Source: a virus
Taxonomy: Duplodnaviria; Caudoviricetes
Strand: one strand, 5' to 3'
IMG/VR virus record: IMGVR_UViG_3300027914_001438
Coordinates: 10,991 to 74,990 of that record
DNA length: 64,000 bases
Below the pieces are notes generated by a model. The model saw nothing but the letters and a program-made list of their open reading frames with translations. It ran no database searches and was not told the origin of the DNA. Positions 1 to 64,000 of the stretch are shown here, one piece after another. The position numbers and the translations under genes are program-made. Numbering within the stretch: position 1 is the first letter of the stretch; every line of letters starts with the position of its first letter.

Positions 1-2
1 AT

Positions 3-959
3 ATCTTATCTGAGATGGATTATCCAGGGAAAGACTACGCGATAGTCTTCATTCGTCGTTGCGTCGAGCGCGGCGTCCCGCTGGAGCTCCTGTTGGACTA
101 CGACAAGTGGCGCGTTATGGCAGTGAAACCGATCGGCGGCGGCAGCCCCCAGGCTCGCCAGCTCGCGCTCAATAATTTAATGCAAGTGCGTGGAGAACTG
201 GATGAGCGCGGACGTAAAGAAGTTCTGCGCGAGTACGCGGCCGCACAGACGTCCTACGAAGAACTCGATCGCTTCATTCCTTTAATGAACAGAGACGAGA
301 TGAACAGCAACGAACACAGCATAGCCGCGCTTGAAAATGCGAGCTTCGGTGCGGGAATACAGATCCCGGCCGGCAGTGACCAGATTCATACGATTCACTT
401 TAAGAGCCATGCTCAGCAGATTCTTCAGATCATGCAGGCGGTGCAGGAGCAAGGTTTAGAAGCCGTGGACCCGCAGCGCGCTATGATGTATATCGGCGCG
501 GCTCTCCCGAATATGGAGGCGCATCTCCAGTACCTGCAGACGGATCCGACTCGCAAGGCCTTCGTACAGGAGGGCGTGCAGGTTCTTCGTCAGGCTTCCG
601 CGTTGTACGACGTATTCGCCAAGCAGATCCAGAAGATGCAGGAAGAGCAGGCGAAGCTCGAACAGCAGCGTGCCGAGCAGCTGCAGGGCGCAGAGCAGCG
701 GGCGCTGAGTGCCGAAGCTCAAGTGGAGCTGGCGAAGGCAGAGATGGCTGCGCAGGTTGATGCGATGAAGGTGCAGTCACTGAATGCGATGCGGGCACAG
801 AAGACGCAAGAACAGCTGCGCATTAAAGCTGAGCAGAACGCGCAGGACATGCGTCTTAAGGCGGAACGTCAGGCCGTTGATATAGCTTTGGATCAGGCGA
901 AAGTCCAAGCAAAGCTCGAAATTGAGCGGGCGAAGGCGCAGACCCCGCCCGGTAAGTAA
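3..959 (+). CDS. Probable portal protein, C-terminal part (truncated by window edge)
   Basis: The frame is open from the window edge (ATC TTA TCT GAG ATG). It has a long Q/E/A-rich coiled-coil C-terminus and sits upstream of scaffold and capsid genes. The call is mainly positional. Confidence 0.5.
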   Translation: MLSEMDYPGKDYAIVFIRRCVERGVPLELLLDYDKWRVMAVKPIGGGSPQARQLALNNLMQVRGELDERGRKEVLREYAAAQTSYEELDRFIPLMNRDEMNSNEHSIAALENASFGAGIQIPAGSDQIHTIHFKSHAQQILQIMQAVQEQGLEAVDPQRAMMYIGAALPNMEAHLQYLQTDPTRKAFVQEGVQVLRQASALYDVFAKQIQKMQEEQAKLEQQRAEQLQGAEQRALSAEAQVELAKAEMAAQVDAMKVQSLNAMRAQKTQEQLRIKAEQNAQDMRLKAERQAVDIALDQAKVQAKLEIERAKAQTPPGK

Positions 960-977
960 AAATAAGGAGACCTGGAA

Positions 978-1322
978 ATGATTAACACGAAGAACATCGG
1001 ACTTGCGAGTCTATTTAAGACGCCCGGAGTCCGAGAAAAATACAGGGCCTGGGCCCTGGCACCTGAGACGGCCCAGTTCCTAAGTCTCGCGGCAGACCTG
1101 GTGTCGCCGAAGCCGAGCGACCCGACAACTCGCTCCGTCCATTCAGAGGCGGTTGCGATGCTTGTCAGGAGAGAGACAGCGGAGGAGTTCATGGAGGCGT
1201 GTCAGCGCCTCGAGGACTTCGCAGATTTGGAGGGCGATAATGTGCTTCCGCCCACCACGTATGGAGCCACGCTCCCGACGAAAAAAACTGAAGCCGAAAC
1301 AGCCATGCCCCCGAAGGCGTAA
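978..1322 (+). CDS. Hypothetical head-module protein (114 aa)
   Basis: ORF with AAGGAG SD upstream, collinear in the structural operon. Confidence 0.7.
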   Translation: MINTKNIGLASLFKTPGVREKYRAWALAPETAQFLSLAADLVSPKPSDPTTRSVHSEAVAMLVRRETAEEFMEACQRLEDFADLEGDNVLPPTTYGATLPTKKTEAETAMPPKA

Positions 1323-1343
1323 ATAACGGGGAGAAGAGGACAA

Positions 1344-2534
1344 ATGAGTAAGACAGTAGACACTGCCGGCGCGACCGCCGGCGCAGCAGCCGCAGAATCA
1401 GCCGGTGAATTCATCGACAACATGTTTGGCGAAGAGCAGCCGCAGCCCCAACCGCAGCCCGAGCCGCAGCCCGAGCCGCAGCCCGGCATGAAGGCGGGCG
1501 ACCCGGGAGAGCTGAGCGACTTCGTGCCGATCGACCCGCCGAAACCGGCTGAAGACGAGCCCGTGCTTCCTATAAAAACAGACGAGTCCGTTCCAGACCA
1601 CGTGGTTCGTAAGGGCGACGAGGCGATCAAGACTTGGAAACAGCTTCGTTCAGAACTGGAGACCGAGCGCCAGAAGGCGATTGACATCGAGCGCGACCGT
1701 CAGATGAAAGAGCAAGAGCTGGAAGAGCTGCGTAAGAAGCTCGAGACCGCGCCGTCGGAAGACAAGCTGAAGGAGATGGAAGACAAGCTGAAAGAGCAAG
1801 AAGACTACATCGGTCAGATGGATATCACCCGCTCCAAAGTCTTTCAGGAGACTTACGACAAGCCGTTCCGGGACCTGTTCGGAAAAGTAGTCCGCCAGTT
1901 TATGCGCAGCGGAAAAAATCAGGAGCAGGCGGTAGAGCTGGCTCGTACCGTGTTTAGGCCCGGGATGAATGACCCGGCCAGGCTCGAAGAAGTGCTGCCG
2001 GAAGAGACTGCCGTGACCATTGGAGCCGTAGCCACCTTGCTGGAAGATCGCGAGGATTTGGCGCGCCGGCGTGATGACGCCATAAAGAACTGGCGCGAGA
2101 CGCGCGCGGCCATCGAAGTCGAGGAGACTCGCCGGGTGTCCACCAGCATGGCCGAGCAGTTGACCCGGGTATCCGAACAGGCGTTCGAGGCCGTCTCCAA
2201 GGATGGTTCGTGGCTGTATCAGCGCGGCCAGGATCCGAAATGGAACGAGGGCGTAGAGGCGCGCAGGAACGCCGCGATTGGGTATATCCGCGCAGGCAAG
2301 CCCGAAGATCTGGCCCGGCTCGTGTTTGAGGGCATTGCCGCTCCCACGTACCGAAAGGGCTACGAGCAGCTGAAGACTAAGTACGAAGACTTGAAGTCCA
2401 AGTATGACGCCATAGCGAACAGAACTCGCCCCAGTCTGGGCGGCAGTTCGAATCAGCCTACCACGCGCGCTCCGGGCGAGGCGGCTCCTCCGACCTCCGT
2501 GAATGAATTCGTGGACCAGAACTGGGAACAATAA
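1344..2534 (+). CDS. Probable capsid scaffolding protein
   Basis: Acidic N-terminus with a PQPQPE repeat and a central coiled coil; lies between portal and capsid genes. Confidence 0.65.
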   Translation: MSKTVDTAGATAGAAAAESAGEFIDNMFGEEQPQPQPQPEPQPEPQPGMKAGDPGELSDFVPIDPPKPAEDEPVLPIKTDESVPDHVVRKGDEAIKTWKQLRSELETERQKAIDIERDRQMKEQELEELRKKLETAPSEDKLKEMEDKLKEQEDYIGQMDITRSKVFQETYDKPFRDLFGKVVRQFMRSGKNQEQAVELARTVFRPGMNDPARLEEVLPEETAVTIGAVATLLEDREDLARRRDDAIKNWRETRAAIEVEETRRVSTSMAEQLTRVSEQAFEAVSKDGSWLYQRGQDPKWNEGVEARRNAAIGYIRAGKPEDLARLVFEGIAAPTYRKGYEQLKTKYEDLKSKYDAIANRTRPSLGGSSNQPTTRAPGEAAPPTSVNEFVDQNWEQ

Positions 2535-2548
2535 ACTGTAACTAGATT

Positions 2549-2579
2549 AGCCCCGGGTCTTGACGGCCCGGGGCTTTTT
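2549..2579 (+). terminator. Rho-independent terminator
   Basis: AGCCCCGGGTC-TTGAC-GGCCCGGGGCT followed by TTTT, just after the scaffold stop. Confidence 0.75.
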
Positions 2580-2588
2580 GCGTATATT
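2560..2588 (+). promoter_or_regulatory. Sigma70-like promoter overlapping the terminator
   Basis: TTGACG-17 bp-TATATT; the -35 box lies in the hairpin loop. Confidence 0.6.
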
Positions 2589-2624
2589 AAAGATGTTGGG
2601 TGACACCAGCAGAAGGAGTGACTT

Positions 2625-3539
2625 ATGGACGAACAGTTTATTGAAGAGAACAGCAACCCGGTCCCGGAGGTTATCGACGCGCAATGCGAAGTCGCTCCAC
2701 CTGTGTCACCCGGGGCCGGGTCTGCTACGAAGGTGTGTACCAAGTGTGGCCTGGAGAAACCAGTCACTGAGTTTTCACGATCGCGTGCTGTGAAATCTGG
2801 ACGCGCGTCTAGTTGTAAAGTATGTTACCGGGCGGCAGACAAACGAATGCGATCCTCGCGTCGGGAAGCTGACCTGTGTTCAAGATGTGGAAATCCGGCG
2901 GAGCCCGGAAAAACACGTTGTGCCGGGTGCAACTCGAAGCACAATGCTAAAGAACGCCGATACACTATTTCAAATCCGGATGGAAAACGCGCGCGTCAGA
3001 CCAGGTATAAAAATAAGAATTTGGATGCCTTTCGTGCCCGCGTTACTTCCCGGGCAGACGAGAGGTATAGAACGGACACACATTTTCGACTGTCCTCTGT
3101 TTTAAGGGCGCGGCTTAGGGCGGCGGTGAAGGCCGGATTTTCTCGTTTGGCGAGCAGCGTTAAAGACCTCGGCTGTTCGATAGAAGAATTTAGAGAATAC
3201 ATAGAGGATCAGTTTTTGCCCGGGATGTCGTGGAGTAACTGGGGGAGAGGGCCGGGTCACTGGAATATAGACCACATAGTCCCTTTCGCGATAGTTGATC
3301 TAAACAATCAAGAAGTTCAACGTAAAATTGTGCACCACTCCAATCTTCGTCCGCTGTGGTTTGATGATAACCAGACACGAAAGAGCCCAGAGCTGCTTCG
3401 TACGGAACTGGTGGAGCTGGGGCTTATAGAAGACGACGGTTCGATAATTTTTCCGATTGATAAGGAAAACCCCGCCAAGGACTTGACTTGTATTCCAGAA
3501 AATGCTAAATATAAGAGTGGATCTATAAATCCGAAGTGA
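2625..3539 (+). CDS. Free-standing HNH (endonuclease VII-like) homing endonuclease with N-terminal Zn fingers
   Basis: CTKC..CKVC and CSRC..CAGC motifs; C-terminal LGCSIEEF...GMSWSNWG..WNIDHIVP...HHSNLRPLW..DN motif typical of viral HNH nucleases. Confidence 0.85.
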   Translation: MDEQFIEENSNPVPEVIDAQCEVAPPVSPGAGSATKVCTKCGLEKPVTEFSRSRAVKSGRASSCKVCYRAADKRMRSSRREADLCSRCGNPAEPGKTRCAGCNSKHNAKERRYTISNPDGKRARQTRYKNKNLDAFRARVTSRADERYRTDTHFRLSSVLRARLRAAVKAGFSRLASSVKDLGCSIEEFREYIEDQFLPGMSWSNWGRGPGHWNIDHIVPFAIVDLNNQEVQRKIVHHSNLRPLWFDDNQTRKSPELLRTELVELGLIEDDGSIIFPIDKENPAKDLTCIPENAKYKSGSINPK

Positions 3540-3655
3540 TCCAGCGGCCCCACCCGGGGATAAGGCAGATGCTGAAAAGACCGATCGCATCGTCGGTAGT
3601 AAGAACGACGCTCGAGAGGGCGTGAGATTTTTTAACCAACGATAAGGAGAGGCAT

Positions 3656-5269
3656 ATGCCACACCCGATTACAATTCCGAACGTTGATACTACTATCAAC
3701 GGGCGTCTGTTGCAGACGGACGCGAAACTTATACGCCTGGCAGAACACGTCGGCGAGTTCTTGAAAAACGGGCAAATGCAGCGCCCCAACGCCTGGCGCG
3801 ACCTCGTGCCCTACGGCGTGTACGAACCGTTCATGGGTCAGAGCCAGACGACCAACATCTTCCGCGGCACCCTCGGTGAACAGGCCGGCCTGTCGGCGTG
3901 GTCGAAGGTTCAGCCCAGCGCGCGCGGCTCCGGACAGAGCGACGGCGTCGACGCCTGTACGTACAACCCCCGTACTTATGACTGGAACGTGGAGTCCATG
4001 GGCTACACCGGTTTCCGGCGTGAGTGGAAGTCCCCGGTCCTTTGCGTCCGCGACTTCTATACGGCCGACAAGGCGAAAGAGCAGCTGGCTATGATTCTGA
4101 AAGCCGGCGGCGCGATCGTCGACGACACCCGCGAGACGTTCCAGCGTGAAATCTATATGTGGTTCGCCAGCCTTGCTGGTCACTGCGTTGTGATGACTTC
4201 TGGTTTCTGCGACTTTATTGACAACTCGGCGACCCGCTTCAGCTTCGATCCGTTCGTGGACGACGCCGACGGCGATGAGGTCATCACGTTCAATAAGGCG
4301 CTGCTCCCGAATATCAGCACTCTGAACTGGGACTATCTGGACTACTGCAAACAGTGGCTTACGGATATGGCTCCCGACGGCGCGGTTGGCAATGACTCCG
4401 GCATGCCGGTCTTCATGGCCATGATGGACAAGAACGAATTCGAGCAGATGGTGTACAACGACGCCAACCTGCGCGAAGACTTCCGCTATGCGAAAGCTCA
4501 GCAGCTGATCACCGGCTTCGATATGGGCTTCAAGACCTATCGCGGTATTGCGATCGCCCACGATCCGCAGCAGCCTCGCTGGGCTCTTAAGAGCATCGGC
4601 GCGACCAACGCGACTCTGAAGCGCGTGAAGCCCCGCCGCTATGGCGCCGCTATCGCGATCGGTAACCGCCCCGAGACCAATCCTGACTACCTGAACGCAG
4701 AGTTCGGTACGATCATCTTCTTCTTGAAGAACACGTACACGATCCTCGTTCCGCGCGTCTTGACGAGCCTCGGCTCCGGCACGTCCTTCTCCGCTGGCGC
4801 CCCGGCGTTCAACGGCAACTGGGCCTGGATCAACAACCGCGACATGGACACCAACGTCCTTGGCGAAATCGGCTACTTCTTCTGCCGCTTCGAGTATCAC
4901 CCGAAGCCCGAAGACAACGCCGCCAACGCCATCGTGTTGCTGTACCGTCGTTGTGTGGTTCCTCGCGTGACCCGTTGTGATACGGACACTGACGGAACGA
5001 CCGAGATCGACGAAGCCGTCGCCGCGTCCTCGATGGACTCGGTTGACACGGATGACTTCGGCACCGCCGTCGTCTTCACGATCACGATGCCTGATCCTAT
5101 CGAGGTCAGCGTCGGAACAGCTGTGACGATCACGGACGTTACTACGTCCGAGACGATCAGCGGGTACATCGCGGCCACAGTGGACGCCCCGACGTATACC
5201 GTCATGATTGAGACCGCGAACGCCGCCTTCACCGACGGTGTGGATGGTCATACGATCGTGCTGGCATAA
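3656..5269 (+). CDS. Major capsid protein (with acidic C-terminal extension)
   Basis: Strong SD, highly biased codon use, size and position after scaffold, followed by a stable hairpin. Confidence 0.75.
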   Translation: MPHPITIPNVDTTINGRLLQTDAKLIRLAEHVGEFLKNGQMQRPNAWRDLVPYGVYEPFMGQSQTTNIFRGTLGEQAGLSAWSKVQPSARGSGQSDGVDACTYNPRTYDWNVESMGYTGFRREWKSPVLCVRDFYTADKAKEQLAMILKAGGAIVDDTRETFQREIYMWFASLAGHCVVMTSGFCDFIDNSATRFSFDPFVDDADGDEVITFNKALLPNISTLNWDYLDYCKQWLTDMAPDGAVGNDSGMPVFMAMMDKNEFEQMVYNDANLREDFRYAKAQQLITGFDMGFKTYRGIAIAHDPQQPRWALKSIGATNATLKRVKPRRYGAAIAIGNRPETNPDYLNAEFGTIIFFLKNTYTILVPRVLTSLGSGTSFSAGAPAFNGNWAWINNRDMDTNVLGEIGYFFCRFEYHPKPEDNAANAIVLLYRRCVVPRVTRCDTDTDGTTEIDEAVAASSMDSVDTDDFGTAVVFTITMPDPIEVSVGTAVTITDVTTSETISGYIAATVDAPTYTVMIETANAAFTDGVDGHTIVLA

Positions 5270-5275
5270 TCAACA

Positions 5276-5306
5276 CCTGGGGCCCCGGCCAATCCGGGGC
5301 CCCGGG
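5276..5306 (+). terminator. GC-rich hairpin after capsid gene (terminator or mRNA stabiliser)
   Basis: GGGGCCCCGG-CCAAT-CCGGGGCCCC perfect 10-bp stem; only a weak U tract. Confidence 0.5.
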
Positions 5307-5331
5307 ACAACTTTAAAAGAGGAGTACTATC

Positions 5332-5640
5332 ATGGGTAGCTATACAAATCGACTCGGACAGACTGTGGTTTATACCGCGACGCCTTCCGGAATGCTTCCG
5401 ACCTACGACCCGACTGATACAGATCAGTCTGGAAACGGGATCACCGTTCCGAATACGGCTGACGGACAGCCGCAGCCATATGAGACTGCCGCGGTTGTCG
5501 CGACGGACACTCAGGATACTGCGAACGTTCATCCGCTCTATCCGCTGTATCCCGGCGCTGAAGACGCGGTTGTTGCTGGCGTTGATACTCAGAGCGCGAT
5601 CGCGGCTGAGATTGATGCTGTGGTCGAAGACGCGTACTAA
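5332..5640 (+). CDS. Small acidic virion protein (possible decoration protein)
   Basis: 102 aa, AGAGGAG SD, T/D/A-rich, directly after the capsid gene. Confidence 0.6.
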   Translation: MGSYTNRLGQTVVYTATPSGMLPTYDPTDTDQSGNGITVPNTADGQPQPYETAAVVATDTQDTANVHPLYPLYPGAEDAVVAGVDTQSAIAAEIDAVVEDAY

Positions 5641-5651
5641 GCGAATTCGAA

Positions 5652-5819
5652 ATGGCCTGTTGCTGCAATATTTGCTGTCCGTTCTACTCATCCTGTGAGA
5701 GAACGGACAGCTCTTGCAGCGACTATCGGTGTAGACCTGACAGCGACACGTGGTTGGTGTCCCCCGCCGATTTTGAGGCGGAGGAAACTACCAATGCCGC
5801 AATTGATTTAACAGAATAA
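5652..5819 (+). CDS. Putative 55-aa Cys-rich micro-protein (MACCCNICCPF...)
   Basis: Manually translated ORF with 8 Cys in the first 27 aa and an acidic tail. It has no clear SD and overlaps a long hairpin. Confidence 0.35.
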   Translation: MACCCNICCPFYSSCERTDSSCSDYRCRPDSDTWLVSPADFEAEETTNAAIDLTE

Positions 5820-5830
5820 ACTGACGTTCG

Positions 5831-5882
5831 GCCGACTGCGCGGTTCCAGGTCTCCTCGTGGAAAGCCGGCGTCGGTTTTTCT
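5831..5882 (+). terminator. Terminator-like hairpin
   Basis: GCCGAC...GTCGGT stem with inner CGGTTCCA/TGGAA..CCG pairing, followed by T tracts. Confidence 0.45.
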
Positions 5883-5916
5883 ATTTTTGAAATTTGACTG
5901 TAGCAGAGGAGCAATC

Positions 5917-6525
5917 GTGGACTATCCGCTGTCGTCTGAGAGAGTTAGTGGGGTGTACGGACTATTCTGCACCGATTCCGGAAAAGTGTACGTGGGCCAG
6001 AGCGTGCACATGTATCACAGATTCACGGACCACATTAAAAAACTTCGTCGCGGCACCCACACCTCGAGACACTTGCAGTCTGCTTTCTCAAAATATGGCG
6101 AGGCTGCCTTTGAATTTAGGGTGTTGGAAGAAGTCCCGGAAGATATGCTCGGAGCACGCGAAAAATCCTGGATACGATATTTTTGTGCCACTGATAGGCG
6201 ATTTGGATATAACACTACCGAAGGCGGAGACGCGCCCCGGCACTCCCCCGAAACGCTAAAAATTATGTCTGAGAAAAGCAAGGCCCGTGGCGGCCCACCG
6301 AGGAAGGCTGTCGAGATGGCCGCGGAGCTTCACCGCGGGAAACCGCTGTCCGAGGAGCACCGGACTAAGATATCCCTGTCACTTCGAGGGAAGAAAAAAC
6401 CATCGGAACACGTCCAAAAGGTGACCGCAGCCCTCAACACAGAGGCAGTTCGTAACAAAATGCGGGCGGCCCACGCCCGGCGCAAACAGGCCAAAAAGGA
6501 GGCAGAAAGTGGAGAGAACGTTTGA
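5917..6525 (+). CDS. GIY-YIG homing endonuclease with NUMOD3-like repeats
   Basis: GVYGLF...VYVGQS, R..H, FEFRVLEE, GYN; C-terminal HSPETLKIMS and LSEEHRTKIS repeats. GTG start at 5917 follows a GAGGAG SD. Confidence 0.9.
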   Translation: MDYPLSSERVSGVYGLFCTDSGKVYVGQSVHMYHRFTDHIKKLRRGTHTSRHLQSAFSKYGEAAFEFRVLEEVPEDMLGAREKSWIRYFCATDRRFGYNTTEGGDAPRHSPETLKIMSEKSKARGGPPRKAVEMAAELHRGKPLSEEHRTKISLSLRGKKKPSEHVQKVTAALNTEAVRNKMRAAHARRKQAKKEAESGENV

Positions 6526-7159
6526 CAGAATAGCGAAGTTCGACGAAAGAAGCCTCCGATTTCCCGCCATGGCCCTGTTGTGGGGCACCACCAAGCCGCG
6601 CTCTTACACCTGGCGCTGCGACGTTAATCTTGATCAGGGCCGCGAGGGCGCCTGCACGGGCTTTGCGGTGACCCACGAAGCGGCCGCCCGCCCGTGCGTA
6701 GTAAGTCCAGTTTCCGACGACATAGCCCGCAGCATTTACCACCGCGCGAAAGAAATTGACGAATGGCCGGGTCCCGCATACGAGGGATCTTCTGTTCTCG
6801 CGGCCATGAAGGCCGGTAAAGAACGCGGGTGGTACGACGAGTACCGCTGGGCATTCAGTGAAGACGAACTTGCTTTCGCCGTAGGACACCTCGGACCCGC
6901 AGTCCTTGGAATAAACTGGTACGCGGGAATGTCCCAGCCAGATTCTAAAGGTTTCGTTCATCCGACAGGGGCGCTTCAGGGCGGACACGCGATCCTCTGT
7001 AATGGATATAGCTACAAGTTGCGCGTGTACAGGTTGCACAACTCGTGGGGAGCGGACTGGGGTGTCCGCGGCGATTGTTTCATAAGCGCCGCAGACTTGG
7101 CGAAGCTGCTTGGAGAGCGTGGAGATGCGTGCATTCCGGTTATTAGAAAGAAGCCGTGA
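6509..7159 (+). CDS. Papain-like (C1A) cysteine peptidase
   Basis: DQGREGACTGFA (Q, catalytic C), GGHAI (H) and LHNSWG..WG (N) motifs. Confidence 0.85.
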   Translation: MERTFDRIAKFDERSLRFPAMALLWGTTKPRSYTWRCDVNLDQGREGACTGFAVTHEAAARPCVVSPVSDDIARSIYHRAKEIDEWPGPAYEGSSVLAAMKAGKERGWYDEYRWAFSEDELAFAVGHLGPAVLGINWYAGMSQPDSKGFVHPTGALQGGHAILCNGYSYKLRVYRLHNSWGADWGVRGDCFISAADLAKLLGERGDACIPVIRKKP

Positions 7160-7161
7160 AG

Positions 7162-7190
7162 TAGACACGGGCGTCGATAACTGGTATTAT
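7162..7190 (+). promoter_or_regulatory. Sigma70-like promoter with extended -10
   Basis: TAGACA-17 bp-TATTAT, TGn before -10, in an intergenic gap. Confidence 0.6.
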
Positions 7191-7221
7191 GTATTTGTGT
7201 TTTTATTAAGGAGATGCGATT

Positions 7222-7653
7222 ATGACAAGATGTTGTTCCTCGTTCAGTAACTGCTCACCAGAGCCCGCGGCCGTAAATATTGTGATAAACCAGTTCATGA
7301 TAAATGAAGATAATCTTAACTTTCGTGTCGAGCGGCTTCTTGGCAGCAACAAGATAGCGGCGAACGTTTGTGACCCGAACTATCCTGCAGCGCTTGGTGA
7401 TGGAGTAGTGCCGCGGTATTATTTCATTTTGGACGAAGCCGCCGTGCACCCGCACTCCGTGTCTCTGCGCCTTGCCGGCACAGTAGACCAGCGTCCGTTG
7501 GTTGGTCAGGGATTGACGGGAGCTATAAACGAGGACGTACAGCTTGACGGGGAGACCCCCGACTTCGTCGTATCCGGCAATTTGCTTTTCGTTACCTTTG
7601 AAATTGCTGACGATGATGTATTGTACGTGAAATATATGGGGACACCAGCGTAA
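7222..7653 (+). CDS. Hypothetical virion protein (143 aa)
   Basis: AAGGAG SD, beta-rich composition, structural operon. Confidence 0.65.
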   Translation: MTRCCSSFSNCSPEPAAVNIVINQFMINEDNLNFRVERLLGSNKIAANVCDPNYPAALGDGVVPRYYFILDEAAVHPHSVSLRLAGTVDQRPLVGQGLTGAINEDVQLDGETPDFVVSGNLLFVTFEIADDDVLYVKYMGTPA

Positions 7654-7662
7654 GGAGACCAA

Positions 7663-8151
7663 ATGCCGCGCCTGTTTACCTCGACCCAGTTGGCAAGGCT
7701 GAAGCGAGAGTTCGTTGAACAGCCCTTAACCGCAGAGCAAATCGCTGACGGCGCCATAACCGCGTCGAAGCTGGACACGGACTACGCCGAGGTAACTGAT
7801 CTGGACTCGGCGAATACGGCTATCCAAAGCCTGGATGGCCGCGTGGATGTCCTGGAAACTGATCTGGCGAATCTGGCCTCGGGCCTCGCCCCGGTGGCTA
7901 TTAGCGGGGCGTACGCGGACTTGACCGGGACGCCGGCTCCGAGACAGCTGCACGTAGAACAGCGCACGTGGCTTGCGGGAGAGACGGATCACACCCTGGC
8001 GCACGCCCCGGCGGGCGGCGTCGTAAACATTTTAAATGACGGAGTTATAGTAGACGCGGCCGACTTCACGGTTACCGGAAGCGTAGTTGCATTTCTAGTT
8101 GCACCCGGAGCCGCAGTAGTTTCTACGTTCCACTATCTTTACGAGGCATAA
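7663..8151 (+). CDS. Tail-fibre-related small protein
   Basis: ADGAITASKL and VAISGAYADLTGTP motifs are common in phage fibre proteins; short coiled coil. Confidence 0.5.
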   Translation: MPRLFTSTQLARLKREFVEQPLTAEQIADGAITASKLDTDYAEVTDLDSANTAIQSLDGRVDVLETDLANLASGLAPVAISGAYADLTGTPAPRQLHVEQRTWLAGETDHTLAHAPAGGVVNILNDGVIVDAADFTVTGSVVAFLVAPGAAVVSTFHYLYEA

Positions 8152-10025
8152 TGGCTTACAAGGAACCATACACAACGAGTGACGGCTTCAGTGCGATGAC
8201 CAAGGGCATGCACTCTGGGCTCGACCCGCTGTTGCTTGACTCCAACGGCCAGTACGCCTACGCGGTGAATTGCAGTACCCGCGGAGGGTACATACATACC
8301 CGCCCAGGGTTCACGAACCTCGGCACTCTCGGGTCAGGAAAGTTTCAGGGGGCGGGTGTCTATGCGCTGGACGAGGCAGACCACATGGCCTTTGCGATCT
8401 CGGGAAAGGTGTACGTGCGGAATGGTACGACTGGCGCGATAACTGAAATAACCGGGCACACACTCTCAATTACTACCACTCAGGTGTACTTCACACAGGT
8501 GTATCGCTGGATGGTCGTGCAGGACGGAGTGTCGCGCCCGATAGTTATACAGGAGTCCGGCGGATTATTCAGCCGCGTAGCGCGCGACGCCGTGTTGGAC
8601 GGCCCGCCTCCGACCGACGCAGAGCAGGCTCCGTGGGTCGCGCTACCGATCGGCACCATAGGGGCGTACGCCCACGGCCGTTATCACTTTGTCCCCAAGT
8701 TGGCCCCGGAATCTTTGCCAGAACTCGAGTTGAGTGACGACGAAAGCTATTACACGAATGCGGACGACGTCCCCGTTGACTCAGCAGAGTCCGGCCGGGC
8801 CTGCTTCATCAGCTCAGACGTACTCGACGTGCTTCAGCCAGCCGCCGTATTCCGCATGACCGAGCACCGCAGTCTCGATGAAGGCGGATGCTACGGGCTA
8901 CCGGCGGAACTTGGATTTATTCACGGAATGGGCGCGATGCGGGGGGCCTCAACCGGCACCGGCATCGGCTCCCTGTACGTGTTTGGTTCCCGCGGCGTTA
9001 GTGCATTCGAGGTATCCTCGCCGCGTTCGTCCATAGGCACAGAGAAGAGCTGGAAGGATATCGCCTTCTCGCAGGTCGCGTTCTATGGCGCCGGCACGTA
9101 CAGCCCGAGCTCTATCGTAAACGTTAACGACGACATCTGGTATGTCGACGCAAACAAGTATTTGCGCTCCATTTATTATGACAGCACTCAGCTGGGTTCT
9201 GCCGGATACGCCGGAGCCGCCCAGTTCAACACGACCAAGAGCTTCGAAACAGAGCGCTGGGTTCAGCTTACGACCAACGAGTATCGGCCGTACATATCCG
9301 CTGCGACCGCTAAGAACCGGCTGCATTGGGTTCTATGCGATGGTAGCGGGGTGTGCTCGCTCGACTTCGCGCAGGCGTATACCGCGATCCCCACGGAGAT
9401 CCCGCCGCTTCACGAGGGCATGTGGACCGGTTTCGATTTCAAACAGGTGCTGTCCCTCTGCGACTCGCTCCACGCAATTGTAGCCCAGGACGAAGACGTT
9501 TATCTGCTTCGAGCCGACGAGTCCCTGCACTCCGACCCGAACGACACCAGTATCGAATCTTTCATAGTCACAAAGATGTACAGCGGCCAGTATAATGAAA
9601 TGTATTGGCTGCATAGGACGAAGAATCTCTCGTATGTTGAGTTGCTAATAGCCGGTATTACCAGGCCGACAACTTTGGAAGTTTACTTTCGTCCCATACA
9701 TTACCCGACCTGGACGTTACTCGGTTCTCAGGAATTTAATGTTCCGGCCGGTTCCCCCGCCCAAGTGCGCGCGCGAGTAAAGTTTGCGGTTAATCCCGCT
9801 ACTATGTCCAATTGTAACTCCGTGACAAAAGAGGCGTTGTATTCCGGCCACGCGTTTCAGTTTATGATAAAGTGGACCGGACGTTTGCAGATAAACAGAT
9901 TTACTGTGGCGGCCCCCGTTGTCGAAGAGGCTCCGCGGGCGCAATGTCAAACTGATAACGCTAATTTAATACAGTATCCTGAAGAAGAGTTCCATGATTT
10001 CGATTACGTCTGCGAGATAGCATGA
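8151..10025 (+). CDS. Probable tail nozzle / tubular protein B-like (beta-propeller)
   Basis: 624 aa, beta-rich; N-terminal N...RGG.I.TRPGF motif reminiscent of podoviral nozzle/stabilisation proteins. Confidence 0.55.
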   Translation: MAYKEPYTTSDGFSAMTKGMHSGLDPLLLDSNGQYAYAVNCSTRGGYIHTRPGFTNLGTLGSGKFQGAGVYALDEADHMAFAISGKVYVRNGTTGAITEITGHTLSITTTQVYFTQVYRWMVVQDGVSRPIVIQESGGLFSRVARDAVLDGPPPTDAEQAPWVALPIGTIGAYAHGRYHFVPKLAPESLPELELSDDESYYTNADDVPVDSAESGRACFISSDVLDVLQPAAVFRMTEHRSLDEGGCYGLPAELGFIHGMGAMRGASTGTGIGSLYVFGSRGVSAFEVSSPRSSIGTEKSWKDIAFSQVAFYGAGTYSPSSIVNVNDDIWYVDANKYLRSIYYDSTQLGSAGYAGAAQFNTTKSFETERWVQLTTNEYRPYISAATAKNRLHWVLCDGSGVCSLDFAQAYTAIPTEIPPLHEGMWTGFDFKQVLSLCDSLHAIVAQDEDVYLLRADESLHSDPNDTSIESFIVTKMYSGQYNEMYWLHRTKNLSYVELLIAGITRPTTLEVYFRPIHYPTWTLLGSQEFNVPAGSPAQVRARVKFAVNPATMSNCNSVTKEALYSGHAFQFMIKWTGRLQINRFTVAAPVVEEAPRAQCQTDNANLIQYPEEEFHDFDYVCEIA

Positions 10026-10555
10026 AGAAGTGCGGAATATACGAAATATATAACGCCGCGAGCGGGAAGCGGTATATAGGGCAGAGCAATGATTTGCTGC
10101 ATCGTCGCTGGTTTCATTTTAACCGGCTGGCTCGTGGTATTCATCATAATAGTCACCTCCAGGCCGCGTATAACAAATATGGTGCCGACGTTTTCGAGTT
10201 TCGTGTGCTGGAAGAAGCCGAGGTGTCCGCGCTAACGGAGCGCGAACATTTTTGGATTTTAGAGTATAACACGATAGCTCCGGCCTTTGGGTATAACCTA
10301 TGCTTAGAGACACGCGAGCGGCGCGAGTTCTCCAGCGACACGTTAAAGAGGATGTCTGAGGCACACATAGGAATTAGGCACACTTCCGAGGCGCGCGCAA
10401 AAATGTCGGCTACGCGAAAAGGAAGAAAGCAGTCACCAGAACATATCGCGGCGCGGATATCTGCTAGAAAGAGCTATGCGGTATCCGGCGCTACGAGAAA
10501 GAAGATATCCGCGTCATTAAAACATCATTTTAAAACCAGAGGCGAAGCCTTATGA
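10022..10555 (+). CDS. Second GIY-YIG homing endonuclease (NUMOD3-like)
   Basis: CGIYEIYN...RYIGQS, HLQAAYNKYG..FEFRVLEE, FGYN; overlaps both neighbours by ATGA. Confidence 0.9.
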   Translation: MKKCGIYEIYNAASGKRYIGQSNDLLHRRWFHFNRLARGIHHNSHLQAAYNKYGADVFEFRVLEEAEVSALTEREHFWILEYNTIAPAFGYNLCLETRERREFSSDTLKRMSEAHIGIRHTSEARAKMSATRKGRKQSPEHIAARISARKSYAVSGATRKKISASLKHHFKTRGEAL

Positions 10556-11622
10556 ATCTCTACACCCTTCAAGACGCTATAAACGCAACCGCCCGCTTCG
10601 TCGAGAATGGCAGCGGCGCATGTGACCGGGACACGATGATTGACCGCGTGAACGAGGCCTGCGACCGGCTGCTGCAGGTTGGCGACTGGCCGCACAGTAT
10701 GATGATCGTTAGAGCGCGCGTTGACAACTGGACGTTCCCGCTCCCGAATGAGCTCGAGGCCATACGCGCGATCAACATCGACAATAACCCGTCCACTGTC
10801 AACAGTCCGTACTTTCGCTTTATGGCCTCCGGGCCGGGCGAAGAGCGGTCGTGGTGCGGTACCGGGTACAAGGACATCGACGAGATGGGTCTGTATCCGC
10901 TGATGTACGATCTGCCATCTATCGAGGAGCCGGCCGGCTGCAGGGAGACAGACAGGACGTTTACTGTTGACGGCCTGAACATAATGGCCTTCAGCACGTC
11001 GCCGGCCGATGTCAACCAGTGCATTACTCTGCAGGGGCTGGACAAGTACAACGCCGCTTTAGGCGCGACCGGGGCCGCCTTCACCCCGTCCGAGCAGGTT
11101 CGCATTACGCCTTGGGACGGCGGGTCAGAGGGGGCGCTCACGGCAGAGATAACGAACTACCCGATGTCCGAACGCATCTATCGTCAGATCACCGCGTGGA
11201 GCAAACCCGAAACCGCCGGGCACGTCTCTTTGTACGCCGTAGAGCCAACGACCGCCCGCATGTGGTTCCTCTGCAAAGCCGGTCCGTACGAGACGCGGCC
11301 GTTTTGGAGGCGATACCGACTGCGCGGACAAAACTGCAGCGCTTCGAACATCCTAATATACGGAAAGATGGCCAGCCGCAAGCTGCGCGCGTCGGACGAC
11401 ATTCTTCCAATTCAGAACATTCCCGCCATCAAGATGATGGTGCAGGCGATCGAGTTCGAGAACAAGCAGCAGCTAAATCAAGGCGTGGAGTTTGAAGCCA
11501 ACGCGATCCGGCTGCTGACGAATCAGAAGTCCAACCACGATTCACAGGGGTTCAACGTCCAGCTGATTGATCACGACGTCGATCTGATGGGAGCGAGTGT
11601 GAGCAGGTATATTTCGAGGTAA
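10552..11622 (+). CDS. Probable tail adaptor / tubular protein A-like
   Basis: Helical N-terminus (DRVNEACDRLLQVGDWP) plus a beta core; adjacent to the nozzle gene. Confidence 0.5.
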   Translation: MNLYTLQDAINATARFVENGSGACDRDTMIDRVNEACDRLLQVGDWPHSMMIVRARVDNWTFPLPNELEAIRAINIDNNPSTVNSPYFRFMASGPGEERSWCGTGYKDIDEMGLYPLMYDLPSIEEPAGCRETDRTFTVDGLNIMAFSTSPADVNQCITLQGLDKYNAALGATGAAFTPSEQVRITPWDGGSEGALTAEITNYPMSERIYRQITAWSKPETAGHVSLYAVEPTTARMWFLCKAGPYETRPFWRRYRLRGQNCSASNILIYGKMASRKLRASDDILPIQNIPAIKMMVQAIEFENKQQLNQGVEFEANAIRLLTNQKSNHDSQGFNVQLIDHDVDLMGASVSRYISR

Positions 11623-11625
11623 CCA

Positions 11626-13341
11626 ATGGCAACCGACATTGATAAAATTTATCAGGAGGAGCTGGGTCGGAATGCAGACCCTTCCGGGCGTGCCGCCTAC
11701 GCGGGCATGTCAGACGAGGATATTCGCCGGGCCATACGCGAGTCCCCGGAGTACAAGGGCAGAAGCTCCTCTGGCGGCGATAGCGATTCTTCTGGTGGAA
11801 GCGGCAGATCCGCCTCGGGCGCGTCCGGGCTATCTCCCCCCGGCACCTACGAGACCGGAGATTTATTCGACGATCCCGAGCACGAAATATCGCTGAATGG
11901 GAACCCCGAGGATGAGGACAGCCCTACAATTACATACCAGAATCTCGACCACATGTACATGGATGTTCTTGGTCGACACGTCACAGAAGACGATCTTGCC
12001 TGGGTTGATAATCAAACAAGCGAGCAACAGATTTTGCGGGGGCTAGTAACGTCAGCCGAGGCCAGGCAACGCGGCGTAGATCCGAACAATTACGGCATCG
12101 AAACAGTTGACCCAGAGACTTTGTCCGACGAACAGCGCCAGTACAATGACCTATATCGCGATACCTACGGCGTGAACATGACGCAGTGGGAGTTAGACAA
12201 CTGGGTAGACCACGGGACTATCGAGGCGTTTGAGTCCTCGCTAAACGGCGAGATAACTTACCTGGATACGCCGCTCGAGGGCGGTGGATACCAGCACGCG
12301 GCGGTGTATAGTCAGGCGGCATTGGACCGCACCGGTGGAGTGTTCACCGGGGACGGAGATGACCCCGGACAGATAGTCATACTCCCGGAAGGTACGGAGG
12401 TAGCCGGTGAAAACTGGGAGCAGGTAGACTCAGGAGATGGATATATCGCCCTCGTGGCCACTGGAAATCCTAGCGGCGGGATCTGGGAGGACTTGGGGTT
12501 TAAGGCAGACGATCTGCCAGACTGGGTTTGGGCGGGGGTGGACTACGTGGCCCCGGTCTTGCTGGCGCCTTCTACTTTCGGTGCCTCCCTATATTTTACT
12601 GGACAGGGCGCGGAACTGTTGGGGGGACAACAGGGACACGCGGCGGCAGGAGATTTTTACACTGACGCCCTCGGGTGGGAAGACCTCGACAGAGACTTAA
12701 ATATGATAACCTCGGCAGCCATAACTACGATGGCCACAATAGCTGGTTATGCCGTAGGGGGGCCGCCCGGTGCGGCGTTGTTCGCCGGAGGCGCCTCCGT
12801 TGGGCGACAGGTCTCCACGGCCATCGCGATGGACTTAGGCGGCTACGAAGTCGATTGGGGAGACGTGGCCGAGAACGCCGCGTGGACCATGGGAACTGCC
12901 GCACTGACCGCGGTAAATCCCCTACTTGGCGCTACAGCTTCCGCAGTGCGGGTGAAGACCGACGGAGGAACTTGGGGACAGGCGGGCGCGGAGTTCGGGT
13001 GGTCTTGGCTGTCCGGACAGGCCGGCGGAATGGTTCCCGGCGGAAGCTACATGGTTGATGCCGCGAGGTTGTGGCTCGACGACGACTACTCGGGTAGAGA
13101 CTTTATGTCGGACGCGCTCGGTCACTATTTGCAGGGGGCGCTGGAGAGCAGATACCCAGAATTTTCTGCCCCTAAATACGACACTTCGAACGACTATTTT
13201 TCGCCATATCAGGATTTGTCGGGTCGTCCGACTTCAGATAGGGTGCTTGCTCCTCTATACCCGTCAGCAGATTTTGGGGAGCGACCATATCTAGACGACG
13301 ACCTAGACTATTTGGCGAGAACAAGTGACTACGTGGTGTAA
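11626..13341 (+). CDS. Probable internal virion/ejection protein with DUF4214-like repeats and Gly/Ala-rich hydrophobic segments
   Basis: Repeats IYQEELGRNAD / MYMDVLGRHVT / LYRDTYGVNMT; glycine-zipper-like GxxxG helices. Confidence 0.5.
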   Translation: MATDIDKIYQEELGRNADPSGRAAYAGMSDEDIRRAIRESPEYKGRSSSGGDSDSSGGSGRSASGASGLSPPGTYETGDLFDDPEHEISLNGNPEDEDSPTITYQNLDHMYMDVLGRHVTEDDLAWVDNQTSEQQILRGLVTSAEARQRGVDPNNYGIETVDPETLSDEQRQYNDLYRDTYGVNMTQWELDNWVDHGTIEAFESSLNGEITYLDTPLEGGGYQHAAVYSQAALDRTGGVFTGDGDDPGQIVILPEGTEVAGENWEQVDSGDGYIALVATGNPSGGIWEDLGFKADDLPDWVWAGVDYVAPVLLAPSTFGASLYFTGQGAELLGGQQGHAAAGDFYTDALGWEDLDRDLNMITSAAITTMATIAGYAVGGPPGAALFAGGASVGRQVSTAIAMDLGGYEVDWGDVAENAAWTMGTAALTAVNPLLGATASAVRVKTDGGTWGQAGAEFGWSWLSGQAGGMVPGGSYMVDAARLWLDDDYSGRDFMSDALGHYLQGALESRYPEFSAPKYDTSNDYFSPYQDLSGRPTSDRVLAPLYPSADFGERPYLDDDLDYLARTSDYVV

Positions 13342-13346
13342 GCCCA

Positions 13347-13375
13347 TTTACTGTGGCTTTTTGGTGTGGTAATAT
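13347..13375 (+). promoter_or_regulatory. Sigma70-like promoter with extended -10
   Basis: TTTACT-17 bp-TAATAT with TGn, in an intergenic gap. Confidence 0.55.
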
Positions 13376-13400
13376 GAAATAGAGATTTAGGAGACGATTA

Positions 13401-14822
13401 ATGAACAACAACGGATTTAGTTGGGGCGGGGTACTTGACGCCACTATAGACTTTGGCATTGACCTGAGCGCGAGCATAGGTAGCGCGTTCCGCAATACCG
13501 CGGTCACCCTGAGTAATTTTTTGCCAGACGCCGGTGTTTTCGGAGGTTTTGGTGACGTTGTAGGCAACGTAATGTCGCCCGGAGCCCCTTTCGCTGAGGG
13601 CCACTCTGGAGGGAATATCTTCTTTGGCTACGACAACGCGGCGAGCACTCATTGGTATAACGACCCGGGGTTTGTTTATTCCGATAGCAGCGGAGATTTT
13701 CACCCCCTCGGACTAGCTGAACCTGGGAGCGCCGCGCCGGGGGACGCCGCACCGAGGAGCGCGAGGACAAAATCGAAATCTAAGCCCGGCTCGACGGACA
13801 GCGCTACCGGACGCTACGGCACTAATTTTTCGCTGGTAGAAAGGGTGAAACTTCCGGTGGGGGCGGAGGCAACTCCGGCCGGTACGGCTCTGGGTGCATC
13901 CGCCGCTCCGGTCACTCCTGTCGATTTGAAGATAGACCTTTCTGCCGGAGTCTCCGCAGAAACACTTCAGGCGGGTTTGGACAAGTGGGAAACCTTTTCG
14001 TCTTCCCTACCGGCTGAGTCCCGCGTCGGAGACGATTATACGTCGATGGAAACTGGTGTGCGGGGAATCGAGACGTCTTTATCGGAGCTTCGCATAAAGG
14101 CGGAGTCCGGTGGCGGTCCGATACAGCCAAACGACCTCACGCCACTCATAGAGAGCTTTAACGATATTGTATCCGGTGCGCCCGCACTCTCCGCGCCCGC
14201 GGCGCCAGCAGTCCCCGCCGCCGATCCGTTGCTGACCGAGATGGTCGGAACGCTCGAGGACCAGATAAGCACCGGCCTGGCAACGTACAACGACCTAACT
14301 GGAAAGTTGGTGCACGGAAGCGCAAGCGACACCCTCGGCACAAACATGCTGGTTTCCGGCGCTATGCAGAAAGTAGAGCTGGGGCGGAGACTAATTGCGG
14401 CCGGAAAAATAGAAGACGGCCTCTCCATGCTCATGTCGGCGCAGACAGATATAGCCCTGGCCGGATCCACCATGTCGGGGATAGTTTCCGAAGAGATCAC
14501 AGTCGGCGGTCGCAGAAAAACGAAGGGCGGCAAGGATCTGGGGATTGACTGGAAACTTGTGGGCGGAGTTGCCGGTCCCGCCCTGACTGCACTGGTTACA
14601 CTTGCGGGTTATTATATCGCAAAAGAATCCGACGAGTCCGCTCGTGAATGGACCGAAGACGAAAATCGAAGACAGCGGGAGTGGGAATCGAGGGAGAACG
14701 AAGCAAACCGCGAGAACGCCCTTGCGAGGGAGGAGCTGGCTGTAGAGGCGAGAAAGAAGGACGTCAAACCGGTGGGCGGAGCTGCTCCAGTCTCGATAGG
14801 TGGAGCTTTTGCCAGTAAATAA
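13401..14822 (+). CDS. Probable ejection protein (473 aa)
   Basis: G/S/A-rich, a late hydrophobic helix followed by a charged coiled coil; position in the ejection cluster. Confidence 0.5.
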   Translation: MNNNGFSWGGVLDATIDFGIDLSASIGSAFRNTAVTLSNFLPDAGVFGGFGDVVGNVMSPGAPFAEGHSGGNIFFGYDNAASTHWYNDPGFVYSDSSGDFHPLGLAEPGSAAPGDAAPRSARTKSKSKPGSTDSATGRYGTNFSLVERVKLPVGAEATPAGTALGASAAPVTPVDLKIDLSAGVSAETLQAGLDKWETFSSSLPAESRVGDDYTSMETGVRGIETSLSELRIKAESGGGPIQPNDLTPLIESFNDIVSGAPALSAPAAPAVPAADPLLTEMVGTLEDQISTGLATYNDLTGKLVHGSASDTLGTNMLVSGAMQKVELGRRLIAAGKIEDGLSMLMSAQTDIALAGSTMSGIVSEEITVGGRRKTKGGKDLGIDWKLVGGVAGPALTALVTLAGYYIAKESDESAREWTEDENRRQREWESRENEANRENALAREELAVEARKKDVKPVGGAAPVSIGGAFASK

Positions 14823-14834
14823 GGAGCGTGGTGT

Positions 14835-15584
14835 ATGGTCGCGAACAATGTAAATAACAATCAGGCAACCCGACCGGTAGTGCCCGACCCGGCCTCTGAA
14901 CAAAACGTAATGCCCGGCTTTGGCGGAGCTTCGCAGTGGGAGACGACGGAGCGGTACGTTTTGAGCGACCCTGTCGCGTCGCGAACCCCGGGAAACGAGG
15001 CTATCCCATTTGACCAGGCCGGAATTCCGACAGGCCCGCTGGGAGACAGCGTTAGCGCATTGTCCAAGTCTATCGAACAATTGTCAGAGGCCAACGCGTC
15101 AATGCTGCGTGGAGAAATACCGGCGGATGTTTCCGCGTCCGTTCGGCGCGCCGCGAGCGAAACCTCTGTGGCGGGCGGGGTGTTCGGAAGCGCGGGGCGG
15201 GCGTTGTCTGCCCGGGACCTGGGCAAAACTTCGTATGAGATAAAAAAACAGGGCCTCGCGGTACAGACAGCGGTTGTGGAAGCCAGAAGTGGCCTGTCAG
15301 AAATATATGAAAAGATACGCGAGTATGACCTATCGCGGAACATGGCACTTACAGAGTTGTCGTATAAAGCGAGAGAACTCAACCTTAGCGCGATAGAGCA
15401 AGAGCGCCAGAGGATCGCTACAAACATACAGGCCAACGTAAATATTTTGAGGATGCTGGCGGATCTTAAGATAGCGCAGCAAGAAATCAGTGTCACGGCG
15501 GCGTCCCAGGAAATAGATCCGGCCAATATCATGGCCTCGTTCGACTCGATGATCGCAGCCTTGAATGACAAGTTAATTTCGTAA
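14835..15584 (+). CDS. Probable ejection protein (249 aa)
   Basis: Helical/coiled-coil, AAGGAG SD, ejection cluster. Confidence 0.5.
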   Translation: MVANNVNNNQATRPVVPDPASEQNVMPGFGGASQWETTERYVLSDPVASRTPGNEAIPFDQAGIPTGPLGDSVSALSKSIEQLSEANASMLRGEIPADVSASVRRAASETSVAGGVFGSAGRALSARDLGKTSYEIKKQGLAVQTAVVEARSGLSEIYEKIREYDLSRNMALTELSYKARELNLSAIEQERQRIATNIQANVNILRMLADLKIAQQEISVTAASQEIDPANIMASFDSMIAALNDKLIS

Positions 15585-15595
15585 GGAGACATAAT

Positions 15596-18196
15596 ATGGG
15601 CTACCAATCTTATTCCCCCACAAGAGCCGCCTACCCGGACGTAAGCGATATCGGTTCTTCTATCATGGGCGGGCTCGCCTACATGGCCAGTTTACAGGAA
15701 TCCGCGTCTGCGCGCAGAAGCGAAGAACGCATGCGCAACGCCGAACTGCAGGCCCAAGTGTTTAAGTCAGATATGGAACTTCGAAAAAGTATGCTCGACG
15801 CGGCAGCTCGTCGCAAGAACGAAGACATAGATCGGGCGTCGGCCTTGCTCAAGCTCAAAACTGCGCAGATGGACTACGAGCAGCGCCACCGGGAGGTGCA
15901 GGACAAGTTTCAGGCGGCGCAAGAGGTTAAACGGCGCACCGAGTTCGAGCGGTCCCCGACCGCGCGGGCCCTCTTGTCCGGTTTGCAGCCCGGAGTCAAC
16001 GACGCTAAGTTTCTATTTAACTACGTCACTTTGAACAACAACACTAGCTTTTTGGACGTTATTACTAAAGGCACGCGAAAGTCTTTGGATCAACGGTATG
16101 AGGGCCTGAAAAAAATTAAGGTGACGCTTGGCGGAGTCGAGAAGAACGCGGAAGAGGTGGCCGCGGGACTCGGCAGCACTGATCGCGCTGCGCGGCTGTT
16201 TGCCGGCGCGTACTTCCTAAAGAACGGAGTTGGGCGCAGGGACTTAGTTCCATATCTTAACGACGTGGAACTCAAGAAGGCCGAACGCCTTTCCGAACTT
16301 GTGGACTATGACGGCACCGCCGCCATAAGCCCGGCAGACTTCAAGCAGTTTTACATGCTTCGCGGTCGCGTAAGAACGTACGCACAGCACGAAGCGGCCG
16401 GGCGGGAACTAACTGAGGACGACAAGAAGGCACGCAAGAAAGACGAAGCAGAGCTGGCAGCGTTTTCCGAACTGATAGGCAAGGATAAGCTGTCGATGTA
16501 CGAGGACTTTCTGTACGGTTCCGAAAAAGAAAATCCGGTGGAGAACGCCCAGACTCTCGTGGCGGGTCTTCCTAGCGAACGACTGGTACTTGGAACCCTG
16601 AACAAGCTGTTGTTGGCGGAACAGGGGAGGGGGCCTCTTTCGGAGAAGCTTGCAAAAAGCGGTTTGTCCCTTCCCGAATACGCGCGGCAGGAGCACAAGA
16701 GACTGCTCATCTTAGGGGACGAAATTGTAAAACTAGCGCAGCAAGGCACTCCCGACGCAGCGACGCAGATGACAAAACTTCTAGCCGATCCCGAAGTGGG
16801 GCTGAACACGCGCTTGAAACTGTACGGAAACAAAGCCCCGTATTTCCAGGAGCATATTTTTGGATCCACCAAACTCGGCGCTCGGTCATACAGCGAACGC
16901 GAGGCCTCGGACCAGAATAAGCGCCTCGCGCGCAATATGCTGGTCACCGAGGGCCGCACGCCCACTTCGCTTACCGAGCTGAAGATCCCCGGCCCGGGAG
17001 TGGACCGTCCGGTTATCTCGTTTGATGAGGCGCACATGGAACTGGCTAGACTCGATTCCGATCGCAGGCGTCTCTTGGAGCATGCCGGCTACAGGCCCAA
17101 CGCAGAGACATTACCGGATAGCTTCTTCGAAGACAAATCGGAGGACGGCGCGGTTTCGTGGGGCGACATGTGGACGAAGGACGACGAACAGCGCTATCAG
17201 CAGCTCGTAAAAGATCTTTCTCCGGCGGTTGTTCGAGATCCGGTCTTGGGTGTCTTTATCAAGTCGTCACAGTACGCCCGGGCGGCGGCTAAGTCGTTGC
17301 GGGACTCTCGCATGCCTACCAAGATCCTTGACGAGGTGTGGACTGGAGTTAGGAGTCATCCCGCGCACGTACTGGGATACCGCACACTGTCCGACTCGGA
17401 TGGCGCTACCGCCAGCAAGGCCCTGTCGCAGCAGTCCTCCTATATTACACAGGATACGTCAGACCTTATATTTGGGAACGCACTAAGTGGCACGTGGGGT
17501 GGCGGGATAGCCAAGTCCGTCAGTGTTCCGGAGGCCTGCATCTTAACTAGAAATCGCGCTCAGGGCGTTTTCTTAGATGACGACCTCGCGGCGCCTGGAA
17601 CTCGGGCGGCGGCGATTGTGGGGGGCGGTTCCACTCTAGCAACTATTGGCGTGGCCCCCGCGTTAAATAGACTAGGCTCACAACTCGACATGGCTTTACT
17701 AGAGAGACACGAGGCGGTGACAATTCCAGAGGTAATTCCTGGGGTGACAACACGCAATCAGCTCGTGCAACTAGGGCTGGCTCGCGGGGCCCTTCTGGAG
17801 GCCGCGGCCCTCGCAAATCCCAGCGCTCCGGCCTCGTCTTCGCGGGCCGCGGGCCGGCTCGTGTATGCGTACGACGCGCTGGAACAGTACAAGAAAGACT
17901 TGGGTGGCGGGGACTACGCGGAACGAAAAGCGGACCTCTCGCTTGTTTTCCGAGTTACTCCGGAGGACCGGGCATTGATAGAAACAAGAGTATACGATCG
18001 CCTAAAGTCTGCTGCGGAGGAGGATAAAGCTTTCATTGCTGCGACGAGAACACAACTGGAGAAGCGTGGCAAGACGCTGGAGGGTTACATAGCATTTCTC
18101 GATGCCGCTCTTGGGGTGAACTCGTGGGCTGCTTCGACGAAGTCCGGGGTGTACATGCCTATGGTCTATCGTGACAGCGCCCCAGCGGGCAAGTAA
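15596..18196 (+). CDS. Probable ejection/internal virion protein (866 aa)
   Basis: N-terminal IGSSIMGGLAY then a coiled coil; immediately before the giant protein. Confidence 0.5.
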   Translation: MGYQSYSPTRAAYPDVSDIGSSIMGGLAYMASLQESASARRSEERMRNAELQAQVFKSDMELRKSMLDAAARRKNEDIDRASALLKLKTAQMDYEQRHREVQDKFQAAQEVKRRTEFERSPTARALLSGLQPGVNDAKFLFNYVTLNNNTSFLDVITKGTRKSLDQRYEGLKKIKVTLGGVEKNAEEVAAGLGSTDRAARLFAGAYFLKNGVGRRDLVPYLNDVELKKAERLSELVDYDGTAAISPADFKQFYMLRGRVRTYAQHEAAGRELTEDDKKARKKDEAELAAFSELIGKDKLSMYEDFLYGSEKENPVENAQTLVAGLPSERLVLGTLNKLLLAEQGRGPLSEKLAKSGLSLPEYARQEHKRLLILGDEIVKLAQQGTPDAATQMTKLLADPEVGLNTRLKLYGNKAPYFQEHIFGSTKLGARSYSEREASDQNKRLARNMLVTEGRTPTSLTELKIPGPGVDRPVISFDEAHMELARLDSDRRRLLEHAGYRPNAETLPDSFFEDKSEDGAVSWGDMWTKDDEQRYQQLVKDLSPAVVRDPVLGVFIKSSQYARAAAKSLRDSRMPTKILDEVWTGVRSHPAHVLGYRTLSDSDGATASKALSQQSSYITQDTSDLIFGNALSGTWGGGIAKSVSVPEACILTRNRAQGVFLDDDLAAPGTRAAAIVGGGSTLATIGVAPALNRLGSQLDMALLERHEAVTIPEVIPGVTTRNQLVQLGLARGALLEAAALANPSAPASSSRAAGRLVYAYDALEQYKKDLGGGDYAERKADLSLVFRVTPEDRALIETRVYDRLKSAAEEDKAFIAATRTQLEKRGKTLEGYIAFLDAALGVNSWAASTKSGVYMPMVYRDSAPAGK

Positions 18197-18198
18197 CC

Positions 18199-18227
18199 TT
18201 GCATCCAGGTGACCAAGGTGCTATTAT
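18199..18227 (+). promoter_or_regulatory. Sigma70-like promoter for the giant gene
   Basis: TTGCAT-17 bp-TATTAT with TGn, then an AGGAGG SD. Confidence 0.7.
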
Positions 18228-18252
18228 AACGGAAGCACTCAGGAGGCTTTAG

Positions 18253-21200
18253 ATGGCGATATTTGAAACGCGTGAAGAGTTCGTCGAAGACTACAAGACG
18301 AGGTACCCGCAGTTCGGAAACGTAGGCCCGCAGACCCTGTACTCAACGGCCTATCATTTGGACCCGGAAGGCACCGCCGCAAGCATATCCGGGGACTCTT
18401 CCCCGTTTTTCACGGAGTCTTCCCAGCTTCTGAACGGGCACCGCAGCGTCACGCCCGAGCTTGCCGACGCGTCAGACGAGGAGGTCGCGGTTGATTTCGC
18501 AGCCAAGGCACCAAGTATCGCAGCCGCTTGGGGACTTGGTGGCCCGCATACGGGCGCGGACACTGCCGGCATGGAGAAGAAGGGCGTGCCGCCGGAGATG
18601 ACAGAGGAAGAGAAACGCCAGGAGACTTTCTCCCGCATGTTCGGTGACTGGTACGGGCCGATGCCGTCCAAGCCGCTGGAAGAATACGAGTCAGGGAAAA
18701 AGCTGCTGGAGCTCGGCAAGAAGAACCTCGAGGGCCGGGCCGGATTTTTTGAGGGCTTCATGGGGACCAGGAAGTCGGACTTCATCCCGTTTGGCGAGAT
18801 CTTCGGGTCTACCGCTGACATCGTCGACATGATAAAAATCGGCAATAAGATGAAAGATGGCGACTTCTCCGACGTCTCGGAGGACGAAGTCGTAAAGTTC
18901 AACCTGCTGATGCAGCAGATGAAGCGGATGGACGAGGGCGGATGGAAGTCCCTTGCGGGTAATATTGTAAAGACTTCCATAATGATGGGCCTTGAGATCG
19001 GGACCACCCTGGGTCTCGGCACGCTGTTTGGAGTCGGCGGCAGGATCTTGTCGGCGTCCAGCAGCGCGAGTAAACTGGCGGCAGGGAAGACGTTAAAGAC
19101 CCTTGGCCAGATGCTCGCCGGAAAGAAGGCGGAGATATCCGTGCTTCAGAAAGTGATCAGCAAGGGTGAGAAGGGCCTGTTAAAGGCTACCGGCAAGAAG
19201 GTCGGGAAAGAGGCCGGGGAAGAAGTAGCGGAAGAGGCGGCAAAGAAGGTTGGAAAGAAGTTAGTTGGCAAGAAGGCCGGGGAAGAGACTCTGGAATCCA
19301 TAGCAGAGAAGAAGACCCAGTTAACAGCGCTGCAAGATTCCGCAGCCAAAATACAGGACGCGCTCGCCAAGGAGCGCACGAGGGCCGGCGTAATCTCGAC
19401 GTTCGATGAAGCCGTGCTCCGCGCCGCCGGAAGCCTGGACGACGCTGCGGTCGGCGTGAGACAGATGACCGGGGTTCGCGGATTCTTCGGAGGCCGCGCC
19501 ATGATGGGCCGGGCCTTTTTGGACGAACTCGGAAGCATGACTTCTGAAGGCCTGGCTGGAAAGTTCGGCGGCAAAGTCGCCGAGAATTTTTTGAGGGGCG
19601 CTGCTTCTTTCGGAGTGGCCGGAGGGGCAATCGCTACTGCACAGGTCGGATTGAAGACGGCCATAGAGCTGCTGGCTTCCATCGCCACAACCGGTGAGCC
19701 GGTGACCTCGTCGGGCGCGCGCATACAATTGCGTCGCATGTTTGAGGGCAAGACTGAGGAAGATCAGAAGTCGTTCGCGGCAGGCCTCGGGGACTTGTTC
19801 ATCGAGTATTTCTCAGAGTATTCAGGCGAGTATCTTTCTGCCATGCTGACCGCAGGGGTGGGCGGGCTTCCCGGGGCCAAGGGCGCATCCGCCGCGTGGA
19901 AGAAGGTCTCGAAAGAGGTCGGCAATAAGATATCGAGGGCCCTGGCCGCCGGGTCGAATGCTGCCAATATACCTGTGGACGCCGTAAAAAACAAGGCGGC
20001 CTCAAAGATGGTGAGCGTGTTCAAGACCATGTTCGCCGTAGAGCGCGGAGGGGCTGTGGGCCCCTCGGAGTTTATGGCCAACCTTCGCGCGATGGGCTAC
20101 AGCAGTATATTTGGTGAGTGGCTAGAAGAGCGCTTTGGCGGATTCCTGCGCGGGCTTACCGGGCTGGAGGGCGATGAGCACAAGTCCTACATGCGCAACA
20201 TAGTTGAGTCCAGCTTCCCCGCGAACAGCGATCAGGCTATAGCCGAGCTCGTAGCCTTCTCCATTCCCGGTACGGCAAACCTTGCCATGCGCCACCTTGG
20301 AAAGATCATGACACTTGAGGATGACAGCGCTTACAAAGAGAGCGCGAAGCTGTACAACAGGAGCATAGGCAAACTGGCTGGCAGAATGCAGGATACTCTG
20401 ATACGCAACAAAGCGGCGATACGTGACGAGGTGCTGCAGGATAGAAGAAAGGCTATAGCGGAGCGGGAAGTAGAGATAATTCCTGAGACTGAAAAGGAGC
20501 GTACCGCCAGAGAAGCGGCCATAAAACAGAAGGACGAGCAGATAGCGGAAATTGAGGCGAAGCGCGCGGAGCTGGAGAAGAACAAGCCGGCAGATGGAGC
20601 CAGCGAAGAGGATAAGAAAGCGCATGAAGCCTCTGTTAAAAAGATGGGCGCGGCTATAGACAGCCTGAAGAAACAGCGTGACGATATCCGGGCGCCCGGA
20701 GAGGCTAAGGAAGAAGCTCCGGAAGCGGCACCGGAAGCGGCACCGGAAGCCGAGAAAGAACGCAAGCCCTCCCGGCTGAAAAAGCTCGGCGATAAGGCTG
20801 CTCCAAGATACTACAAGTTGTCCCGAGAGATAGACGGAGCTGTTGATTCTGTTATAGAGAAACTGTCGATGGAGTCCCGCAGTGATACAGTTGCCCCCGC
20901 GGAGGTGATAGCGGAAGAGCTTAAACTCGAATTGGCGCGGCGCGCAGAGAAGAAGGGCCTCGGGGATATATCTGATGTGCTGGCTCGCATAACCCCGGCG
21001 TCTGTATCACACTTAACTGCAAATTTCACAGAAGCTGCTACCTTAAGGAACGAATCCAATATGATCCTGCGCCGCAGAGACGCGATGGACATGGTTTCCG
21101 GAACTGGCATACGGTCATTCTTCTTTGATCTGGCGAACACGTTCTTCGAAAAGACTCTCGGCGTTCATTACTACACGCAGGGGGCAGCCGAGGCCGCTGG

Positions 21201-24200
21201 AATCGGGGCAGGGGGCTTCGGAAAGACATACACTGAGCTTGCGTACCGAGCTGGGTTTGTGCACTCACTCAATCGTAATTACACTTTATGGAAAAAGGAC
21301 GTGAACCAGAGAGTAGCGCGCGCCCGCAGTATCCTAAAACGGGAACTTACGCCCGACGAAGAATCGCGGGTGTATAACAAGGCCCTCGAAACGGCCGCGC
21401 AGCGGTATCAGGCCGACGCGCTCGCTTACGCGAAAGTGGCAAACTTCTCAAACGAGCTGTTGCCATACGAAAAGGACATTATCGCCAAGGCGTTGCGGCA
21501 TGAATACGACCTCGGGCTCCGCGAGGAAGGGTCCGCGTCAACGAAGGATGTGCTGGATGAATTCTTAAGCATGTTCAATGGGCCGAGTAACGAATGGAAA
21601 AATCTGCACAGGGCCAAGTCAGGATCTCACATGGAACAGCTGCTCCACGACAACCCCAAGCAGGCGGGGCTGGCAATTCAGGTGCTCGCGCGCCTTCGCG
21701 GAATACTCCCGCCCTTCCAGGAAGTGTCTCACGAACTGAACTGGCTCGGCTCTTTCGGAGAACACATACTGAACATACTTACTCCACCGGGCGAGGGTGC
21801 AACAGAAGAGGAGATAAAGGCGCACTCCGACAGGTTCAATGCGCTTATAGATGAGCTTGCAGATGAGGAAGGCAAGCCGCCGAAGCCTTACGGTTTTGCA
21901 TCGAAAGAAGAAGCGCTCGCATTTTTAATTGGCGCAACCCGCGTATTCCGCCTGCCTGAACTGATGTCCGGGGCAAAGATAACCGCCCCCGATTTCACGC
22001 GCGACAATGCAGCTCTTGACTTCTTCAAGGACTATTTCATTAACATGCTTGCCTTACTGGACTCCCGGTACATACCGGAGACTCTGAAGGATGTGGTCGA
22101 CAATACGTCGAAGGACAAGTTCATCGGCCTGTACAACGGGCTGGTCGCCACTGGCCTTGCTGTCGGCGGGGTTACCAACAGAATGCGCGAAGAGGGACGC
22201 CCGGACCCAAACAGTTTTGCAGACGCTATATACATGCTGATGGTTGGCGACGCTTTAAAGCGCGACTGGGTTCCGACTCCGGCGTTTATGATTCTTGCAT
22301 ACGCTGCGGGTGTCGACGTCAGCAGCGACGCGGCACTGGCTTCCTGGACGCAGGCCGCAAGCCGCGCCATGGCTGTCGCGGCCGCCACGCTGCAGCCGAG
22401 GCAGTATCCGAATGTAAACGATGTGCTTAAGGTATATCGCGACAAGTTTGGATTCATGCCCAGGGAGACGGGTGACGACTACGCTGACGCTATCGTTATA
22501 AAAGTGAACCGGGCGGACGGCGCTGCTGCGGATAAGTGGGACTCTGCAGTGGTGGTCGCTTTGAGCGAGTACAGTAAATATCTTGAAGAGGACAGCAATC
22601 CGGAATACGAGCACACCATAACGCAGGCTGAACTGGCCGACAACCGGGTGAAAATACCGCCGCCGGCCCCTACATTTATAATAGCTCCGGGCAACATATC
22701 TTACCGCATGACCCGGCGCACGCTGCAACTGGTATACCCGTCTGTGTACAAGCAGATAGCCTCTGATCCGTATAATCACATACTGCACTACGCCAATGCG
22801 GACCGGTCAGAAAGTCCGGAAGACATCTTCACTTTCGCCGAGGGGTCATACAACAATACGTACGGTGGCGGAATAATATATGTCACTCCGCACGGCATGA
22901 ACAGCCTCGGACTAGTGGAAGACACTCTCGAGATACTGCATAAGCAGGGGTCTGAAGAGGCTGACGGAATGGATATACCCGCGTTCTTCTACGACAAAAA
23001 GAATAAAACCGGATACGTGGCGAGCGTGCTGTCCGCGCTCAAAGAAGCCGATATGGACGAGACGACTGCCGAGGGGCGGGCGAGAAAGCGTTTGCTCGAC
23101 TACCTTATAGCCGCCACAAGTTACATGGATTCCAAGAACGGAGCGGAACAGGCGCTCGGTCGTGAGATGCTGATGGAGATGCTCGTGAAGACAGTGGCGT
23201 TGTTCACCCTGGACTTCCAGTACGCGCGATCAATGAACGGGCTGCCGGCCGGCGCCGCACTGGTTGAAGAGGCCTTTGTAGCATTCAAGACAGTCGGGAA
23301 AATGGAGATAGACAAGCCCGCATCGGGTGAGAAAAGTGACGTGCAGCGCGACCTGTTGAACAGGGCTTTGCAGTTCTATTCCGCACGCGGCCTCACAGCA
23401 GATTTAATAGATGACCTCAGGTATGAGCGCGACGCGATTTTCGTAGGGCACACACCAACGGCCGGCACCTCTTCCGAGCTGCGTGGAGTACGGTCGCGTC
23501 TGCCAGGCCCTAAAGGTAAGAAGATCCGAAAGCGCGCCGCCAATATGAGATTCCAGGAAGGCGATGAGGTAATAGTCTTGTCCGATTCCGGGAAGGTCGA
23601 GGGCGTTGCTGAACTTACTGGAAAATCTTATGTGTCTGGAACTGGCAGGCTGATTGCCGGCGCTAGGAAAACTATGGGCCAGCCGAAGGTATTCGCGAAG
23701 ACTCGGGTTATCGCGTTTGGCGGAGAATCAGTGCATAAGGGAGAGGGCGTCGGCGTGCCTGAGACCAGAGAGGTAACCACCCTCCCAAAAGTCGGCAAAG
23801 TTAAAGAGGCGTGGGATAAGGTAAAAGAAGCCCACGCTGACCGAACGAAATATATGAATGCCACCGGGCTAAACAAGATGATCCGTGGCAATATTTTCAG
23901 CAGGTTCCCGGATGTATTGTCATTCTTAAAAGTAAAAGAAAACACACTCGCGCTTGCCGACAAGGGCGTGACTCCCGAAGAGGCAGCCAAGAAACTTGAA
24001 GAACTGGACGCCGCGCACCTCGAGGCATGGGCCGCCTTTGAAGCCGCTGTAAAAGAGGCTAATCTTCCGTACTCATCCGTGTTCGAATCCGTGGCAGGCA
24101 GGCATACAGTTCTTGACGGTATCACTTCCCGCAACGTCTATATCGAGCGCGAGAGTATAAACGACGCGCCGAAGAAGAAGAAGGTGGTCGGCAAGGCTTT

Positions 24201-27200
24201 GAACTGGCTGGCAACTGCGATAGTAAGCAAGATGCGCGCCGGTACCAAGGCACGAAGGGACTCAGGCACGTTGTCCTCAGCGTCGCTGGGGAACATAGAC
24301 AGGGGCATGGAAGACGGCAGTCGCGGAGGCGAGGAGCTCGCCACGATGCTTACCGGAACGACGCCCGTGAAGAACCCCATGATAGAAGCCGGAAGAAAGG
24401 CGATACGCAAGTACGTCCCCGACGACGCTATAAGCGGGATAGAAATATTCCTGCGCACCGACAACAAAGACGACATAATGCTTATCACTTTCGCAGATGG
24501 GATTATAACGTGGGAAGAGAACGGCGAGAAGCACGCTATCGTACTTGAGATTAAGACTAAGAGCGCGAAGTCCAACCCGCTGCTCAACGAAGATTTTATG
24601 GGGGTGCAGGAAGGCGACACACTGTCGGAGAACGAGGCCGGGCTGCTGCAGACGTATGGTGAAATACGCGCGCTCATGGACCTCGGGTGGAAAGAGGAAA
24701 ACATTATCGGCCTGCGCGTGCTGGCCGGCCGCGAGAAGACATCCTCCGGCGCTATTAACCTAAAGCTGTTTGAGCACCGCGCTCCATCGCCCGCCACCAC
24801 AATGATAGAAGATCCTTCCGACGTGAGGGACCTCAGTGACTTGGGCACTATAGTCACCGGAAGCATAAAGACCCGGGAAGCCGGCACGCTGGAGGAAGCG
24901 TACAACTTGTTCCTTAAACGTCTCGGCAAAGAGGGGGTTCCACGTGAGCCCGCGTCCGAACCCGATGAGGCTGCCCCGGAGGTCCCGTCCAACAACGAGG
25001 TGCCGACGTCGTCGAAAGGCGAGGAAGAAAAGACCTCCGGCGAAGAGGTCCCGGGCACGAAGAAGGCCAATAAGATAAAGAGGGGCCAGCGCGGAACGCG
25101 GTCCATAGCCAAAGTCCCCGAGGCCCCAAGAGCCCGGGCGAAGAAGGCCGCTCCAAAACTCAGCCGCCACAGCGGAGACGACAGGCGCGGCACCCGGTCG
25201 ATCACCAGCTATGTCACGTCATACTTCAAAATGGTGGACTCTCTTGGAGCTTCCGGAACAATCTCCCGGAGGGCGGTGTCCGGAATAGGCGCGGCAGTGG
25301 CCCGCGCGGCCATAGCAGGCGATGAAGACAACGGGGCATTCGATAGCAATGAGCTGTCCCGGTACCTCGGCGCGCTGGAAGTAGCCAGGAACGTATCAAG
25401 AACCAAAGAAACAGTCGGCCTGCATTCCGCGGTGGCTGTCCTAAGCAGTTATCTGCGCAGGAACAAGAATGGGCCGATGGCCCAGGATTCCCGCGAGTCC
25501 CTGGCGGATGTGGCGCTGTGGATATATTCTGTGCTCAGCGACGAGGCATACAGGCCCCTGCGCACACAGATGCAGCTGCCAGGCGATGGATCACACGCCG
25601 ATGCGTTCTCTATAGCGCTGCTCGCCTCGAGGGTGTACATGGACACCGTGGCGCTGTCCTATTTTATAGAGGACGTCATGGCCCTCGGCGAGGAGACGCT
25701 TGGTGAGAAGAGACTTGGTGACTTGCGCGCCATGCTCGAGTGGGTGAAGAGCACCCCGACGCTCGACATGCGCAAAGCCCTTGAAGACGGGCTAACTCCG
25801 GCGACCAGAGAGATGCTGGAAAACGGGACTGACCTTGAGCTGCACGAAAAATCTGTGATGGCCAAGGACTCCATAGAGCGCATGGCGGAAGTGCTGGCAG
25901 ACCAGCCGGAGCATGACGGCTACCTTACTCCGATGCTCGGCACAGTGCCGAAGTCCGCCCTCAAAAGCTCTGAGGCGGTGCAGCGCGCGCGGCAATCTGT
26001 GGAGTACTACTCCCGCATAACGGCCAGTGTGCTCAAGGCGTGGGCGCGGGATTCGAAGGCCGGAACGGAGGACGCCATCAGCAAGCTGGCGCTGGATGAG
26101 AACCTTGGCGAGCTTGATCTCAGGGTATTTAAAGTGGCCGCAGTGTCCGGCATGCCGTACAGCAAGTTCAGCGAAGTGATAGGGCGCGCGTCGTCCCTCA
26201 TGGAGTTTCGCCTGCTGCAGTACCAGGATGAGACCAAATTCCGGTCGTCCGCTCTGGTTGAGCACCGCGGCAGCCTGAATAAATCCGGAAGCATCGCCGC
26301 CCTCGCACTGCGTGGACTGTACTCCTTCATGAACAAGTCGTCGCTGTTTTCAAATAACACCTCTGCCCCCGGCGAGCTCGGGCGCATGCAGAATAAGTTC
26401 AAGCCGCTCCGGGCGTTCGTGTACGAGAACTATACAGAAGAATCTGCCGTGGACGTGCGCAGGCTGGCGTCCGTTTTGCTGGAGAAGATCAAGGCCGTAG
26501 GTCTGGACATGGACCCGGACCTGAGAGAAGAACTTATGAGTGTTGTTGACACCGCTACGGCGATAGTGTCTCGCCTTATCAAGGCCTCCCGCGCCGTGGA
26601 CATAGATCCGGATACTGTACGGTACTTTGCCGAACTGACAGACAAGGAGTACGTTCGCAGCCTGGACCAGGCCGCGTTCAATGAGCTTGCCAAAGACGCC
26701 GGCCTTCTGGTATCGGCATGGGCGGACGCCCTGTCGGAATTCACGTCTACTCTCGAGCGCACAGGCGACGCAACCCTGGCCAAGGCGAAGGCATACGAGG
26801 CCTTTGCCGGTTTTAAAGTAAAGTCCGAGGCAGACGCGTTCTCGCAGGGGATAGTGGCGAAGTTCCTGAGTTCGCTCGCGGGATTCCGGTCGTCCAACGC
26901 CACCGTGGATCAGTCCACTTTCACCACTACACAATTTGACCTCGTAGTCCTTTCCGCTATACGCGCGCTTGGTCCCGAGTTTGAGAAGGCTACCGCCGAC
27001 CAGCTCGTGTCTGTTCAGCTCCGCACCGGAAGAGATGTGCTGTTCCACAAGCTCAGCCCAAAACACCAGCGCCGCGTGCTAGAGGATATATCGGCTATCA
27101 ACAGGGACGACGGAATGGTGTACGTCCCGGTTATGCGCGCCGACAGAAAGGGGGCCTATCTGCTGAGCCTTCCCGAAGCGGCCCTTAGAGACAAAGCGGA

Positions 27201-30200
27201 AAAGATTCTTGGGGTCCTGAACGGAAAGAGCAACCCCACCGAACAGGATATAGAGGCGCTCAAAGTGTACTCCATCGACAATCGTGAGCGCCTGGTTGCC
27301 GCCGGGAACTACCTGATGGCGGAAGCCGCGTTCGGCACTGAGGCAGTACCCCAGCTGTTCCGGAATATCGAGTTCCTAAAACGACTGCGCCAGTACAATA
27401 CCGGATACAAAAAGGTTCCATCCATCCGCATGTCCAGCACCTCAGCTGCAGGGTCGCGCGGGCTGGGTGTGGACAACGGGGAACTTCCGATCTTCGCCAT
27501 TGACGAGATGACGATAACAACGAATGACGGAACGGTGTACACGAAGGACGCTATGGACGGACAGGGCGTGCTGTTTGACCGCGTGTATGACGTAGTTGCT
27601 CAGTCACTTGGATACAGCAGCATACCGGGATCGCTTAAACTCACCAACCTTGGAACCAGGTCCGGCGATGCGTACAAAGACACGAACGTGCTTGTTATGG
27701 CGAAGCCCAACTTTGTGCGTGCAGGAACGTACATGGACAGCAACGCGGTGCTGGAAAAAATAAAGTCCACATCCGGGCCGTCCGGAATTGGTCTCCTGAT
27801 GTCCGCCATAGAGCGGGAGCCGCGGCTGACCGGGGTAGTCGGCATACTTACCGGAGCCGCTAAAGTATTTTCGAAAGAGAACGCGCCGAGTGAGACCATG
27901 ACCATGGAACTTATTCACGACGGCAAAGTCGTCGGCGCTGTCACTATAAAGGGCAAACACGCTACTGCTTTCGCTGAGACATTCGCGCAGACTGCCCAGC
28001 TGGACGGAGCGAATCAGATGACAGAAGACCGGGCAAACAAGGGCATGCTTGCCGGCTCCAGCATATCGTGGGCGCGGGCTGACGCCGCGGCCGGGGCGAT
28101 GCTCGGCTACGCGCTGGCTGCGTACGGACTTATGTCATCAAAGTATGGGGAGAGCTCGCGTGAAGCGCAGAACATACTGAAGACATTTGACACGGCGAAG
28201 AGGTTCAACTTTGGCGATCAGGCCTACTTGGTTGAGAACGCCGGGATGAACCCGTTCCATCCGGCACTGGATGACGTGTATAAGAACGTGAGTATGCGCA
28301 GCTTCGGGGACGGCATTGTGGCGGAAGTGCCAAGGCACGACTCCACCGTCGTATCTGATCCCGGGAATTTTTCCGGCGTGCACGATGGTTCCGGCTCAAC
28401 ACCCGCCACGTTCCGCGCAAATATAGCGGGAGCGCAGGGCGCCGTACGAATACGGCTGCCCGGCGTGAAGAGCGCAGCGTCCGCGCGGGCACGAATTGCC
28501 GATATGCTGGAGACAGCGGTACGTATTTCAGAACTGTCGGGCGACTTGGAGGGCGACGACCTTAAGGACTTCCTGAGCATAAGCAAGTACTTGTTCGAGG
28601 AGACCGGAGAGCCCCTGTCCTTCACGAAGTCGCTTCGCGGGCTGCTCACTTATGACCAGACAATAGATCCCGCATCCCTGTATATAGAGCAGGACAGCAA
28701 GACGGGCGACCTTCTGGTGTTCCCGACACACGGGACTATTAACCGCATCCCGACGCATTCCATCGTTACTATAAACAGCGCCGCCTATCTTGGCCCGGCC
28801 ACGTACGACTACGACAGCGTTACTGTGCGCGATACTGCGACCGGAAAACTCGTGCAGTCGTACCGCGCGGTGGCTCACCGCGACAACATATCTATCATAG
28901 CCATAGAGACCGCGGAACGGTGGGGTTCAGACGTAGACGCCGATGCGCTGCACTTCATGCAGACTATAATACCGGGACGCAGTACGGAGTACCGCGGATC
29001 GATGAACGCTATAATGCAGAAGGTGGACGCCGGCACTGCGGACGAGACAGACATGAAGTGGCTTGCCTATCACATGGCGAATGAACTTGAGCGCGCCGCC
29101 GCCGAGGTGGACCCGGATACCATAGCCTCTGCGGGGCTTATCAACCCGGGCGCCTACGACGAGGTCCTTATCAAACTCACCGGTGATCTTGGAAGCATCC
29201 TTGGCACAGATGAGCGCACGGTGGCGGAAGCCGCGAAAGCCGGAATGACTCCGGAGTTCGCGAGCCTCCCGAAGGTACTGTCCACGCTGGACAGCATAGC
29301 GGCCAAATCAAGAGAGGCCCGCAGCGGAGCCATGAATGCCCAGGACGTGCTGACGTTCCTTACAAACGTGCCCGGCCTCCGGCTATTCGGCGATACGTCC
29401 GAGGAGCCGCTGTTCACCTCTAAGCGTGGAGGGACTCTGCGCCTTGAGAACAGGGATATGTCCACTCCGGAGCGTGTGGCAAAGATTATGGTGTCGGTGA
29501 ACGCTGTGAACGTTATTATTGATATGCTGAAACTGGCTCCCCGGTACGCCCTGCGCTTCGACATGTCCGCCCCGTTCGTTGCCGCTCTGCTCGGGAGCCG
29601 CGTGTCCATGACCCCTAGAACGGAGCTAGATTCGATAAACAAATTCGGAGCCGACTATGTGAGGAACGACCCTACGTCTGCATTAAACTTCGTGCAGACG
29701 TGGGTAGATTTCTGGAACGAAGATCCGGGCGCGCTGCTGTACAACCGCGCAATGGCTGTGATAGAGGAAGATCGGGATCGTGCGAACGTACCCACCCAGT
29801 GGTACGGAAATTTTGGAATACTTGCCGCGCTTATTAGCCAGTTCATGGAGGAAGAGAAGGAAGCCACCGGGCAGTATCCAAATATGACGAAAGGGTCTGA
29901 GGACAGCGATAGATTCAACGACATGATACACGCCATTAAGGAATTGTTCCTGGCCGGGGAAGACATCATGCGGCTCGGCGGGTTCCTGAAGTTCGCGTAC
30001 GACCCGGCGGGGGCGAACGTGTACAAGATGTTGTCCTACCTAAGCCTCATCGAAAGGATAGAATCGCCGAAGCTGCGCAAGGATAAAGACGGCAATGAGA
30101 TTCCGCCGAGAGTTGACTTCCGGGGTATAACAGGGACGTCTCTGTACAAGCTGAATAAAAAGGCTGTAGAGCTCGCGCTGAAAGAGCGGGAGAAGTTCGG

Positions 30201-33200
30201 GGTTCTCTCCAATCCGAACGTGCGCTCGGCGCTGTACACCATGATAGAAGAGCGGCTAATCGGCCCCGCGGACACAGAACGCGCTATTACCAGGCTTGAA
30301 GCCGCCGCCAACTCTTCTGCCGCGTTCTCTCTGTTGCCGAAAGATCTGCGGTCCGCTATAGGCGAACTGCTGGACTCTCAGATAACCGGCACGTCAGAAC
30401 AAAAAGTGTCCAGTATGATTGTGGGTCTCGACGGTCTGATTGACGCACAGCGGGAAGAAACGCTGGAAGAGTCGGAGCTTATGCCGGACGAGGAAGAAGA
30501 GAAAGAACCGGCCGCTGAAAGAGAAGTAACCCTTAAGTCCATGTCAGAAAATGATGCAAGGAATTTTGCGTCGCTGGTACATTACATAGCGGCGGACTCC
30601 GTGTCTTCCGGTATGGCGGACCTGGCCGTACGAATATACGTTGCAGCTTTGGCTAATCCAGAGTTTAAAGAAGAGCTCGCGAAAATGTCGGGCCTTCTCG
30701 ATGTGTCCAACCTGCCGGTAAACCTCAGAGCGCTTCCGACCGTTGATGCAGCTAGAGTAAGGCAGGCCGGGATAAAGACGCCCGGGGTGCGGGCGTCTCC
30801 GCTGTCACAGATTGCTGCCAACGAAGCCATCGACGCCATGTACACAGTGATGATGTCGCTTAATGAAGCGGACCGCACCATAACTATAGACTCGTCCAAA
30901 GTGATGGAGACCCTGGGGTTTATAGACGAGGAAGACAACACCACTATAGCAAAAGTCTCTGTCCCGATAGAATCTAAAAAAGACCTGATGAATATAATGC
31001 AGTACGCCTTCGTGTCCACGCGCGGCAGGCACTCACGTGCATTCGGGGACACCCTGTCGGTTATGCCGGCAACCTATCATATGCGCCTGGCCGCCGCCAA
31101 GCTGGACGAGATAAAAAGGTGGGGGTCGGCAGAAGCCAAGTTCCTAGTGACCTCTGCCTGGCTGTCCGAGTTTACAAGGCGTGGCAAAGAAAACAACCGC
31201 ATGTCTGAACGCAACCAGATATGGGGAGTGCTCGGTAAATACTCGACACGCGGTATCCCGGCCACTTCGTTGCTTGGTACCTTTGGAACTGGGGCTTCTT
31301 TCCTGGAGGCCGCGGTGACCAGAGTGCCGTCCGACGCTACGGTTACCGGCATAAAAGTGAAAATGGACCGGGCTCGCATAGCCCAGGACCCCTCCGCGGG
31401 CACGCGTTCTGTTGCGTCCTTCCTGAAAGGGGCCGGAATATCCGCGCTCCCGCGAGCCACCATGGACGAGCTGAACAGGATATTCTCTCTCGTCGAGGCG
31501 GACAATTACGACGAGGCCGCGAACTTGCTGGAGTCGTTGTCGGATGCTATAGACAGCAGACGCGCGAAAGACGACAGATACGAACGGCTGTATAAACTTT
31601 TGCAGCAGGGCATTAAGGATCACTTCCGAACCCTCGAGAAGAACCGGGAGTTCGCAGGAGAACTGCGGTCAGAAGAGATAAAGAAGGAAGTGGAGCGGGG
31701 GCACTACGACGGTACGATACCGCCTGAACAGGTGGAACGTGACGCCCCGTATTACGTATCGCATCTCAGAGCTCAAGGGCACTTCGAACGCACGCTTCCG
31801 TCGGACATTGTTGAGGTGTCCGGCAATGCGGTGGCCCTCGCTGCCGCTGCCGCGGCTCAGCTCAGGAGCATCGGGAAACAGGTTGAAGCGGATACTGTGC
31901 TCGTGCCCGAAGTGGCGACCTCTGTGTTCAAAGGCTATTCCGGGCGGAGCAAAGAAGCCTCGGACAGCCTAATCAAGCTGGCTACCCGGCTGGGCCTCGA
32001 GCAGGATACCGTCAAGCGGCTCGGCAATATTCCTTACGGCGTAGCGGAAGCCCGCATACGAATAGAGGACGACGGGCGGAAGCCCGGCACCCGCTCTATA
32101 ACCAGCTACATGAATTTGATAGATGATGCTATCCGCAACGCTGAGAAAATAGGCGGACCGAAATATTTCCACGACGTTATGCAGGTGCTTGAAAATTTCC
32201 AGCACGCCACCACACTCATCATAGGATCCGGTCTTGACCTTCCGAATACTGTGTTTGGCCAGGGGCTGGACAATGACGAGGTGTTCAACTGGTTCACAGA
32301 CAAGTTCGATAGACGCCACAAAAAGGGCGGCATCATTAAGAACCGCAGGCCATTTAAGATGGAATCCCGCCACGTTAATTACGGCACGATAGCTAATGCG
32401 ATAGTGCTCACGATAGCTGAAGGCAGCAAAAAGGTGCGGGTAAAAATGAAAGATGGTACCACACAGGATATGGTGCTGGTTGCTTTCGGGTCACACATGA
32501 AGGTCCACTCCAACCCGGAGGACAATTATGCGCTCGATCCGATAGTGTACATATACCGGGACGGCCTTACCGCCATTGGAAAGGACGCCGCAGACCGCGC
32601 GATAAAACGGTTCGTTGACAACGAGATAAACACGAAGTCTGACCCGGCCCAGCGCGCGCACCTGAGAGAGCAGTATATACGGATTTTCGAGTCGGAAGAC
32701 CCCGCAGGGTTCGCCAAGGCAAACGCAGAGGGCGGTGAACGGCAGGTGTTCCGCGCGGCCATATACCATGAGTTGTTTGAGAATGGGATCGAAGGAACTC
32801 CGCAAGTAGACCAGGTGGATAAAGAGACCGGCGTGGTTAAGTCTCCATTCCTGTCGCTCGACTACGCGATAGACTTGGTAAAGAACAGCGGCCTGTTCGA
32901 GCTTCTTAAAGAGCATGGCAGGACCGATGAGGACATGGACTTCTACCGCCTGGCAAAACAGATCAACGACGTGTCAGACCGCATATTCAACGCCACCTCT
33001 GACGTGTTCACTATGTTCAATCCTGGTTCCGGCCGGCTGGTTGGCTACACTAAAGGCTACATCCGGCACATCTACGGCGGCACTGGATTTGAAACGGCGG
33101 AGCGCTCCCGCATGCGCAGGGTAATAAACCAGATGGCCTTGAAGAAAGGCAGCCGCACGGGCGAGGGCTCCGGAGTTAGCCCGAACATTTTCAAGACCAC

Positions 33201-35787
33201 GTCCAGAGACGAGCCGGAAGAGCAGAAAGCAATGCCGGAACAGGAGACGCTGTTCGTGCGCATAGCGGAAGAGCTCGACAAAGAACTGGAACGCGCCGAT
33301 GAGAAGCAAGCGAATATGGTGGCCCGCACAGAGGACGAACGCAGCACGTGGAGCAAGTACTCATACAACTACATGATCCACAAGATGCTCACCCGTATAG
33401 AGCAGCTGAGAGGCCTGTACGCTGAGGCGCACAACGAGCCATACACGATGGACTATGCTCGCGCGTCTCTTATTGCGGGGCTTAAAAACTACTTCCGCGA
33501 ATATTCCGACAACGAGTGGACTCCGCTGGCTGGCAAGCGCATGTACTCCTCGTACGCCGATGCCATGATCAGGTCCGGCGGTGAAAAGAACCCGCTAATA
33601 ACCAACCCATCCAGGCTCACAGCGAAGAGTCTAACCGAACTCGTGGACTATGTGCTGCGGTCCACCCTTGCGGACATGGCCACCATGATAGTTGACTCTA
33701 CCGGCAACCCGCTCATGATACCGGTACGCAAAGTAGGCGAAAAAGAAGCGAGCCCCGTGGAGAGGCACAAACCCGTGCACTCCGCCGTCAGCGACGCCGC
33801 TCTGCACAGGCTTATAACGTACATGTCGTCGAAGGAAAATATAAAGATTGACCGGGACATGCCGCTCGGGGCTCAGCTGGAAATTATAGTGCGCGGTAAA
33901 AAAAAGACCTATGTTGATATGGAGCACAATCTCGCCAGTATAGAAGATCTCAAGGTGCTTGCGGACAAGGGTACCCCGGAGACCAAGGTTATAAAGAAAC
34001 TGTTTGGTGAACCATACCGTATAAAGGTTGAGCTTGGAGGGGGGTACGAGTACGACCTGCTGGCTCTGGCCGGAGAAACAAACGCTGTGCTGAAACAGAT
34101 GGCGCTGGGGTGGAGTGTGTTCTTTGGTACTGCCGGAATAGAATCCGTAATCGCCGGCACAAGTCCAAACCCGCTTAAGAGCATGGCGTTCCCGTTCCTC
34201 CCGTGGCAGTTGGCCCAGTACGGCGAGATGATAGAGTTCGGACGGGACGTGAGAAACAACTCCGTCCGCGCCGCCGAAGTTATGGCAGAGCTTACCCTGG
34301 CCGGAATGCGCCTGTCGGAGGCAGCGTCTTCCGACAATACGAATTCCGCCATAGACAGATTCATTGACAGGACGGCCTTGCGGATCAGCGAGAGGCTCGG
34401 CCGCCCGGACTTCGAACGCGGGGCGCGTGTCGGGCTGAGATGGCTCGCCGGCCGCCAGCTGTCGAAACTTCTTATGCGGGACTTCTTCGGAGGGCTCAAG
34501 ACCTGGGCGGCTATCAACCTAGTGAACGAGCTGTCGGTGCAGATGCCTACACACTCCAGATTCTCGGTAATGCGTGCGGCCGCCGATCCAGTGAATGACG
34601 CGTTCGGTGGACAGAACTGGTCTAAGTATTTGTGGGCAACGCCCCGGGTGCTGCAGATGCTGTCGCTGCTGCTGTTCGCACCCAACTGGACGCTGTCTGC
34701 GTTTAATGTCGCCGGCATGGCCGTCTTCACACAGGCCATGCTAGGTAATCGCATATCCCCGGTGCAGGCAAGGTTCGTCACAAGAAACTGGGTGTCCATG
34801 TACCTCATGGCCCTTCAGGTAATACCAAACATGCTGCAGGCGGCGATATACGGAGTGGCCGCTGCACTGCCCGGAGGCGCGGACGATGACGACGAAGATG
34901 ATAAGAAGTATGACCGCGTGCTGGCGTGGAACAACGAGTTCGGGAAGGGTGGTCTGTTCCCGTCTATCGACGTGACGCCGATAGCAAGGAAGCTTTGGAA
35001 TTACAAGGGCGAGCCCACTGGCAATCGTCGGGTGTACATCCGCTTTGGAAAGCAGTCATATGAAGTCATCAACGGGTGGCTCACCGACCCGGTGGCTACC
35101 GTTGGGCGCAAGTCCTCCATGCTGGTGAAGCTGGTGTGGGAACAGGCCTTCGGACACTCGCCCGGATCGCCAGACTTTCTGCTTCCGTTCAAGAGTGTCG
35201 GGCCGCTCTACGGTATATTCGGAAGTGATGCCGGGTTCCGCGGATCCCGTCTCGGGGTGCTGGCGTCGCATACAATCCCGATGTCGTTGTCCACCATGCT
35301 CACCACGCCGGACGCGGGGCTGCTGCCCCTGTTGGCTCCTGCCTCCAAAGGTATGAGCCAGACGCGGGCGACTCAGGGCATGATAAAGGTGCTGTCAGAA
35401 GCCGCAGAATACCGGCCGACGGGCCGCACCCGCCACCATCCTGAGCAATACGCTAACATGTACGCGCTGGCCGCTGAATACATGGACGCGGCAACGAGGA
35501 ACGGTTACGATGCGGATCAGGTGCTGTCTGCCGCGTACGGCGCGGTAGCTCCGAAGTACTATCGCAAGTTCTACGAGGCCTATTTGAACGGCGATATGGA
35601 TGCCGCCAACGAAATGGCCAAGAAGGTTATCCGTATAGGGGCCACAGTGCGCGGGCTGCAGCAGTCCGTAGTCGGAAGGCATCGCAAAACGGGCCGCGGT
35701 GAATTGACCGAGGAAGAGAAGGCGTCCCTTCAGGAGGCATTCGAGGGAGCCATGCCCGATATTATTAAGGAATTGAGGAACAAGTAA
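18253..35787 (+). CDS. Giant (5844 aa) virion protein containing a putative two-barrel RNA polymerase and a PD-(D/E)xK nuclease domain
   Basis: Motifs in order: DGQG (aa ~3102), AKPN, GAAK, NRIP (aa 3497), GSDVDAD (aa 3558-3564). Nuclease ADGII...LEIKT...Q.Y (aa ~2080-2140). Hydrophobic N- and C-terminal segments. Confidence 0.75.
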   Translation: MAIFETREEFVEDYKTRYPQFGNVGPQTLYSTAYHLDPEGTAASISGDSSPFFTESSQLLNGHRSVTPELADASDEEVAVDFAAKAPSIAAAWGLGGPHTGADTAGMEKKGVPPEMTEEEKRQETFSRMFGDWYGPMPSKPLEEYESGKKLLELGKKNLEGRAGFFEGFMGTRKSDFIPFGEIFGSTADIVDMIKIGNKMKDGDFSDVSEDEVVKFNLLMQQMKRMDEGGWKSLAGNIVKTSIMMGLEIGTTLGLGTLFGVGGRILSASSSASKLAAGKTLKTLGQMLAGKKAEISVLQKVISKGEKGLLKATGKKVGKEAGEEVAEEAAKKVGKKLVGKKAGEETLESIAEKKTQLTALQDSAAKIQDALAKERTRAGVISTFDEAVLRAAGSLDDAAVGVRQMTGVRGFFGGRAMMGRAFLDELGSMTSEGLAGKFGGKVAENFLRGAASFGVAGGAIATAQVGLKTAIELLASIATTGEPVTSSGARIQLRRMFEGKTEEDQKSFAAGLGDLFIEYFSEYSGEYLSAMLTAGVGGLPGAKGASAAWKKVSKEVGNKISRALAAGSNAANIPVDAVKNKAASKMVSVFKTMFAVERGGAVGPSEFMANLRAMGYSSIFGEWLEERFGGFLRGLTGLEGDEHKSYMRNIVESSFPANSDQAIAELVAFSIPGTANLAMRHLGKIMTLEDDSAYKESAKLYNRSIGKLAGRMQDTLIRNKAAIRDEVLQDRRKAIAEREVEIIPETEKERTAREAAIKQKDEQIAEIEAKRAELEKNKPADGASEEDKKAHEASVKKMGAAIDSLKKQRDDIRAPGEAKEEAPEAAPEAAPEAEKERKPSRLKKLGDKAAPRYYKLSREIDGAVDSVIEKLSMESRSDTVAPAEVIAEELKLELARRAEKKGLGDISDVLARITPASVSHLTANFTEAATLRNESNMILRRRDAMDMVSGTGIRSFFFDLANTFFEKTLGVHYYTQGAAEAAGIGAGGFGKTYTELAYRAGFVHSLNRNYTLWKKDVNQRVARARSILKRELTPDEESRVYNKALETAAQRYQADALAYAKVANFSNELLPYEKDIIAKALRHEYDLGLREEGSASTKDVLDEFLSMFNGPSNEWKNLHRAKSGSHMEQLLHDNPKQAGLAIQVLARLRGILPPFQEVSHELNWLGSFGEHILNILTPPGEGATEEEIKAHSDRFNALIDELADEEGKPPKPYGFASKEEALAFLIGATRVFRLPELMSGAKITAPDFTRDNAALDFFKDYFINMLALLDSRYIPETLKDVVDNTSKDKFIGLYNGLVATGLAVGGVTNRMREEGRPDPNSFADAIYMLMVGDALKRDWVPTPAFMILAYAAGVDVSSDAALASWTQAASRAMAVAAATLQPRQYPNVNDVLKVYRDKFGFMPRETGDDYADAIVIKVNRADGAAADKWDSAVVVALSEYSKYLEEDSNPEYEHTITQAELADNRVKIPPPAPTFIIAPGNISYRMTRRTLQLVYPSVYKQIASDPYNHILHYANADRSESPEDIFTFAEGSYNNTYGGGIIYVTPHGMNSLGLVEDTLEILHKQGSEEADGMDIPAFFYDKKNKTGYVASVLSALKEADMDETTAEGRARKRLLDYLIAATSYMDSKNGAEQALGREMLMEMLVKTVALFTLDFQYARSMNGLPAGAALVEEAFVAFKTVGKMEIDKPASGEKSDVQRDLLNRALQFYSARGLTADLIDDLRYERDAIFVGHTPTAGTSSELRGVRSRLPGPKGKKIRKRAANMRFQEGDEVIVLSDSGKVEGVAELTGKSYVSGTGRLIAGARKTMGQPKVFAKTRVIAFGGESVHKGEGVGVPETREVTTLPKVGKVKEAWDKVKEAHADRTKYMNATGLNKMIRGNIFSRFPDVLSFLKVKENTLALADKGVTPEEAAKKLEELDAAHLEAWAAFEAAVKEANLPYSSVFESVAGRHTVLDGITSRNVYIERESINDAPKKKKVVGKALNWLATAIVSKMRAGTKARRDSGTLSSASLGNIDRGMEDGSRGGEELATMLTGTTPVKNPMIEAGRKAIRKYVPDDAISGIEIFLRTDNKDDIMLITFADGIITWEENGEKHAIVLEIKTKSAKSNPLLNEDFMGVQEGDTLSENEAGLLQTYGEIRALMDLGWKEENIIGLRVLAGREKTSSGAINLKLFEHRAPSPATTMIEDPSDVRDLSDLGTIVTGSIKTREAGTLEEAYNLFLKRLGKEGVPREPASEPDEAAPEVPSNNEVPTSSKGEEEKTSGEEVPGTKKANKIKRGQRGTRSIAKVPEAPRARAKKAAPKLSRHSGDDRRGTRSITSYVTSYFKMVDSLGASGTISRRAVSGIGAAVARAAIAGDEDNGAFDSNELSRYLGALEVARNVSRTKETVGLHSAVAVLSSYLRRNKNGPMAQDSRESLADVALWIYSVLSDEAYRPLRTQMQLPGDGSHADAFSIALLASRVYMDTVALSYFIEDVMALGEETLGEKRLGDLRAMLEWVKSTPTLDMRKALEDGLTPATREMLENGTDLELHEKSVMAKDSIERMAEVLADQPEHDGYLTPMLGTVPKSALKSSEAVQRARQSVEYYSRITASVLKAWARDSKAGTEDAISKLALDENLGELDLRVFKVAAVSGMPYSKFSEVIGRASSLMEFRLLQYQDETKFRSSALVEHRGSLNKSGSIAALALRGLYSFMNKSSLFSNNTSAPGELGRMQNKFKPLRAFVYENYTEESAVDVRRLASVLLEKIKAVGLDMDPDLREELMSVVDTATAIVSRLIKASRAVDIDPDTVRYFAELTDKEYVRSLDQAAFNELAKDAGLLVSAWADALSEFTSTLERTGDATLAKAKAYEAFAGFKVKSEADAFSQGIVAKFLSSLAGFRSSNATVDQSTFTTTQFDLVVLSAIRALGPEFEKATADQLVSVQLRTGRDVLFHKLSPKHQRRVLEDISAINRDDGMVYVPVMRADRKGAYLLSLPEAALRDKAEKILGVLNGKSNPTEQDIEALKVYSIDNRERLVAAGNYLMAEAAFGTEAVPQLFRNIEFLKRLRQYNTGYKKVPSIRMSSTSAAGSRGLGVDNGELPIFAIDEMTITTNDGTVYTKDAMDGQGVLFDRVYDVVAQSLGYSSIPGSLKLTNLGTRSGDAYKDTNVLVMAKPNFVRAGTYMDSNAVLEKIKSTSGPSGIGLLMSAIEREPRLTGVVGILTGAAKVFSKENAPSETMTMELIHDGKVVGAVTIKGKHATAFAETFAQTAQLDGANQMTEDRANKGMLAGSSISWARADAAAGAMLGYALAAYGLMSSKYGESSREAQNILKTFDTAKRFNFGDQAYLVENAGMNPFHPALDDVYKNVSMRSFGDGIVAEVPRHDSTVVSDPGNFSGVHDGSGSTPATFRANIAGAQGAVRIRLPGVKSAASARARIADMLETAVRISELSGDLEGDDLKDFLSISKYLFEETGEPLSFTKSLRGLLTYDQTIDPASLYIEQDSKTGDLLVFPTHGTINRIPTHSIVTINSAAYLGPATYDYDSVTVRDTATGKLVQSYRAVAHRDNISIIAIETAERWGSDVDADALHFMQTIIPGRSTEYRGSMNAIMQKVDAGTADETDMKWLAYHMANELERAAAEVDPDTIASAGLINPGAYDEVLIKLTGDLGSILGTDERTVAEAAKAGMTPEFASLPKVLSTLDSIAAKSREARSGAMNAQDVLTFLTNVPGLRLFGDTSEEPLFTSKRGGTLRLENRDMSTPERVAKIMVSVNAVNVIIDMLKLAPRYALRFDMSAPFVAALLGSRVSMTPRTELDSINKFGADYVRNDPTSALNFVQTWVDFWNEDPGALLYNRAMAVIEEDRDRANVPTQWYGNFGILAALISQFMEEEKEATGQYPNMTKGSEDSDRFNDMIHAIKELFLAGEDIMRLGGFLKFAYDPAGANVYKMLSYLSLIERIESPKLRKDKDGNEIPPRVDFRGITGTSLYKLNKKAVELALKEREKFGVLSNPNVRSALYTMIEERLIGPADTERAITRLEAAANSSAAFSLLPKDLRSAIGELLDSQITGTSEQKVSSMIVGLDGLIDAQREETLEESELMPDEEEEKEPAAEREVTLKSMSENDARNFASLVHYIAADSVSSGMADLAVRIYVAALANPEFKEELAKMSGLLDVSNLPVNLRALPTVDAARVRQAGIKTPGVRASPLSQIAANEAIDAMYTVMMSLNEADRTITIDSSKVMETLGFIDEEDNTTIAKVSVPIESKKDLMNIMQYAFVSTRGRHSRAFGDTLSVMPATYHMRLAAAKLDEIKRWGSAEAKFLVTSAWLSEFTRRGKENNRMSERNQIWGVLGKYSTRGIPATSLLGTFGTGASFLEAAVTRVPSDATVTGIKVKMDRARIAQDPSAGTRSVASFLKGAGISALPRATMDELNRIFSLVEADNYDEAANLLESLSDAIDSRRAKDDRYERLYKLLQQGIKDHFRTLEKNREFAGELRSEEIKKEVERGHYDGTIPPEQVERDAPYYVSHLRAQGHFERTLPSDIVEVSGNAVALAAAAAAQLRSIGKQVEADTVLVPEVATSVFKGYSGRSKEASDSLIKLATRLGLEQDTVKRLGNIPYGVAEARIRIEDDGRKPGTRSITSYMNLIDDAIRNAEKIGGPKYFHDVMQVLENFQHATTLIIGSGLDLPNTVFGQGLDNDEVFNWFTDKFDRRHKKGGIIKNRRPFKMESRHVNYGTIANAIVLTIAEGSKKVRVKMKDGTTQDMVLVAFGSHMKVHSNPEDNYALDPIVYIYRDGLTAIGKDAADRAIKRFVDNEINTKSDPAQRAHLREQYIRIFESEDPAGFAKANAEGGERQVFRAAIYHELFENGIEGTPQVDQVDKETGVVKSPFLSLDYAIDLVKNSGLFELLKEHGRTDEDMDFYRLAKQINDVSDRIFNATSDVFTMFNPGSGRLVGYTKGYIRHIYGGTGFETAERSRMRRVINQMALKKGSRTGEGSGVSPNIFKTTSRDEPEEQKAMPEQETLFVRIAEELDKELERADEKQANMVARTEDERSTWSKYSYNYMIHKMLTRIEQLRGLYAEAHNEPYTMDYARASLIAGLKNYFREYSDNEWTPLAGKRMYSSYADAMIRSGGEKNPLITNPSRLTAKSLTELVDYVLRSTLADMATMIVDSTGNPLMIPVRKVGEKEASPVERHKPVHSAVSDAALHRLITYMSSKENIKIDRDMPLGAQLEIIVRGKKKTYVDMEHNLASIEDLKVLADKGTPETKVIKKLFGEPYRIKVELGGGYEYDLLALAGETNAVLKQMALGWSVFFGTAGIESVIAGTSPNPLKSMAFPFLPWQLAQYGEMIEFGRDVRNNSVRAAEVMAELTLAGMRLSEAASSDNTNSAIDRFIDRTALRISERLGRPDFERGARVGLRWLAGRQLSKLLMRDFFGGLKTWAAINLVNELSVQMPTHSRFSVMRAAADPVNDAFGGQNWSKYLWATPRVLQMLSLLLFAPNWTLSAFNVAGMAVFTQAMLGNRISPVQARFVTRNWVSMYLMALQVIPNMLQAAIYGVAAALPGGADDDDEDDKKYDRVLAWNNEFGKGGLFPSIDVTPIARKLWNYKGEPTGNRRVYIRFGKQSYEVINGWLTDPVATVGRKSSMLVKLVWEQAFGHSPGSPDFLLPFKSVGPLYGIFGSDAGFRGSRLGVLASHTIPMSLSTMLTTPDAGLLPLLAPASKGMSQTRATQGMIKVLSEAAEYRPTGRTRHHPEQYANMYALAAEYMDAATRNGYDADQVLSAAYGAVAPKYYRKFYEAYLNGDMDAANEMAKKVIRIGATVRGLQQSVVGRHRKTGRGELTEEEKASLQEAFEGAMPDIIKELRNK

Positions 35788-35866
35788 CCAAGTCTCTCCG
35801 CCTCCTGGAGACCTTGGGGCCGGGGGCCTGGAGCCGAAAGGCTCCGGGTCGCCTGGTGACTTGGGA
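35788..35866 (+). other. Multi-hairpin element after the giant gene
   Basis: GGAGCC-GAAA-GGCTCC tetraloop hairpin inside a CCAAGTC/GACTTGG closing helix. Confidence 0.4.
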
Positions 35867-35884
35867 ACTCGAATGTGGTAGGAT
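35856..35884 (+). promoter_or_regulatory. Sigma70-like promoter with extended -10
   Basis: GTGACT-17 bp-TAGGAT with TGn. Confidence 0.45.
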
Positions 35885-35890
35885 ATTTAT

Positions 35891-37126
35891 ATGTTTGAAT
35901 TCACGTCCAGTCTATTAGGGATGCAGCGGAACGATCCGCCCGATCCTCTTGTGCCGCAAGAGTTCAAACCGATCACCACTGGCATCCCGTTCAACAATCC
36001 CGAAGTTGGACAGCGGGTTGCGAGCAACGTCTCTCTCATTTCGAGCAGCTCCAGGGACATAGCCGGACCGTGGAAGCTGGTGGAAGAGGAGTTAAAGAAA
36101 GTTTCAGACGACCTCAGAAACGATTACGCTAAAAAATACGATGCCTATGGAATAGACACAGAGGCAAAAGGCCTGGGCGAGATGACAGACAGTCTTGCCA
36201 TGACACTTTGGGACTTGGGGACTACTTCGGTAGAGAACTTCTTGACGGAGCGCAAGCTGGCTAAGGCGTACGAGGAGATGCCGCGGGACATACCAGCCCC
36301 GGCACGGTCGGAAGCCGCCTCTCCAGGCGCTGGTATGACTAAGTATCTTGCTGCCATAGATGAACCAGAGGTGTTTCTGTCTCAGAGATATGGCAAGCAC
36401 CAGGCCAACTGGGTTTTCGACGTAGACCAGTACCTTGTAGACTTATACGGTACCAGAGAAAAACTCGCAGCGGGCGCAGCAGAGGCTGAGGCCTATAGGG
36501 AGAAGGCGGGTCTTCCTGCGAGCTCCGTAAACGCGGCGCTTTCCACGCGTCCGGCGGCCGCCGACATCGGGGAGCCGTGGGCAACATTAACCGGGAGAAA
36601 TCGCGAGTTTATGCAGCTCCCCGTAGATCGCAATTTTTCGGACCGCATCATAACCGCCAATTTTTCGTCAGACAATTCTCTGCACATGGACGCTGTTCGG
36701 CACGAGCTCGGGCACTACCTGTATACCCCCGCCGTCGCGGAAGACGAGGCGAAGTTTGCTGCCACTATGAACCTAATAACCGAGCTACCGCCGGAGGCTT
36801 TTGCCGCCCGCGCGGACAGACCATACGCGCTGACGGACGCTAAGTACCGTGAGTTCGTTCCGCTGGCCGGAGCTGTACAGCGAGAGAGCCTGAGGGAGAC
36901 GGGGGAGCGACTGAGTACGCCGGAGGAAGTGGACGCCTTCTTGAAAAAGTATGAAGGCATGTCCGAAGGCACGCTCAAGTCTAAGGGAGTGTCTCCCGAG
37001 TTTTTACGCTACTTAAAAGAGCGTAAAGACAAAAAATTCGGGCCCGGAATAGACGCCGGAGTACGATTTCTTACGCCCGCCGTGCTGGCGGGGTCGTATT
37101 CGTATGAAGAAAATTTAACTGTATGA
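35891..37126 (+). CDS. Protein with HExxH zincin-like motif (411 aa)
   Basis: AVRHELGHYLY motif preceded by a beta-like segment. Confidence 0.55.
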   Translation: MFEFTSSLLGMQRNDPPDPLVPQEFKPITTGIPFNNPEVGQRVASNVSLISSSSRDIAGPWKLVEEELKKVSDDLRNDYAKKYDAYGIDTEAKGLGEMTDSLAMTLWDLGTTSVENFLTERKLAKAYEEMPRDIPAPARSEAASPGAGMTKYLAAIDEPEVFLSQRYGKHQANWVFDVDQYLVDLYGTREKLAAGAAEAEAYREKAGLPASSVNAALSTRPAAADIGEPWATLTGRNREFMQLPVDRNFSDRIITANFSSDNSLHMDAVRHELGHYLYTPAVAEDEAKFAATMNLITELPPEAFAARADRPYALTDAKYREFVPLAGAVQRESLRETGERLSTPEEVDAFLKKYEGMSEGTLKSKGVSPEFLRYLKERKDKKFGPGIDAGVRFLTPAVLAGSYSYEENLTV

Positions 37127-37136
37127 GGAGACGAAC

Positions 37137-37331
37137 ATGGCAAATGTACCAGTAGAAACGAACATGACGAGCGAGATTGACAAGGTGTATCGCAAGGCCG
37201 ACACAGGATTCAAGAGCCCCCTAGCGACTCTGATACAAAGCAGCCTGGCGGCCATCGCTCAAGAGAACGAAACGGCCGAGAAGAAGATCAGCAAACAGGC
37301 GGGCATCTTTGCGCCGCTGGAAATGGAGTAG
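37137..37331 (+). CDS. Hypothetical protein (64 aa)
   Basis: GAGGAG SD with correct spacing. Confidence 0.6.
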   Translation: MANVPVETNMTSEIDKVYRKADTGFKSPLATLIQSSLAAIAQENETAEKKISKQAGIFAPLEME

Positions 37332-37334
37332 GTT

Positions 37335-37391
37335 ATGGCAAGCAAAAAAGAAATGACGAGGAAGAACAAGCCAATGACGGCTGTCCGATAA
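37335..37391 (+). CDS. Putative 18-aa basic peptide MASKKEMTRKNKPMTAVR
   Basis: GGAG SD, coupled to the stop of the previous ORF. Confidence 0.3.
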   Translation: MASKKEMTRKNKPMTAVR

Positions 37392-37632
37392 CCAGCACCA
37401 CCATACTGTCGTAGAACTCGGAGGTGACCGAGCAAAAAGTGTCGATCTCCTTCGGTATTGTTGCCTCTGTGTTGTTCTGTTCGGGCATGCCTGCTCCTTT
37501 GCTCTATATTAGAGCACCCAAGCGACCTAGTAACAAGTCGACATGTTTGTCGAGATGTGTACGCTATTTGGCTCTTTGTCGACACGTCTGGCGAGTTAGG
37601 GCAGGTCCTCAGGCCAGACCAGTGCCACGCCC

Positions 37633-37661
37633 TTGACATCGGGAAGGAAAAATAGTATAAA
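37633..37661 (+). promoter_or_regulatory. Near-consensus sigma70 promoter
   Basis: TTGACA-17 bp-TATAAA. Confidence 0.7.
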
Positions 37662-37687
37662 TAAGGCTTGACAGAAGGGGATTGATT

Positions 37688-38011
37688 ATGTCCAAGAAAA
37701 ATTCAATTATGAGCACGACGCGCGAACGCTTTCTCGCGATGGATCCCCGGCACGCGCGCATATACTCGGCCAGAAACGCGCTGCGTAAACCCCTGAAGGA
37801 TGCCAAGATGCAGGCGATGGAAAACGCCATGCGCTCGCCGTCGAAAGACTGGCCGAGTAGGGAAATTAAGTGGGCCGACTTGGTTGGAAGCGCCGCGTCG
37901 ACTATGCGGACAAAAGCAACGTCAGCCGCTTCTGCCAAGGAGTACATGAAATCGAAGGACAGAAACATGACGCAACTGGCGGCCGCAAAACGTAAGCCGC
38001 TGAAGAAATAA
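37688..38011 (+). CDS. Basic hypothetical protein carrying a 14-aa copy of a resolvase segment
   Basis: AAGGGG SD; contains SAKEYMKSKDRNMT, identical to the RuvC-like protein. Confidence 0.55.
   Translation: MSKKNSIMSTTRERFLAMDPRHARIYSARNALRKPLKDAKMQAMENAMRSPSKDWPSREIKWADLVGSAASTMRTKATSAASAKEYMKSKDRNMTQLAAAKRKPLKK
37930..37974 (+). repeat. 45-bp perfect repeat, copy 1 (inverted relative to 42838-42882)
   Basis: TTCTGCCAAGGAGTACATGAAATCGAAGGACAGAAACATGACGCA; checked base by base. Confidence 0.95.
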
Positions 38012-38038
38012 AACACAACAAATCTGTTGTGTTTTTAT
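38008..38038. terminator. Bidirectional terminator at the junction of convergent + and - modules
   Basis: AAAACACAACA-AATC-TGTTGTGTTTT perfect stem flanked by A and T tracts. Confidence 0.7.
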
Positions 38039-38062
38039 ACGCAAGTTCCCGTTTGCAAACGG

Positions 38063-38278
38063 CTACGCTTTGCGAGGCCACATGCTACCGCAGTCTGGAC
38101 ACTTCCACATCACCGTACGGTCGGAAGCTATGTCGTAGATGCCTATCTCCCGGCCGAAGTGATCGCAGCCGAATACATGCTGCGACTTCCTCGGTATCGG
38201 GTCTCCGCGCAGACTGACGCCGCAGTGCGGGCAGAAGTAATCCTCTACGTGCCTTATCTTAAAGGTCACTGGTTTCAT
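38063..38278 (-). CDS. Small Zn-ribbon protein (71 aa)
   Basis: CPHC...CPDC; start reassigned to MKPV after a GAGGAG SD. Confidence 0.65.
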   Translation of the reverse strand: MKPVTFKIRHVEDYFCPHCGVSLRGDPIPRKSQHVFGCDHFGREIGIYDIASDRTVMWKCPDCGSMWPRKA

Positions 38279-38297
38279 TTCTCTCCTCTCAAATTGA

Positions 38298-38486
38298 AGC
38301 TGGCAGGCCAGGTCGCTGCGGTGCCCGGTGCCGACGCCGACTTTCAGAAGTCCGGAATCCTCGGAGCATAATGCGCGTGCTTTCGCAGAGGCGTGCCAGG
38401 GAGACATCCTGCTTTCTGATAATTGCTCGGCCAACACTGACTCCGGGCTACGGTCTTATGCCGCCCGCCCCTCGCTGCTGCCAGCT
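38298..38486 (-). ncRNA. Candidate structured RNA (~189 nt), family unassigned
   Basis: Non-coding gap closed by a perfect 9-bp AGCTGGCAG/CTGCCAGCT helix, with further long-range helices and a GAAA tetraloop. Confidence 0.4.
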
Positions 38487-38495
38487 ATTCTTATT

Positions 38496-38744
38496 TCAAT
38501 CTTCCTCCGGTACAATAATACTCGCGAAGCCGGGCTCCGCGATATTTCCGCGGTACTCAAAAGGCGTCTTATGCGGATTCTTCCCCGCCAGATAGGCGCA
38601 CAGCGTCGGGCCCGTCATGACATTCGGCGCCTCCCCGGTGCCCATGCTGACCAGGGTGAAGCGGTTGAAGTCACCGGACGCCCGCGCCACGAGCCTCGGG
38701 GTGTCGTTCGGAAGGGCCCAGAGATCGAGCAGGTAGACCTTCAT
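38496..38744 (-). CDS. Hypothetical protein
   Basis: AGGAG SD; ATGA overlap with the upstream gene. Confidence 0.6.
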   Translation of the reverse strand: MKVYLLDLWALPNDTPRLVARASGDFNRFTLVSMGTGEAPNVMTGPTLCAYLAGKNPHKTPFEYRGNIAEPGFASIIVPEED

Positions 38745-39058
38745 GGTGTCTCCTTTTCCATTTTCTTCCACGCTTCCCGAACCATCTCCCAGGACTCCCG
38801 GTCGCAGTCGTGGCCCAGTGCCTTGTGTTCCCGCCCTTCAGCGCGATCGTTATCGTCGCGGTGAAACTCGCCCTCGAGGTCGCGCTGGATCACAGTCCTC
38901 GTGTGCTCCGGTATCGTGGGCCACGCCTCCGCCAGCTCACGAGCAAACGCGCAAGTGGCGATCGTCATACGCCCGGTGAAGTAACGCACCGCCGCGATCA
39001 GCAGCATGTGCGGGTCGAAGGCGTCCAGATGTTTATTGGTTCTCTTTTTCATCTTCAT
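38741..39058 (-). CDS. Hypothetical protein (105 aa)
   Basis: Coupled ORF in the - strand operon. Confidence 0.65.
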   Translation of the reverse strand: MKMKKRTNKHLDAFDPHMLLIAAVRYFTGRMTIATCAFARELAEAWPTIPEHTRTVIQRDLEGEFHRDDNDRAEGREHKALGHDCDRESWEMVREAWKKMEKETP

Positions 39059-39246
39059 TCCCCTTTAATTTCTTGCCACACCGGGATCCCCACGGAGCTC
39101 AGTACCAGGACGAAAGCTTCAACGAAGGCCGCGCCCTCACCGCGCGCAAAAGGCGCCCCGGACAGCCACCACAGCCAGATAGCCAAAGCGTGGAGGACGA
39201 GCGAGAAAGCAATCAAGAACAAGGTGGCGGGCAGAAACTTTTTCAT
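39055..39246 (-). CDS. Small two-TM membrane protein
   Basis: Two hydrophobic segments in 63 aa. Confidence 0.6.
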   Translation of the reverse strand: MKKFLPATLFLIAFSLVLHALAIWLWWLSGAPFARGEGAAFVEAFVLVLSSVGIPVWQEIKGE

Positions 39247-39644
39247 GGCTGCACTCCTTTCCCATATCGTTTCTCATCGCCCGGCATCAGTTCAAACAAT
39301 CCCTCCCGGACAGAGCCCATGCTGCATCCGACGAGGTCGGCGATCAAGTCTCCCTCGTCCAGGCCGTAGCGGGACAGGGTCTCCGCCAGATCCCCGAGGG
39401 CGTAGAAGGCGCGCTTCAAAGCTATCGTCACGTCCTCGGGCGTCCTGACTCCCACGTCCCCGAACTCCTTGTCCACCCCTTTCATGAAGGCCCCGAGGGG
39501 GCAGGTCAGCATGCGGCCTATCTTCGTGTCGTGGGCCGGGTAGGCGAGACTGTACAGCCCGTAGCTGACGCGGACGTGCTTGCGCTTGTCCTCGGGCAGG
39601 TCAAGGCTGTCTATCGCTGCCATCGGTGTGTCGTAGGGTTCCAT
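39243..39644 (-). CDS. Hypothetical protein (133 aa)
   Basis: Coupled ORF. Confidence 0.6.
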   Translation of the reverse strand: MEPYDTPMAAIDSLDLPEDKRKHVRVSYGLYSLAYPAHDTKIGRMLTCPLGAFMKGVDKEFGDVGVRTPEDVTIALKRAFYALGDLAETLSRYGLDEGDLIADLVGCSMGSVREGLFELMPGDEKRYGKGVQP

Positions 39645-40849
39645 TACTTTTTCTCCCAGGGAAGTTTGTCACATACGAATCCGGCGGCGCCTTTGTGCCC
39701 GCCGCCACCAAACGTCTTCGCGACGGCGCCGCAGTCGATCTCGGGTTTCGTGCTGTAGAGACTGACCTTCCATACGAGCCGCGTTCCGTCTCGCGGGTAC
39801 TCTGTTACGGTAAAGCTCATCGGGGGAACCGCCCCCGTACAAACAGCGTGCTCCCGCGTAGACCCCGGAAGGCTAACCTTCTGTGTGATCCGGCAATATG
39901 CGCACATTACGTCGTGCTTTTCGGGGTCGTAGAACCCATCGAAGAAGTTGCTGTTGAAGACGATCGTGTTGCAGGCGAGGACCCGGTACGACGGCATCAC
40001 TGCGTTCGGTACTCTTTCGCACTTCCCGGCATCAAGTTTGAACTTCATGCCCATCGGCTGGATCAGGACCGTGTTTCCGTCTTTATCCGTTTCCGTCCGC
40101 AGCTGGAGTTCCGGGTCCGGCATCGTCCATACGAACTCATGCGCCCCAGCTTCACAGGCACGGCGGTTCACTTCCGCCTGGTAGCGGAGGATCGCGGCGC
40201 CGCGGACGATAGCGTGGTCTTTCCACGGTCGCTCATCATAGGCTTCCATAGACAAGGAATACCCGTTCACCCCAAACAGGAATGGCCACAGTTCGGACGC
40301 CGGGTCGTACGCCCCGTCTTCTGCCCGGATAGCATACTGAAACGGCAAGATCCGCTCGTCCCACTCCGGATCGTCCTGGCGCCAGGAGTCGTAGGCTCCG
40401 AGGAGGCGGACGGCTTCGGGAAGCGACGTAACACTGCTGCCCTCTGGATTAGAAAACCACGCCCACGCCAACTCACACGCAGCATAGCGCGCATCTCGCA
40501 TCCCCGGCAACGCGTTACCGAGCGCCTCGATGGCCGTCTTGTGGTGGTCAATCCAGCACAGGTCCGAGCACCCGGCCAGCCGCTTCATGTCCTCGGGCGG
40601 CAGGGAGAAGTCGACCATGTAGACTGTGCGCTTCACCAGGTCGTGCCTAAAACCCTTTGCTTCAAATTCTTCCTGGGTGAGATTTTCTTCGGGCCACGGC
40701 TCTGCTACCCCCCAAGGAAACTCCTGCCCATAGTCAATCCCGTACAACTCGCAGTCCGGGACGAAGTGCTTCACGATCGCGCCGGAGCAGACTCCGTCGA
40801 GGTCGGCTTTGTGATAAAAACATATTGGGTTCATATTATTCTTACCCAC
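39644..40849 (-). CDS. DHH/DHHA1 family phosphoesterase
   Basis: YHKADLDG, MVDFS, WIDHH, LGAYD and GGGHKGAAGF motifs. Confidence 0.9.
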   Translation of the reverse strand: MGKNNMNPICFYHKADLDGVCSGAIVKHFVPDCELYGIDYGQEFPWGVAEPWPEENLTQEEFEAKGFRHDLVKRTVYMVDFSLPPEDMKRLAGCSDLCWIDHHKTAIEALGNALPGMRDARYAACELAWAWFSNPEGSSVTSLPEAVRLLGAYDSWRQDDPEWDERILPFQYAIRAEDGAYDPASELWPFLFGVNGYSLSMEAYDERPWKDHAIVRGAAILRYQAEVNRRACEAGAHEFVWTMPDPELQLRTETDKDGNTVLIQPMGMKFKLDAGKCERVPNAVMPSYRVLACNTIVFNSNFFDGFYDPEKHDVMCAYCRITQKVSLPGSTREHAVCTGAVPPMSFTVTEYPRDGTRLVWKVSLYSTKPEIDCGAVAKTFGGGGHKGAAGFVCDKLPWEKK

Positions 40850-40968
40850 TGCAAAACAAATGCCCAGTCTCCACTCATTTCTTCTTCTCCTTTTTCTTCT
40901 TCCTTTTAATCAAATCCCAGCCCTCGCGATACTTCGCGTAGTTGGTTCCCTTGCGCCACTTGTCACCC

Positions 40969-41190
40969 TTACCGGCCATCTTTGCCTCTCATGTAACAGC
41001 GCACCACAGTCCCCCGCTCTGGAGGCCACTTGCCGTCGATCTCGGGCTCCCACAATTTAGCAACGAAGCCGAACGCTTCAAGGCCCATGTCTTCCAGCGG
41101 CACGCCCTCTTCGTTTTTCAACTGGTCTTCTATGTCTTCGGGCAATTCTTTCAGTCTCTCCCGATCATACGAAAATGCTTTCGTCATCAT
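40969..41190 (-). CDS. Hypothetical protein (73 aa)
   Basis: AAGGAG SD. Confidence 0.6.
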   Translation of the reverse strand: MMTKAFSYDRERLKELPEDIEDQLKNEEGVPLEDMGLEAFGFVAKLWEPEIDGKWPPERGTVVRCYMRGKDGR

Positions 41191-41401
41191 AACAGTTCTC
41201 CTTTCTCTTCGTTTACCCTATCTATTGGAAATATAACAACGCCATCCTTGCCTAAAAGACCGAGTTTGTCAAGCTCATTCGTAACCGCCCCAGCCCTATT
41301 TCTAGCTTGGTTGTCTTCGTACCACAACGGACGCAGATTAGAAAGCAGCACAATTCTCCGCGTTCGTTGAGCTTTTTCTTTACTCGTGGATCAACAATAA
41401 A
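41187..41401 (-). pseudogene. Frameshifted C-terminal remnant of an HNH endonuclease paralogous to 2625-3539
   Basis: Translates FIVD/[frameshift]/TSKEKAQRTRRIVLLSNLRPLWYEDNQAR...LDKLGLLGKDGVVIFPIDR, versus FAIVDLNNQEVQRKIVHHSNLRPLWFDDNQTR...LVELGLIEDDGSIIFPIDK in the intact gene. Confidence 0.8.
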
Positions 41402-41559
41402 AGTAGTGCCCGCCGAGGCTGATACGGGTGGAACGTCGACGCAGCTCGCGCCTATGATAACCCCCTCGGCGGGCTTTACCACACTGTTTAAACTATCGTA
41501 CATAGAAACGTCCCTTCGACTGGTATCAGCCAGCTACTCATATAATACCCGGTCGTTGG

Positions 41560-42207
41560 TTATGAGTCAAGTCCATCGACATCTATTGGCTTAATAACTT
41601 TTGCGTCGTCACCCGGGTTCTGGTGCACTGAGAACTGAAGTGACACCAGCGGCTTCTTTCCTCCGGTATTCGCGAGTACCAGCCCCCCGCCGGAATCCCC
41701 GGTCAGCCCCGTCAAAGCCACCGCGCGAGCCCCAACACCAGAGGAAGCGGATAGAGTCTCGCTCAGCGATCGGAACAAAGACGCTACCTCCTTGAGTGGC
41801 TTCACTGATGCGGACAGTTCTTCGGGCGTCTTAGTTGCGGCAGTCTTCAGAATACCTTCGACGGCTTCATTTATTTGGTTAGATATTCGAAGATGCTGCG
41901 CTGCGGTCGTTGTGCGATTGTCCAGAAGGAACTTGGTATAAGCCGCCAATTCCTCCTGCTGCACCTGCTGAATGATCTCGGATTTTTTCTTGTCCAGCCC
42001 GAAGCGCTTGATAGCCGTCCGCACCTCTTTTGTGGACAGACCCAGGTCAATGGCGATCGAGTCCACCTTCTTGTCCGTGTGAATGTACTCGTGAGAAATC
42101 TTCGCCAGGGTGTCCGCGCCTATTCCGTCCACAGGCTCGGGCAAGGTCGGCGCAACGCCCCCGGGTGGATCAATTACAAGCGCTACGGGCTGGTCAAGTT
42201 TGTCCAT
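41560..42207 (-). CDS. Hypothetical protein with N-terminal HTH-like segment
   Basis: VDSIAIDLGLSTKEVRTAIKRF; terminase-small-like architecture possible but unproven. Confidence 0.55.
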   Translation of the reverse strand: MDKLDQPVALVIDPPGGVAPTLPEPVDGIGADTLAKISHEYIHTDKKVDSIAIDLGLSTKEVRTAIKRFGLDKKKSEIIQQVQQEELAAYTKFLLDNRTTTAAQHLRISNQINEAVEGILKTAATKTPEELSASVKPLKEVASLFRSLSETLSASSGVGARAVALTGLTGDSGGGLVLANTGGKKPLVSLQFSVHQNPGDDAKVIKPIDVDGLDS

Positions 42208-42208
42208 G

Positions 42209-42439
42209 TTACAGGTCCTTCAGTTCAGTGGTCTGCACTTTCTTTATTTCGCCTACGTACATAACTTTCACAAACACGTACACGCCGTCAAGCTGCGCGT
42301 TTTTCTTAAGCCAGTTCTTCAGCTCACGCGCCGAGTAACCTACAAACGGATCTACACCTGACACCGGCACGAGCTTGCCGTCCTCTACCGAGTACAGCAC
42401 TACCGGTTTGGGTTCTTTTGTTTTTGCTTCGTCAGTCAT
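42209..42439 (-). CDS. Hypothetical protein (76 aa)
   Basis: Coupled ORF with SD. Confidence 0.6.
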   Translation of the reverse strand: MTDEAKTKEPKPVVLYSVEDGKLVPVSGVDPFVGYSARELKNWLKKNAQLDGVYVFVKVMYVGEIKKVQTTELKDL

Positions 42440-42986
42440 TGTCGCTCTCCTTCTCGAGTTGTTTCTTCTCGGCTTCTTCTTTTAGCACCGTAGCCCTAAG
42501 CCGGCGGGCCATGTGCAAACCATCAGCATCCCCATGCTTCTTCATCAGTTCAGCATGCTCAGGAAAATTTGTCAAACCTATTTTTAAACTTTTTTGCTTC
42601 GATTCCCCCTTGTCAAAGTCCCCAAGTTCCTCGTGCTGCCAGTCACGTGAGTCCCACGTAGCGTAGAGGTCCAGCTTCAGGGACCGCAGGGCGGCCAACA
42701 AAACTTCATGCGCCCGCACCCCGCTCATCGTAGCTTTGAACATCCTCGGATTTACAAACGGACGCTCAGTCACTATGACCAGCGGACCTTGGTCGCTTAG
42801 GGACTTGAGGATTTTGCATAACTGGTCGTAGTCCACATGCGTCATGTTTCTGTCCTTCGATTTCATGTACTCCTTGGCAGAATAAGTTGGCACCTTCATA
42901 AAGAAAGACCACTCGTTGGTTTCATCCACCGCACCAAGCGTCCCCGTTACTCCGTTGTCTATCGCACAGAATATTCTGCCACTCAC
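42432..42986 (-). CDS. RuvC-like Holliday junction resolvase
   Basis: CAIDNGVTG, VTERP and DADGL acidic motifs in RuvC order. Confidence 0.75.
   Translation of the reverse strand: MSGRIFCAIDNGVTGTLGAVDETNEWSFFMKVPTYSAKEYMKSKDRNMTHVDYDQLCKILKSLSDQGPLVIVTERPFVNPRMFKATMSGVRAHEVLLAALRSLKLDLYATWDSRDWQHEELGDFDKGESKQKSLKIGLTNFPEHAELMKKHGDADGLHMARRLRATVLKEEAEKKQLEKESDND
42838..42882 (-). repeat. 45-bp perfect repeat, copy 2 (inside resolvase gene)
   Basis: Exact reverse complement of 37930-37974. Confidence 0.95.
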
Positions 42987-43219
42987 ATGTAACCGCCTTC
43001 CCTCGCAAAATCCTCGCAGTCGAACAGATCATTGCACCCGCTCTCCATATGGACCGTGCTTGCGTATACCCTTGCCACGTATTCGCCCAACACTATCGGC
43101 TCCTCGTAGTCCTTGTCTCCCCAGCCGTCGGCGTCGAGGATGCGTACTTCCAACATCCGGCCCCAAACTTCTGGTTTCAGTTTCAACTCGTTCAACGCGT
43201 CATACATAGCCCGCCTCAT
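42983..43219 (-). CDS. Hypothetical protein (78 aa)
   Basis: Start reassigned to MRRAM after a GAGGAGG SD; ATGA overlap with the primase stop. Confidence 0.55.
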   Translation of the reverse strand: MRRAMYDALNELKLKPEVWGRMLEVRILDADGWGDKDYEEPIVLGEYVARVYASTVHMESGCNDLFDCEDFAREGGYM

Positions 43220-45396
43220 AATTCGACCTCCTCTCCCTGGTCGTGGAATAAAATCCAGTCGACCGGTGCTCCGTATCCTTTGCGATCGGCCGCCATCCTC
43301 ACCGCCCCGCGATTGCGAACCTGGCCCAAAATCGTTTGGAACGATCGCACGGTCTTGAATTCGCGCAGAAGCTGCGGATTGACCATGCTCATGGCGTTGT
43401 ATAATTCGGACGACGTGCCCCGCCACTGCGACCGCTTGCCTGCACACGAGTTCTTGTCCAATTCTATGAACTCTCTCAAGAATTCCGTGAGCAGACCGCT
43501 GAGCCCCTGTTGTTGCGCCGCGCTGAACAGTTCGGGGTGATGGAAGTGCTCTGTTCCGAACCGCTTCACCACCGCCTGCGTGTACTCCGGCGGCTTCCAG
43601 TCAAGAAGGAACCGGCCGAAGAACGGCAGCTCTCGGGCCAGCGCTTTATCTATCTGGTGCCTCTCCGGGAACGGGTACTGAACATCGGAGGTTTTAAACA
43701 GACTCACCTTCTCACGATTGCTGATATCCATGTTGGGCAGAATCTGCAGCGACTCGGAGTCGTCGTTACAAGAGACGATGATCCGCCCGAACCACGGCAC
43801 GTCCCCCTCCTTGCTGAACTTCTGGTTTAATCGCATCGTCCCGTTAGCTGAATACTTCTTTATCAGGTTGGAGAAGTTATCCTTCTTGCGGTTGTCGGCT
43901 GTCGCAAGCCCGTCACCGATATAGATGACCGGAGACTCGGCGATGTTGGCTGTCCAGCGGGAGTTCTCGACGAAGTGGTCTGTTCCGTCTTCACAGCCAC
44001 CCATCAATCCCCCGATGATGCCGTCACTGAGCAAGCTCTTGCCTTTGTTAGGCGGGCCGGCAATCACTATTACCTGTCCCTGCGTGGGCCTGCACTCCAG
44101 TCCGCTTATATAGAACTGACGCAACCAGGCGAACAGGTGTATGCGCTGGTTGTACTTGTCCTCTCCGTCGTCGTCAGTAAAAAAGGAATCCATCACACCC
44201 TTTATGAGAGGGAAGTGCGCATTGCCATCTTCCCAGGACATCGGAGCGCCGAGCGGCGGCGCGGGTTGGACCGGCTCTGGCGCTCCCATGTTGAGGAACT
44301 TCCGCCCCCGCCACGTTGTCACGCCTTTCGGAAAATGAACCAGCTTTCTCGCGTACTCGACTCGGCGCTGCTCCTTCACCATAATCTCTGCCAGATCGAG
44401 TTCGGAGCACGTCGCCCCCTTCGATTTGCCGGGATCAAAGCCCTTGGTGCGCAGCTTCTGACTGAAGTCGCCCTTCTCCCACTCAACCCATTTGCCGCTC
44501 TCGTTCTTCGTATAGAAGCGAAGACCGTCGTAGTAGGTATTCTCCAGGAGCTCCTGTGTCTTTGAAGCAGCGAACCTGGCCACGAACTTCGGGCCGAAGA
44601 TGTCGAGCCAGGATCTGAATGCCTGCTCGCCGGAGTAAGCCATCATACCATCGGACCTTACCTGCGCACCGGAGTCGTTGTCGGCGGTGGGGTCCCAAAA
44701 ACGAACACCGCGAGCGCCTACTTGGAACGGGCCTTTCCAGCGTCCCGGGAATTGCTCGTGGACCTCCCGCTCGACAGCATCCAAAGGTATGTCATACCGC
44801 TTGAATTCATGCCATAGCTGGGCGTCTCTCATTGATTCCCACAGCCAATAAATCAATGTGGCGTGCGGGATCTTTGTTGCTCCGAGTTGTACAAAGTCAG
44901 AACCAACTTCATAATACTGGCTAACGTTTGCAGTAGCGCCCGCGTCGAAGCCGGGCAACCAGTTCTGGAGCTTCATCTCCTTAATGAACCGCTCGGCGAA
45001 TTTCTTCATGAATATGCCGGACTGGACAGTGACCGGCTTTTCAAATTCCCAGTACAACTTGGCGCCTTTACGGAAGGACACAGAGCCCCAGTTAGGTATG
45101 TGCTCACCGGCCGGCTTGGTAACCAGCTCCCTCAGCTTGTCGGTTGTACAACTCCTGAAGTCGTAGTCGACGATCAGCCCGTGCATCTTCACTGGCGGAT
45201 TCTCTTTTGCCACGCGGATCAGGGGACTCAGCCCCTCGAATGCAGACACGAACATGTGCTGCGTAGCCGGATCAAGTGTCCAGCGTTTATAATCTTCCTT
45301 CGACACAACATTGTCTGGGACTCTAAGGCCGTGGTCCCACGGTTTCTCGATCTCATGTACGGAAGAAGAAGACAGATTCTTTACGTAAAAGAACAT
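43216..45396 (-). CDS. Primase-helicase (AEP-like N-terminus plus SF3/DUF5906-like helicase)
   Basis: GLIVDYD (DxD); Walker A IAGPPNKGKS; later IIVSCN. Confidence 0.8.
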   Translation of the reverse strand: MFFYVKNLSSSSVHEIEKPWDHGLRVPDNVVSKEDYKRWTLDPATQHMFVSAFEGLSPLIRVAKENPPVKMHGLIVDYDFRSCTTDKLRELVTKPAGEHIPNWGSVSFRKGAKLYWEFEKPVTVQSGIFMKKFAERFIKEMKLQNWLPGFDAGATANVSQYYEVGSDFVQLGATKIPHATLIYWLWESMRDAQLWHEFKRYDIPLDAVEREVHEQFPGRWKGPFQVGARGVRFWDPTADNDSGAQVRSDGMMAYSGEQAFRSWLDIFGPKFVARFAASKTQELLENTYYDGLRFYTKNESGKWVEWEKGDFSQKLRTKGFDPGKSKGATCSELDLAEIMVKEQRRVEYARKLVHFPKGVTTWRGRKFLNMGAPEPVQPAPPLGAPMSWEDGNAHFPLIKGVMDSFFTDDDGEDKYNQRIHLFAWLRQFYISGLECRPTQGQVIVIAGPPNKGKSLLSDGIIGGLMGGCEDGTDHFVENSRWTANIAESPVIYIGDGLATADNRKKDNFSNLIKKYSANGTMRLNQKFSKEGDVPWFGRIIVSCNDDSESLQILPNMDISNREKVSLFKTSDVQYPFPERHQIDKALARELPFFGRFLLDWKPPEYTQAVVKRFGTEHFHHPELFSAAQQQGLSGLLTEFLREFIELDKNSCAGKRSQWRGTSSELYNAMSMVNPQLLREFKTVRSFQTILGQVRNRGAVRMAADRKGYGAPVDWILFHDQGEEVEL

Positions 45397-45405
45397 AGCG
45401 CCTCC

Positions 45406-47292
45406 TTATTTAAAATAACGATCAACAATATGCCACTCGGCTCCAAGAGGCAGCCTCTCAGTCCAAGATGACGAGGACACCATGAGATGTTCCAGGCGTT
45501 CCGCGTCCTCGCGCGCCGTCTTCTCCGGCACCTCTACAACGAACTCGTCGTACAGAGTCCACACTACCGCGTATCCGGCGTCAGCTATGGCCGCCCACGC
45601 GTCGCAAAGAATGTCATAGCCGGTCGCCTGCATCTCGTTCTCTGTCAGTTTGCCGCCGTACATGCGACTGAAGTGGTCCCCGCGGGTTTGCTTTACGACG
45701 ATCTCTTTGCGCTTCTTTCCGGGGTTTCTCCTGTCGTCGGTAAGCACGAACTGCGGTTCGTAATATGTCAGCTTGCGCCCGGAAGCCAGCTCCACGATGT
45801 GCGTCTCGTCCCCGTTTGCCACGGAATTCAACAGCGCTGCCTGATGCCGCGCCCAATATGCGGTCACCCGAGGATGCGTCTGGCGATAGAGACCGATAAC
45901 CTCGGCCGCTTTGTCTCGGGTCGGCTTGAACTTGCCGCCGGTTAGGGCTGGAGCCTGCGCCACAAAACGATCGGGGCCCATTTGATAGCCCGAACCGAGT
46001 ACAGTACCCTTGACCATTTGATAGCTTTCGGGGTCGCGATCTTTGAGGCCCTTACCGTCGATACCGAGCAACCGCTCGGCTTCGGCTTCATAGATGCTGT
46101 AGCCGGAAGCGATCTTCTCCAGAGTGTCAAAGTCTCTGGCCCGCCACAACAGCAACCGGGCTTCAATCTGTGCGTAGTCCCCCACCCAAAACTTGAAGCC
46201 CTTGCGCGGGACGATGAGTCCGCGAAGATCTACCCCCTGCAGGGGTTCGCGCGGCAGGTTATACAGGTTGAACTTGCCGCCCGAGTCGTCGTCCGACCTG
46301 CGTCCGACTCCTGCGGTCGATCGCCCGGTATTCGCACCAAAGTAGACGCTGGTGTAAGGGAAAGTTCCGTCGTCGCGGATTCCCGCGTCCAGGTTCTCTA
46401 CCTTGCGCAGCATCATCGTAGCCTGCCGGTAGTTCCGGTAAGCCATCATCCAGGGATACTGCTCCTGATACTTTTCATAAAACTCCTGGCCGGCTTCGTC
46501 CGCTTTCGCGAGACTGGCGGGGACTTTCAGCCCGTGCTTCCGCGCTTCATTACGGAACGCTATTGGGCTTAGCGCCGGTTCATCGGGGTACCACGGGATC
46601 ATTTTTCCGTATTCAAACACCACGTTCTTTAAACGCTCAAGTGCGCCGGTCTCCGATCGAATAGCCTCCACATCCACGGCGAATCCGCGGCGCGAGGCTT
46701 CGCGGTTTAGTTGAGATATATACTGAGCGGTAGGCGGCCAGTCCTTGAGATAGTCGCAGGCTATCTTCCAGCACCACACAGAATCGTCCATGCCATACTT
46801 CACCATGTCGTCCCACGAGCCTTCGGCCTTCATGTCGTCCGCGGTTTTACCCTCGGCATTTGCGCGGACCTGCTTGGAGATGTCTGTGTCATACAGCTCC
46901 TTCACCGCAGTCTTCAGGTTGCGCACGATTCGAAGATACGCGACGAGGTCAGCTGTGCATACCCAGCGCTTCGGCGTTATGTTTTTTGGCACAACACCTT
47001 CTTGAACCAGCCGGATATATACTAGCTCGTCGAAGGACGCGTTGTGAGCGCAAACGGTCTTGCCATGAAGCACATCCCAGCGGTCAAATTCTTTAGGGTC
47101 TCCGCACCATTCGAATCCTTCGGTCTTTACAGACATGAGGTAAGGAAACGATTTAGGATGAAAGACATAATGCCACGTTGGGAGTTTGCTTAGGGACACT
47201 CCTTCTTTCAGATTGTAATAGCATTCAAAATCCAATGCCACTAGGTCGCTTGGTTTTTCTGTGCCCCAGCTCGCACGATCTTCTGCTTTCAT
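45406..47292 (-). CDS. polA: Family A DNA polymerase with 3'-5' exonuclease
   Basis: Exo ALDFE and AHNASFD; pol motif A GDYAQIEAR, motif B KGTVLGSGY, motif C variant LYDE. Confidence 0.9.
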   Translation of the reverse strand: MKAEDRASWGTEKPSDLVALDFECYYNLKEGVSLSKLPTWHYVFHPKSFPYLMSVKTEGFEWCGDPKEFDRWDVLHGKTVCAHNASFDELVYIRLVQEGVVPKNITPKRWVCTADLVAYLRIVRNLKTAVKELYDTDISKQVRANAEGKTADDMKAEGSWDDMVKYGMDDSVWCWKIACDYLKDWPPTAQYISQLNREASRRGFAVDVEAIRSETGALERLKNVVFEYGKMIPWYPDEPALSPIAFRNEARKHGLKVPASLAKADEAGQEFYEKYQEQYPWMMAYRNYRQATMMLRKVENLDAGIRDDGTFPYTSVYFGANTGRSTAGVGRRSDDDSGGKFNLYNLPREPLQGVDLRGLIVPRKGFKFWVGDYAQIEARLLLWRARDFDTLEKIASGYSIYEAEAERLLGIDGKGLKDRDPESYQMVKGTVLGSGYQMGPDRFVAQAPALTGGKFKPTRDKAAEVIGLYRQTHPRVTAYWARHQAALLNSVANGDETHIVELASGRKLTYYEPQFVLTDDRRNPGKKRKEIVVKQTRGDHFSRMYGGKLTENEMQATGYDILCDAWAAIADAGYAVVWTLYDEFVVEVPEKTAREDAERLEHLMVSSSSWTERLPLGAEWHIVDRYFK

Positions 47293-47354
47293 ATTTCTCC
47301 TTCTGTTTGCTTAACCGGCCGACTCAGTCGACCCAACTCGATCTTCTGGTTCAG

Positions 47355-47382
47355 ATGCTATCACGGCTCGCTCATAAGTCAA
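47355..47382 (-). promoter_or_regulatory. Promoter upstream of DNA polymerase
   Basis: TTGACT-16 bp-TAGCAT with TGn, preceded by T tracts. Confidence 0.55.
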
Positions 47383-47431
47383 CAACAAAATAAAAAAAAT
47401 AATGGCTCCCTCATTGTTTACGCGAAGAGAG

Positions 47432-47474
47432 AAAAAAAAAGAGAGACGCAAGTTCTTTCGAACTCGTGTCTCTC
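47432..47474 (-). terminator. Strong rho-independent terminator
   Basis: GAGAGACACGAGTTC-GAAA-GAACTTGCGTCTCTC followed by poly-T. Confidence 0.85.
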
Positions 47475-47482
47475 CCTTTCAT

Positions 47483-47545
47483 TCAGCACTTTTTCGCTGC
47501 CTTCTTCGCGGCTTTCTTAGCCGGCTTCTTCGTTGCCTTCTTCAT
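47483..47545 (-). CDS. 20-aa Lys/Ala-rich histone-H1-like peptide MKKATKKPAKKAAKKAAKKC
   Basis: Perfect AAGGAGGT SD; ends just before the terminator. Confidence 0.6.
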   Translation of the reverse strand: MKKATKKPAKKAAKKAAKKC

Positions 47546-47744
47546 GCGTGCACCTCCTTTCACCTGTCGATAGCGTCTTACCAAGCGTCGGGTGAGCCCG
47601 AACGAAAGACTGTATCCACTCGCCTACGTGGGTGTCAAGCGCGTCGAGGACGCCCGCCTCGACGCGCGTGAACTTACCGGGCCACTTCATGTCAGCCCGT
47701 TCCAGCAGTTCCCGGCGGCACTCAGCCCTGTTTATCCGGCCCAC
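47517..47744 (-). CDS. Small phage protein (FTRV...HP..GKTL type)
   Basis: Motif pattern commonly seen in small phage proteins; SD present. Confidence 0.55.
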   Translation of the reverse strand: MGRINRAECRRELLERADMKWPGKFTRVEAGVLDALDTHVGEWIQSFVRAHPTLGKTLSTGERRCTHEEGNEEAG

Positions 47745-48000
47745 TGCATCCTCCTTGTCTCCACAACTCCATGTTGCCGGCGTAACATAGGAACTTCAAC
47801 TCTTCTTCTAGGTCGAGCTCTTCTGTCCGATCAATGATCGTGGCGAGGGTTTCTCCCCCGTGGCACAACTCAAAATTGTGCTTGACCTTGCGATAATGAT
47901 AGCCGCTCGGTACCACTTCGGATATTCCGCTCTCATCGATCAGCGCCGCTTTGACTCCCGCGTTGGCGAAGAACCCAATCATTTCTCCAATGTCATTCAT
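47722..48000 (-). CDS. Hypothetical protein (92 aa)
   Basis: Coupled ORF. Confidence 0.55.
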   Translation of the reverse strand: MNDIGEMIGFFANAGVKAALIDESGISEVVPSGYHYRKVKHNFELCHGGETLATIIDRTEELDLEEELKFLCYAGNMELWRQGGCSGPDKQG

Positions 48001-48310
48001 GATAGTCTCCCATTTGTACCGCCTCCACTTGAAGACGTTTATTTAAACAGTCGTCGCACAACCAGCCGTCGTCGCCCTCATGTTCTCCGGCTCCACCGCA
48101 CCCGATACAGGTCGGCTCATCTTGCGAGCTAATGCAGCTGTTGCATAGTGTCCTCTCCCCGGGGCCCCACGTCCCCTCGTCTCCGATTTTTTCTCCGCAC
48201 TCTTCGCACGGCAGATCTTCGAAATAAACTCCGCCAACGAAGTTTCCCGGGTTACATGTCGGGCAATCGCGGGCTCCGCACATTCTATCGCTGCATCTGT
48301 AGTAAATCAT
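47993..48310 (-). CDS. Cys-rich multi Zn-finger protein
   Basis: Several CxxC pairs; start reassigned to MIYY after a GAAGGAG SD. Confidence 0.55.
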   Translation of the reverse strand: MIYYRCSDRMCGARDCPTCNPGNFVGGVYFEDLPCEECGEKIGDEGTWGPGERTLCNSCISSQDEPTCIGCGGAGEHEGDDGWLCDDCLNKRLQVEAVQMGDYHE

Positions 48311-48513
48311 GCTGCATTCATCTCCTTCCAAGTAAACAATTCCAATTGACGAGGCAATACCAGCCCCGGTTTTTCTCCTTCCAAACAATATGACCAGTAT
48401 CTCGAGCTTCCGGGGTGTCCTTGTTTTAAGTCCCAAAGGCACCACCTCGCAGCTACGGGCTGGATTCCTAGTCGTTTGCACTTGATGTGCCTGATTATCT
48501 AGGCCAAGAAGGC

Positions 48514-48565
48514 AAACAGGTTAAATAGCCTGTAATTTTAAAATACAGGCTAATCAGCCTGTAAT
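48514..48565. repeat. Cluster of four alternately oriented AGCCTGTA-like boxes
   Basis: AACAGGTTA, TAGCCTGTA-ATTTTAAAA-TACAGGCTA, AGCCTGTAAT in AT-rich DNA. Confidence 0.65.
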
Positions 48566-48583
48566 AGATTTATGAATATTCTT

Positions 48584-48727
48584 TCATTTATAGAGTGGCA
48601 GATTTTGGGAAGTCTTGTTGTAGCTCATCTGCTGGGAGATTTTGTCTTCATCACGAAAGGGCCGGTTGCAATACCGGATGATATTGCCGTGGCCCCAGTG
48701 ACAATCTGCTGTAAAGAACAGATTCAT
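48584..48727 (-). pseudogene. Truncated N-terminal fragment of a calcineurin-like phosphoesterase (47 aa)
   Basis: MNLFFTADCHWGHGNIIRYCNRPF with a GGAG SD, then a premature end; GD, GNHD and H motifs are absent. Confidence 0.75.
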
Positions 48728-48734
48728 TTTTCTC

Positions 48735-49355
48735 CTATAGTTCTAACGTTATTGGTTGATTGGCCGGATAGTACGCCTCGTTACAGATGCACGCATTCAC
48801 GCTATGCACCCCGTTTCGATACACATGGCCGTACGCGCTGTGGATATGCCCGAACACGTGCAGCTTCAGATTCGGAAGAGCTGCAATCCGGTTGCGCAAG
48901 AGCCTATCTCCGACGTACTCTCTGCATTCAAACTGGTCTAAAGTACCTTGTGGCGGCCCGTGGGTGATCAGCACATCGACGTCGTTCGGAATATTATCCC
49001 ACTTGCGCTTAAGTTCTTCTCCGTCTCTGGGCAAGTTGAACGCCCAGTTGCAGAACTCGGGCTGCCACGGACTTCCGTAGATTTTCAGTCCGTCGAACCC
49101 CGTGAATGTGTCCTGCAAATATGTAGCATTTGTGAACAGGCTTTCTCCACGCAGGCCCTCAAAACAACGGTCGTGGTTGCCGGCGATAACTATTTTGTGA
49201 CCGGGTTGCTTTCCCAGCCAATTGTTGAATGCATACATTTCCTTTTCGGTACCCCAGGTTCCCGCGTCACCAGCAAACAGGAGAAGATCAGTGTCTTCTG
49301 GCACCAAGACCTCCTCGTGTCTGCCGTGTGTATCAGATAGACAGGTGATTTTCAT
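48735..49355 (-). CDS. Calcineurin-like metallophosphoesterase (MPPED-like)
   Basis: SDTH, AGD, AGNHD, THGPP and FGHIH motifs; start at MKIT. Confidence 0.9.
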   Translation of the reverse strand: MKITCLSDTHGRHEEVLVPEDTDLLLFAGDAGTWGTEKEMYAFNNWLGKQPGHKIVIAGNHDRCFEGLRGESLFTNATYLQDTFTGFDGLKIYGSPWQPEFCNWAFNLPRDGEELKRKWDNIPNDVDVLITHGPPQGTLDQFECREYVGDRLLRNRIAALPNLKLHVFGHIHSAYGHVYRNGVHSVNACICNEAYYPANQPITLEL

Positions 49356-49635
49356 CTCTTGTCTCCTCATCCGCCGGGTGCAGTCCGTAAGCGAGGTCGA
49401 ACCACGCGAACGCTTCTTCCGCTGCTCGCTTTGATTTAAAGCGGGGTAGTGTGCGAATCTGCCCGATCGCCCACTCACGGAACTCTTCCTGCTGTTTCTT
49501 GCTCTTCCATTTGTTGCGTGAAAACCAGCCGTCTTGCCGCACTTCCAGACGCTTGATTCCCTTGAAACCAATACGCCGAAGTTGCTCGATGGCCATAGCG
49601 ATCTGCAACTTTCCTTCTCTGTCTGCATCTCTCAT
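49333..49635 (-). CDS. Hypothetical protein
   Basis: AAGGAG SD before MRDAD. Confidence 0.6.
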   Translation of the reverse strand: MRDADREGKLQIAMAIEQLRRIGFKGIKRLEVRQDGWFSRNKWKSKKQQEEFREWAIGQIRTLPRFKSKRAAEEAFAWFDLAYGLHPADEETRDENHLSI

Positions 49636-49646
49636 AGGTTCTCCTT

Positions 49647-49829
49647 TCAGAACAAATACTCGTCGTCTTTCATAATCCATAATCGAGACGTATTCTTGTC
49701 CTCCCGCTCTGACTTTATCCAGAGCCGTTCCTGTTTCTTCAGTCGTTTCTCGTCACGCTGCTTCGCCTCAACCCGTTTTTTTCTGGCGTCGGGTGACTTG
49801 GTGACTTTGTTGCTTAGGGGCTTGTTCAT
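49647..49829 (-). CDS. Small basic protein (60 aa)
   Basis: K/R-rich coupled ORF. Confidence 0.5.
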   Translation of the reverse strand: MNKPLSNKVTKSPDARKKRVEAKQRDEKRLKKQERLWIKSEREDKNTSRLWIMKDDEYLF

Positions 49830-50050
49830 TATCGCTCTCGTCGTTCAAGCATATCATCGGCGTATTCGTATGCCAAACGGGCCGCATCGGCGGTGCTCAT
49901 ATTTTCATCCCCGGTCATCCCGCATAGCGCCCGACCCGCGAACCAGTCACGCAGTGTCATGCCGGGCTGTGAATGCACGACTTCGTCGTTGAACTTGTCT
50001 TCGCTATGTGGCCTGGGGAATGCGGCCCCGCCGTCATTTATCCTGCTCAT
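49829..50050 (-). CDS. Common phage small protein (GGxAFP...GMTLRDWFA family)
   Basis: INDGGAAFP and GMTLRDWFAG motifs. Confidence 0.75.
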   Translation of the reverse strand: MSRINDGGAAFPRPHSEDKFNDEVVHSQPGMTLRDWFAGRALCGMTGDENMSTADAARLAYEYADDMLERRER

Positions 50051-50247
50051 TTGTTCTCCTTGCCACAAACCGGGCATTTGTCAAAATGCTGATACTTGTC
50101 GTGCATCTTCGCCTCTCCGAGGCCCTGTACAAAAACACAATCGCCGTCCGGAGTCATAATCACCCCGGTAATACATCTCTCGGTTGCTTTGTGCAACATC
50201 GCCGCTTTGCGCATGATCGCGCCGTTTACTACATTAGTTTGTTTCAT
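50047..50247 (-). CDS. Hypothetical protein (66 aa)
   Basis: C-terminal CPVC; SD present. Confidence 0.55.
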   Translation of the reverse strand: MKQTNVVNGAIMRKAAMLHKATERCITGVIMTPDGDCVFVQGLGEAKMHDKYQHFDKCPVCGKENK

Positions 50248-50316
50248 TGTTGTCCTCGTTACCGCTCGGGAACGCCGAGCTTTGTTTGCCTTTATTCACT
50301 CAAAATGTTCCCGATC

Positions 50317-50352
50317 GGGGTGACTTAAGGGGCCGCCCCCTCAAGTCACCCC
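50317..50352 (-). terminator. Hairpin downstream of SSB-like gene
   Basis: GGGGTGACTT/AAGTCACCCC stem with inner AGGGG/CCCCT. Confidence 0.55.
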
Positions 50353-50367
50353 TTACGGGTATACCAC

Positions 50368-51147
50368 TTACATGCTGCCGAGAACCTGCTTAAGCTCCTC
50401 TACCTGCTCCGGCGTCTTTGTGGACGCCAGCTTCAGGACAGGAACCCAGGTATAGTTTCCGGTGCTCTTTATGAGCTTGTTCCTCGTCGACAACTCGAAG
50501 GTCGCCGAGAAGATGCCGGTCGCTCCGTGCGTGTAAGAGGCTTTTGTCAGCGGTGTAATCACCTCTGTATACATCCCCTTGTCGCATATGAAACGGGCCG
50601 GCGCCCAGAAAGCGTCTCCGATTTCGAACAGGAAAGTCCCGCGGTCTTCAACATCTTCAGGCTCACGAATGAGTATGTCGAGTTGGAGGGCGGGCCGCGC
50701 GTTGGGCATAGGTAGTCCGCTGCCCCAGGGCGGGTACTTCGTCGTCATCCCGTCCGCGAGAGCGTCTTCCTCTGTCGCCCAGGTGCGCGGGAGGTTGCCC
50801 TCTCCGAACTTGGTCACTTCCTTCCAGAAGTCCACTGCCGTGGCGATAGTAATAATCGCCGGCTCCGGCTTTGCGTCCTTCTTTTGGATGCTCGGCGGTG
50901 AATACACAATCACGCCTTTATCAAGCGCGTTGCTTTCACTCAGTACCAGCTGTCCGGGAGTGAATCCGGCTTGCGCCAGACCGCCCACACCGTGCGCGAT
51001 ACGAAGATACGGTTTCTTCAGGCGGCCGGTGAACCGGACTTCTCCGGGTTTCGCCAGCGCCGTGGATCCCGTATGTACTACGATATCCTGTTCGTCATTC
51101 ATCTCTTCGGGATCGAATCCCGCGTCGTTTGCTTTCAATTCCGCCAT
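50368..51147 (-). CDS. Probable ssDNA-binding protein
   Basis: P.LRIAHGVG N-terminal motif, beta-rich fold, W/Y..PV C-terminus, position among replication genes; start at MAELK. Confidence 0.5.
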   Translation of the reverse strand: MAELKANDAGFDPEEMNDEQDIVVHTGSTALAKPGEVRFTGRLKKPYLRIAHGVGGLAQAGFTPGQLVLSESNALDKGVIVYSPPSIQKKDAKPEPAIITIATAVDFWKEVTKFGEGNLPRTWATEEDALADGMTTKYPPWGSGLPMPNARPALQLDILIREPEDVEDRGTFLFEIGDAFWAPARFICDKGMYTEVITPLTKASYTHGATGIFSATFELSTRNKLIKSTGNYTWVPVLKLASTKTPEQVEELKQVLGSM

Positions 51148-51194
51148 AAGTATTGCTCCTCTATTGGCTATGTTATTAATAAGTTTCAGTCTAT

Positions 51195-51253
51195 GTTCTT
51201 GGAGTTCTCGGAGTTCTTGGAGTTCTTGGAGTTCCTGGAGTTCTTGGAGTTCT
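51195..51253. repeat. Intergenic tandem array of 9-bp units (GTTCTTGGA x6.5)
   Basis: Six full units, two with single substitutions, between the gp88-like stop and the SSB start. Confidence 0.9.
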
Positions 51254-51899
51254 AATGTTTCTTTACTGCTATAACGGCACCCCCTTTTTGTTGGCACAGG
51301 CTGCACTTGCGGCAATCGCCTGCACATACTGCGTTGCACGATACTTTGTTTCCGTTCTTATCTGTTGCTAACCAGCCGCCGTCGGGATTCTTTTCGAGCG
51401 AATAGGCCACTTGGAACCGATTGTGTGCCATAAAGCCGGAGCCGTTCACGACTAGGTGCTGTATTTCAGAAAAATCCAAGTCGCTCCTCGCAGTATATAC
51501 GTAAGTGACTATGCCTTGCTCTTTCAAATGTGCGGCCAGATTTTCCGCCTTGTCTAGGTCTGGTTGGTGGCGAAAGTCTCCGGACACCCCGATCCTGAAT
51601 GCGGTAATCTTGGTCCTTTTTGACGCATTTAGGGCGGCGATATCCAGCGCGATATCAAATGCGGACTTCATGTCCCAATAGGCCATTTGCTTCAACTCTA
51701 GCGAGATCACCGTATTTGGGAACCGCTTTTCAAATTTACGTGCATAGCAGTCTTTTTCGTGTACCTGGCACAGTCCGAGTAGCCGCGATACGCATAGTGC
51801 GGCTGGGGTTATGGATAGAATCGCGATATTGTTTCCGAGTTTCGAGTTTCCTATGGTAATGGGGTTATCGTTTCTTGGTTGTTTTCTTGCTGTTGACAT
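51252..51899 (-). CDS. GP88-like protein
   Basis: GNSKLG..., C...C......CYA, FRIGVSGDF and VYTAR motifs. Confidence 0.7.
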   Translation of the reverse strand: MSTARKQPRNDNPITIGNSKLGNNIAILSITPAALCVSRLLGLCQVHEKDCYARKFEKRFPNTVISLELKQMAYWDMKSAFDIALDIAALNASKRTKITAFRIGVSGDFRHQPDLDKAENLAAHLKEQGIVTYVYTARSDLDFSEIQHLVVNGSGFMAHNRFQVAYSLEKNPDGGWLATDKNGNKVSCNAVCAGDCRKCSLCQQKGGAVIAVKKH

Positions 51900-52137
51900 T
51901 TCTTTTTTCTCTTTCTATCTTGTATACCTTTCTCCATGCTTTGTGTTCGGCGCTGCTACAACTCTTGCACACGCGACAATTTTTCCAAAAGTCGAAAGTC
52001 GTTTTAGTTACTCCACATTTTGGACAAGTGCGGACGACAGACTCGCCGTCAGTTAGCGCAGGTGAGACAGTATCGTCTTTGGGGACGTTGACTACCTCTG
52101 ACGGCGGATCTATTTCTTGAATCTTTTCGTTTTCCAT
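51865..52137 (-). CDS. Zn-finger protein resembling the N-terminus of the HNH at 2625
   Basis: Acidic/Pro leader then RTCPKCGVTK...F....CKSC, no nuclease domain. Confidence 0.6.
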   Translation of the reverse strand: MENEKIQEIDPPSEVVNVPKDDTVSPALTDGESVVRTCPKCGVTKTTFDFWKNCRVCKSCSSAEHKAWRKVYKIEREKRNVNSKKTTKKR

Positions 52138-52164
52138 ACTGCCTCTTTTCTCTGGCGCTAACCA

Positions 52165-52202
52165 GCTATATTTAATATAGCATAGCCTGGGTCAGCGATC
52201 AA
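52165..52202 (-). promoter_or_regulatory. Promoter with palindromic operator over the -10 box
   Basis: TTGATC-17 bp-TATATT; perfect palindrome GCTATATT-T-AATATAGC at 52165-52181. Confidence 0.6.
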
Positions 52203-52450
52203 GCGCCCGCACTTTTCCTTTCTTTCATCAACTCCATGTGCGTTTTCAGCAGTTCTTTCGCGGCGTCTTCTTTCTTGTGCAACAAGAGCCTGCATACGTG
52301 CTCATGTATCAACTCCGTATGCTCGGGATGGCCTAGCATGTCGTGGAGGTCGTCGTAGTCTATTACAAAAACGGGTACTTCCGTGTTTATCTTGCTTATA
52401 TGCTGGACGACTCCACCGCGTACGATGACCAGTATTTCTTCTCCTATCAT
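52199..52450 (-). CDS. Hypothetical protein (83 aa)
   Basis: VIVRGGVVQ...VIDYD motif; similar to the N-terminus of 62650-63021. Confidence 0.6.
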   Translation of the reverse strand: MIGEEILVIVRGGVVQHISKINTEVPVFVIDYDDLHDMLGHPEHTELIHEHVCRLLLHKKEDAAKELLKTHMELMKERKSAGA

Positions 52451-52451
52451 G

Positions 52452-53591
52452 TTAGCCCCCGATCAGCTTCAGGTCGAGCTTCGCTTTCCGGCGTAGGTAC
52501 TCGGAAGATCGCTGCTGCTGAACGACTTCTTCGATCAGCTCAAACAGGTGTTCTTTCGCATGCCGTTTACGCTCGGCCACAGTAGACCCGGAAGCTCCGT
52601 CTGTCAGCTGTTCAACCAGCTTTCCAATACTCGGCTTACCGCAGGCGCGGATGAACTGCTCGGGTGTAAATTCGCCCTTCAACAGTTCATAAGCCCGCTC
52701 GGTCTGTTCGGCGGGTATATACGGGGCCCCCTCCTTCTTGACTTTTGTATAGCCAGGAAGATCGATGGCCTCACTGAATACCCGGTTATCGATTTCAGGC
52801 TTACGCTTCTCCGCCCAGGCGTTCAGCAAATCGATTATCGCGCGATTCTTTGCCAGCTCGTCGACGGTAAGTTCAGACACCGGCTTCAGCAGCACGTCCG
52901 TCGGGACTGTCAATGCGGCCGTCGTCATCGGAACTATTGCGTCCTTCTTCGTCAGTGGGCAGCGGTCTATGTGGTTGCACTTGGCACATATGGCGTCGTT
53001 GAACCGCGGCTGCTTGAACGGATCTTCCACTGAAGCTATTACGGCCCGGACTTCTTCCTGTATCTTTGGCCACTCGGACACATTGAAATCATGCGTCGAG
53101 ATCTCGTCCGTTCTAGGCGAGCCCAGAACGCAACGCACCTCGTCCACAAGATTTGGATACCGGAAGAACACGATGTCAGCATAGTTCTTCATTTGCAGAC
53201 TGTCCTCTGACTCCGCAATCAGGCCGCGGCGGCCGTACTTGGAATCAAAGACGAGCGCTTTTCGCGATTTCAGATTCACATAGCACCGGTCCATCTTTCC
53301 AGACAGACCCGTGCTCGTCTTCATTTTCTCTTCGTGATGCATCCGGAAGTTCACTGGATCATTGTCGTCCCACCCGAGATAAGCGGTCTTCTGTGCTTCC
53401 ACGAGGTCGCGCGTCTGCTGCACGCGACGCTGTTGCTCTGAGTTGAGCTCGCTGTCGTCGCCTTCCTCAAACGCTTTGTGCATCAGGGTGCCCTCTTCGG
53501 CGGCGGATCCCTCACGCTTGAATTCCTTGAACTTGAAGCAGGGACACTGCTTGAAGTAATCAAGGTTGCTGGGTGATAGTTTTGTTCCCAT
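52452..53591 (-). CDS. Cas4-like / RecB-family PD-(D/E)xK exonuclease
   Basis: SPSNL...CP, GT.MH, GKMD, DSKYG, Q...Y and C..C...CP motifs. Confidence 0.8.
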   Translation of the reverse strand: MGTKLSPSNLDYFKQCPCFKFKEFKREGSAAEEGTLMHKAFEEGDDSELNSEQQRRVQQTRDLVEAQKTAYLGWDDNDPVNFRMHHEEKMKTSTGLSGKMDRCYVNLKSRKALVFDSKYGRRGLIAESEDSLQMKNYADIVFFRYPNLVDEVRCVLGSPRTDEISTHDFNVSEWPKIQEEVRAVIASVEDPFKQPRFNDAICAKCNHIDRCPLTKKDAIVPMTTAALTVPTDVLLKPVSELTVDELAKNRAIIDLLNAWAEKRKPEIDNRVFSEAIDLPGYTKVKKEGAPYIPAEQTERAYELLKGEFTPEQFIRACGKPSIGKLVEQLTDGASGSTVAERKRHAKEHLFELIEEVVQQQRSSEYLRRKAKLDLKLIGG

Positions 53592-53593
53592 TG

Positions 53594-54946
53594 TTACTCC
53601 TTTTCTTTTTCTGTTAGTAGTTTCACCAAATCAAACTCATCATTCTGCAAGGCGCTCAGATTTCCAATCTTGCGGTTGAGAATCTTGAACACCTGTTTCT
53701 CCACGGCCACTCCGTCAATCAATACTATTCGATTCACGCTCTTGGTCTTACTGTCTGCCCGATGGATTCGGCCAAGCAGTTGCACCAGACTCACGGTGTC
53801 GAGCGGCAGGTTGTGGTATGCCAGCCGGGGATGTCCTCCCAACTCGTCACCGAGGCTTAATCCGACTCCGCCGGCCTGAATTGTAAGTAGCAGCAGCCTG
53901 GTCTTGTTGGTCTGGAACTTCGCTTTCTCGGCTTCCCGTTCGGTGTCTTTCTGCTGTCGTCCATCCCGGTCAGATCCATAGATCATCGCGGGATTGTGTT
54001 GCTTCATCATATTCTTGAACGTGAACAGCGAGTCCGTGAAGTTAAATGAAGCCACAACAGAGTAGCCTTCTGCCAGTCCATCTTCCACGAGTTCTTTAAA
54101 CACCTGCAGCTTTTCCATTTCTATGCGCTGTCGCCACCGGAGCAGCCGGACAAGCTCCGACTTTGCTGCGTCCGGATTTTTCAACTCGTCACGCATCATC
54201 GAATAAGCTGCCTCAATCTCTTTACGGGCTTTCTCACTCGGTGTCACCAAGTCCACGATATTCAGGACCTCGGGAAATTCCGGGATGTCCTCGCTTCTCA
54301 ACCGCACACCAAATTCGGGGAAGAACATCGCGTTCAAGTCTTCCATTGCTTTCGTGCCGAGTCGACCGCGCGGAGGCCTCCACGGATGTCCGTTTATATT
54401 CTCATCACGATAGCAGCCAACAGACTTTGCCCATGAGAAGAAGCTGTTCCAGGGCAACAATTTAGATTGATGCAGCAGGAAGCGTACTTTCAGCGGGCTG
54501 TCGGCTAGCGTTGCAGTAAGACACAGCGCGGTCACATTCTTGTTCGATAGATTCGCGGCCATGTATGCCAGCTGCGAATCAAAACCTCCGAAGCGGTGCG
54601 CCTCATCAAGCACGACCACATCGTCGTCCTCAAGCCCGTGCCACACCCAGTTCATTTGACTTCGTTTCTCCAGCAGGTGCGCCTGTCCACCCGTACGAAG
54701 CTTCTCTGGATTGATTATAAAGCGCGGGGTAATACCCAGCTTTACTGCGGTGTCTTTCCATTGTCCGAGAGTTATCTTTGGGCATATAATTGCGCACTGT
54801 TTACCGGCACGTTTTATAAGCTCCAACGACATCACTGTCTTGCCATAACCTGTGCTGGCGTTTACTATGCAGAGGCGTTTATCCGGATCGTTTAATATTT
54901 TCAGCAGCGGATCCATCGGCCGCTCTTGATAGCTGTACAGATTCAT
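53594..54946 (-). CDS. Superfamily 2 (DEAH-box) helicase
   Basis: TGYGKT, LDEAH, TAT, GGVGLSL and QLLGRIHR motifs. Confidence 0.9.
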   Translation of the reverse strand: MNLYSYQERPMDPLLKILNDPDKRLCIVNASTGYGKTVMSLELIKRAGKQCAIICPKITLGQWKDTAVKLGITPRFIINPEKLRTGGQAHLLEKRSQMNWVWHGLEDDDVVVLDEAHRFGGFDSQLAYMAANLSNKNVTALCLTATLADSPLKVRFLLHQSKLLPWNSFFSWAKSVGCYRDENINGHPWRPPRGRLGTKAMEDLNAMFFPEFGVRLRSEDIPEFPEVLNIVDLVTPSEKARKEIEAAYSMMRDELKNPDAAKSELVRLLRWRQRIEMEKLQVFKELVEDGLAEGYSVVASFNFTDSLFTFKNMMKQHNPAMIYGSDRDGRQQKDTEREAEKAKFQTNKTRLLLLTIQAGGVGLSLGDELGGHPRLAYHNLPLDTVSLVQLLGRIHRADSKTKSVNRIVLIDGVAVEKQVFKILNRKIGNLSALQNDEFDLVKLLTEKEKE

Positions 54947-55241
54947 CTTGCTCCTTGGTGTTCTTGTGCTCTTCTGAGTTCTCGAGTTCTTTTAACAAAT
55001 AAAATTCTTCCGGTAGTTCCGGCAGATCACGAATAAGTCTTTCTCTCGTTATTTCTGCGCACGGAATGTGGGCCCCCGGGTAGGTTATGTCCCACATCAA
55101 TTGGAAGCTTGGAGTGTCGACAAACACCCTGTCTTCTACAGCCTCTTTTGTCCATATTCTGGTATTCCTCACAGAGTTCAGTGTCTCCGTGACCTGTGTC
55201 AGATGTTCTCTAAGATGTTCTACCAGAAATTCTCTCAACAT
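54879..55241 (-). CDS. Hypothetical protein
   Basis: AGGAG SD before MLREF. Confidence 0.5.
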   Translation of the reverse strand: MLREFLVEHLREHLTQVTETLNSVRNTRIWTKEAVEDRVFVDTPSFQLMWDITYPGAHIPCAEITRERLIRDLPELPEEFYLLKELENSEEHKNTKEQDESVQLSRAADGSAAENIKRSG

Positions 55242-55300
55242 ATTCGATCTCCTCGCACCCAAGTGACCGTTGTTACACGGTCACTTGGGTGCTTGGTTGC

Positions 55301-56299
55301 TTAGTCGTTGAATTCGTATCCGCATCCGGCGCAGAATTGCGCGTACTCTTCCGACCCGGGACAGCTTTCGTCCCGCTCACGTCCACAGTTCGGACAGCTA
55401 TCGAAAGTCTCTTCCTCCTCCGGCTCCGGCAGCTTCAATCCGCAGCCGCGACAATACGCGTCGCCCAGTTCGAAGATCGTGCCGCACGCCGGGCATTCTG
55501 GCCCGTCGCTCGAGAGTTCGAACTCTTCCTCGGGATCATCGCCCTGCAGACCGGCTCCGTAGTAGGCCTTCATCTGGCGCTCGTTGGGCACTTCCTTAAG
55601 CACCCAGTAACGACAGACGCGAACCTTGCCCTGACTGCAATCGTGAGGGACGCAGACCAGATCTTTCGGGTCCACTTTCACCAGGACCATACGAGAACCG
55701 AAGGTGCTCGCATATTCGTGGCCTCCGAAATGGAAGCCTTCAGAACAGGCCATGTTGGGGTCGTCGTTCACGTGGTTTCTCGGCATCTCGTGGTATGATC
55801 CCGGCGAGTTGTCGAAGGTGCCGGTGTAACAATCTTTCAGGTCATTACTCACACCCTTGTAACCGATCACATAGCCCTCGTCGTCGATTACCAGACCCTG
55901 CTGTTCGATGAACCCGTAGAAAGTTTCCACCGAGCGCTTGCTGGGATTCTCAAGCAGGCGCGACAGGAACTTTGTGAAGGCTTCCGCGGGGAAATCGTTG
56001 TCCGCGTATTCCATCAGCCGGTCCACTAATGGCTGGGGAATCTGGTACGTGGGCTTTTTCACCCAGTATACCCGGTTGTTGTCAATCAGAAATTCCCCGC
56101 AGCTCCAAGCGCGGATGAACTTCCTGCCGTCCATGAGGTTCTTCAGCTCCTCTTCGTCAGCTCCAGATTTAATGGCCTCCAGAACCTTGCCGTAGCGCGG
56201 AGAACTTGCGAACACAGCCTTTGTGGTGCCGTCGTTAAATACGGCGGACACCACGTTCGGTGTTGTTAGCGTCGAATACTTATTTTTACTCATCTGCAT
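55301..56299 (-). CDS. rIIB: RIIB-like protein with C-terminal double Zn ribbon
   Basis: FL..LLENPS..SVE.FY.F, IDDEG.VIGYKGV, C..G.HFG and VKVDPKD.V.VP motifs; CPAC/CRGC/CPNC/CAGC tail. Confidence 0.85.
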   Translation of the reverse strand: MQMSKNKYSTLTTPNVVSAVFNDGTTKAVFASSPRYGKVLEAIKSGADEEELKNLMDGRKFIRAWSCGEFLIDNNRVYWVKKPTYQIPQPLVDRLMEYADNDFPAEAFTKFLSRLLENPSKRSVETFYGFIEQQGLVIDDEGYVIGYKGVSNDLKDCYTGTFDNSPGSYHEMPRNHVNDDPNMACSEGFHFGGHEYASTFGSRMVLVKVDPKDLVCVPHDCSQGKVRVCRYWVLKEVPNERQMKAYYGAGLQGDDPEEEFELSSDGPECPACGTIFELGDAYCRGCGLKLPEPEEEETFDSCPNCGRERDESCPGSEEYAQFCAGCGYEFND

Positions 56300-56322
56300 A
56301 CTCCTTTCTTATTGTTGTTTGT

Positions 56323-56351
56323 ATGCTCTCACTCTTTCACTAAAATGTCAA
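56323..56351 (-). promoter_or_regulatory. Possible promoter upstream of rIIB
   Basis: TTGACA-17 bp-GAGCAT. Confidence 0.35.
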
Positions 56352-56365
56352 CTATAAAATGTGCC

Positions 56366-56392
56366 GGTCGGGTAGTTTTTTTCTACCCGACC
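56366..56392. terminator. Hairpin between rIIA and rIIB
   Basis: GGTCGGGTAG-T7-CTACCCGACC perfect 10-bp stem. Confidence 0.55.
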
Positions 56393-56412
56393 AGCGCTCC
56401 CTCCCCAACAGG

Positions 56413-58959
56413 CTAGGATATTATATCGTCCGCCATCTCCGCGAACCTACTCGAGCTGAACGCGTCCTCGTTTCCGGCCTCTATTATATTGTAGGTCATT
56501 CCGTTATTTGCACTAATTGCCAAGCGCTTCTGCTTCTCGGAAACAACCGTCCAAAATAATTTCGTAAGTTTCACCAGTTGTGTGTCTTCTTTAAGCCAAC
56601 GCGTAAACCACTCTAATGGGACTTGCAGATATTTTATTTTGAAGCCAAACACTTCTTCAACGTTTGTTCTCGATAGTCTACCTCGGCGCACTCTCCCGGT
56701 TAAGTCAGCGTCTAACACCGGCTCAAACTGTACCCACAGGTTTGTATTTTGTTCCGCGTTCTGCTTCAAATGCTTATACACGGCATACATTCGGTCTGTG
56801 GGCGGGGCGTCGACTATCGTCAGGAACTTGTTCAACCTTGAACTGCTTTTCCGCACGTTTTCGGACATCTTATTGAAATACTCAAACAGCGCGGGCGTCT
56901 TAACTTCAAACAATACCCGGTAAAAGCAGAACGGAAGCCAGTGTTTTTCCTCAACAGTCATTGTCTCATAGAAATCTTCCGCCGCTGCAGCCAGCATATC
57001 CTTCAGGAGCACGTGCTCTCGCTTGATATTCTTGGCCTCGGCGGGGCGAAGTTCTACGGTTTCAATGCCCTCGGAAATACCAGATCTTTCGAAAAACTGC
57101 AGCCAATGTATGAAGTCGGACGGGCTTTTACACCAACCCCCGCCGGCTGCAGCCGGTAACCCAAAAGAATTGTTGCTGGTATACTTGTCTCTGCATACTT
57201 CAAGATAAGCAAATGGCACTCCTGCTGGGAGTCCGTATCTATCTTTTGACCCATCAGAAGTAACAAATTTACGCGTATGCCGCTGCTTCGGCCCGCCGCT
57301 CCACCGAGCATTTTCTTCTTCGTCCTGCTCGTTCAGTTTATAAGGATTCCAGTCCGAAGGCTCAAAGTCCTTACAGTATTCTTCGAAGTCCACCGCTTTT
57401 ACATTCGGAGCATTCTTCAACGGGTGGTCATCCGGCAGCGGAGCTGCGAGAACCAGGGCGTTGATGCGAAGAATTCTGAAATTGTTGTACGAATCTTTTT
57501 TATACTCCGTAGTCAACTCCAGCATCGCCTGCTTAAACCGAATGTCGCGAGCAAGTTTACCGCTCCAATTGACCGTCCCGTTTTCTTCTGGTTCCATGCT
57601 CCAAACAACTAAAGTCATCTCGCTGTTGACTGGGAACGGGAACTTTACTCCAAGTTCAGGCTTGTAAGGATCGATGGGGGCCAAGCCACAAGTGGACATA
57701 CGATAATAATGGCCGCTTGATCTGCGACGGTGCACCTGCTCAACTGACACGACTGAAGCGCAGCATTCTTCGGGTATCTTCGGTTCGATCACCGCCAGCG
57801 GAGTATCTTTTCCACCGTAATAAGAAAAAGACAGCTGAACTTTCAAGTGCTTGCTCATTTTGTTCAGCTCTCTCATTACCAACTCTTTACAATCGGCCAT
57901 TTTCTTATTTCGCTGCGTAGCAGAAGAACGCCAGTAAGCCAGCACCGCTGACTCACTGCCAAGCTGAAGGCCTTTTTCCTCCAGTTCCCGGATACCCTCG
58001 GCGAAATACTTTCTGCACGCATTATTCAGAAAGGCGGCATTCAGTTTCGTTACAGCCACAACTTCGCGACTCGGAGGAAATGCCAGCCCCGCAGCGGCCG
58101 GCACATCGATCACCATCGTGGTGTTCTTGCCGTAATAATACCGCTTGTTTCCCGCCGCCTCATGCGACTCAAGAAATTCGGAGAATATTTGCAGTTCTGG
58201 AAAACGCTCGAAACTTGCTGACATTGGAAGCCCGTTTAACAAGACCAATGCACCCGGAAGAACTTCTGTCACTCCATCTATGAGCTTGAAAACAACCTCG
58301 TGCTCACCCACCCTGGTCTTTTTCTCAACTGATATGGTGAATGGGACGACGTCGCATCCATTTACAACCAGTCGCTCGGCCACTACCTTACTGAAGCGGA
58401 ACACTTCGAGCGCTTCGTGTATCTGCGGCCACATATCTTCCGGTACGGGTACGCTGACCAGCATACCGTCTTCTTCTCCTGGGCAGGAGGTGACGTCACT
58501 GACGCTATACGCAAGAGTTCCGTCGTCCTGTTTATAGATATGCAAACTGACCTTTTTACCGTTTTGGAATGACGTCATGGTCATACTGTCCGCTATACTC
58601 ATCGGGGCTACGCTGCCGATTCCGAGAGCTCCGGCCTTTGTCTCATCGCCTCTCTTGTCACTGGCTCCGATGCGTCCTATAAAGGTATTAAATCCTTCCA
58701 CGTCCATGCCGGCGCCAGTGTCCCGCACCGTTAACACGGGGTTGGATTTTGTCGGTGTTTCTATACGAACTTTGCCTTTCAGATTTGCATCTAATGCATT
58801 TTGTACCATTTCGCGAATACTTGACCAAACTGGTCTGGTGTATGCGTACGCCAAGAGCGAAATGATGTGGTCGCTCGCTTCCGGTGCGATGGTGAACTTT
58901 TGTTGGTGCAGATTTTTACTCTGCTCCACCCGGCTCACGGCTTGTTTAATTATTGCCAT
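56413..58959 (-). CDS. rIIA: RIIA-like protein (GHKL/HATPase N-terminus)
   Basis: IREMVQNALDA, VRDTGAGM and GALGIGS motifs; adjacent to rIIB. Confidence 0.85.
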   Translation of the reverse strand: MAIIKQAVSRVEQSKNLHQQKFTIAPEASDHIISLLAYAYTRPVWSSIREMVQNALDANLKGKVRIETPTKSNPVLTVRDTGAGMDVEGFNTFIGRIGASDKRGDETKAGALGIGSVAPMSIADSMTMTSFQNGKKVSLHIYKQDDGTLAYSVSDVTSCPGEEDGMLVSVPVPEDMWPQIHEALEVFRFSKVVAERLVVNGCDVVPFTISVEKKTRVGEHEVVFKLIDGVTEVLPGALVLLNGLPMSASFERFPELQIFSEFLESHEAAGNKRYYYGKNTTMVIDVPAAAGLAFPPSREVVAVTKLNAAFLNNACRKYFAEGIRELEEKGLQLGSESAVLAYWRSSATQRNKKMADCKELVMRELNKMSKHLKVQLSFSYYGGKDTPLAVIEPKIPEECCASVVSVEQVHRRRSSGHYYRMSTCGLAPIDPYKPELGVKFPFPVNSEMTLVVWSMEPEENGTVNWSGKLARDIRFKQAMLELTTEYKKDSYNNFRILRINALVLAAPLPDDHPLKNAPNVKAVDFEEYCKDFEPSDWNPYKLNEQDEEENARWSGGPKQRHTRKFVTSDGSKDRYGLPAGVPFAYLEVCRDKYTSNNSFGLPAAAGGGWCKSPSDFIHWLQFFERSGISEGIETVELRPAEAKNIKREHVLLKDMLAAAAEDFYETMTVEEKHWLPFCFYRVLFEVKTPALFEYFNKMSENVRKSSSRLNKFLTIVDAPPTDRMYAVYKHLKQNAEQNTNLWVQFEPVLDADLTGRVRRGRLSRTNVEEVFGFKIKYLQVPLEWFTRWLKEDTQLVKLTKLFWTVVSEKQKRLAISANNGMTYNIIEAGNEDAFSSSRFAEMADDIIS

Positions 58960-59050
58960 TTGTTTCTCCTCGTTTTGGTTATTATTTTGTTTCGAACACT
59001 ATGAAAATTGGGGCCGGACTCTCAACCGGCCTCGAGATTTTAGGGAGAAG

Positions 59051-59419
59051 TTACTCTCCGAAGGCGACGCTGAGGGCCGCGTCTTCAATGATGGTTTCCG
59101 GGTCATGCCCGTCGAAGAAAATGCTGTCGATTACCAGCTGGTTGAAGATCTGTTCTTCCAATTCATTCGCGGGGACCGCGTTATCGGGAACCTTTTTCGC
59201 GAGTTTCTTGGTTACCTTGTTCTGAAGTTTTTCGATTTTCTTGCGCTGGCTTTGCATCCATACTTCATTGTTGGCGAGTTGCTCCTCGATGTCAAATATT
59301 TCAGTCATAATCTTACTGATCGCGGGGCTTCGCAATTGATCAGCTAGATCCTGCTGTCTTATTTCGATTGCCCGCCGAGCCGCTTCTTTCGCCATTGCTT
59401 TAATCTGATATTTCTTCAT
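59051..59419 (-). CDS. Hypothetical coiled-coil protein (122 aa)
   Basis: ORF in operon. Confidence 0.6.
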   Translation of the reverse strand: MKKYQIKAMAKEAARRAIEIRQQDLADQLRSPAISKIMTEIFDIEEQLANNEVWMQSQRKKIEKLQNKVTKKLAKKVPDNAVPANELEEQIFNQLVIDSIFFDGHDPETIIEDAALSVAFGE

Positions 59420-59852
59420 CTTCGATTTCTCCCGTTTCTTTGGTTTCTTTTTTCGCCATCTCTTCGATGGCTTTAATCAATCCCATTTTCTCGGCCGCCT
59501 TGATGTCCAAGAACATAAAACGACGTCGGATAGCCCAATCTGCGCTGCTCCCGAAAAATCGGGTAACCGCTTCGTCCGTAAGCACAGTGAAATGTCCCGT
59601 GCGGTGAGGGTTCGGGAGCGATGACTTGTTCCATCCCGGCTCGGATTTCTCATCATCCACAACGATGACGATAATTCCTTGTTTCATGTACTCCTGGCAT
59701 TTTTGGCACGGCTCCATGTCAACCACTTTTCCGTGAGCCGCTTTCACTTTGTTTGCAATTCTTTCGGAAAACACTTTATTCAGAAGTATTCTGTCGTCTT
59801 CTCCGCAGAAATAGCATTTGGTTAATGCCACTCCGAATGTTTTTTCATTCAC
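59400..59852 (-). CDS. Hypothetical Zn-binding protein
   Basis: CYFC...CQKC; GTG start after an AAAGGAG SD. Confidence 0.6.
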   Translation of the reverse strand: MNEKTFGVALTKCYFCGEDDRILLNKVFSERIANKVKAAHGKVVDMEPCQKCQEYMKQGIIVIVVDDEKSEPGWNKSSLPNPHRTGHFTVLTDEAVTRFFGSSADWAIRRRFMFLDIKAAEKMGLIKAIEEMAKKETKETGEIEDEEISD

Positions 59853-59881
59853 TTTTAACTCCTTTCGTTGTTGAATCAGAC

Positions 59882-59942
59882 CCCGAACAACCACGTTCAG
59901 GGTACGTCGCTTCGCTCCGCCCCCTGACGCGGGGCGTTCGGC
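59882..59942 (+). other. attC-like site A (61 bp)
   Basis: CCCGAAC-AACCA-CGTTCAGG...CCTGACG-CGGGGC-GTTCGGC. Confidence 0.85.
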
Positions 59943-60208
59943 TTATGAATATCCGTCGTCCACTCGTAGCCGCAGGTTCGGCAGTGGTGCGTCAGGCACT
60001 CGCGTCGCGCCTTGCAGTTGTACGTGTCATAGACGACGTGTGCCGTTTCCCATCGGCGGTAGTCGCCCATCGTCTTGTCCCACTCGTCGCCTTGACGGTG
60101 GTGGCGGCGGTAGATGTCGGCCCCTCCGCACTTCTCGCAGGAAGCCGAACAAGGCGGTGCAGCACTACGGCTGGCCCGCGCGTTGGTTGTGTTGACGGTA
60201 TTCTTCAT
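59897..60208 (-). CDS. Cassette Zn-ribbon protein (103 aa)
   Basis: CEKC...CRTC; starts inside attC B and stops inside attC A. Confidence 0.7.
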   Translation of the reverse strand: MKNTVNTTNARASRSAAPPCSASCEKCGGADIYRRHHRQGDEWDKTMGDYRRWETAHVVYDTYNCKARRECLTHHCRTCGYEWTTDIHKPNAPRQGAERSDVP

Positions 60209-60262
60209 GGTCTATCCTCCTTGGTTGTTTCGTCTAGCCGGGGCTGACCGTTGGCGTTGGAA
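60144..60262 (+). other. attC-like site B (119 bp)
   Basis: GCCGAAC-AAGGC-GGTGCAGC...GCTGACC-GTTGGC-GTTGGAA; R'' complements R' of A. Confidence 0.85.
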
Positions 60263-60375
60263 ACGACAGGATCAAGCGTCTCATCCGGGTAGCCCGTTCT
60301 GACCGGGGGCGCAAACATGCAGGGGCACGTCGGGTAGACCTCTGCATGAGTTATTGTCATCCTGTGCGTTTCCAT
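60205..60375 (-). CDS. Putative cassette micro-protein (56 aa, METHR...)
   Basis: Manually found; crosses R' of B as Asn and has an ATGA overlap with the next gene. Confidence 0.4.
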   Translation of the reverse strand: METHRMTITHAEVYPTCPCMFAPPVRTGYPDETLDPVVSNANGQPRLDETTKEDRP

Positions 60376-60547
60376 AATTCAGTTTCCAACATGTGCGTTC
60401 TCCGGACGCTCCGCGCCGGAGACGCGAGCGTTGGCGGTATGCGTGTTTGAACTTGCAGGATGCGCAACGCCGTTCCCCCTGCCGTGACCACTGAGGACCG
60501 AAAATAGGCATATCGTCGTGATAACCGTTTGTCCCACAGTGCATCAC
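60281..60547 (-). CDS. Cassette Cys-containing protein (88 aa)
   Basis: AAGGGG SD, CASC motif; reads through attC C out of the Asn frame. Confidence 0.5.
   Translation of the reverse strand: MMHCGTNGYHDDMPIFGPQWSRQGERRCASCKFKHAYRQRSRLRRGASGERTCWKLNYGNAQDDNNSCRGLPDVPLHVCAPGQNGLPG
60384..60436 (+). other. attC-like site C (53 bp, 5-nt second spacer)
   Basis: TTCCAAC-ATGTG-CGTTCTCC...GGAGACG-CGAGC-GTTGGCG; R'' complements R' of B. Confidence 0.75.
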
Positions 60548-60828
60548 CCCCTTTCTGCGGGGAGGTCCCCGCCAACAAAATCTTGGAGCGTACCGTCGCT
60601 CCGCGCCGTCCGCTCAAAATCGGCGTTGGAAATACGATGCTCACGGCGCAGCTTGCGGCACAGCAATCGGATTTCCTTGCACTTATCCACACGGCCGCGC
60701 GCTTCGGACCTTGCTCCCTCCATGACCGGACCTTTGTCGCCCCGCCAGCGAGGCGCATAGCCTTTCAGAGCGTCCATGTCTTCCCGACACTCGCGTTCGA
60801 TCCGTCTCAACACTTGTTCAACTGTCAT
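60544..60828 (-). CDS. Cassette protein (94 aa)
   Basis: AGGAG SD; reads through attC D. Confidence 0.65.
   Translation of the reverse strand: MTVEQVLRRIERECREDMDALKGYAPRWRGDKGPVMEGARSEARGRVDKCKEIRLLCRKLRREHRISNADFERTARSDGTLQDFVGGDLPAERG
60570..60631 (+). other. attC-like site D (62 bp)
   Basis: CGCCAAC-AAAAT-CTTGGAGC...GCTCAAA-ATCGGC-GTTGGAA; R'' complements R' of C. Confidence 0.85.
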
Positions 60829-60849
60829 AGCGTTTCTCCTGATTCAGAT

Positions 60850-60922
60850 TTCCAACAATCCCATGCACCGCTATCGTGGTTCCGCTCCGCTACACCCCGA
60901 AGGGTGATGGGGAGCGTTCAAC
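60850..60922 (+). other. attC-like site E (73 bp)
   Basis: TTCCAAC-AATCC-CATGCACC...GGTGATG-GGGAGC-GTTCAAC; R'' complements R' of D. Confidence 0.85.
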
Positions 60923-61068
60923 CTAGCGCGGCGTTTCGCGGCAGTCGCCTTGCCGCCCATCCTGCCAGCGGCTACGGCCTGCTCATGGGTACGGGCCTTT
61001 GACTTGCCACGCCCAGCCTTGCCGCCTTTGCGCCCGATCTCTGACAGGTATGCTTTGACCTCGTTCAT
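60871..61068 (-). CDS. KGG-repeat small basic protein
   Basis: EIGRKGGKAG...AAGRMGGKA repeats; stops in attC E. Confidence 0.65.
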   Translation of the reverse strand: MNEVKAYLSEIGRKGGKAGRGKSKARTHEQAVAAGRMGGKATAAKRRARLNAPHHPSGCSGAEPR

Positions 61069-61373
61069 AGGTCAACACCGCAGGCGTATGCCGTGTCCTC
61101 TGACATCGGTTCAAATCCGTATTGCAAGTCTTCAATCAACTGCGCTATGGCCTCGCTTCTTCCGTTCGGGTCATCGAAGTAGTAAGGCGCACAGCATGAC
61201 GTTCCGTTGCTGGCACGGAACTGCAATCTCAATGACTGGTCAATGGTGATTGTGATTATGCCTTGATTGCAACATTCATGCGGGCGCGTTTCGTCAATCT
61301 CAATGTCTGGCTGCCCGCATTTAATGATTGCCGCTTTTAGTGTTGCCAGTGTTTTCATATTCTTCCTCTTCAT
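61065..61373 (-). CDS. Hypothetical protein (102 aa)
   Basis: Coupled ORF. Confidence 0.6.
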   Translation of the reverse strand: MKRKNMKTLATLKAAIIKCGQPDIEIDETRPHECCNQGIITITIDQSLRLQFRASNGTSCCAPYYFDDPNGRSEAIAQLIEDLQYGFEPMSEDTAYACGVDL

Positions 61374-61579
61374 TCTTCAATCTCGGCAAGGGCGGCTTTC
61401 GCCATATCCCTGCAATCAATTCCATCTGCTCCGTGGTCAATAATGTTTTTCAGCGCATTTACGGCCAGCGCAAGCTCGCGCTCAAGTTGGCGGGCGAAGT
61501 CGGCAGAAACGGCTGATTGTCCGTATGCCCCCTTCGGGAACACCTGTTTATCCGTTCTCGGTGTTTTAGTTTCGCTCAT
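61370..61579 (-). CDS. Common phage small protein (TPRTD...FARQLEREL type)
   Basis: TPRTD and VSADFARQLEREL motifs. Confidence 0.7.
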   Translation of the reverse strand: MSETKTPRTDKQVFPKGAYGQSAVSADFARQLERELALAVNALKNIIDHGADGIDCRDMAKAALAEIEE

Positions 61580-61580
61580 T

Positions 61581-61847
61581 TCACTCCTTTTCCGTTGTTC
61601 GCGTGATAGGCGGACTTTTTACGTCTATTGCGCTGTTCGGTGGAGTCCAGCCAAGCGCAATCAATGCCTCTCGAATACCTTTCTCGCTTGTGTCCATAAC
61701 CCAGCGAGATATTTCGCGCTCGCTCTGCCCAATAGCCGAAAGCTCCTGCACAATCTTTCCGTCGCTGTGCGGGGTAACAGTTAATCTTAACCCGACCGAA
61801 CCATTCGGTTGAGTTCTACCCTTGCCTCGTTTTGCGTTATTGCTCAT
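61581..61847 (-). CDS. Cassette protein (88 aa; LIALGWTPP motif)
   Basis: Start MSNNA inside attC G after an AAAGGA SD. Confidence 0.65.
   Translation of the reverse strand: MSNNAKRGKGRTQPNGSVGLRLTVTPHSDGKIVQELSAIGQSEREISRWVMDTSEKGIREALIALGWTPPNSAIDVKSPPITRTTEKE
61594..61641 (+). other. Degenerate attC-like site F
   Basis: GTTGTTC (GTTGAAC expected from E)-GCGTG-ATAGGCG...CGTCTAT-TGCGCT-GTTCGGT. Confidence 0.5.
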
Positions 61848-61894
61848 CTGATCCTTTCTGCTCGGCGGCGGGAGACTCACCGCTGGCGTTCTGC
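61795..61894 (+). other. attC-like site G (100 bp)
   Basis: ACCGAAC-CATTC-GGTTGAGT...ACTCACC-GCTGGC-GTTCTGC; R'' complements R' of F. Confidence 0.85.
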
Positions 61895-62091
61895 CTGTGG
61901 TTCCACATCTCCAACGCTCCGTGCGAACGACCGGACTCCGTGCTGGCGCGGGACGGCATCCAGACTCCGCACCCGTTGCACAGTACCCCGGAGTCGTAGG
62001 GTTTGTGCTCTACCGCCTCGCCGGTTGCCCCGCAGAAGGGGCAAGGCAGAACAACGGCCTCGACGCGACCGCGTATTGCGCGTTTTGTCAT
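61837..62091 (-). CDS. Lar-like (restriction alleviation) Zn-ribbon cassette protein
   Basis: LPCPFCG...V.CNGCG...A...WN.R pattern. Confidence 0.65.
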   Translation of the reverse strand: MTKRAIRGRVEAVVLPCPFCGATGEAVEHKPYDSGVLCNGCGVWMPSRASTESGRSHGALEMWNHRQNASGESPAAEQKGSDEQ

Positions 62092-62133
62092 GGCGATCCT
62101 TCCTCGCCCGGCGCGTCAGGCCGGACGTTCGCA
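62046..62133 (+). other. attC-like site H (88 bp)
   Basis: GCAGAAC-AACGG-CCTCGACG...CGTCAGG-CCGGAC-GTTCGCA; R'' complements R' of G. Confidence 0.85.
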
Positions 62134-62324
62134 TAGTGTTCTTCTATCGTTAGGTCGTGTAGCATTTGTTCAAGTTGCCTGCGTCTTGACGTGGCCGCAA
62201 ACCACCTGTCGTTGGTTACTCCGACCGGACACGCCAGTATCCGCAATTCATTTTGTCGCATCGCCTTCATCAGACGAGCAAACACGGCGTCGCTGGGATA
62301 CCGCTTGCGAACAAGAGCATTCAT
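62088..62324 (-). CDS. Cassette protein (78 aa)
   Basis: Start codon lies in L'' of attC I; stop lies in attC H. Confidence 0.6.
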   Translation of the reverse strand: MNALVRKRYPSDAVFARLMKAMRQNELRILACPVGVTNDRWFAATSRRRQLEQMLHDLTIEEHYANVRPDAPGEEGSP

Positions 62325-62375
62325 GCTACGTCCTTTCGCTTCGCTTCAGGCCGAGGGTGATGCTCGGCGTTCGAT
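62306..62375 (+). other. attC-like site I (70 bp)
   Basis: TGCGAAC-AAGAG-CATTCATG...GGTGATG-CTCGGC-GTTCGAT; R'' complements R' of H. Confidence 0.8.
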
Positions 62376-62653
62376 TGCTGGCAATATGTTGGCTTTTTAT
62401 ATGGCCGAATCCGGTACGGGAATACGCCGCGCAACAGGATCGGGCCTAGAAATACTTTCCACTCGATGATATTTGCCAAATACTTCCAGTCCTCGCTGAC
62501 CGCGCTCATTCCGGCTGGCCCCATCGCAATTCCGACCCCCCATACCGAATGAATGTGAATCCTGAAATGGAAGAATCGAACCATGCGCTGGAGTTTACCG
62601 GCGAGGGCCGGTGCTTTGCTTTTTGTCGTCGGTTTGTTAGCGTTCTTTTTCAT
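62321..62653 (-). CDS. Cassette protein (110 aa)
   Basis: Starts inside attC J and stops inside attC I. Confidence 0.6.
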   Translation of the reverse strand: MKKNANKPTTKSKAPALAGKLQRMVRFFHFRIHIHSVWGVGIAMGPAGMSAVSEDWKYLANIIEWKVFLGPILLRGVFPYRIRPYKKPTYCQQSNAEHHPRPEAKRKDVA

Positions 62654-62701
62654 GATTCACCTTTCTGTTTTTGAGCCGGAAACTCACCCCCAGCGTTCTG
62701 C
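62575..62701 (+). other. attC-like site J (127 bp)
   Basis: ATCGAAC-CATGC-GCTGGAGT...ACTCACC-CCCAGC-GTTCTGC; R'' complements R' of I. Confidence 0.85.
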
Positions 62702-63021
62702 GCCTTGCGCCACGCGGACAGTTTTTCGTCAATGCAGCCCCGGCAAACGCATCGCGGGGACGGTTGATGCAGCGGACCGGTGTAGTAGCACCGCATCCCT
62801 TGAATGTGGTCAATCAACTCGGCGACTGTTGGCGCAGATTTCATGTTGGGTGTTTTTTCATTGCGCTTTGCCCGCGCCACCCGGTAGCGTAATTTGTGTT
62901 CTCCGCTCTTTCCCTCAGCCTCGGCGTCGTCGAAGTCTACGATTGCTACTTCAACCCCGGCGCTGGCGTAAGCGATTTCGGCCACTCCACCTGATACGCT
63001 GATAATTACTTGCTTCATCAT
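62650..63021 (-). CDS. Hypothetical protein (123 aa), possible two-part fusion
   Basis: N-half VIISVSGGVAE...IVDFD; C-half Cys-containing; stops inside attC J. Confidence 0.6.
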   Translation of the reverse strand: MMKQVIISVSGGVAEIAYASAGVEVAIVDFDDAEAEGKSGEHKLRYRVARAKRNEKTPNMKSAPTVAELIDHIQGMRCYYTGPLHQPSPRCVCRGCIDEKLSAWRKAQNAGGEFPAQKQKGES

Positions 63022-63103
63022 TGTTTTCCTTTTTATTCTCCCCTGGTTTCTTGGAAGTTTAGGTGCTTTGAAATTGGTGCGGGGCCTTTCACCCCGCTGG
63101 TTT

Positions 63104-63532
63104 TCAGGAAATAGCTTCCTCTACTCTGTCAGCCCACACGCCGCCTCCAGCTTCACGAAACTCTTTCAGAGTCATCGTGACGTCGGGCTTCAAGCCCCGT
63201 TCAGCCAGCCATGCATCACATCCGGTTTTGCATGCTCGGGTTAGCTTGCGAAACAGGCGGACGGTGAAACGATAGTTGGCTTTGCGGTATTTCTTTTTCT
63301 CATTTTCGGTGATTGGTTCCGTCTCGCCGCGCTTTTCGCGCGCGGCTTCGACGGCTTCCTCAACAGTGCTTCCGTGACCGCAGGCGGGGGTTCCAAGAAG
63401 TTCTGCGAAGAACGTCTTGGTTTTTCCGGCTTTGTTATAGAGCACTTCGATTACTGCATCACCCGCGAGAAAGACTTCTCCGCGGGTGTAGAGCAGCAAC
63501 CCGTCTCGATATGCTGGAATTAGGTTTTTCAT
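63104..63532 (-). CDS. Hypothetical protein
   Basis: HGSTVEEAV and LTRACKTGC motifs seen in phage early proteins. Confidence 0.6.
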   Translation of the reverse strand: MKNLIPAYRDGLLLYTRGEVFLAGDAVIEVLYNKAGKTKTFFAELLGTPACGHGSTVEEAVEAAREKRGETEPITENEKKKYRKANYRFTVRLFRKLTRACKTGCDAWLAERGLKPDVTMTLKEFREAGGGVWADRVEEAIS

Positions 63533-63536
63533 GAGT

Positions 63537-63953
63537 TTAGACCCTGTGAGCGCGGGCAATTACGCTGTCATAAGCGGCGTCTGTCATGAAGGCGATCTCC
63601 AGCCCCTGCGGGTTGTTGATCACGACTCCGGGCAGGATTGCGCCGATGTGCTGCTCGCCTTCCTTGAGGCCGTTGGCTGCCACGTCAGATATGCTGCCCG
63701 ATGGATCTCGGGTAAATATGCGCCAGAGACGCGCTGCGTCTTTGAGCTGGATGGTGTTCTGCCCGTCGTAGGCTTCCACGATTCCCGCGTGCACGCCGGC
63801 CACGTTTGCCCGGACAATAACTTTCTTCCCGATGATGTTGATCAGGGACTTCTTCGTTGCTTTCTTCGTTGCTTTCTTCGTTGCTTTCTTCGTTGCTTTC
63901 TTCATTTTGTTGTCCTTCTGTGTTGTTGCGTTTGTTTTTAAACGTTTGTTCAT
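63537..63953 (-). CDS. KKAT-repeat leader fused to DUF6948-like domain
   Basis: (KKAT)x4 then GKKVIVRANVAGVHAG...LKDAARLW; alternative start at 63905. Confidence 0.65.
   Translation of the reverse strand: MNKRLKTNATTQKDNKMKKATKKATKKATKKATKKSLINIIGKKVIVRANVAGVHAGIVEAYDGQNTIQLKDAARLWRIFTRDPSGSISDVAANGLKEGEQHIGAILPGVVINNPQGLEIAFMTDAAYDSVIARAHRV
63850..63897 (-). repeat. Four perfect 12-bp tandem units encoding KKAT
   Basis: TTCTTCGTTGCT x4. Confidence 0.95.
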
Positions 63954-64000
63954 TCCAAAACTCCTTTCCCGTTACCGGAGCCGGAGCCGTCGCCCCAGCC
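63950..64000 (-). CDS. 3' end of a Gly/Ser/Asp-repeat protein (partial)
   Basis: GWGDGSGSGNGKGVLE*; ATGA overlap with the next gene. Confidence 0.5.
   Translation of the reverse strand, partial: GWGDGSGSGNGKGVLE

Follow-up and report, generated by a model that had tools for sequence, protein, structure and literature searches.

A probable crAss-type virion RNA polymerase within a giant protein of an uncultured activated-sludge phage

A giant gene at the end of a block of large open reading frames

The window analysed here comprises 64,000 nucleotides of a 75-kb record from an uncultured phage of activated sludge, which has a GC content of 55% and makes strong use of Shine–Dalgarno sequences. 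Positions 18253–35787 of the plus strand form a single open reading frame of 5,844 aa, and an AGGAGG Shine–Dalgarno sequence at 18241–18246 (+) lies 6 nt before its ATG. The encoded protein, a putative cargo or ejection protein, contains no cysteine at all. It is colinear over its whole length with two other giant proteins, P0003 (6,190 aa) and P0004 (5,979 aa), and an activated-sludge contig (L003) bears a copy that is 98% identical. The gene is the last of a co-directional run of large open reading frames that extends over about 35 kb and converges on a replication module, and apart from one hit below the threshold, the only family matches in this block were two homing endonucleases of the GIY-YIG type. 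Portal, capsid, or terminase genes could not be recognized in the phage, including its large late open reading frames, with PHROGs and Pfam at standard thresholds. When candidate terminase and capsid genes were compared by tblastn with 50,697 deposited phage genomes, no match was obtained, and the same was true for the giant protein itself, which also had no relative in GTDB genomes. An earlier sequence-only reading of the locus had described the phage as not obviously crAss-like, and it is indeed not detectably so by sequence: the crAss-like signature proteins TerL, portal, and MCP were not found with PHROG and Pfam models at standard thresholds or by tblastn, and the other late proteins resemble neither those of crAss-like phages nor those of any of the 50,697 genomes.

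No T7/N4-type or other RNA polymerase (RNAP) was found elsewhere in the 75-kb record, which amounts to 70% of the genome by the CheckV estimate. The missing match to PF00940 (T7/N4-type RNAP) at E ≤ 10 has little power in this respect, because the control genomes were unmatched as well. As the hydropathy of P0002 revealed no clear transmembrane helix, a membrane-pore role of the C-terminus is unsupported, and GTRS[IV] sequences at 4383 and 4612 were rejected as conserved cleavage sites, being only weakly kept.

Conserved motifs in the giant protein and its relatives

The sequence-only reading had recognized a set of five motifs in the 5,844-aa protein, and the translation of 27541–28950 contains all of them where they had been placed: AMDGQG (D3102 at 27556), MAKPN (K3151 at 27703), TGAAKV (K3204 at 27862), INRIP (N3497 at 28741), and DVDAD (D3560–D3564 at 28930–28944). 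They fall into two candidate double-psi β-barrel (DPBB) domains, a lysine-bearing, DPBB-B-like barrel at aa ~3090–3215 (27520–27897, +) with D3102-G, K3151-P3152, and G3201-A-x-K3204, and a catalytic, DPBB-A-like barrel at aa ~3480–3575 (28690–28977, +) that runs from N-R3498-I-P3500-T through the DxDxD loop. The loop itself, G3558-S-D3560-V-D3562-A-D3564 at 28924–28944 (+), is predicted to bind Mg and to be catalytic. Further downstream, the elements N3753...D3757..K3760 and W3817...D3824-P3825 (29509–29727, +) are invariant in five lineages; they lie at the position expected for a bridge helix and a trigger loop, an assignment that is tentative. The C-terminal module (aa 5150–5844; 33700–35784, +) is common to 15 other giant proteins and more strongly conserved than any other region, with a three-way identity of up to 63%. 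It is joined to the putative RNAP in some giants and to helicases in others.

The relatives were reached only via exhaustive search and with the conserved C-terminal 700 aa as query; word-indexed homolog searches with the RNAP region gave no relative. Exhaustive search identified P0003 and P0004 as homologs (E 1e-116 and 1e-85) in which every motif is kept. The C-terminal query retrieved 15 giant proteins of 3,577–7,679 aa (E 1e-233 to 5e-9), thereby adding 13 to the first two, and a hidden Markov model built from three sequences linked P0010–P0013 (1e-20 to 1e-34), one built from seven sequences P0015 (1e-6; YRIPG ... GEDFDGD) and P0014 (1e-5). Pattern scans of IMG/VR peptides and DNA had L002 as their sole hit, which was discarded as a chance methyltransferase match.

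DxDxD alone is not significant, because the giant protein has five copies of it, compared with 1.3 expected from its Asp content. Only the copy at 3560 is kept in homologs, and it is the conservation of this site, not the occurrence of the motif, that is beyond chance. One R-x-P ... G-x-D-x-D-x-D site is found in 14 of the 16 giants, i.e., in the present protein and 13 of its 15 relatives, and five lineages with a shared identity of 20–34% keep K3151-P3152, G3201-A3202-x-K3204, R3498-x-P3500, and G3558-x-D-x-D-x-D3564 without exception. The DGQ motif is less well conserved, with only [DN]-G kept in the wider family. The proposed combination of a DxDxD loop with an upstream R-x-P and two upstream lysines has been borne out at the sequence level, as the former pair is invariant in these 14 giants and both K3151 and K3204 are invariant. 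DVDAD had been regarded as an unusual variant, and the loop is noncanonical, but it is not a lone oddity and belongs to a group of variants with A, G, or I at the fourth position. The loops seen among the giants are DVDAD, DNDAD, DNDGD, DFDAD, DFDGD, DHDAD, DYDGD, and DTDGD, position 4 thus switching between A and G within the family, and the canonical loops DFDGD and DYDGD (the latter in P0017) occur with YRIP upstream in intermediate relatives.

Comparison with known two-barrel RNA polymerases

The central claim of the sequence-only reading, that the motifs belong to a two-barrel RNAP, was supported, if incompletely: its predictions at the sequence level held and a profile match to a catalytic barrel was obtained, whereas PDB and HMMER searches were negative. 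Pfam and PHROGs gave nothing for the whole giant protein, searched in three pieces, and neither did phmmer and profile searches of PDB sequences; the PF05183, PF00623, and PF00562 models did not match the protein even at permissive E-values (E ≤ 10 for PF05183), and a crAss HMM scored none of the giants above decoys. When a profile of 12 family sequences was compared by hhalign with an alignment of nine crAss RNAPs, the top match covered 56 columns with a score of 32.4 and a modest P of 0.017. This match spans YRIPT to GSDFDIDK-LY, the catalytic barrel of crAss-like virion RNAPs, and this barrel gave the only profile–profile signal. All controls together scored 11–19.5, with 12–14 for reversed profiles, 16.6–19.5 for N-terminal and C-terminal domains from within the family, and a maximum of 13.5 in 40 column shuffles. 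With only three close sequences, the right location was found at P = 0.32, and a second match that pairs tGA.KV with VKVG of gp66, a crAss-like RNAP, has a P of 0.64 when taken alone. Two blocks of the crAss RNAPs, YRIPT and DFDID, had their top-ranking matches among ~5,830 profile positions in the candidate catalytic barrel, 50 aa apart, and a chain of the blocks DAQ/QPLK/VKVG, constrained to the crAss spacing upstream of these matches, landed in aa ~3090–3215 with a score that none of 300 shuffles attained, both the block and the chain test having been designed after the motifs had been seen. For the E. coli β′ subunit, the best alignment comprised residues 403–472 (NRAPT...NADFDGD). The bridge-helix and trigger-loop blocks of gp66 scored worse than random in the downstream region and showed no similarity.

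A named-only language-model search of the ESM Atlas, with a search space of about 24,700 Pfam families, had as its top three clusters exclusively PF05183 RNA-dependent RNA polymerases (RdRPs), mostly viral, with scores of 0.87–0.84 that fall under the tool's reliability line of 0.9. AlphaFold2 models reached a mean pLDDT of 36.6 with a 3-row alignment and of 41.6 with an 8-row alignment, and with values of 23–45 over both putative barrels the models are unusable for the fold. Foldseek (pdb) and VIA searches with the 8-row model returned generic helical matches only and are uninformative because of the low confidence of that model.

Gp66 of Cellulophaga phage phi14:2 is a crAss-like virion RNAP of 2,180 aa (Drobysheva et al., 10.1101/2020.03.07.982082), RNAP-bearing genes of 4,400–4,950 aa are annotated in cr55_1, cr10_1, cr118_1, and Flavobacterium phage Fpv2, and giant proteins for transcription have been named as a hallmark of crAss-like phages (PMC7886860). 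Like gp66, the giant protein would combine in a single chain a lysine-bearing barrel with a catalytic barrel downstream of it. It shares with gp66 and the crAss RNAPs the succession [YN]-R-[IV]-P-T and E-x5-G-S-D-x-D-x-D-x-[LM], and with gp66 a fourth loop residue other than Gly (Ile in gp66, Ala here) and a near-identical spacing of the two lysines (53 residues in gp66, 53 here), the second of which precedes the R of R-x-P by 257 residues in gp66 and by 294 here. The gene order also resembles g067-g066-g065 of phi14:2, in that a DxDxD giant ends a structural or late-looking block and faces replication genes, and in crAss RNAPs, too, the polymerase lies within or beside thousands of residues of cargo whose function is not recognized. 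The differences are that similarity to crAss RNAPs is lacking at the HMMER level and confined to ~56 columns between profiles, and that an insertion of ~21 aa extends the distance from R-x-P to DxDxD to 60 residues, compared with a fixed 39 in crAss RNAPs. Moreover, there is no detectable match to the bridge helix and trigger loop of gp66, and neither the N-terminal nor the C-terminal module is similar to gp67 or gp65 of phi14:2.

Features in common with QDE-1 and eukaryotic RdRPs (PF05183) are the two DPBB in one chain, which are putative here, the DYDGD loop of P0017, and the placement of these enzymes as nearest named language-model clusters, whereas the PF05183 model is unmatched and the biological context is entirely different. 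Another giant is gp96 of Thermus phage P23-45, a tape-measure-fused virion RNAP of 5,002 aa (10.1101/2022.12.01.518664). By its description, it resembles the present protein as a two-barrel RNAP inside a giant virion protein that is delivered with the DNA, a delivery that we infer in our case. However, its RNAP is N-terminal in the tape-measure protein of a long-tailed phage, whereas the RNAP region is located here at 53–67% of the length of a protein without tape-measure features. The vRNAP gp50 of coliphage N4, of about 3,500 aa, is packed into the virion, ejected, and transcribes early genes. It would be comparable as a giant, virion-packed, and ejected polymerase, but it is a T7-like single-subunit enzyme and not of the two-barrel type.

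A likely virion polymerase and the competing explanations

Based on these motifs and analogies, we consider it likely that aa ~3090–3920 constitute a single-chain, DNA-dependent two-barrel RNAP related to crAss vRNAPs and QDE-1 that would be packaged and ejected, and judging from the sequence this is probably a crAss-type virion RNAP in a new lineage that is not linked by sequence to crAss-like phages. In the proposed mechanism, D3560, D3562, and D3564 would hold the catalytic Mg2+, R3498-x-P3500 would reside in the same barrel, and K3151 and K3204 would contact the NTP and the nucleic acid from the second barrel upstream. Gene order and the crAss precedent suggest that the giant protein would be synthesized late and enclosed in the capsid. 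It may then be ejected with the DNA in an unfolded or extended state, which would fit the complete lack of cysteine, and would transcribe the early genes without the host polymerase. The very conserved C-terminal ~700 aa could serve in packaging or ejection, as a module that is joined in other phages to enzymes of a different kind.

It is unlikely, in our view, that the G-x-D-x-D-x-D loop serves another metal-dependent activity of an ejected protein, for example that of a nuclease or phosphoesterase or of a domain that modifies nucleotides or the cell wall, and that the likeness to RNAPs is a coincidence of short motifs. Such a coincidence would agree with an RNAP that no database model recognizes, with the lack of a usable fold and of detectable bridge-helix and trigger-loop blocks, and with the fact that DxDxD-like acidic clusters are common, five of them being present in this protein. 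It would have to extend, however, to a whole colinear set, in which two lysines with a crAss-like spacing precede R-x-P, an inserted hairpin, and E-x5-G-S-D-x-D-x-D-x-[LM], as well as to the exact DFDGD/DYDGD loops with upstream YRIP in relatives. The language-model search, an independent approach, also points to PF05183.

Less probable still is a functional two-barrel RNAP that is not packaged and acts as a late or middle intracellular enzyme, fused to replication or host-takeover modules. P23-45 and jumbo phages do encode additional two-barrel RNAPs that are not virion proteins (10.1101/2022.12.01.518664), and no structural gene was identified in the ~35-kb block, but a polymerase that starts the infection makes sense at the end of a late-looking block only if it is carried by the particle. 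The size of the protein, its zero cysteine content, its gp67-gp66-gp65-like position, and a C-terminal module in common with other giant multi-enzyme proteins likewise argue for packaging. Least probable of all is an RNAP-derived module that has lost polymerization and persists as a structural or DNA-binding relic within a cargo protein, for although the fourth loop position is Ala, compared with the near-universal Gly of cellular RNAPs (10.1101/2020.03.07.982082), and trigger-loop and bridge-helix signals are absent, gp66 is active with Ile at this position and depends on each Asp (10.1101/2020.03.07.982082), position 4 is A or G within the giant family, and lineages that are only ~20% identical have all kept R-x-P, the two Lys, and each of the three Asp, which argues for selection on catalysis.

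The interpretation as a packaged two-barrel RNAP may be part of a wider picture. Tentatively, and with somewhat more doubt than confidence, we propose that the giants represent an undescribed superfamily of almost cysteine-free proteins of 3.6–7.7 thousand aa, in which a ~700-aa C-terminal packaging/ejection module would be combined with interchangeable enzymes in the middle of the protein. Under this tentative proposal, the cargo would mostly be a divergent two-barrel RNAP, with loops from DVDAD to DFDGD, and otherwise SNF2/Strawberry-notch helicases, GGDEF, or DnaJ. The injection of a transcription starter might accordingly be one use of a modular "inject-an-enzyme" device well outside Crassvirales.

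The system is of a known type. Virion-delivered two-barrel RNAPs have been described in crAss-like phages and P23-45, and they are relevant to the questions of where eukaryotic RNAi polymerases come from and how phages free themselves of host transcription. The giant protein and its 15 relatives suggest that phages in engineered and environmental microbiomes use this strategy, and no structural or replication gene ties the phages with this family to Crassvirales. The graded loop variants with Ala, Gly, or Ile as the fourth residue offer a means to test the tolerance of the loop, and the shared C-terminal module provides a handle for finding more injected enzymes. If our interpretation is true, the strategy of RNAP injection extends beyond the crAss-like phages to a lineage not connected with them by ordinary sequence searches.

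Candidate catalytic motifs of the giant protein and its relatives

The giant ORF (18253-35787, + strand) lies in an IMG/VR record of 74,990 bp with an estimated completeness of 70%, of which the window covers 10991-74990, is preceded on the same strand by a Shine-Dalgarno sequence (AGGAGG, 6 nt upstream of the start), and translates into 5,844 aa without a single cysteine. Translation of 27541-28950 bore out all five motifs from which a sequence-only reading had proposed a buried two-barrel RNA polymerase (RNAP), namely D3102 of AMDGQG (27556), K3151 of MAKPN (27703), K3204 of TGAAKV (27862), N3497-R-I-P-T (28741) and DVDAD (28930-28944), each at the position claimed for it. On its own, DxDxD is unremarkable in this protein, with five copies against 1.3 expected. 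Searches with the giant protein of Pfam, PHROGs, PDB sequences and 50,697 phage genomes gave no match. An exhaustive HMMER run with aa 2900-4000 as query against 1.8 billion representatives yielded just two relatives, P0003 (6,190 aa, 34% identity, E=1.5e-116) and P0004 (5,979 aa, 30% identity, E=4.4e-85). The three giants are colinear end to end, with conservation peaks at the N-terminus, at aa 3400-3900 and, most strongly, at aa 5200-5844; all five motifs are invariant in both relatives, and the DxDxD copy at 3560 is the only one of the five that both retain. A copy 98% identical to the giant gene is present on an activated-sludge contig (L003), and a JGI contig (L004) holds a complete P0003-type gene.

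Since conservation is highest at the C-terminus, aa 5150-5844 served as the hook for widening the family, which yielded 15 giant proteins of 3,577-7,679 aa (E 1e-233 to 5e-9). A three-sequence HMM of the RNAP-like region linked the relatives P0010-P0013 at 1e-20 to 1e-34, and a seven-sequence HMM linked P0015 at 1e-6 and P0014 at 1e-5. Exactly one site consisting of a hydrophobic strand, R-x-P, 40-60 residues and G-x-D-x-D-x-D was found in 14 of the 16 giants (the giant protein and 13 relatives), at 35-62% of the protein length, and its loop reads DVDAD, DNDAD, DNDGD, DFDAD, DFDGD (preceded by YRIPG), DHDAD, DYDGD or DTDGD. The stepwise HMM links and these loop variants thus tie DVDAD, via significant intermediate matches, to DFDGD of cellular RNAPs and DYDGD of QDE-1, a transitive link to the canonical catalytic loops. 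In an alignment of five lineages with 20-34% identity, the invariant residues are K3151-P3152 and G3201-A3202-x-K3204 upstream, R3498, P3500, G3558, D3560, D3562 and D3564 in the R-x-P/loop part, and N3753, D3757, K3760, W3817 and D3824-P3825 downstream of the loop; they include the upstream R-x-P and both lysines (R3498, P3500, K3151, K3204) to which the sequence-only reading had drawn attention.

Cysteines are also absent from P0010-P0014 and P0021, number 1-4 in P0003, P0004, P0016, P0017 and P0018 and 9 in P0015, and reach 32-49 in the most distant giants, P0019, P0020 and P0022. GTRS[IV] repeats occur at aa 2281, 2313, 3134, 4383 and 4612 (window 25093-32109). A conserved polyprotein cleavage code is unsupported, because these motifs are poorly kept in P0003 and P0004, where sites 2281 and 2313 are not retained and a [ST]-[RNH]-S-[MLV] core is found only at 4383 and 4612; a proteolytic cut may still occur near the latter two.

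Similarity to known two-barrel polymerases

HMMER with an alignment of nine crAss-like RNAP regions, gathered from deposited phage genomes, gave no match to the giants. With hhalign, the best alignment of three family sequences falls on the catalytic motif of gp66, the virion RNAP of the crAss-like Cellulophaga phage phi14:2 (P=0.32), and the top match of a 12-sequence family profile to the crAss-like RNAPs covers 56 columns (score 32.4, P=0.017) that begin at the YRIPT strand and end at GSDFDID-K-[LM]-Y; a second, colinear match pairs tGA.KV with VKVG of gp66. Control scores were 12-14 for reversed profiles, 16.6-19.5 for the N- and C-terminal domains of the family, and at most 13.5 for 40 column shuffles. 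When crAss blocks were scanned without gaps along all of the 5,844-aa profile, YRIPT and DFDID had their rank-1 matches at 3494 and 3544, and a chain of three gp66 first-barrel blocks, with crAss spacing upstream of the anchor, selected D3092, K3151 and K3204 with a score equalled by 0 of 300 shuffles; since the block and chain tests were devised once the motifs were already known, their p-values are indicative only. Motif spacing is closely similar: the two lysines are 53 residues apart in both gp66 and the giant protein, and the second lysine and R-x-P are separated by 257 and 294 residues, respectively. All crAss sequences have the first Asp 39 residues after R, against 60 in the giant protein, so the giant family has an insertion of ~21 aa at this point. 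In a comparison with only E. coli beta-prime, the best alignment fell on beta-prime residues 403-472 (NRAPT...NADFDGD), the expected place, without significance (P=0.35). Among named clusters, the three best hits of an independent language-model look-up were PF05183 (QDE-1-type RdRP, mostly viral clusters) at 0.87-0.84, which points at precisely the predicted family with scores under the tool's reliability line.

Profile similarity to known RNAPs is limited to the putative catalytic barrels. The gp66 bridge-helix and trigger-loop blocks scored worse than random against the giant profile, the N- and C-terminal modules have no similarity to phi14:2 gp67 or gp65, and even at E<=10 the genome gave no match to the PF05183, PF00623 and PF00562 models. 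AlphaFold2 reached a mean pLDDT of 36.6 for aa 2900-4000 with three sequences and of 41.6 for aa 3040-3920 with eight rows (23-45 across both putative barrels), and Foldseek and VIA searches with the latter, low-confidence model returned generic helical matches only. We consider it unlikely that the region is some other metal-dependent enzyme whose motifs agree with those of RNAPs by coincidence.

Gene order and the C-terminal module

The giant gene is the last in a block of large ORFs, ~35 kb long and all in one direction, that converges on an opposite-strand replication module with a family A DNA polymerase, a DUF5906 primase-helicase, an SNF2-type helicase, a PD-(D/E)XK nuclease and a metallophosphatase; the replication/early region also encodes an 848-aa protein with a HATPase_c_3 (GHKL ATPase) domain (56413-58959, - strand). 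The ORFs of the block had no match in Pfam, PHROGs or deposited phages, bar a sub-threshold DUF4214 and two GIY-YIG/NUMOD3 homing endonucleases within the late genes (genome 3956-4726, on locus L014, and window 5887-6525). The large late ORFs of window 1-18200 and L014 (candidate terminase, portal, capsid and tail) were unmatched at standard thresholds in Pfam, PHROGs and the 50,697 phage genomes, in agreement with the earlier view that this phage is not obviously crAss-like; its virion module is essentially unrecognisable from sequence. The same layout is seen in phi14:2, where the structural block finishes with three adjacent virion proteins, g067-g066-g065 (1,797, 2,180 and 1,421 aa), which face the replication genes. 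RNAP-bearing genes of 4,400-4,950 aa occur in other crAss-like phages and in Flavobacterium phages, and giant transcription proteins have been described as a hallmark of the crAss-like group (PMC7886860). No T7/N4-type polymerase was seen, in a search of little power. A two-barrel polymerase that is not packaged appears quite improbable.

The C-terminal ~700 aa (aa 5150-5844, window 33700-35784) are the best-conserved part of the protein and common to 15 further giants. P0018, with SNF2 helicase and GGDEF domains, and P0021, with Strawberry-notch helicase and DnaJ domains, share this module without the DxDxD site, and it looks like a shared delivery module with exchangeable cargo. In the P0011 contig (L015; genes of note at 943-1821 and 10001-20782), the N-terminal ~1,700-aa module is absent from the giant gene, so the giant protein is modular. 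Three opposite-strand genes lie upstream of the giant gene on this contig, and local synteny is partly retained, as its 292-aa gene has 47% identity to window ORF 14835-15584.

A candidate virion RNAP

We think it probable that aa ~3090-3920 form a single-chain two-barrel RNAP of the crAss/QDE-1 type. The motifs with their conservation, the transitive link to canonical loops, the profile similarity limited to the putative barrels and the gene order are observed; fold, activity and virion location are predicted. An inactive relic is the least credible alternative. phi14:2 gp66, the fused crAss giants and P23-45 gp96 are known systems of this kind. Novel features are a lineage whose other genes show no link to Crassvirales in sequence, a 21-aa insertion within the candidate catalytic barrel, the common C-terminal module with swappable cargo, and a predicted catalytic loop carrying Ala as its fourth residue; DVDAD, earlier called an unusual variant, is one of a series, as the family spans both A and G there. 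The predicted RNAP would be packed into the particle inside a giant cargo protein and, once ejected, would transcribe the early genes, and the conserved C-terminal module may serve packaging or ejection.

Follow-up and report, generated by a model that had tools for sequence, protein, structure and literature searches.

An integron-type array of gene cassettes in the early region of an uncultured phage

The stretch analyzed here (the window) comprises 64,000 nucleotides, positions 10,991 to 74,990 of the 75-kb virus record IMGVR_UViG_3300027914_001438 (Duplodnaviria; Caudoviricetes), an uncultured, probably virulent phage that also encodes rIIA/rIIB homologues and a 5,844-aa protein. Its early small-gene region contains a run of short open reading frames on the - strand that are transcribed from right to left. 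The first gene of the run encodes a 123-aa protein (62650-63021), followed by ORFs of 110 aa (62321-62653), 78 aa (62088-62324), 84 aa (61837-62091) and about 88 aa (61581-61847), two ORFs of 102 and 69 aa (61065-61579), and ORFs of 65 aa (60871-61068), 94 aa (60544-60828), 56 aa (60205-60375) and 103 aa (59897-60208), the last being Cys-rich. The 84-aa product is a Lar-like restriction-alleviation protein (PF14354, E=1.7e-9), and the 65-aa product harbors a KGG motif (PF10685, E=6e-7). Immediately left of site A (described below) lies a conserved gene encoding a 164-aa protein (59400-59894, - strand), which is 99.5% identical in relatives.

Interspersed with these genes, and read on the + strand, are nine full attC-type hairpin sites and one degenerate site, located between positions 59882 and 62701. 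These are A (59882-59942; R'' CCCGAAC, R' GTTCGGC), B (60144-60262; GCCGAAC, GTTGGAA), C (60384-60436; TTCCAAC, GTTGGCG), D (60570-60631; CGCCAAC, GTTGGAA), E (60850-60922; TTCCAAC, GTTCAAC), G (61795-61894; ACCGAAC, GTTCTGC), H (62046-62133; GCAGAAC, GTTCGCA), I (62306-62375; TGCGAAC, GTTCGAT) and J (62575-62701; ATCGAAC, GTTCTGC), the right-most full site, whereas F consists only of an R' (GTTCGGT, 61635-61641) without a recognizable hairpin. Each full site has a 7-nt R'' ending in AAC, a 5-nt spacer, an 8-nt L'' with a single bulged base after its third base, a variable loop, a 7-nt L', a 6-nt spacer (5 nt in C), and GTT plus 4 nt. The L'' and L' boxes pair 7/7 in A, B, C, E, G and H and 6/7 in D and J; those of I pair less well, and this site was not listed by our scanner, although it was found by the covariance models described below. 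The sites are 53-127 nt long, in keeping with the variable central loop and overall length of about 57-141 nt of integron attC sites, and the same scanner settings picked out the attC sites of aadA1, aac(6')-Ib, aac(6')-IIc and dfrA14.

The bases following each GTT differ among sites, but the eight complementarities between neighboring sites listed in an earlier note on this sequence (A-B, B-C, C-D, D-E, F-G, G-H, H-I and I-J) are all exact 7/7 matches, and two of them extend to 8-9 nt, whereas site E has no chained partner on its right. Within a single site, the four variable bases of R'' and R' are not complementary. The distances between successive R' G positions are 320, 174, 195, 291, 719, 253, 239, 242 and 326 bp, matching the figures of the note. 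To determine whether such an arrangement could arise by chance, we searched for strict-geometry sites throughout the + strand of the 75-kb genome, finding that six of the eight detected lie within this 2.8-kb stretch; 300 Markov resamples of the region gave a mean of 0.03 strict sites and no chained link, compared with 6 sites and 5 links observed, which excludes chance. The observation made in the note is thus confirmed, with the one small correction that sites A, B, H and I begin or end a few bases from where a casual count puts them.

The genes and the sites are arranged in an unusual manner, as all the ORFs are antisense to the attC top strand, and gene starts and stops are found in or beside the hairpins. 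The long loop of site B holds the RBS and ATG of the 103-aa ORF and the stop of the 56-aa ORF, and the ORFs of about 88 aa and 110 aa start in the loops of G and J, respectively. The 103-aa ORF belongs to cassette A to B, the 56-aa ORF to B to C, the 94-aa ORF to D to E, the 102-aa and 69-aa ORFs lie inside the long 719-bp unit E to F, and the ORFs of about 88, 84, 78 and 110 aa belong to F to G, G to H, H to I and I to J, respectively. The AAC of R', read on the coding strand, is in frame 0 at 10 of 10 R' sites, being an in-frame Asn codon, so that the C-terminal tail of each protein is encoded by the neighboring cassette. The last 13 residues of the 103-aa protein, from the in-frame Asn, are encoded by site A, and the tail of the 123-aa protein by site J. 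In agreement with this, eleven protein clusters homologous to the 103-aa protein (60-94% identical) are conserved up to the motif HKPN and then diverge completely. Since stop and start codons overlap and lie in or beside the hairpins, these structures probably also affect expression. However, the view that they are only regulatory elements, such as RNA processing sites, translational coupling elements or hairpin promoters for a virion RNA polymerase, is very unlikely, as it does not explain the chained complementarity, the similarity to attC sites, or the whole-cassette differences cut at GTT described below, which already contradict it; moreover, no Rfam family matched.

The note had proposed that the early region is a shufflable library of very small cassettes, and had named the lack of cassette-level gain, loss or reordering with breakpoints at G|TT among relatives as grounds for rejecting this idea. 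We therefore compared the window with contigs whose backbones are 99.3-99.6% identical to it. Four of them (L001, L002, L003 and L051) match the window up to base 59938, the last T of the GTT in the R' of site A, and then carry a different cassette whose R'' (CGCCAAC) matches their changed R' (GTTGGCG), rejoining the window at 60253-60434. Site A is both the left end of the array and a hot spot where relatives diverge. The B to C cassette is shared at 100% and 97.5% identity with L001 and L002, and site C carries R' GTTGGCA in L002/L051 and GTTGGAA in L001, each matching the next cassette where that cassette is seen. A further contig, L018, lacks exactly positions 61889-62127 (239 bp), that is, site H together with the G to H cassette body encoding the Lar-like protein, site G being retained and joined directly to TTCGCA; the 78-aa ORF is called as 82 aa in L018, where its tail comes from site G. 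As the lost hairpin is H and the kept one is G, this deletion fixes the polarity of the array, with the + strand as the top strand. L018 also carries at site F an extra 206-bp cassette, with its own hairpin, between two copies of GTTCGGT. These comparisons show one replacement, one deletion and one insertion of whole cassettes, all with breakpoints at the GTT of R'.

The replacement observed in L001 and L051 is flanked by conserved sequence on both sides, and replacement of a cassette between two phages could also occur by homologous recombination in the conserved flanks, so that not every difference seen needs a site-specific event. An alternative reading is that the array is a relic, laid down by past IntI activity, for example by insertion into the phage genome at GTT sites in an IntI-bearing host, and reshuffled today only among co-infecting phages by homologous recombination in conserved flanks and shared sites. 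IntI can insert cassettes outside att sites, at genomic attG sites (bioRxiv 10.1101/2022.09.11.507474), and the degenerate site F and the unpartnered site E point to decay. On the other hand, the deletion and the insertion in L018 are precise single-cassette events bounded only by the 7-bp core, eight of nine chained links are still perfect, and assemblies break repeatedly just after site A, which suggests ongoing heterogeneity. We thus consider the relic hypothesis unlikely.

A lack of covariance-model support was a second outcome that the note had set against its own reading. A model built from true attC sites (R1), dominated by Vibrio-type sites, found nothing in the window, but it also missed the aac(6')-Ib and aac(6')-IIc attC sites, so this result is weak; as IntegronFinder and HattCI were not run, detection of the phage sites by a model of true attC sites was left undecided. 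In the reciprocal direction, models trained only on phage sites recovered bona fide attC sites in plasmid and chromosomal integrons. Model R2, built from 6 phage sites, gave 11 hits with E<1 in 134 kb of true integron loci, all of them full-length known or chained attC sites on the cassette-sense strand, including that of aadA1 (E=2.3e-4), to which even part of the loop aligned. Model R3 found all nine full sites in the window, among them A (E=6e-15), B (E=8.5e-7), C (E=0.02), G (E=2.4e-7) and J (E=3.7e-5), the last of which was not in the training set, with one weak hit elsewhere. R3 also hit 10 of 151 sampled bacterial genomes, one of the hits (locus L077) being a chained gammaproteobacterial attC array beside an IntI gene (E=7e-128 against an IntI profile), with sense ORFs.

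The same geometry and chaining were seen in true integrons used as positive controls, namely the Vibrio phage integron L011, the class 1 arrays L055, L054, L056, L059 and L060, and the Vibrio plasmid L061. The rule that the six bases after each G|TT are complementary to the R'' at the end of the same cassette held in these controls, in the window, and in the phage arrays L002/L051, L012, L052 and L069. With respect to class 1 cassettes (attC of aadA1, aac(6')-Ib, dfrA5/14), the box geometry is identical, with a second spacer of 5-6 nt, the neighbor complementarity is the same, and the phage-site model hits these attC sites. However, class 1 arrays have IntI1, attI1 and the Pc promoter upstream, their ORFs lie on the attC top strand and end before or inside their own attC, and their R' follows GTTRRRY, whereas many phage R' sites read GTTC followed by other bases. 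Sedentary chromosomal integrons, such as Vibrio-type arrays and that of L077, are likewise long rows of small cassettes of mostly unknown function with chained attC sites, but they sit beside intI, have sense-strand ORFs, and within one host their attC sites are much more alike than the sites of this phage array are to one another.

The note had stated that there is no integrase in the window, and this holds for the whole 75-kb contig, for about 10 kb further upstream recovered from relatives, and for every related array context fetched, about 384 kb in all. No PF00589 or TIGR02249 hit was found in the contig, no tyrosine, serine or Y1 recombinase gene was found in any of this DNA, and no IntI-like or Xer-like ORF was detected in any phage locus fetched, with a positive control in the same search. 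The array therefore lacks the adjacent intI gene of a complete integron and corresponds to a CALIN (attC cluster lacking an integrase), with ten sites within 2.8 kb, although the formal IntegronFinder call was not made. As for an attI site and a Pc promoter, nothing recognizable lies to the left of site A, but attI sites have no general model and the consensus promoter scan was no better than shuffles, so their presence was neither supported nor excluded. As CheckV estimates the genome to be about 70% complete, a recombinase could lie in the missing part. In an alternative reading, the sites are recombined by a recombinase other than an integron integrase, which could be encoded in the missing part or be a short Xer-like enzyme, and the antisense, in-frame cassette design shared by unrelated phages suggests a phage-adapted system. 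Nevertheless, we regard this alternative as unlikely, given the exact class 1 attC geometry of the sites, the recovery of IntI-associated attC sites by the phage-site models, and the absence of a recombinase from the DNA recovered.

Taken together, these data support the interpretation offered in the note, and we consider with good confidence that the locus is a genuine integron-type cassette array without an integrase gene. In this model, each cassette, read on the + strand, runs from the TT of one R' through a gene body to its own attC hairpin and the G of the next R', and recombination happens at G|TT, as in integrons, which explains the complementarity between the two ends of each cassette. 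Cassettes are excised, inserted and replaced as units in natural populations of this phage, and the next cassette downstream in transcription, whichever it is, supplies a 13-27-residue tail and the stop codon. Our analysis directly demonstrates the anatomy of the sites, their chained complementarity, the turnover of cassettes at GTT, the likeness to true attC sites, the fixed reading frame and the absence of a recombinase gene in the DNA recovered. In contrast, the identity of the enzyme is only inferred: somewhat more likely than not, it is an IntI-type integron integrase supplied in trans by the host, which is itself unknown, acting on folded single strands or extruded hairpins during infection. 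IntI-dependent recombination of the sites through the folded bottom strand, the third point on which the note had said its reading could fail, was not assayed here, and the note had likewise left undecided whether a host IntI or a recombinase encoded elsewhere in the genome operates the array. Antisense ORFs that cross the recombination point are not what bacterial integron cassettes look like, which speaks against this interpretation.

CALINs in virulent phages are not new, as they were published by Qi et al. in 2023 (Front Microbiol; PMC9892861), who showed that five of the six phage attC sites tested were recombined by IntI1. As in the present case, those sites lie in rows inside phage genomes with no IntI nearby and their cargo includes DNA methyltransferases, methyltransferase-like cassettes being carried here by the relatives L012 and L052. 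The published cases have at least two attC sites (three in phage TJE1) and were predicted in single genomes, and in TJE1 and PH101 the cassettes are co-oriented in the arrangement that the authors call typical of bacterial arrays. In contrast, the array described here has ten sites, direct population evidence of cassette gain, loss and replacement, ORFs antisense to the sites, and a recombination point that lies in frame inside the genes, and the same cassettes and site types occur in unrelated phages.

It is about as likely as not that phages maintain their own pool of "inverted" integron cassettes, shared among unrelated lineages, in which the fixed in-frame Asn codon at the recombination point would allow any cassette to be joined to any other while keeping intact an operon of translationally coupled early, partly anti-restriction, genes. 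On this reading, phages would borrow the integron integrase of the host, or use an unrecognized enzyme, to reshuffle their counter-defence genes during infection. The antisense layout, with the crossover inside the reading frame, is a design not described for bacterial integrons, and it makes clear, testable predictions about strand choice, expression and protein tails. Integrons are known as bacterial devices for stockpiling and shuffling genes, and their cassettes have recently been shown to encode many anti-phage defences, whereas the phage-borne attC clusters reported in 2023 came without evidence that they turn over. Here, natural populations of one phage show cassettes being inserted, deleted and replaced at the integron crossover point, with a cargo that includes restriction-alleviation (Lar-like) genes and, in related arrays, methyltransferase-like genes, which, together with the presence of the same cassettes in unrelated phages, suggests that phages use the same recombination chemistry on their side of the arms race.

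The window, bases 10991-74990 of a 74,990-bp linear IMG/VR virus contig rated about 70% complete by CheckV, ends where the contig ends. The contig encodes rIIA-like and rIIB-like proteins, a helicase, an exonuclease, a family A DNA polymerase and, on the + strand at 18253-35787, a single 5,844-aa ORF, which together with the rIIA/rIIB genes marks an unusual phage lineage with no close cultured relative. The polymerase is at most about 24% identical to that of any cultured phage, and a DNA search of the array against cultured phages gave no match. From 38 kb to the end all genes are on the - strand, and the array lies in a run of tightly packed small genes upstream of rIIA. Elsewhere in the window, a 12-bp unit (TTGCTTTCTTCG) is repeated about four times at 63840-63900, encoding on the - strand a KKAT repeat near the N-terminus of the 138-aa DUF6948 protein. 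Rfam and tRNA scans of the window found nothing, and a consensus promoter and terminator scan was uninformative.

To examine the attC-like sites described in the earlier note, we read the sequence and scanned the whole contig for a geometry consisting of a 7-nt R'' ending in AAC, a 5-nt spacer, an 8-nt L'' with one bulged base, a loop, a 7-nt L', a 5-6-nt spacer, and GTT plus 4 nt. Nine sites fit, namely A (59882-59942), B (60144-60262), C (60384-60436), D (60570-60631), E (60850-60922), G (61795-61894), H (62046-62133), I (62306-62375) and J (62575-62701), whereas F is only an R' at 61635-61641. The eight complementarities between neighboring sites listed in the note are all exact, while the variable bases of R'' and R' within one site do not pair. 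Six of the eight strict-geometry sites on the + strand of the whole genome lie in these 2.8 kb, and Markov resamples of the region gave on average 0.03 strict sites and no chained link, against 6 and 5 observed. The observation made in the note is real and far beyond chance. The bases after the R' of J (TCTGCGCC, 62695-62704) are exactly complementary to GGCGCAGA at 62831-62838, inside the 123-aa ORF, but the expected AAC there reads ATT; this may be a decayed eleventh site. GTTCGGG, the exact complement of the R'' of site A (CCCGAAC), lies at 59610-59616 inside the conserved 164-aa flanking gene and could be an old cassette boundary or a chance match; no hairpin site or variation among relatives was seen there.

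As positive controls, the same scanner was run on a Vibrio phage carrying a true integron (MK672802; IntIA plus array), where it found the attC sites and the same chaining (GTTATGC then GCATAAC, GTTAAAT then ATTTAAC, and so on). Class 1 and class 2 arrays on plasmids gave the same result with the same settings, with the attC sites of aac(6')-Ib, aadA1, aac(6')-IIc and dfrA14 all showing 7/7 L-box pairing, a bulge after the third base of L'', and spacers of 5 and 5-6 nt. The geometry that the note called canonical is therefore that of real attC sites. Some L boxes are nearly the same, as illustrated by CATCGAGG/CCTCATG in aac(6')-Ib against CATCGAAG/CTTCATG in a relative of this phage.

Because gain, loss or reordering of whole cassettes with breakpoints at G|TT among relatives had been put forward in advance as a test of the cassette reading, we looked for closely related contigs. 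A single-protein search of viral contigs with rIIA found nothing, but homologs of rIIA led to contigs 99.3-99.6% identical to the window, and exact-protein look-ups with genes from the right flank gave contigs spanning the whole array. Three array versions were found. In the first, five contigs (L013-L017) match the array of the window at 99.8-100% identity over the parts they cover. In the second, contigs L001, L002, L003 and L051 match the window up to base 59938, the last T of the GTT in the R' of A, which in them reads GTTGGCG instead of GTTCGGC; a different 292-bp cassette follows, ending in its own hairpin whose R'' is CGCCAAC, and identity to the window resumes at 60253-60434, which is exactly cassette B to C. 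After site C come other cassettes, and the R' of C has changed to match the next one. Contig L051, otherwise 99.3-99.7% identical, also lacks 212 bp at 49834-50045, a strain-level indel in the replication-gene region. In the third version, contig L018 lacks exactly 61889-62127, the Lar cassette with hairpin H, so that hairpin G is joined to TTCGCA, and carries an extra 206-bp cassette, with its own hairpin, between two copies of GTTCGGT at site F. As the unit lost from L018 is the body plus the right-hand hairpin, this deletion fixes the cassette as TTNNNN-body-hairpin-G on the + strand, the same polarity as indicated by the box geometry. Several assemblies end within about 50 nt after site A, which fits heterogeneity there; raw reads were not examined for excision joints or circles. 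These comparisons support the interpretation of the stretch as an integron-like cassette array. N4-type hairpin promoters were considered first, because of the rIIA/rIIB genes and the giant virion protein, but this idea was dropped because it explains neither the chaining nor the cassette breakpoints.

The array is not a clade-wide feature, as distant relatives of this phage (L005, L008, L009 and L010; rIIA 37-44% identical) have small early genes but no such sites. Distant relatives (L008 12711-13511 and 16623-17414; L009 4611-5435) carry HNH endonuclease genes inserted among the rIIA/rIIB/helicase genes, and one carries an RtcB-like gene in the early region, none of them having attC-like sites. 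Beyond the right end of the window, upstream of the array, a second region of small genes (L013 upstream and contigs L064-L068), partly on the opposite strand, differs in gene content between contigs from different samples. It has no integrase. It also has no attC-like sites, so another mechanism of variation acts there.

Support from a covariance model was likewise a condition set beforehand, and we addressed it with models of our own, the IntegronFinder model not having been applied. Model R1, built from 12 true attC sites, found nothing in the window, but it was dominated by Vibrio-type sequence and missed the attC sites of aac(6')-Ib and aac(6')-IIc, being too specific to Vibrio-type sites to be a fair test, and we count its result as inconclusive. 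Model R2, built from six phage sites with a structure that we specified, gave 11 hits at E<1 in 134 kb of true integron loci, every one of them a full-length known or chained attC site on the cassette-sense strand, including aadA1 (E=2.3e-4), dfrA5 (0.0046) and aac(6')-Ib (0.015 and 0.047). In Tetrasphaera phage TJE1, R2 gave only one weak hit, inside a glycosyltransferase gene, and no comparison with that published CALIN was made. Model R3, rebuilt from 18 phage sites, finds all nine full sites in the window on the + strand, including C and J, which were not in its training set. The only other hit was a weak match (E=0.03-0.3) at 16540-16618 on the - strand, inside the 866-aa ORF, which was itself in the training alignment; it is isolated and unchained, and probably chance. 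R3 was also run over 151 bacterial genomes sampled from the class of one control genome and hit ten of them. Of the loci hit, L077 is a chained attC array beside an integron integrase gene (E=7e-128 against our IntI profile) with sense-strand ORFs, and L076 is another chained array. Two of the ten genomes (G041 and G143) are unpublished, and no claim here rests on them. A degenerate A/C-type site pattern scanned over 185,579 species genomes gave 30 hits, all of them chance matches in GC-rich genomes with no AAC box and no chaining.

The arrangement of the genes differs from that of the control arrays, in which the ORFs lie on the attC top strand. Here every ORF is on the opposite strand, and the same holds in every other phage context found (L051, and the further contigs L012, L052, L069 and L070). 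Moreover, the ORFs cross the recombination point. The AAC complementary to each R' GTT is an in-frame Asn codon at all ten sites (chance probability of about 2e-5), and each is followed by a 13-27-residue tail, mostly starting Asn-Ala, encoded by the neighboring site and ending at a stop that often overlaps the next start codon. In the long-loop sites (B, G, H, I and J) the RBS and start codon of the cassette's own gene lie in the loop. The design works in practice, as in L018 the 78-aa gene is called as an intact 82-aa ORF with a tail taken from site G. Independent support comes from a protein search, in which eleven clusters homologous to the 103-aa cassette protein (60-94% identical) were found to be conserved up to the motif HKPN and then to diverge completely in sequence and length.

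To determine whether sites and cassettes occur in other phages, viral contigs were scanned with site patterns. The pattern of site C found nothing, and that of site A found only one unrelated contig, L012. Site A, at about 96% identity, also ends different cassettes in three contigs otherwise unlike the window, of which L012 shows no DNA or protein-level match to the genome, and L052 and L053 match it only at site A. L012 encodes a primase-helicase, a terminase and a methyltransferase-like cassette gene. The 103-aa cassette family occurs in L069, a contig with a different gene content (an ERF recombinase and an N6/N4 methyltransferase) that has five chained sites, and also in L070/L071, beside a radical SAM gene, preceded by a different attC site but beginning with the same TTCGGC. 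Cargo with a recognizable family comprises two different Lar-like restriction-alleviation proteins, methyltransferase-like proteins and a KGG-motif protein.

The note had reported no integrase in the window and had called for a search for IntI/tyrosine recombinases in the rest of the genome. Six-frame searches of the whole contig with Pfam Phage_integrase, the NCBIfam integron integrase model, Resolvase and Y1 transposase found nothing. A profile of IntI1, IntI2, two IntIA proteins and a phage integrase found nothing in about 384 kb of phage loci, while it recovered both integrases of the control locus. Contigs reaching about 10 kb beyond the window's end, which do not close the genome, have no such sites and no recognizable recombinase. 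The enzyme was thus not identified, and its nature is an inference, in contrast to the sites and cassette differences observed in the sequences. Because the sites match attC sites in box geometry, chaining and cassette turnover, and IntI1 has been shown to recombine phage-borne attC sites (PMC9892861), our best inference, which we consider somewhat more likely than not, is a host integron integrase acting in trans. IntI can also insert cassettes at non-att GTT sites (bioRxiv 10.1101/2022.09.11.507474), which offers one route by which an array could be seeded in a phage genome.

The array is a CALIN in a phage, a kind published in 2023. It differs from what is already known in its size, in the direct evidence of turnover in nature, in the antisense in-frame architecture of its cassettes, and in the sharing of these cassettes among unrelated phages.
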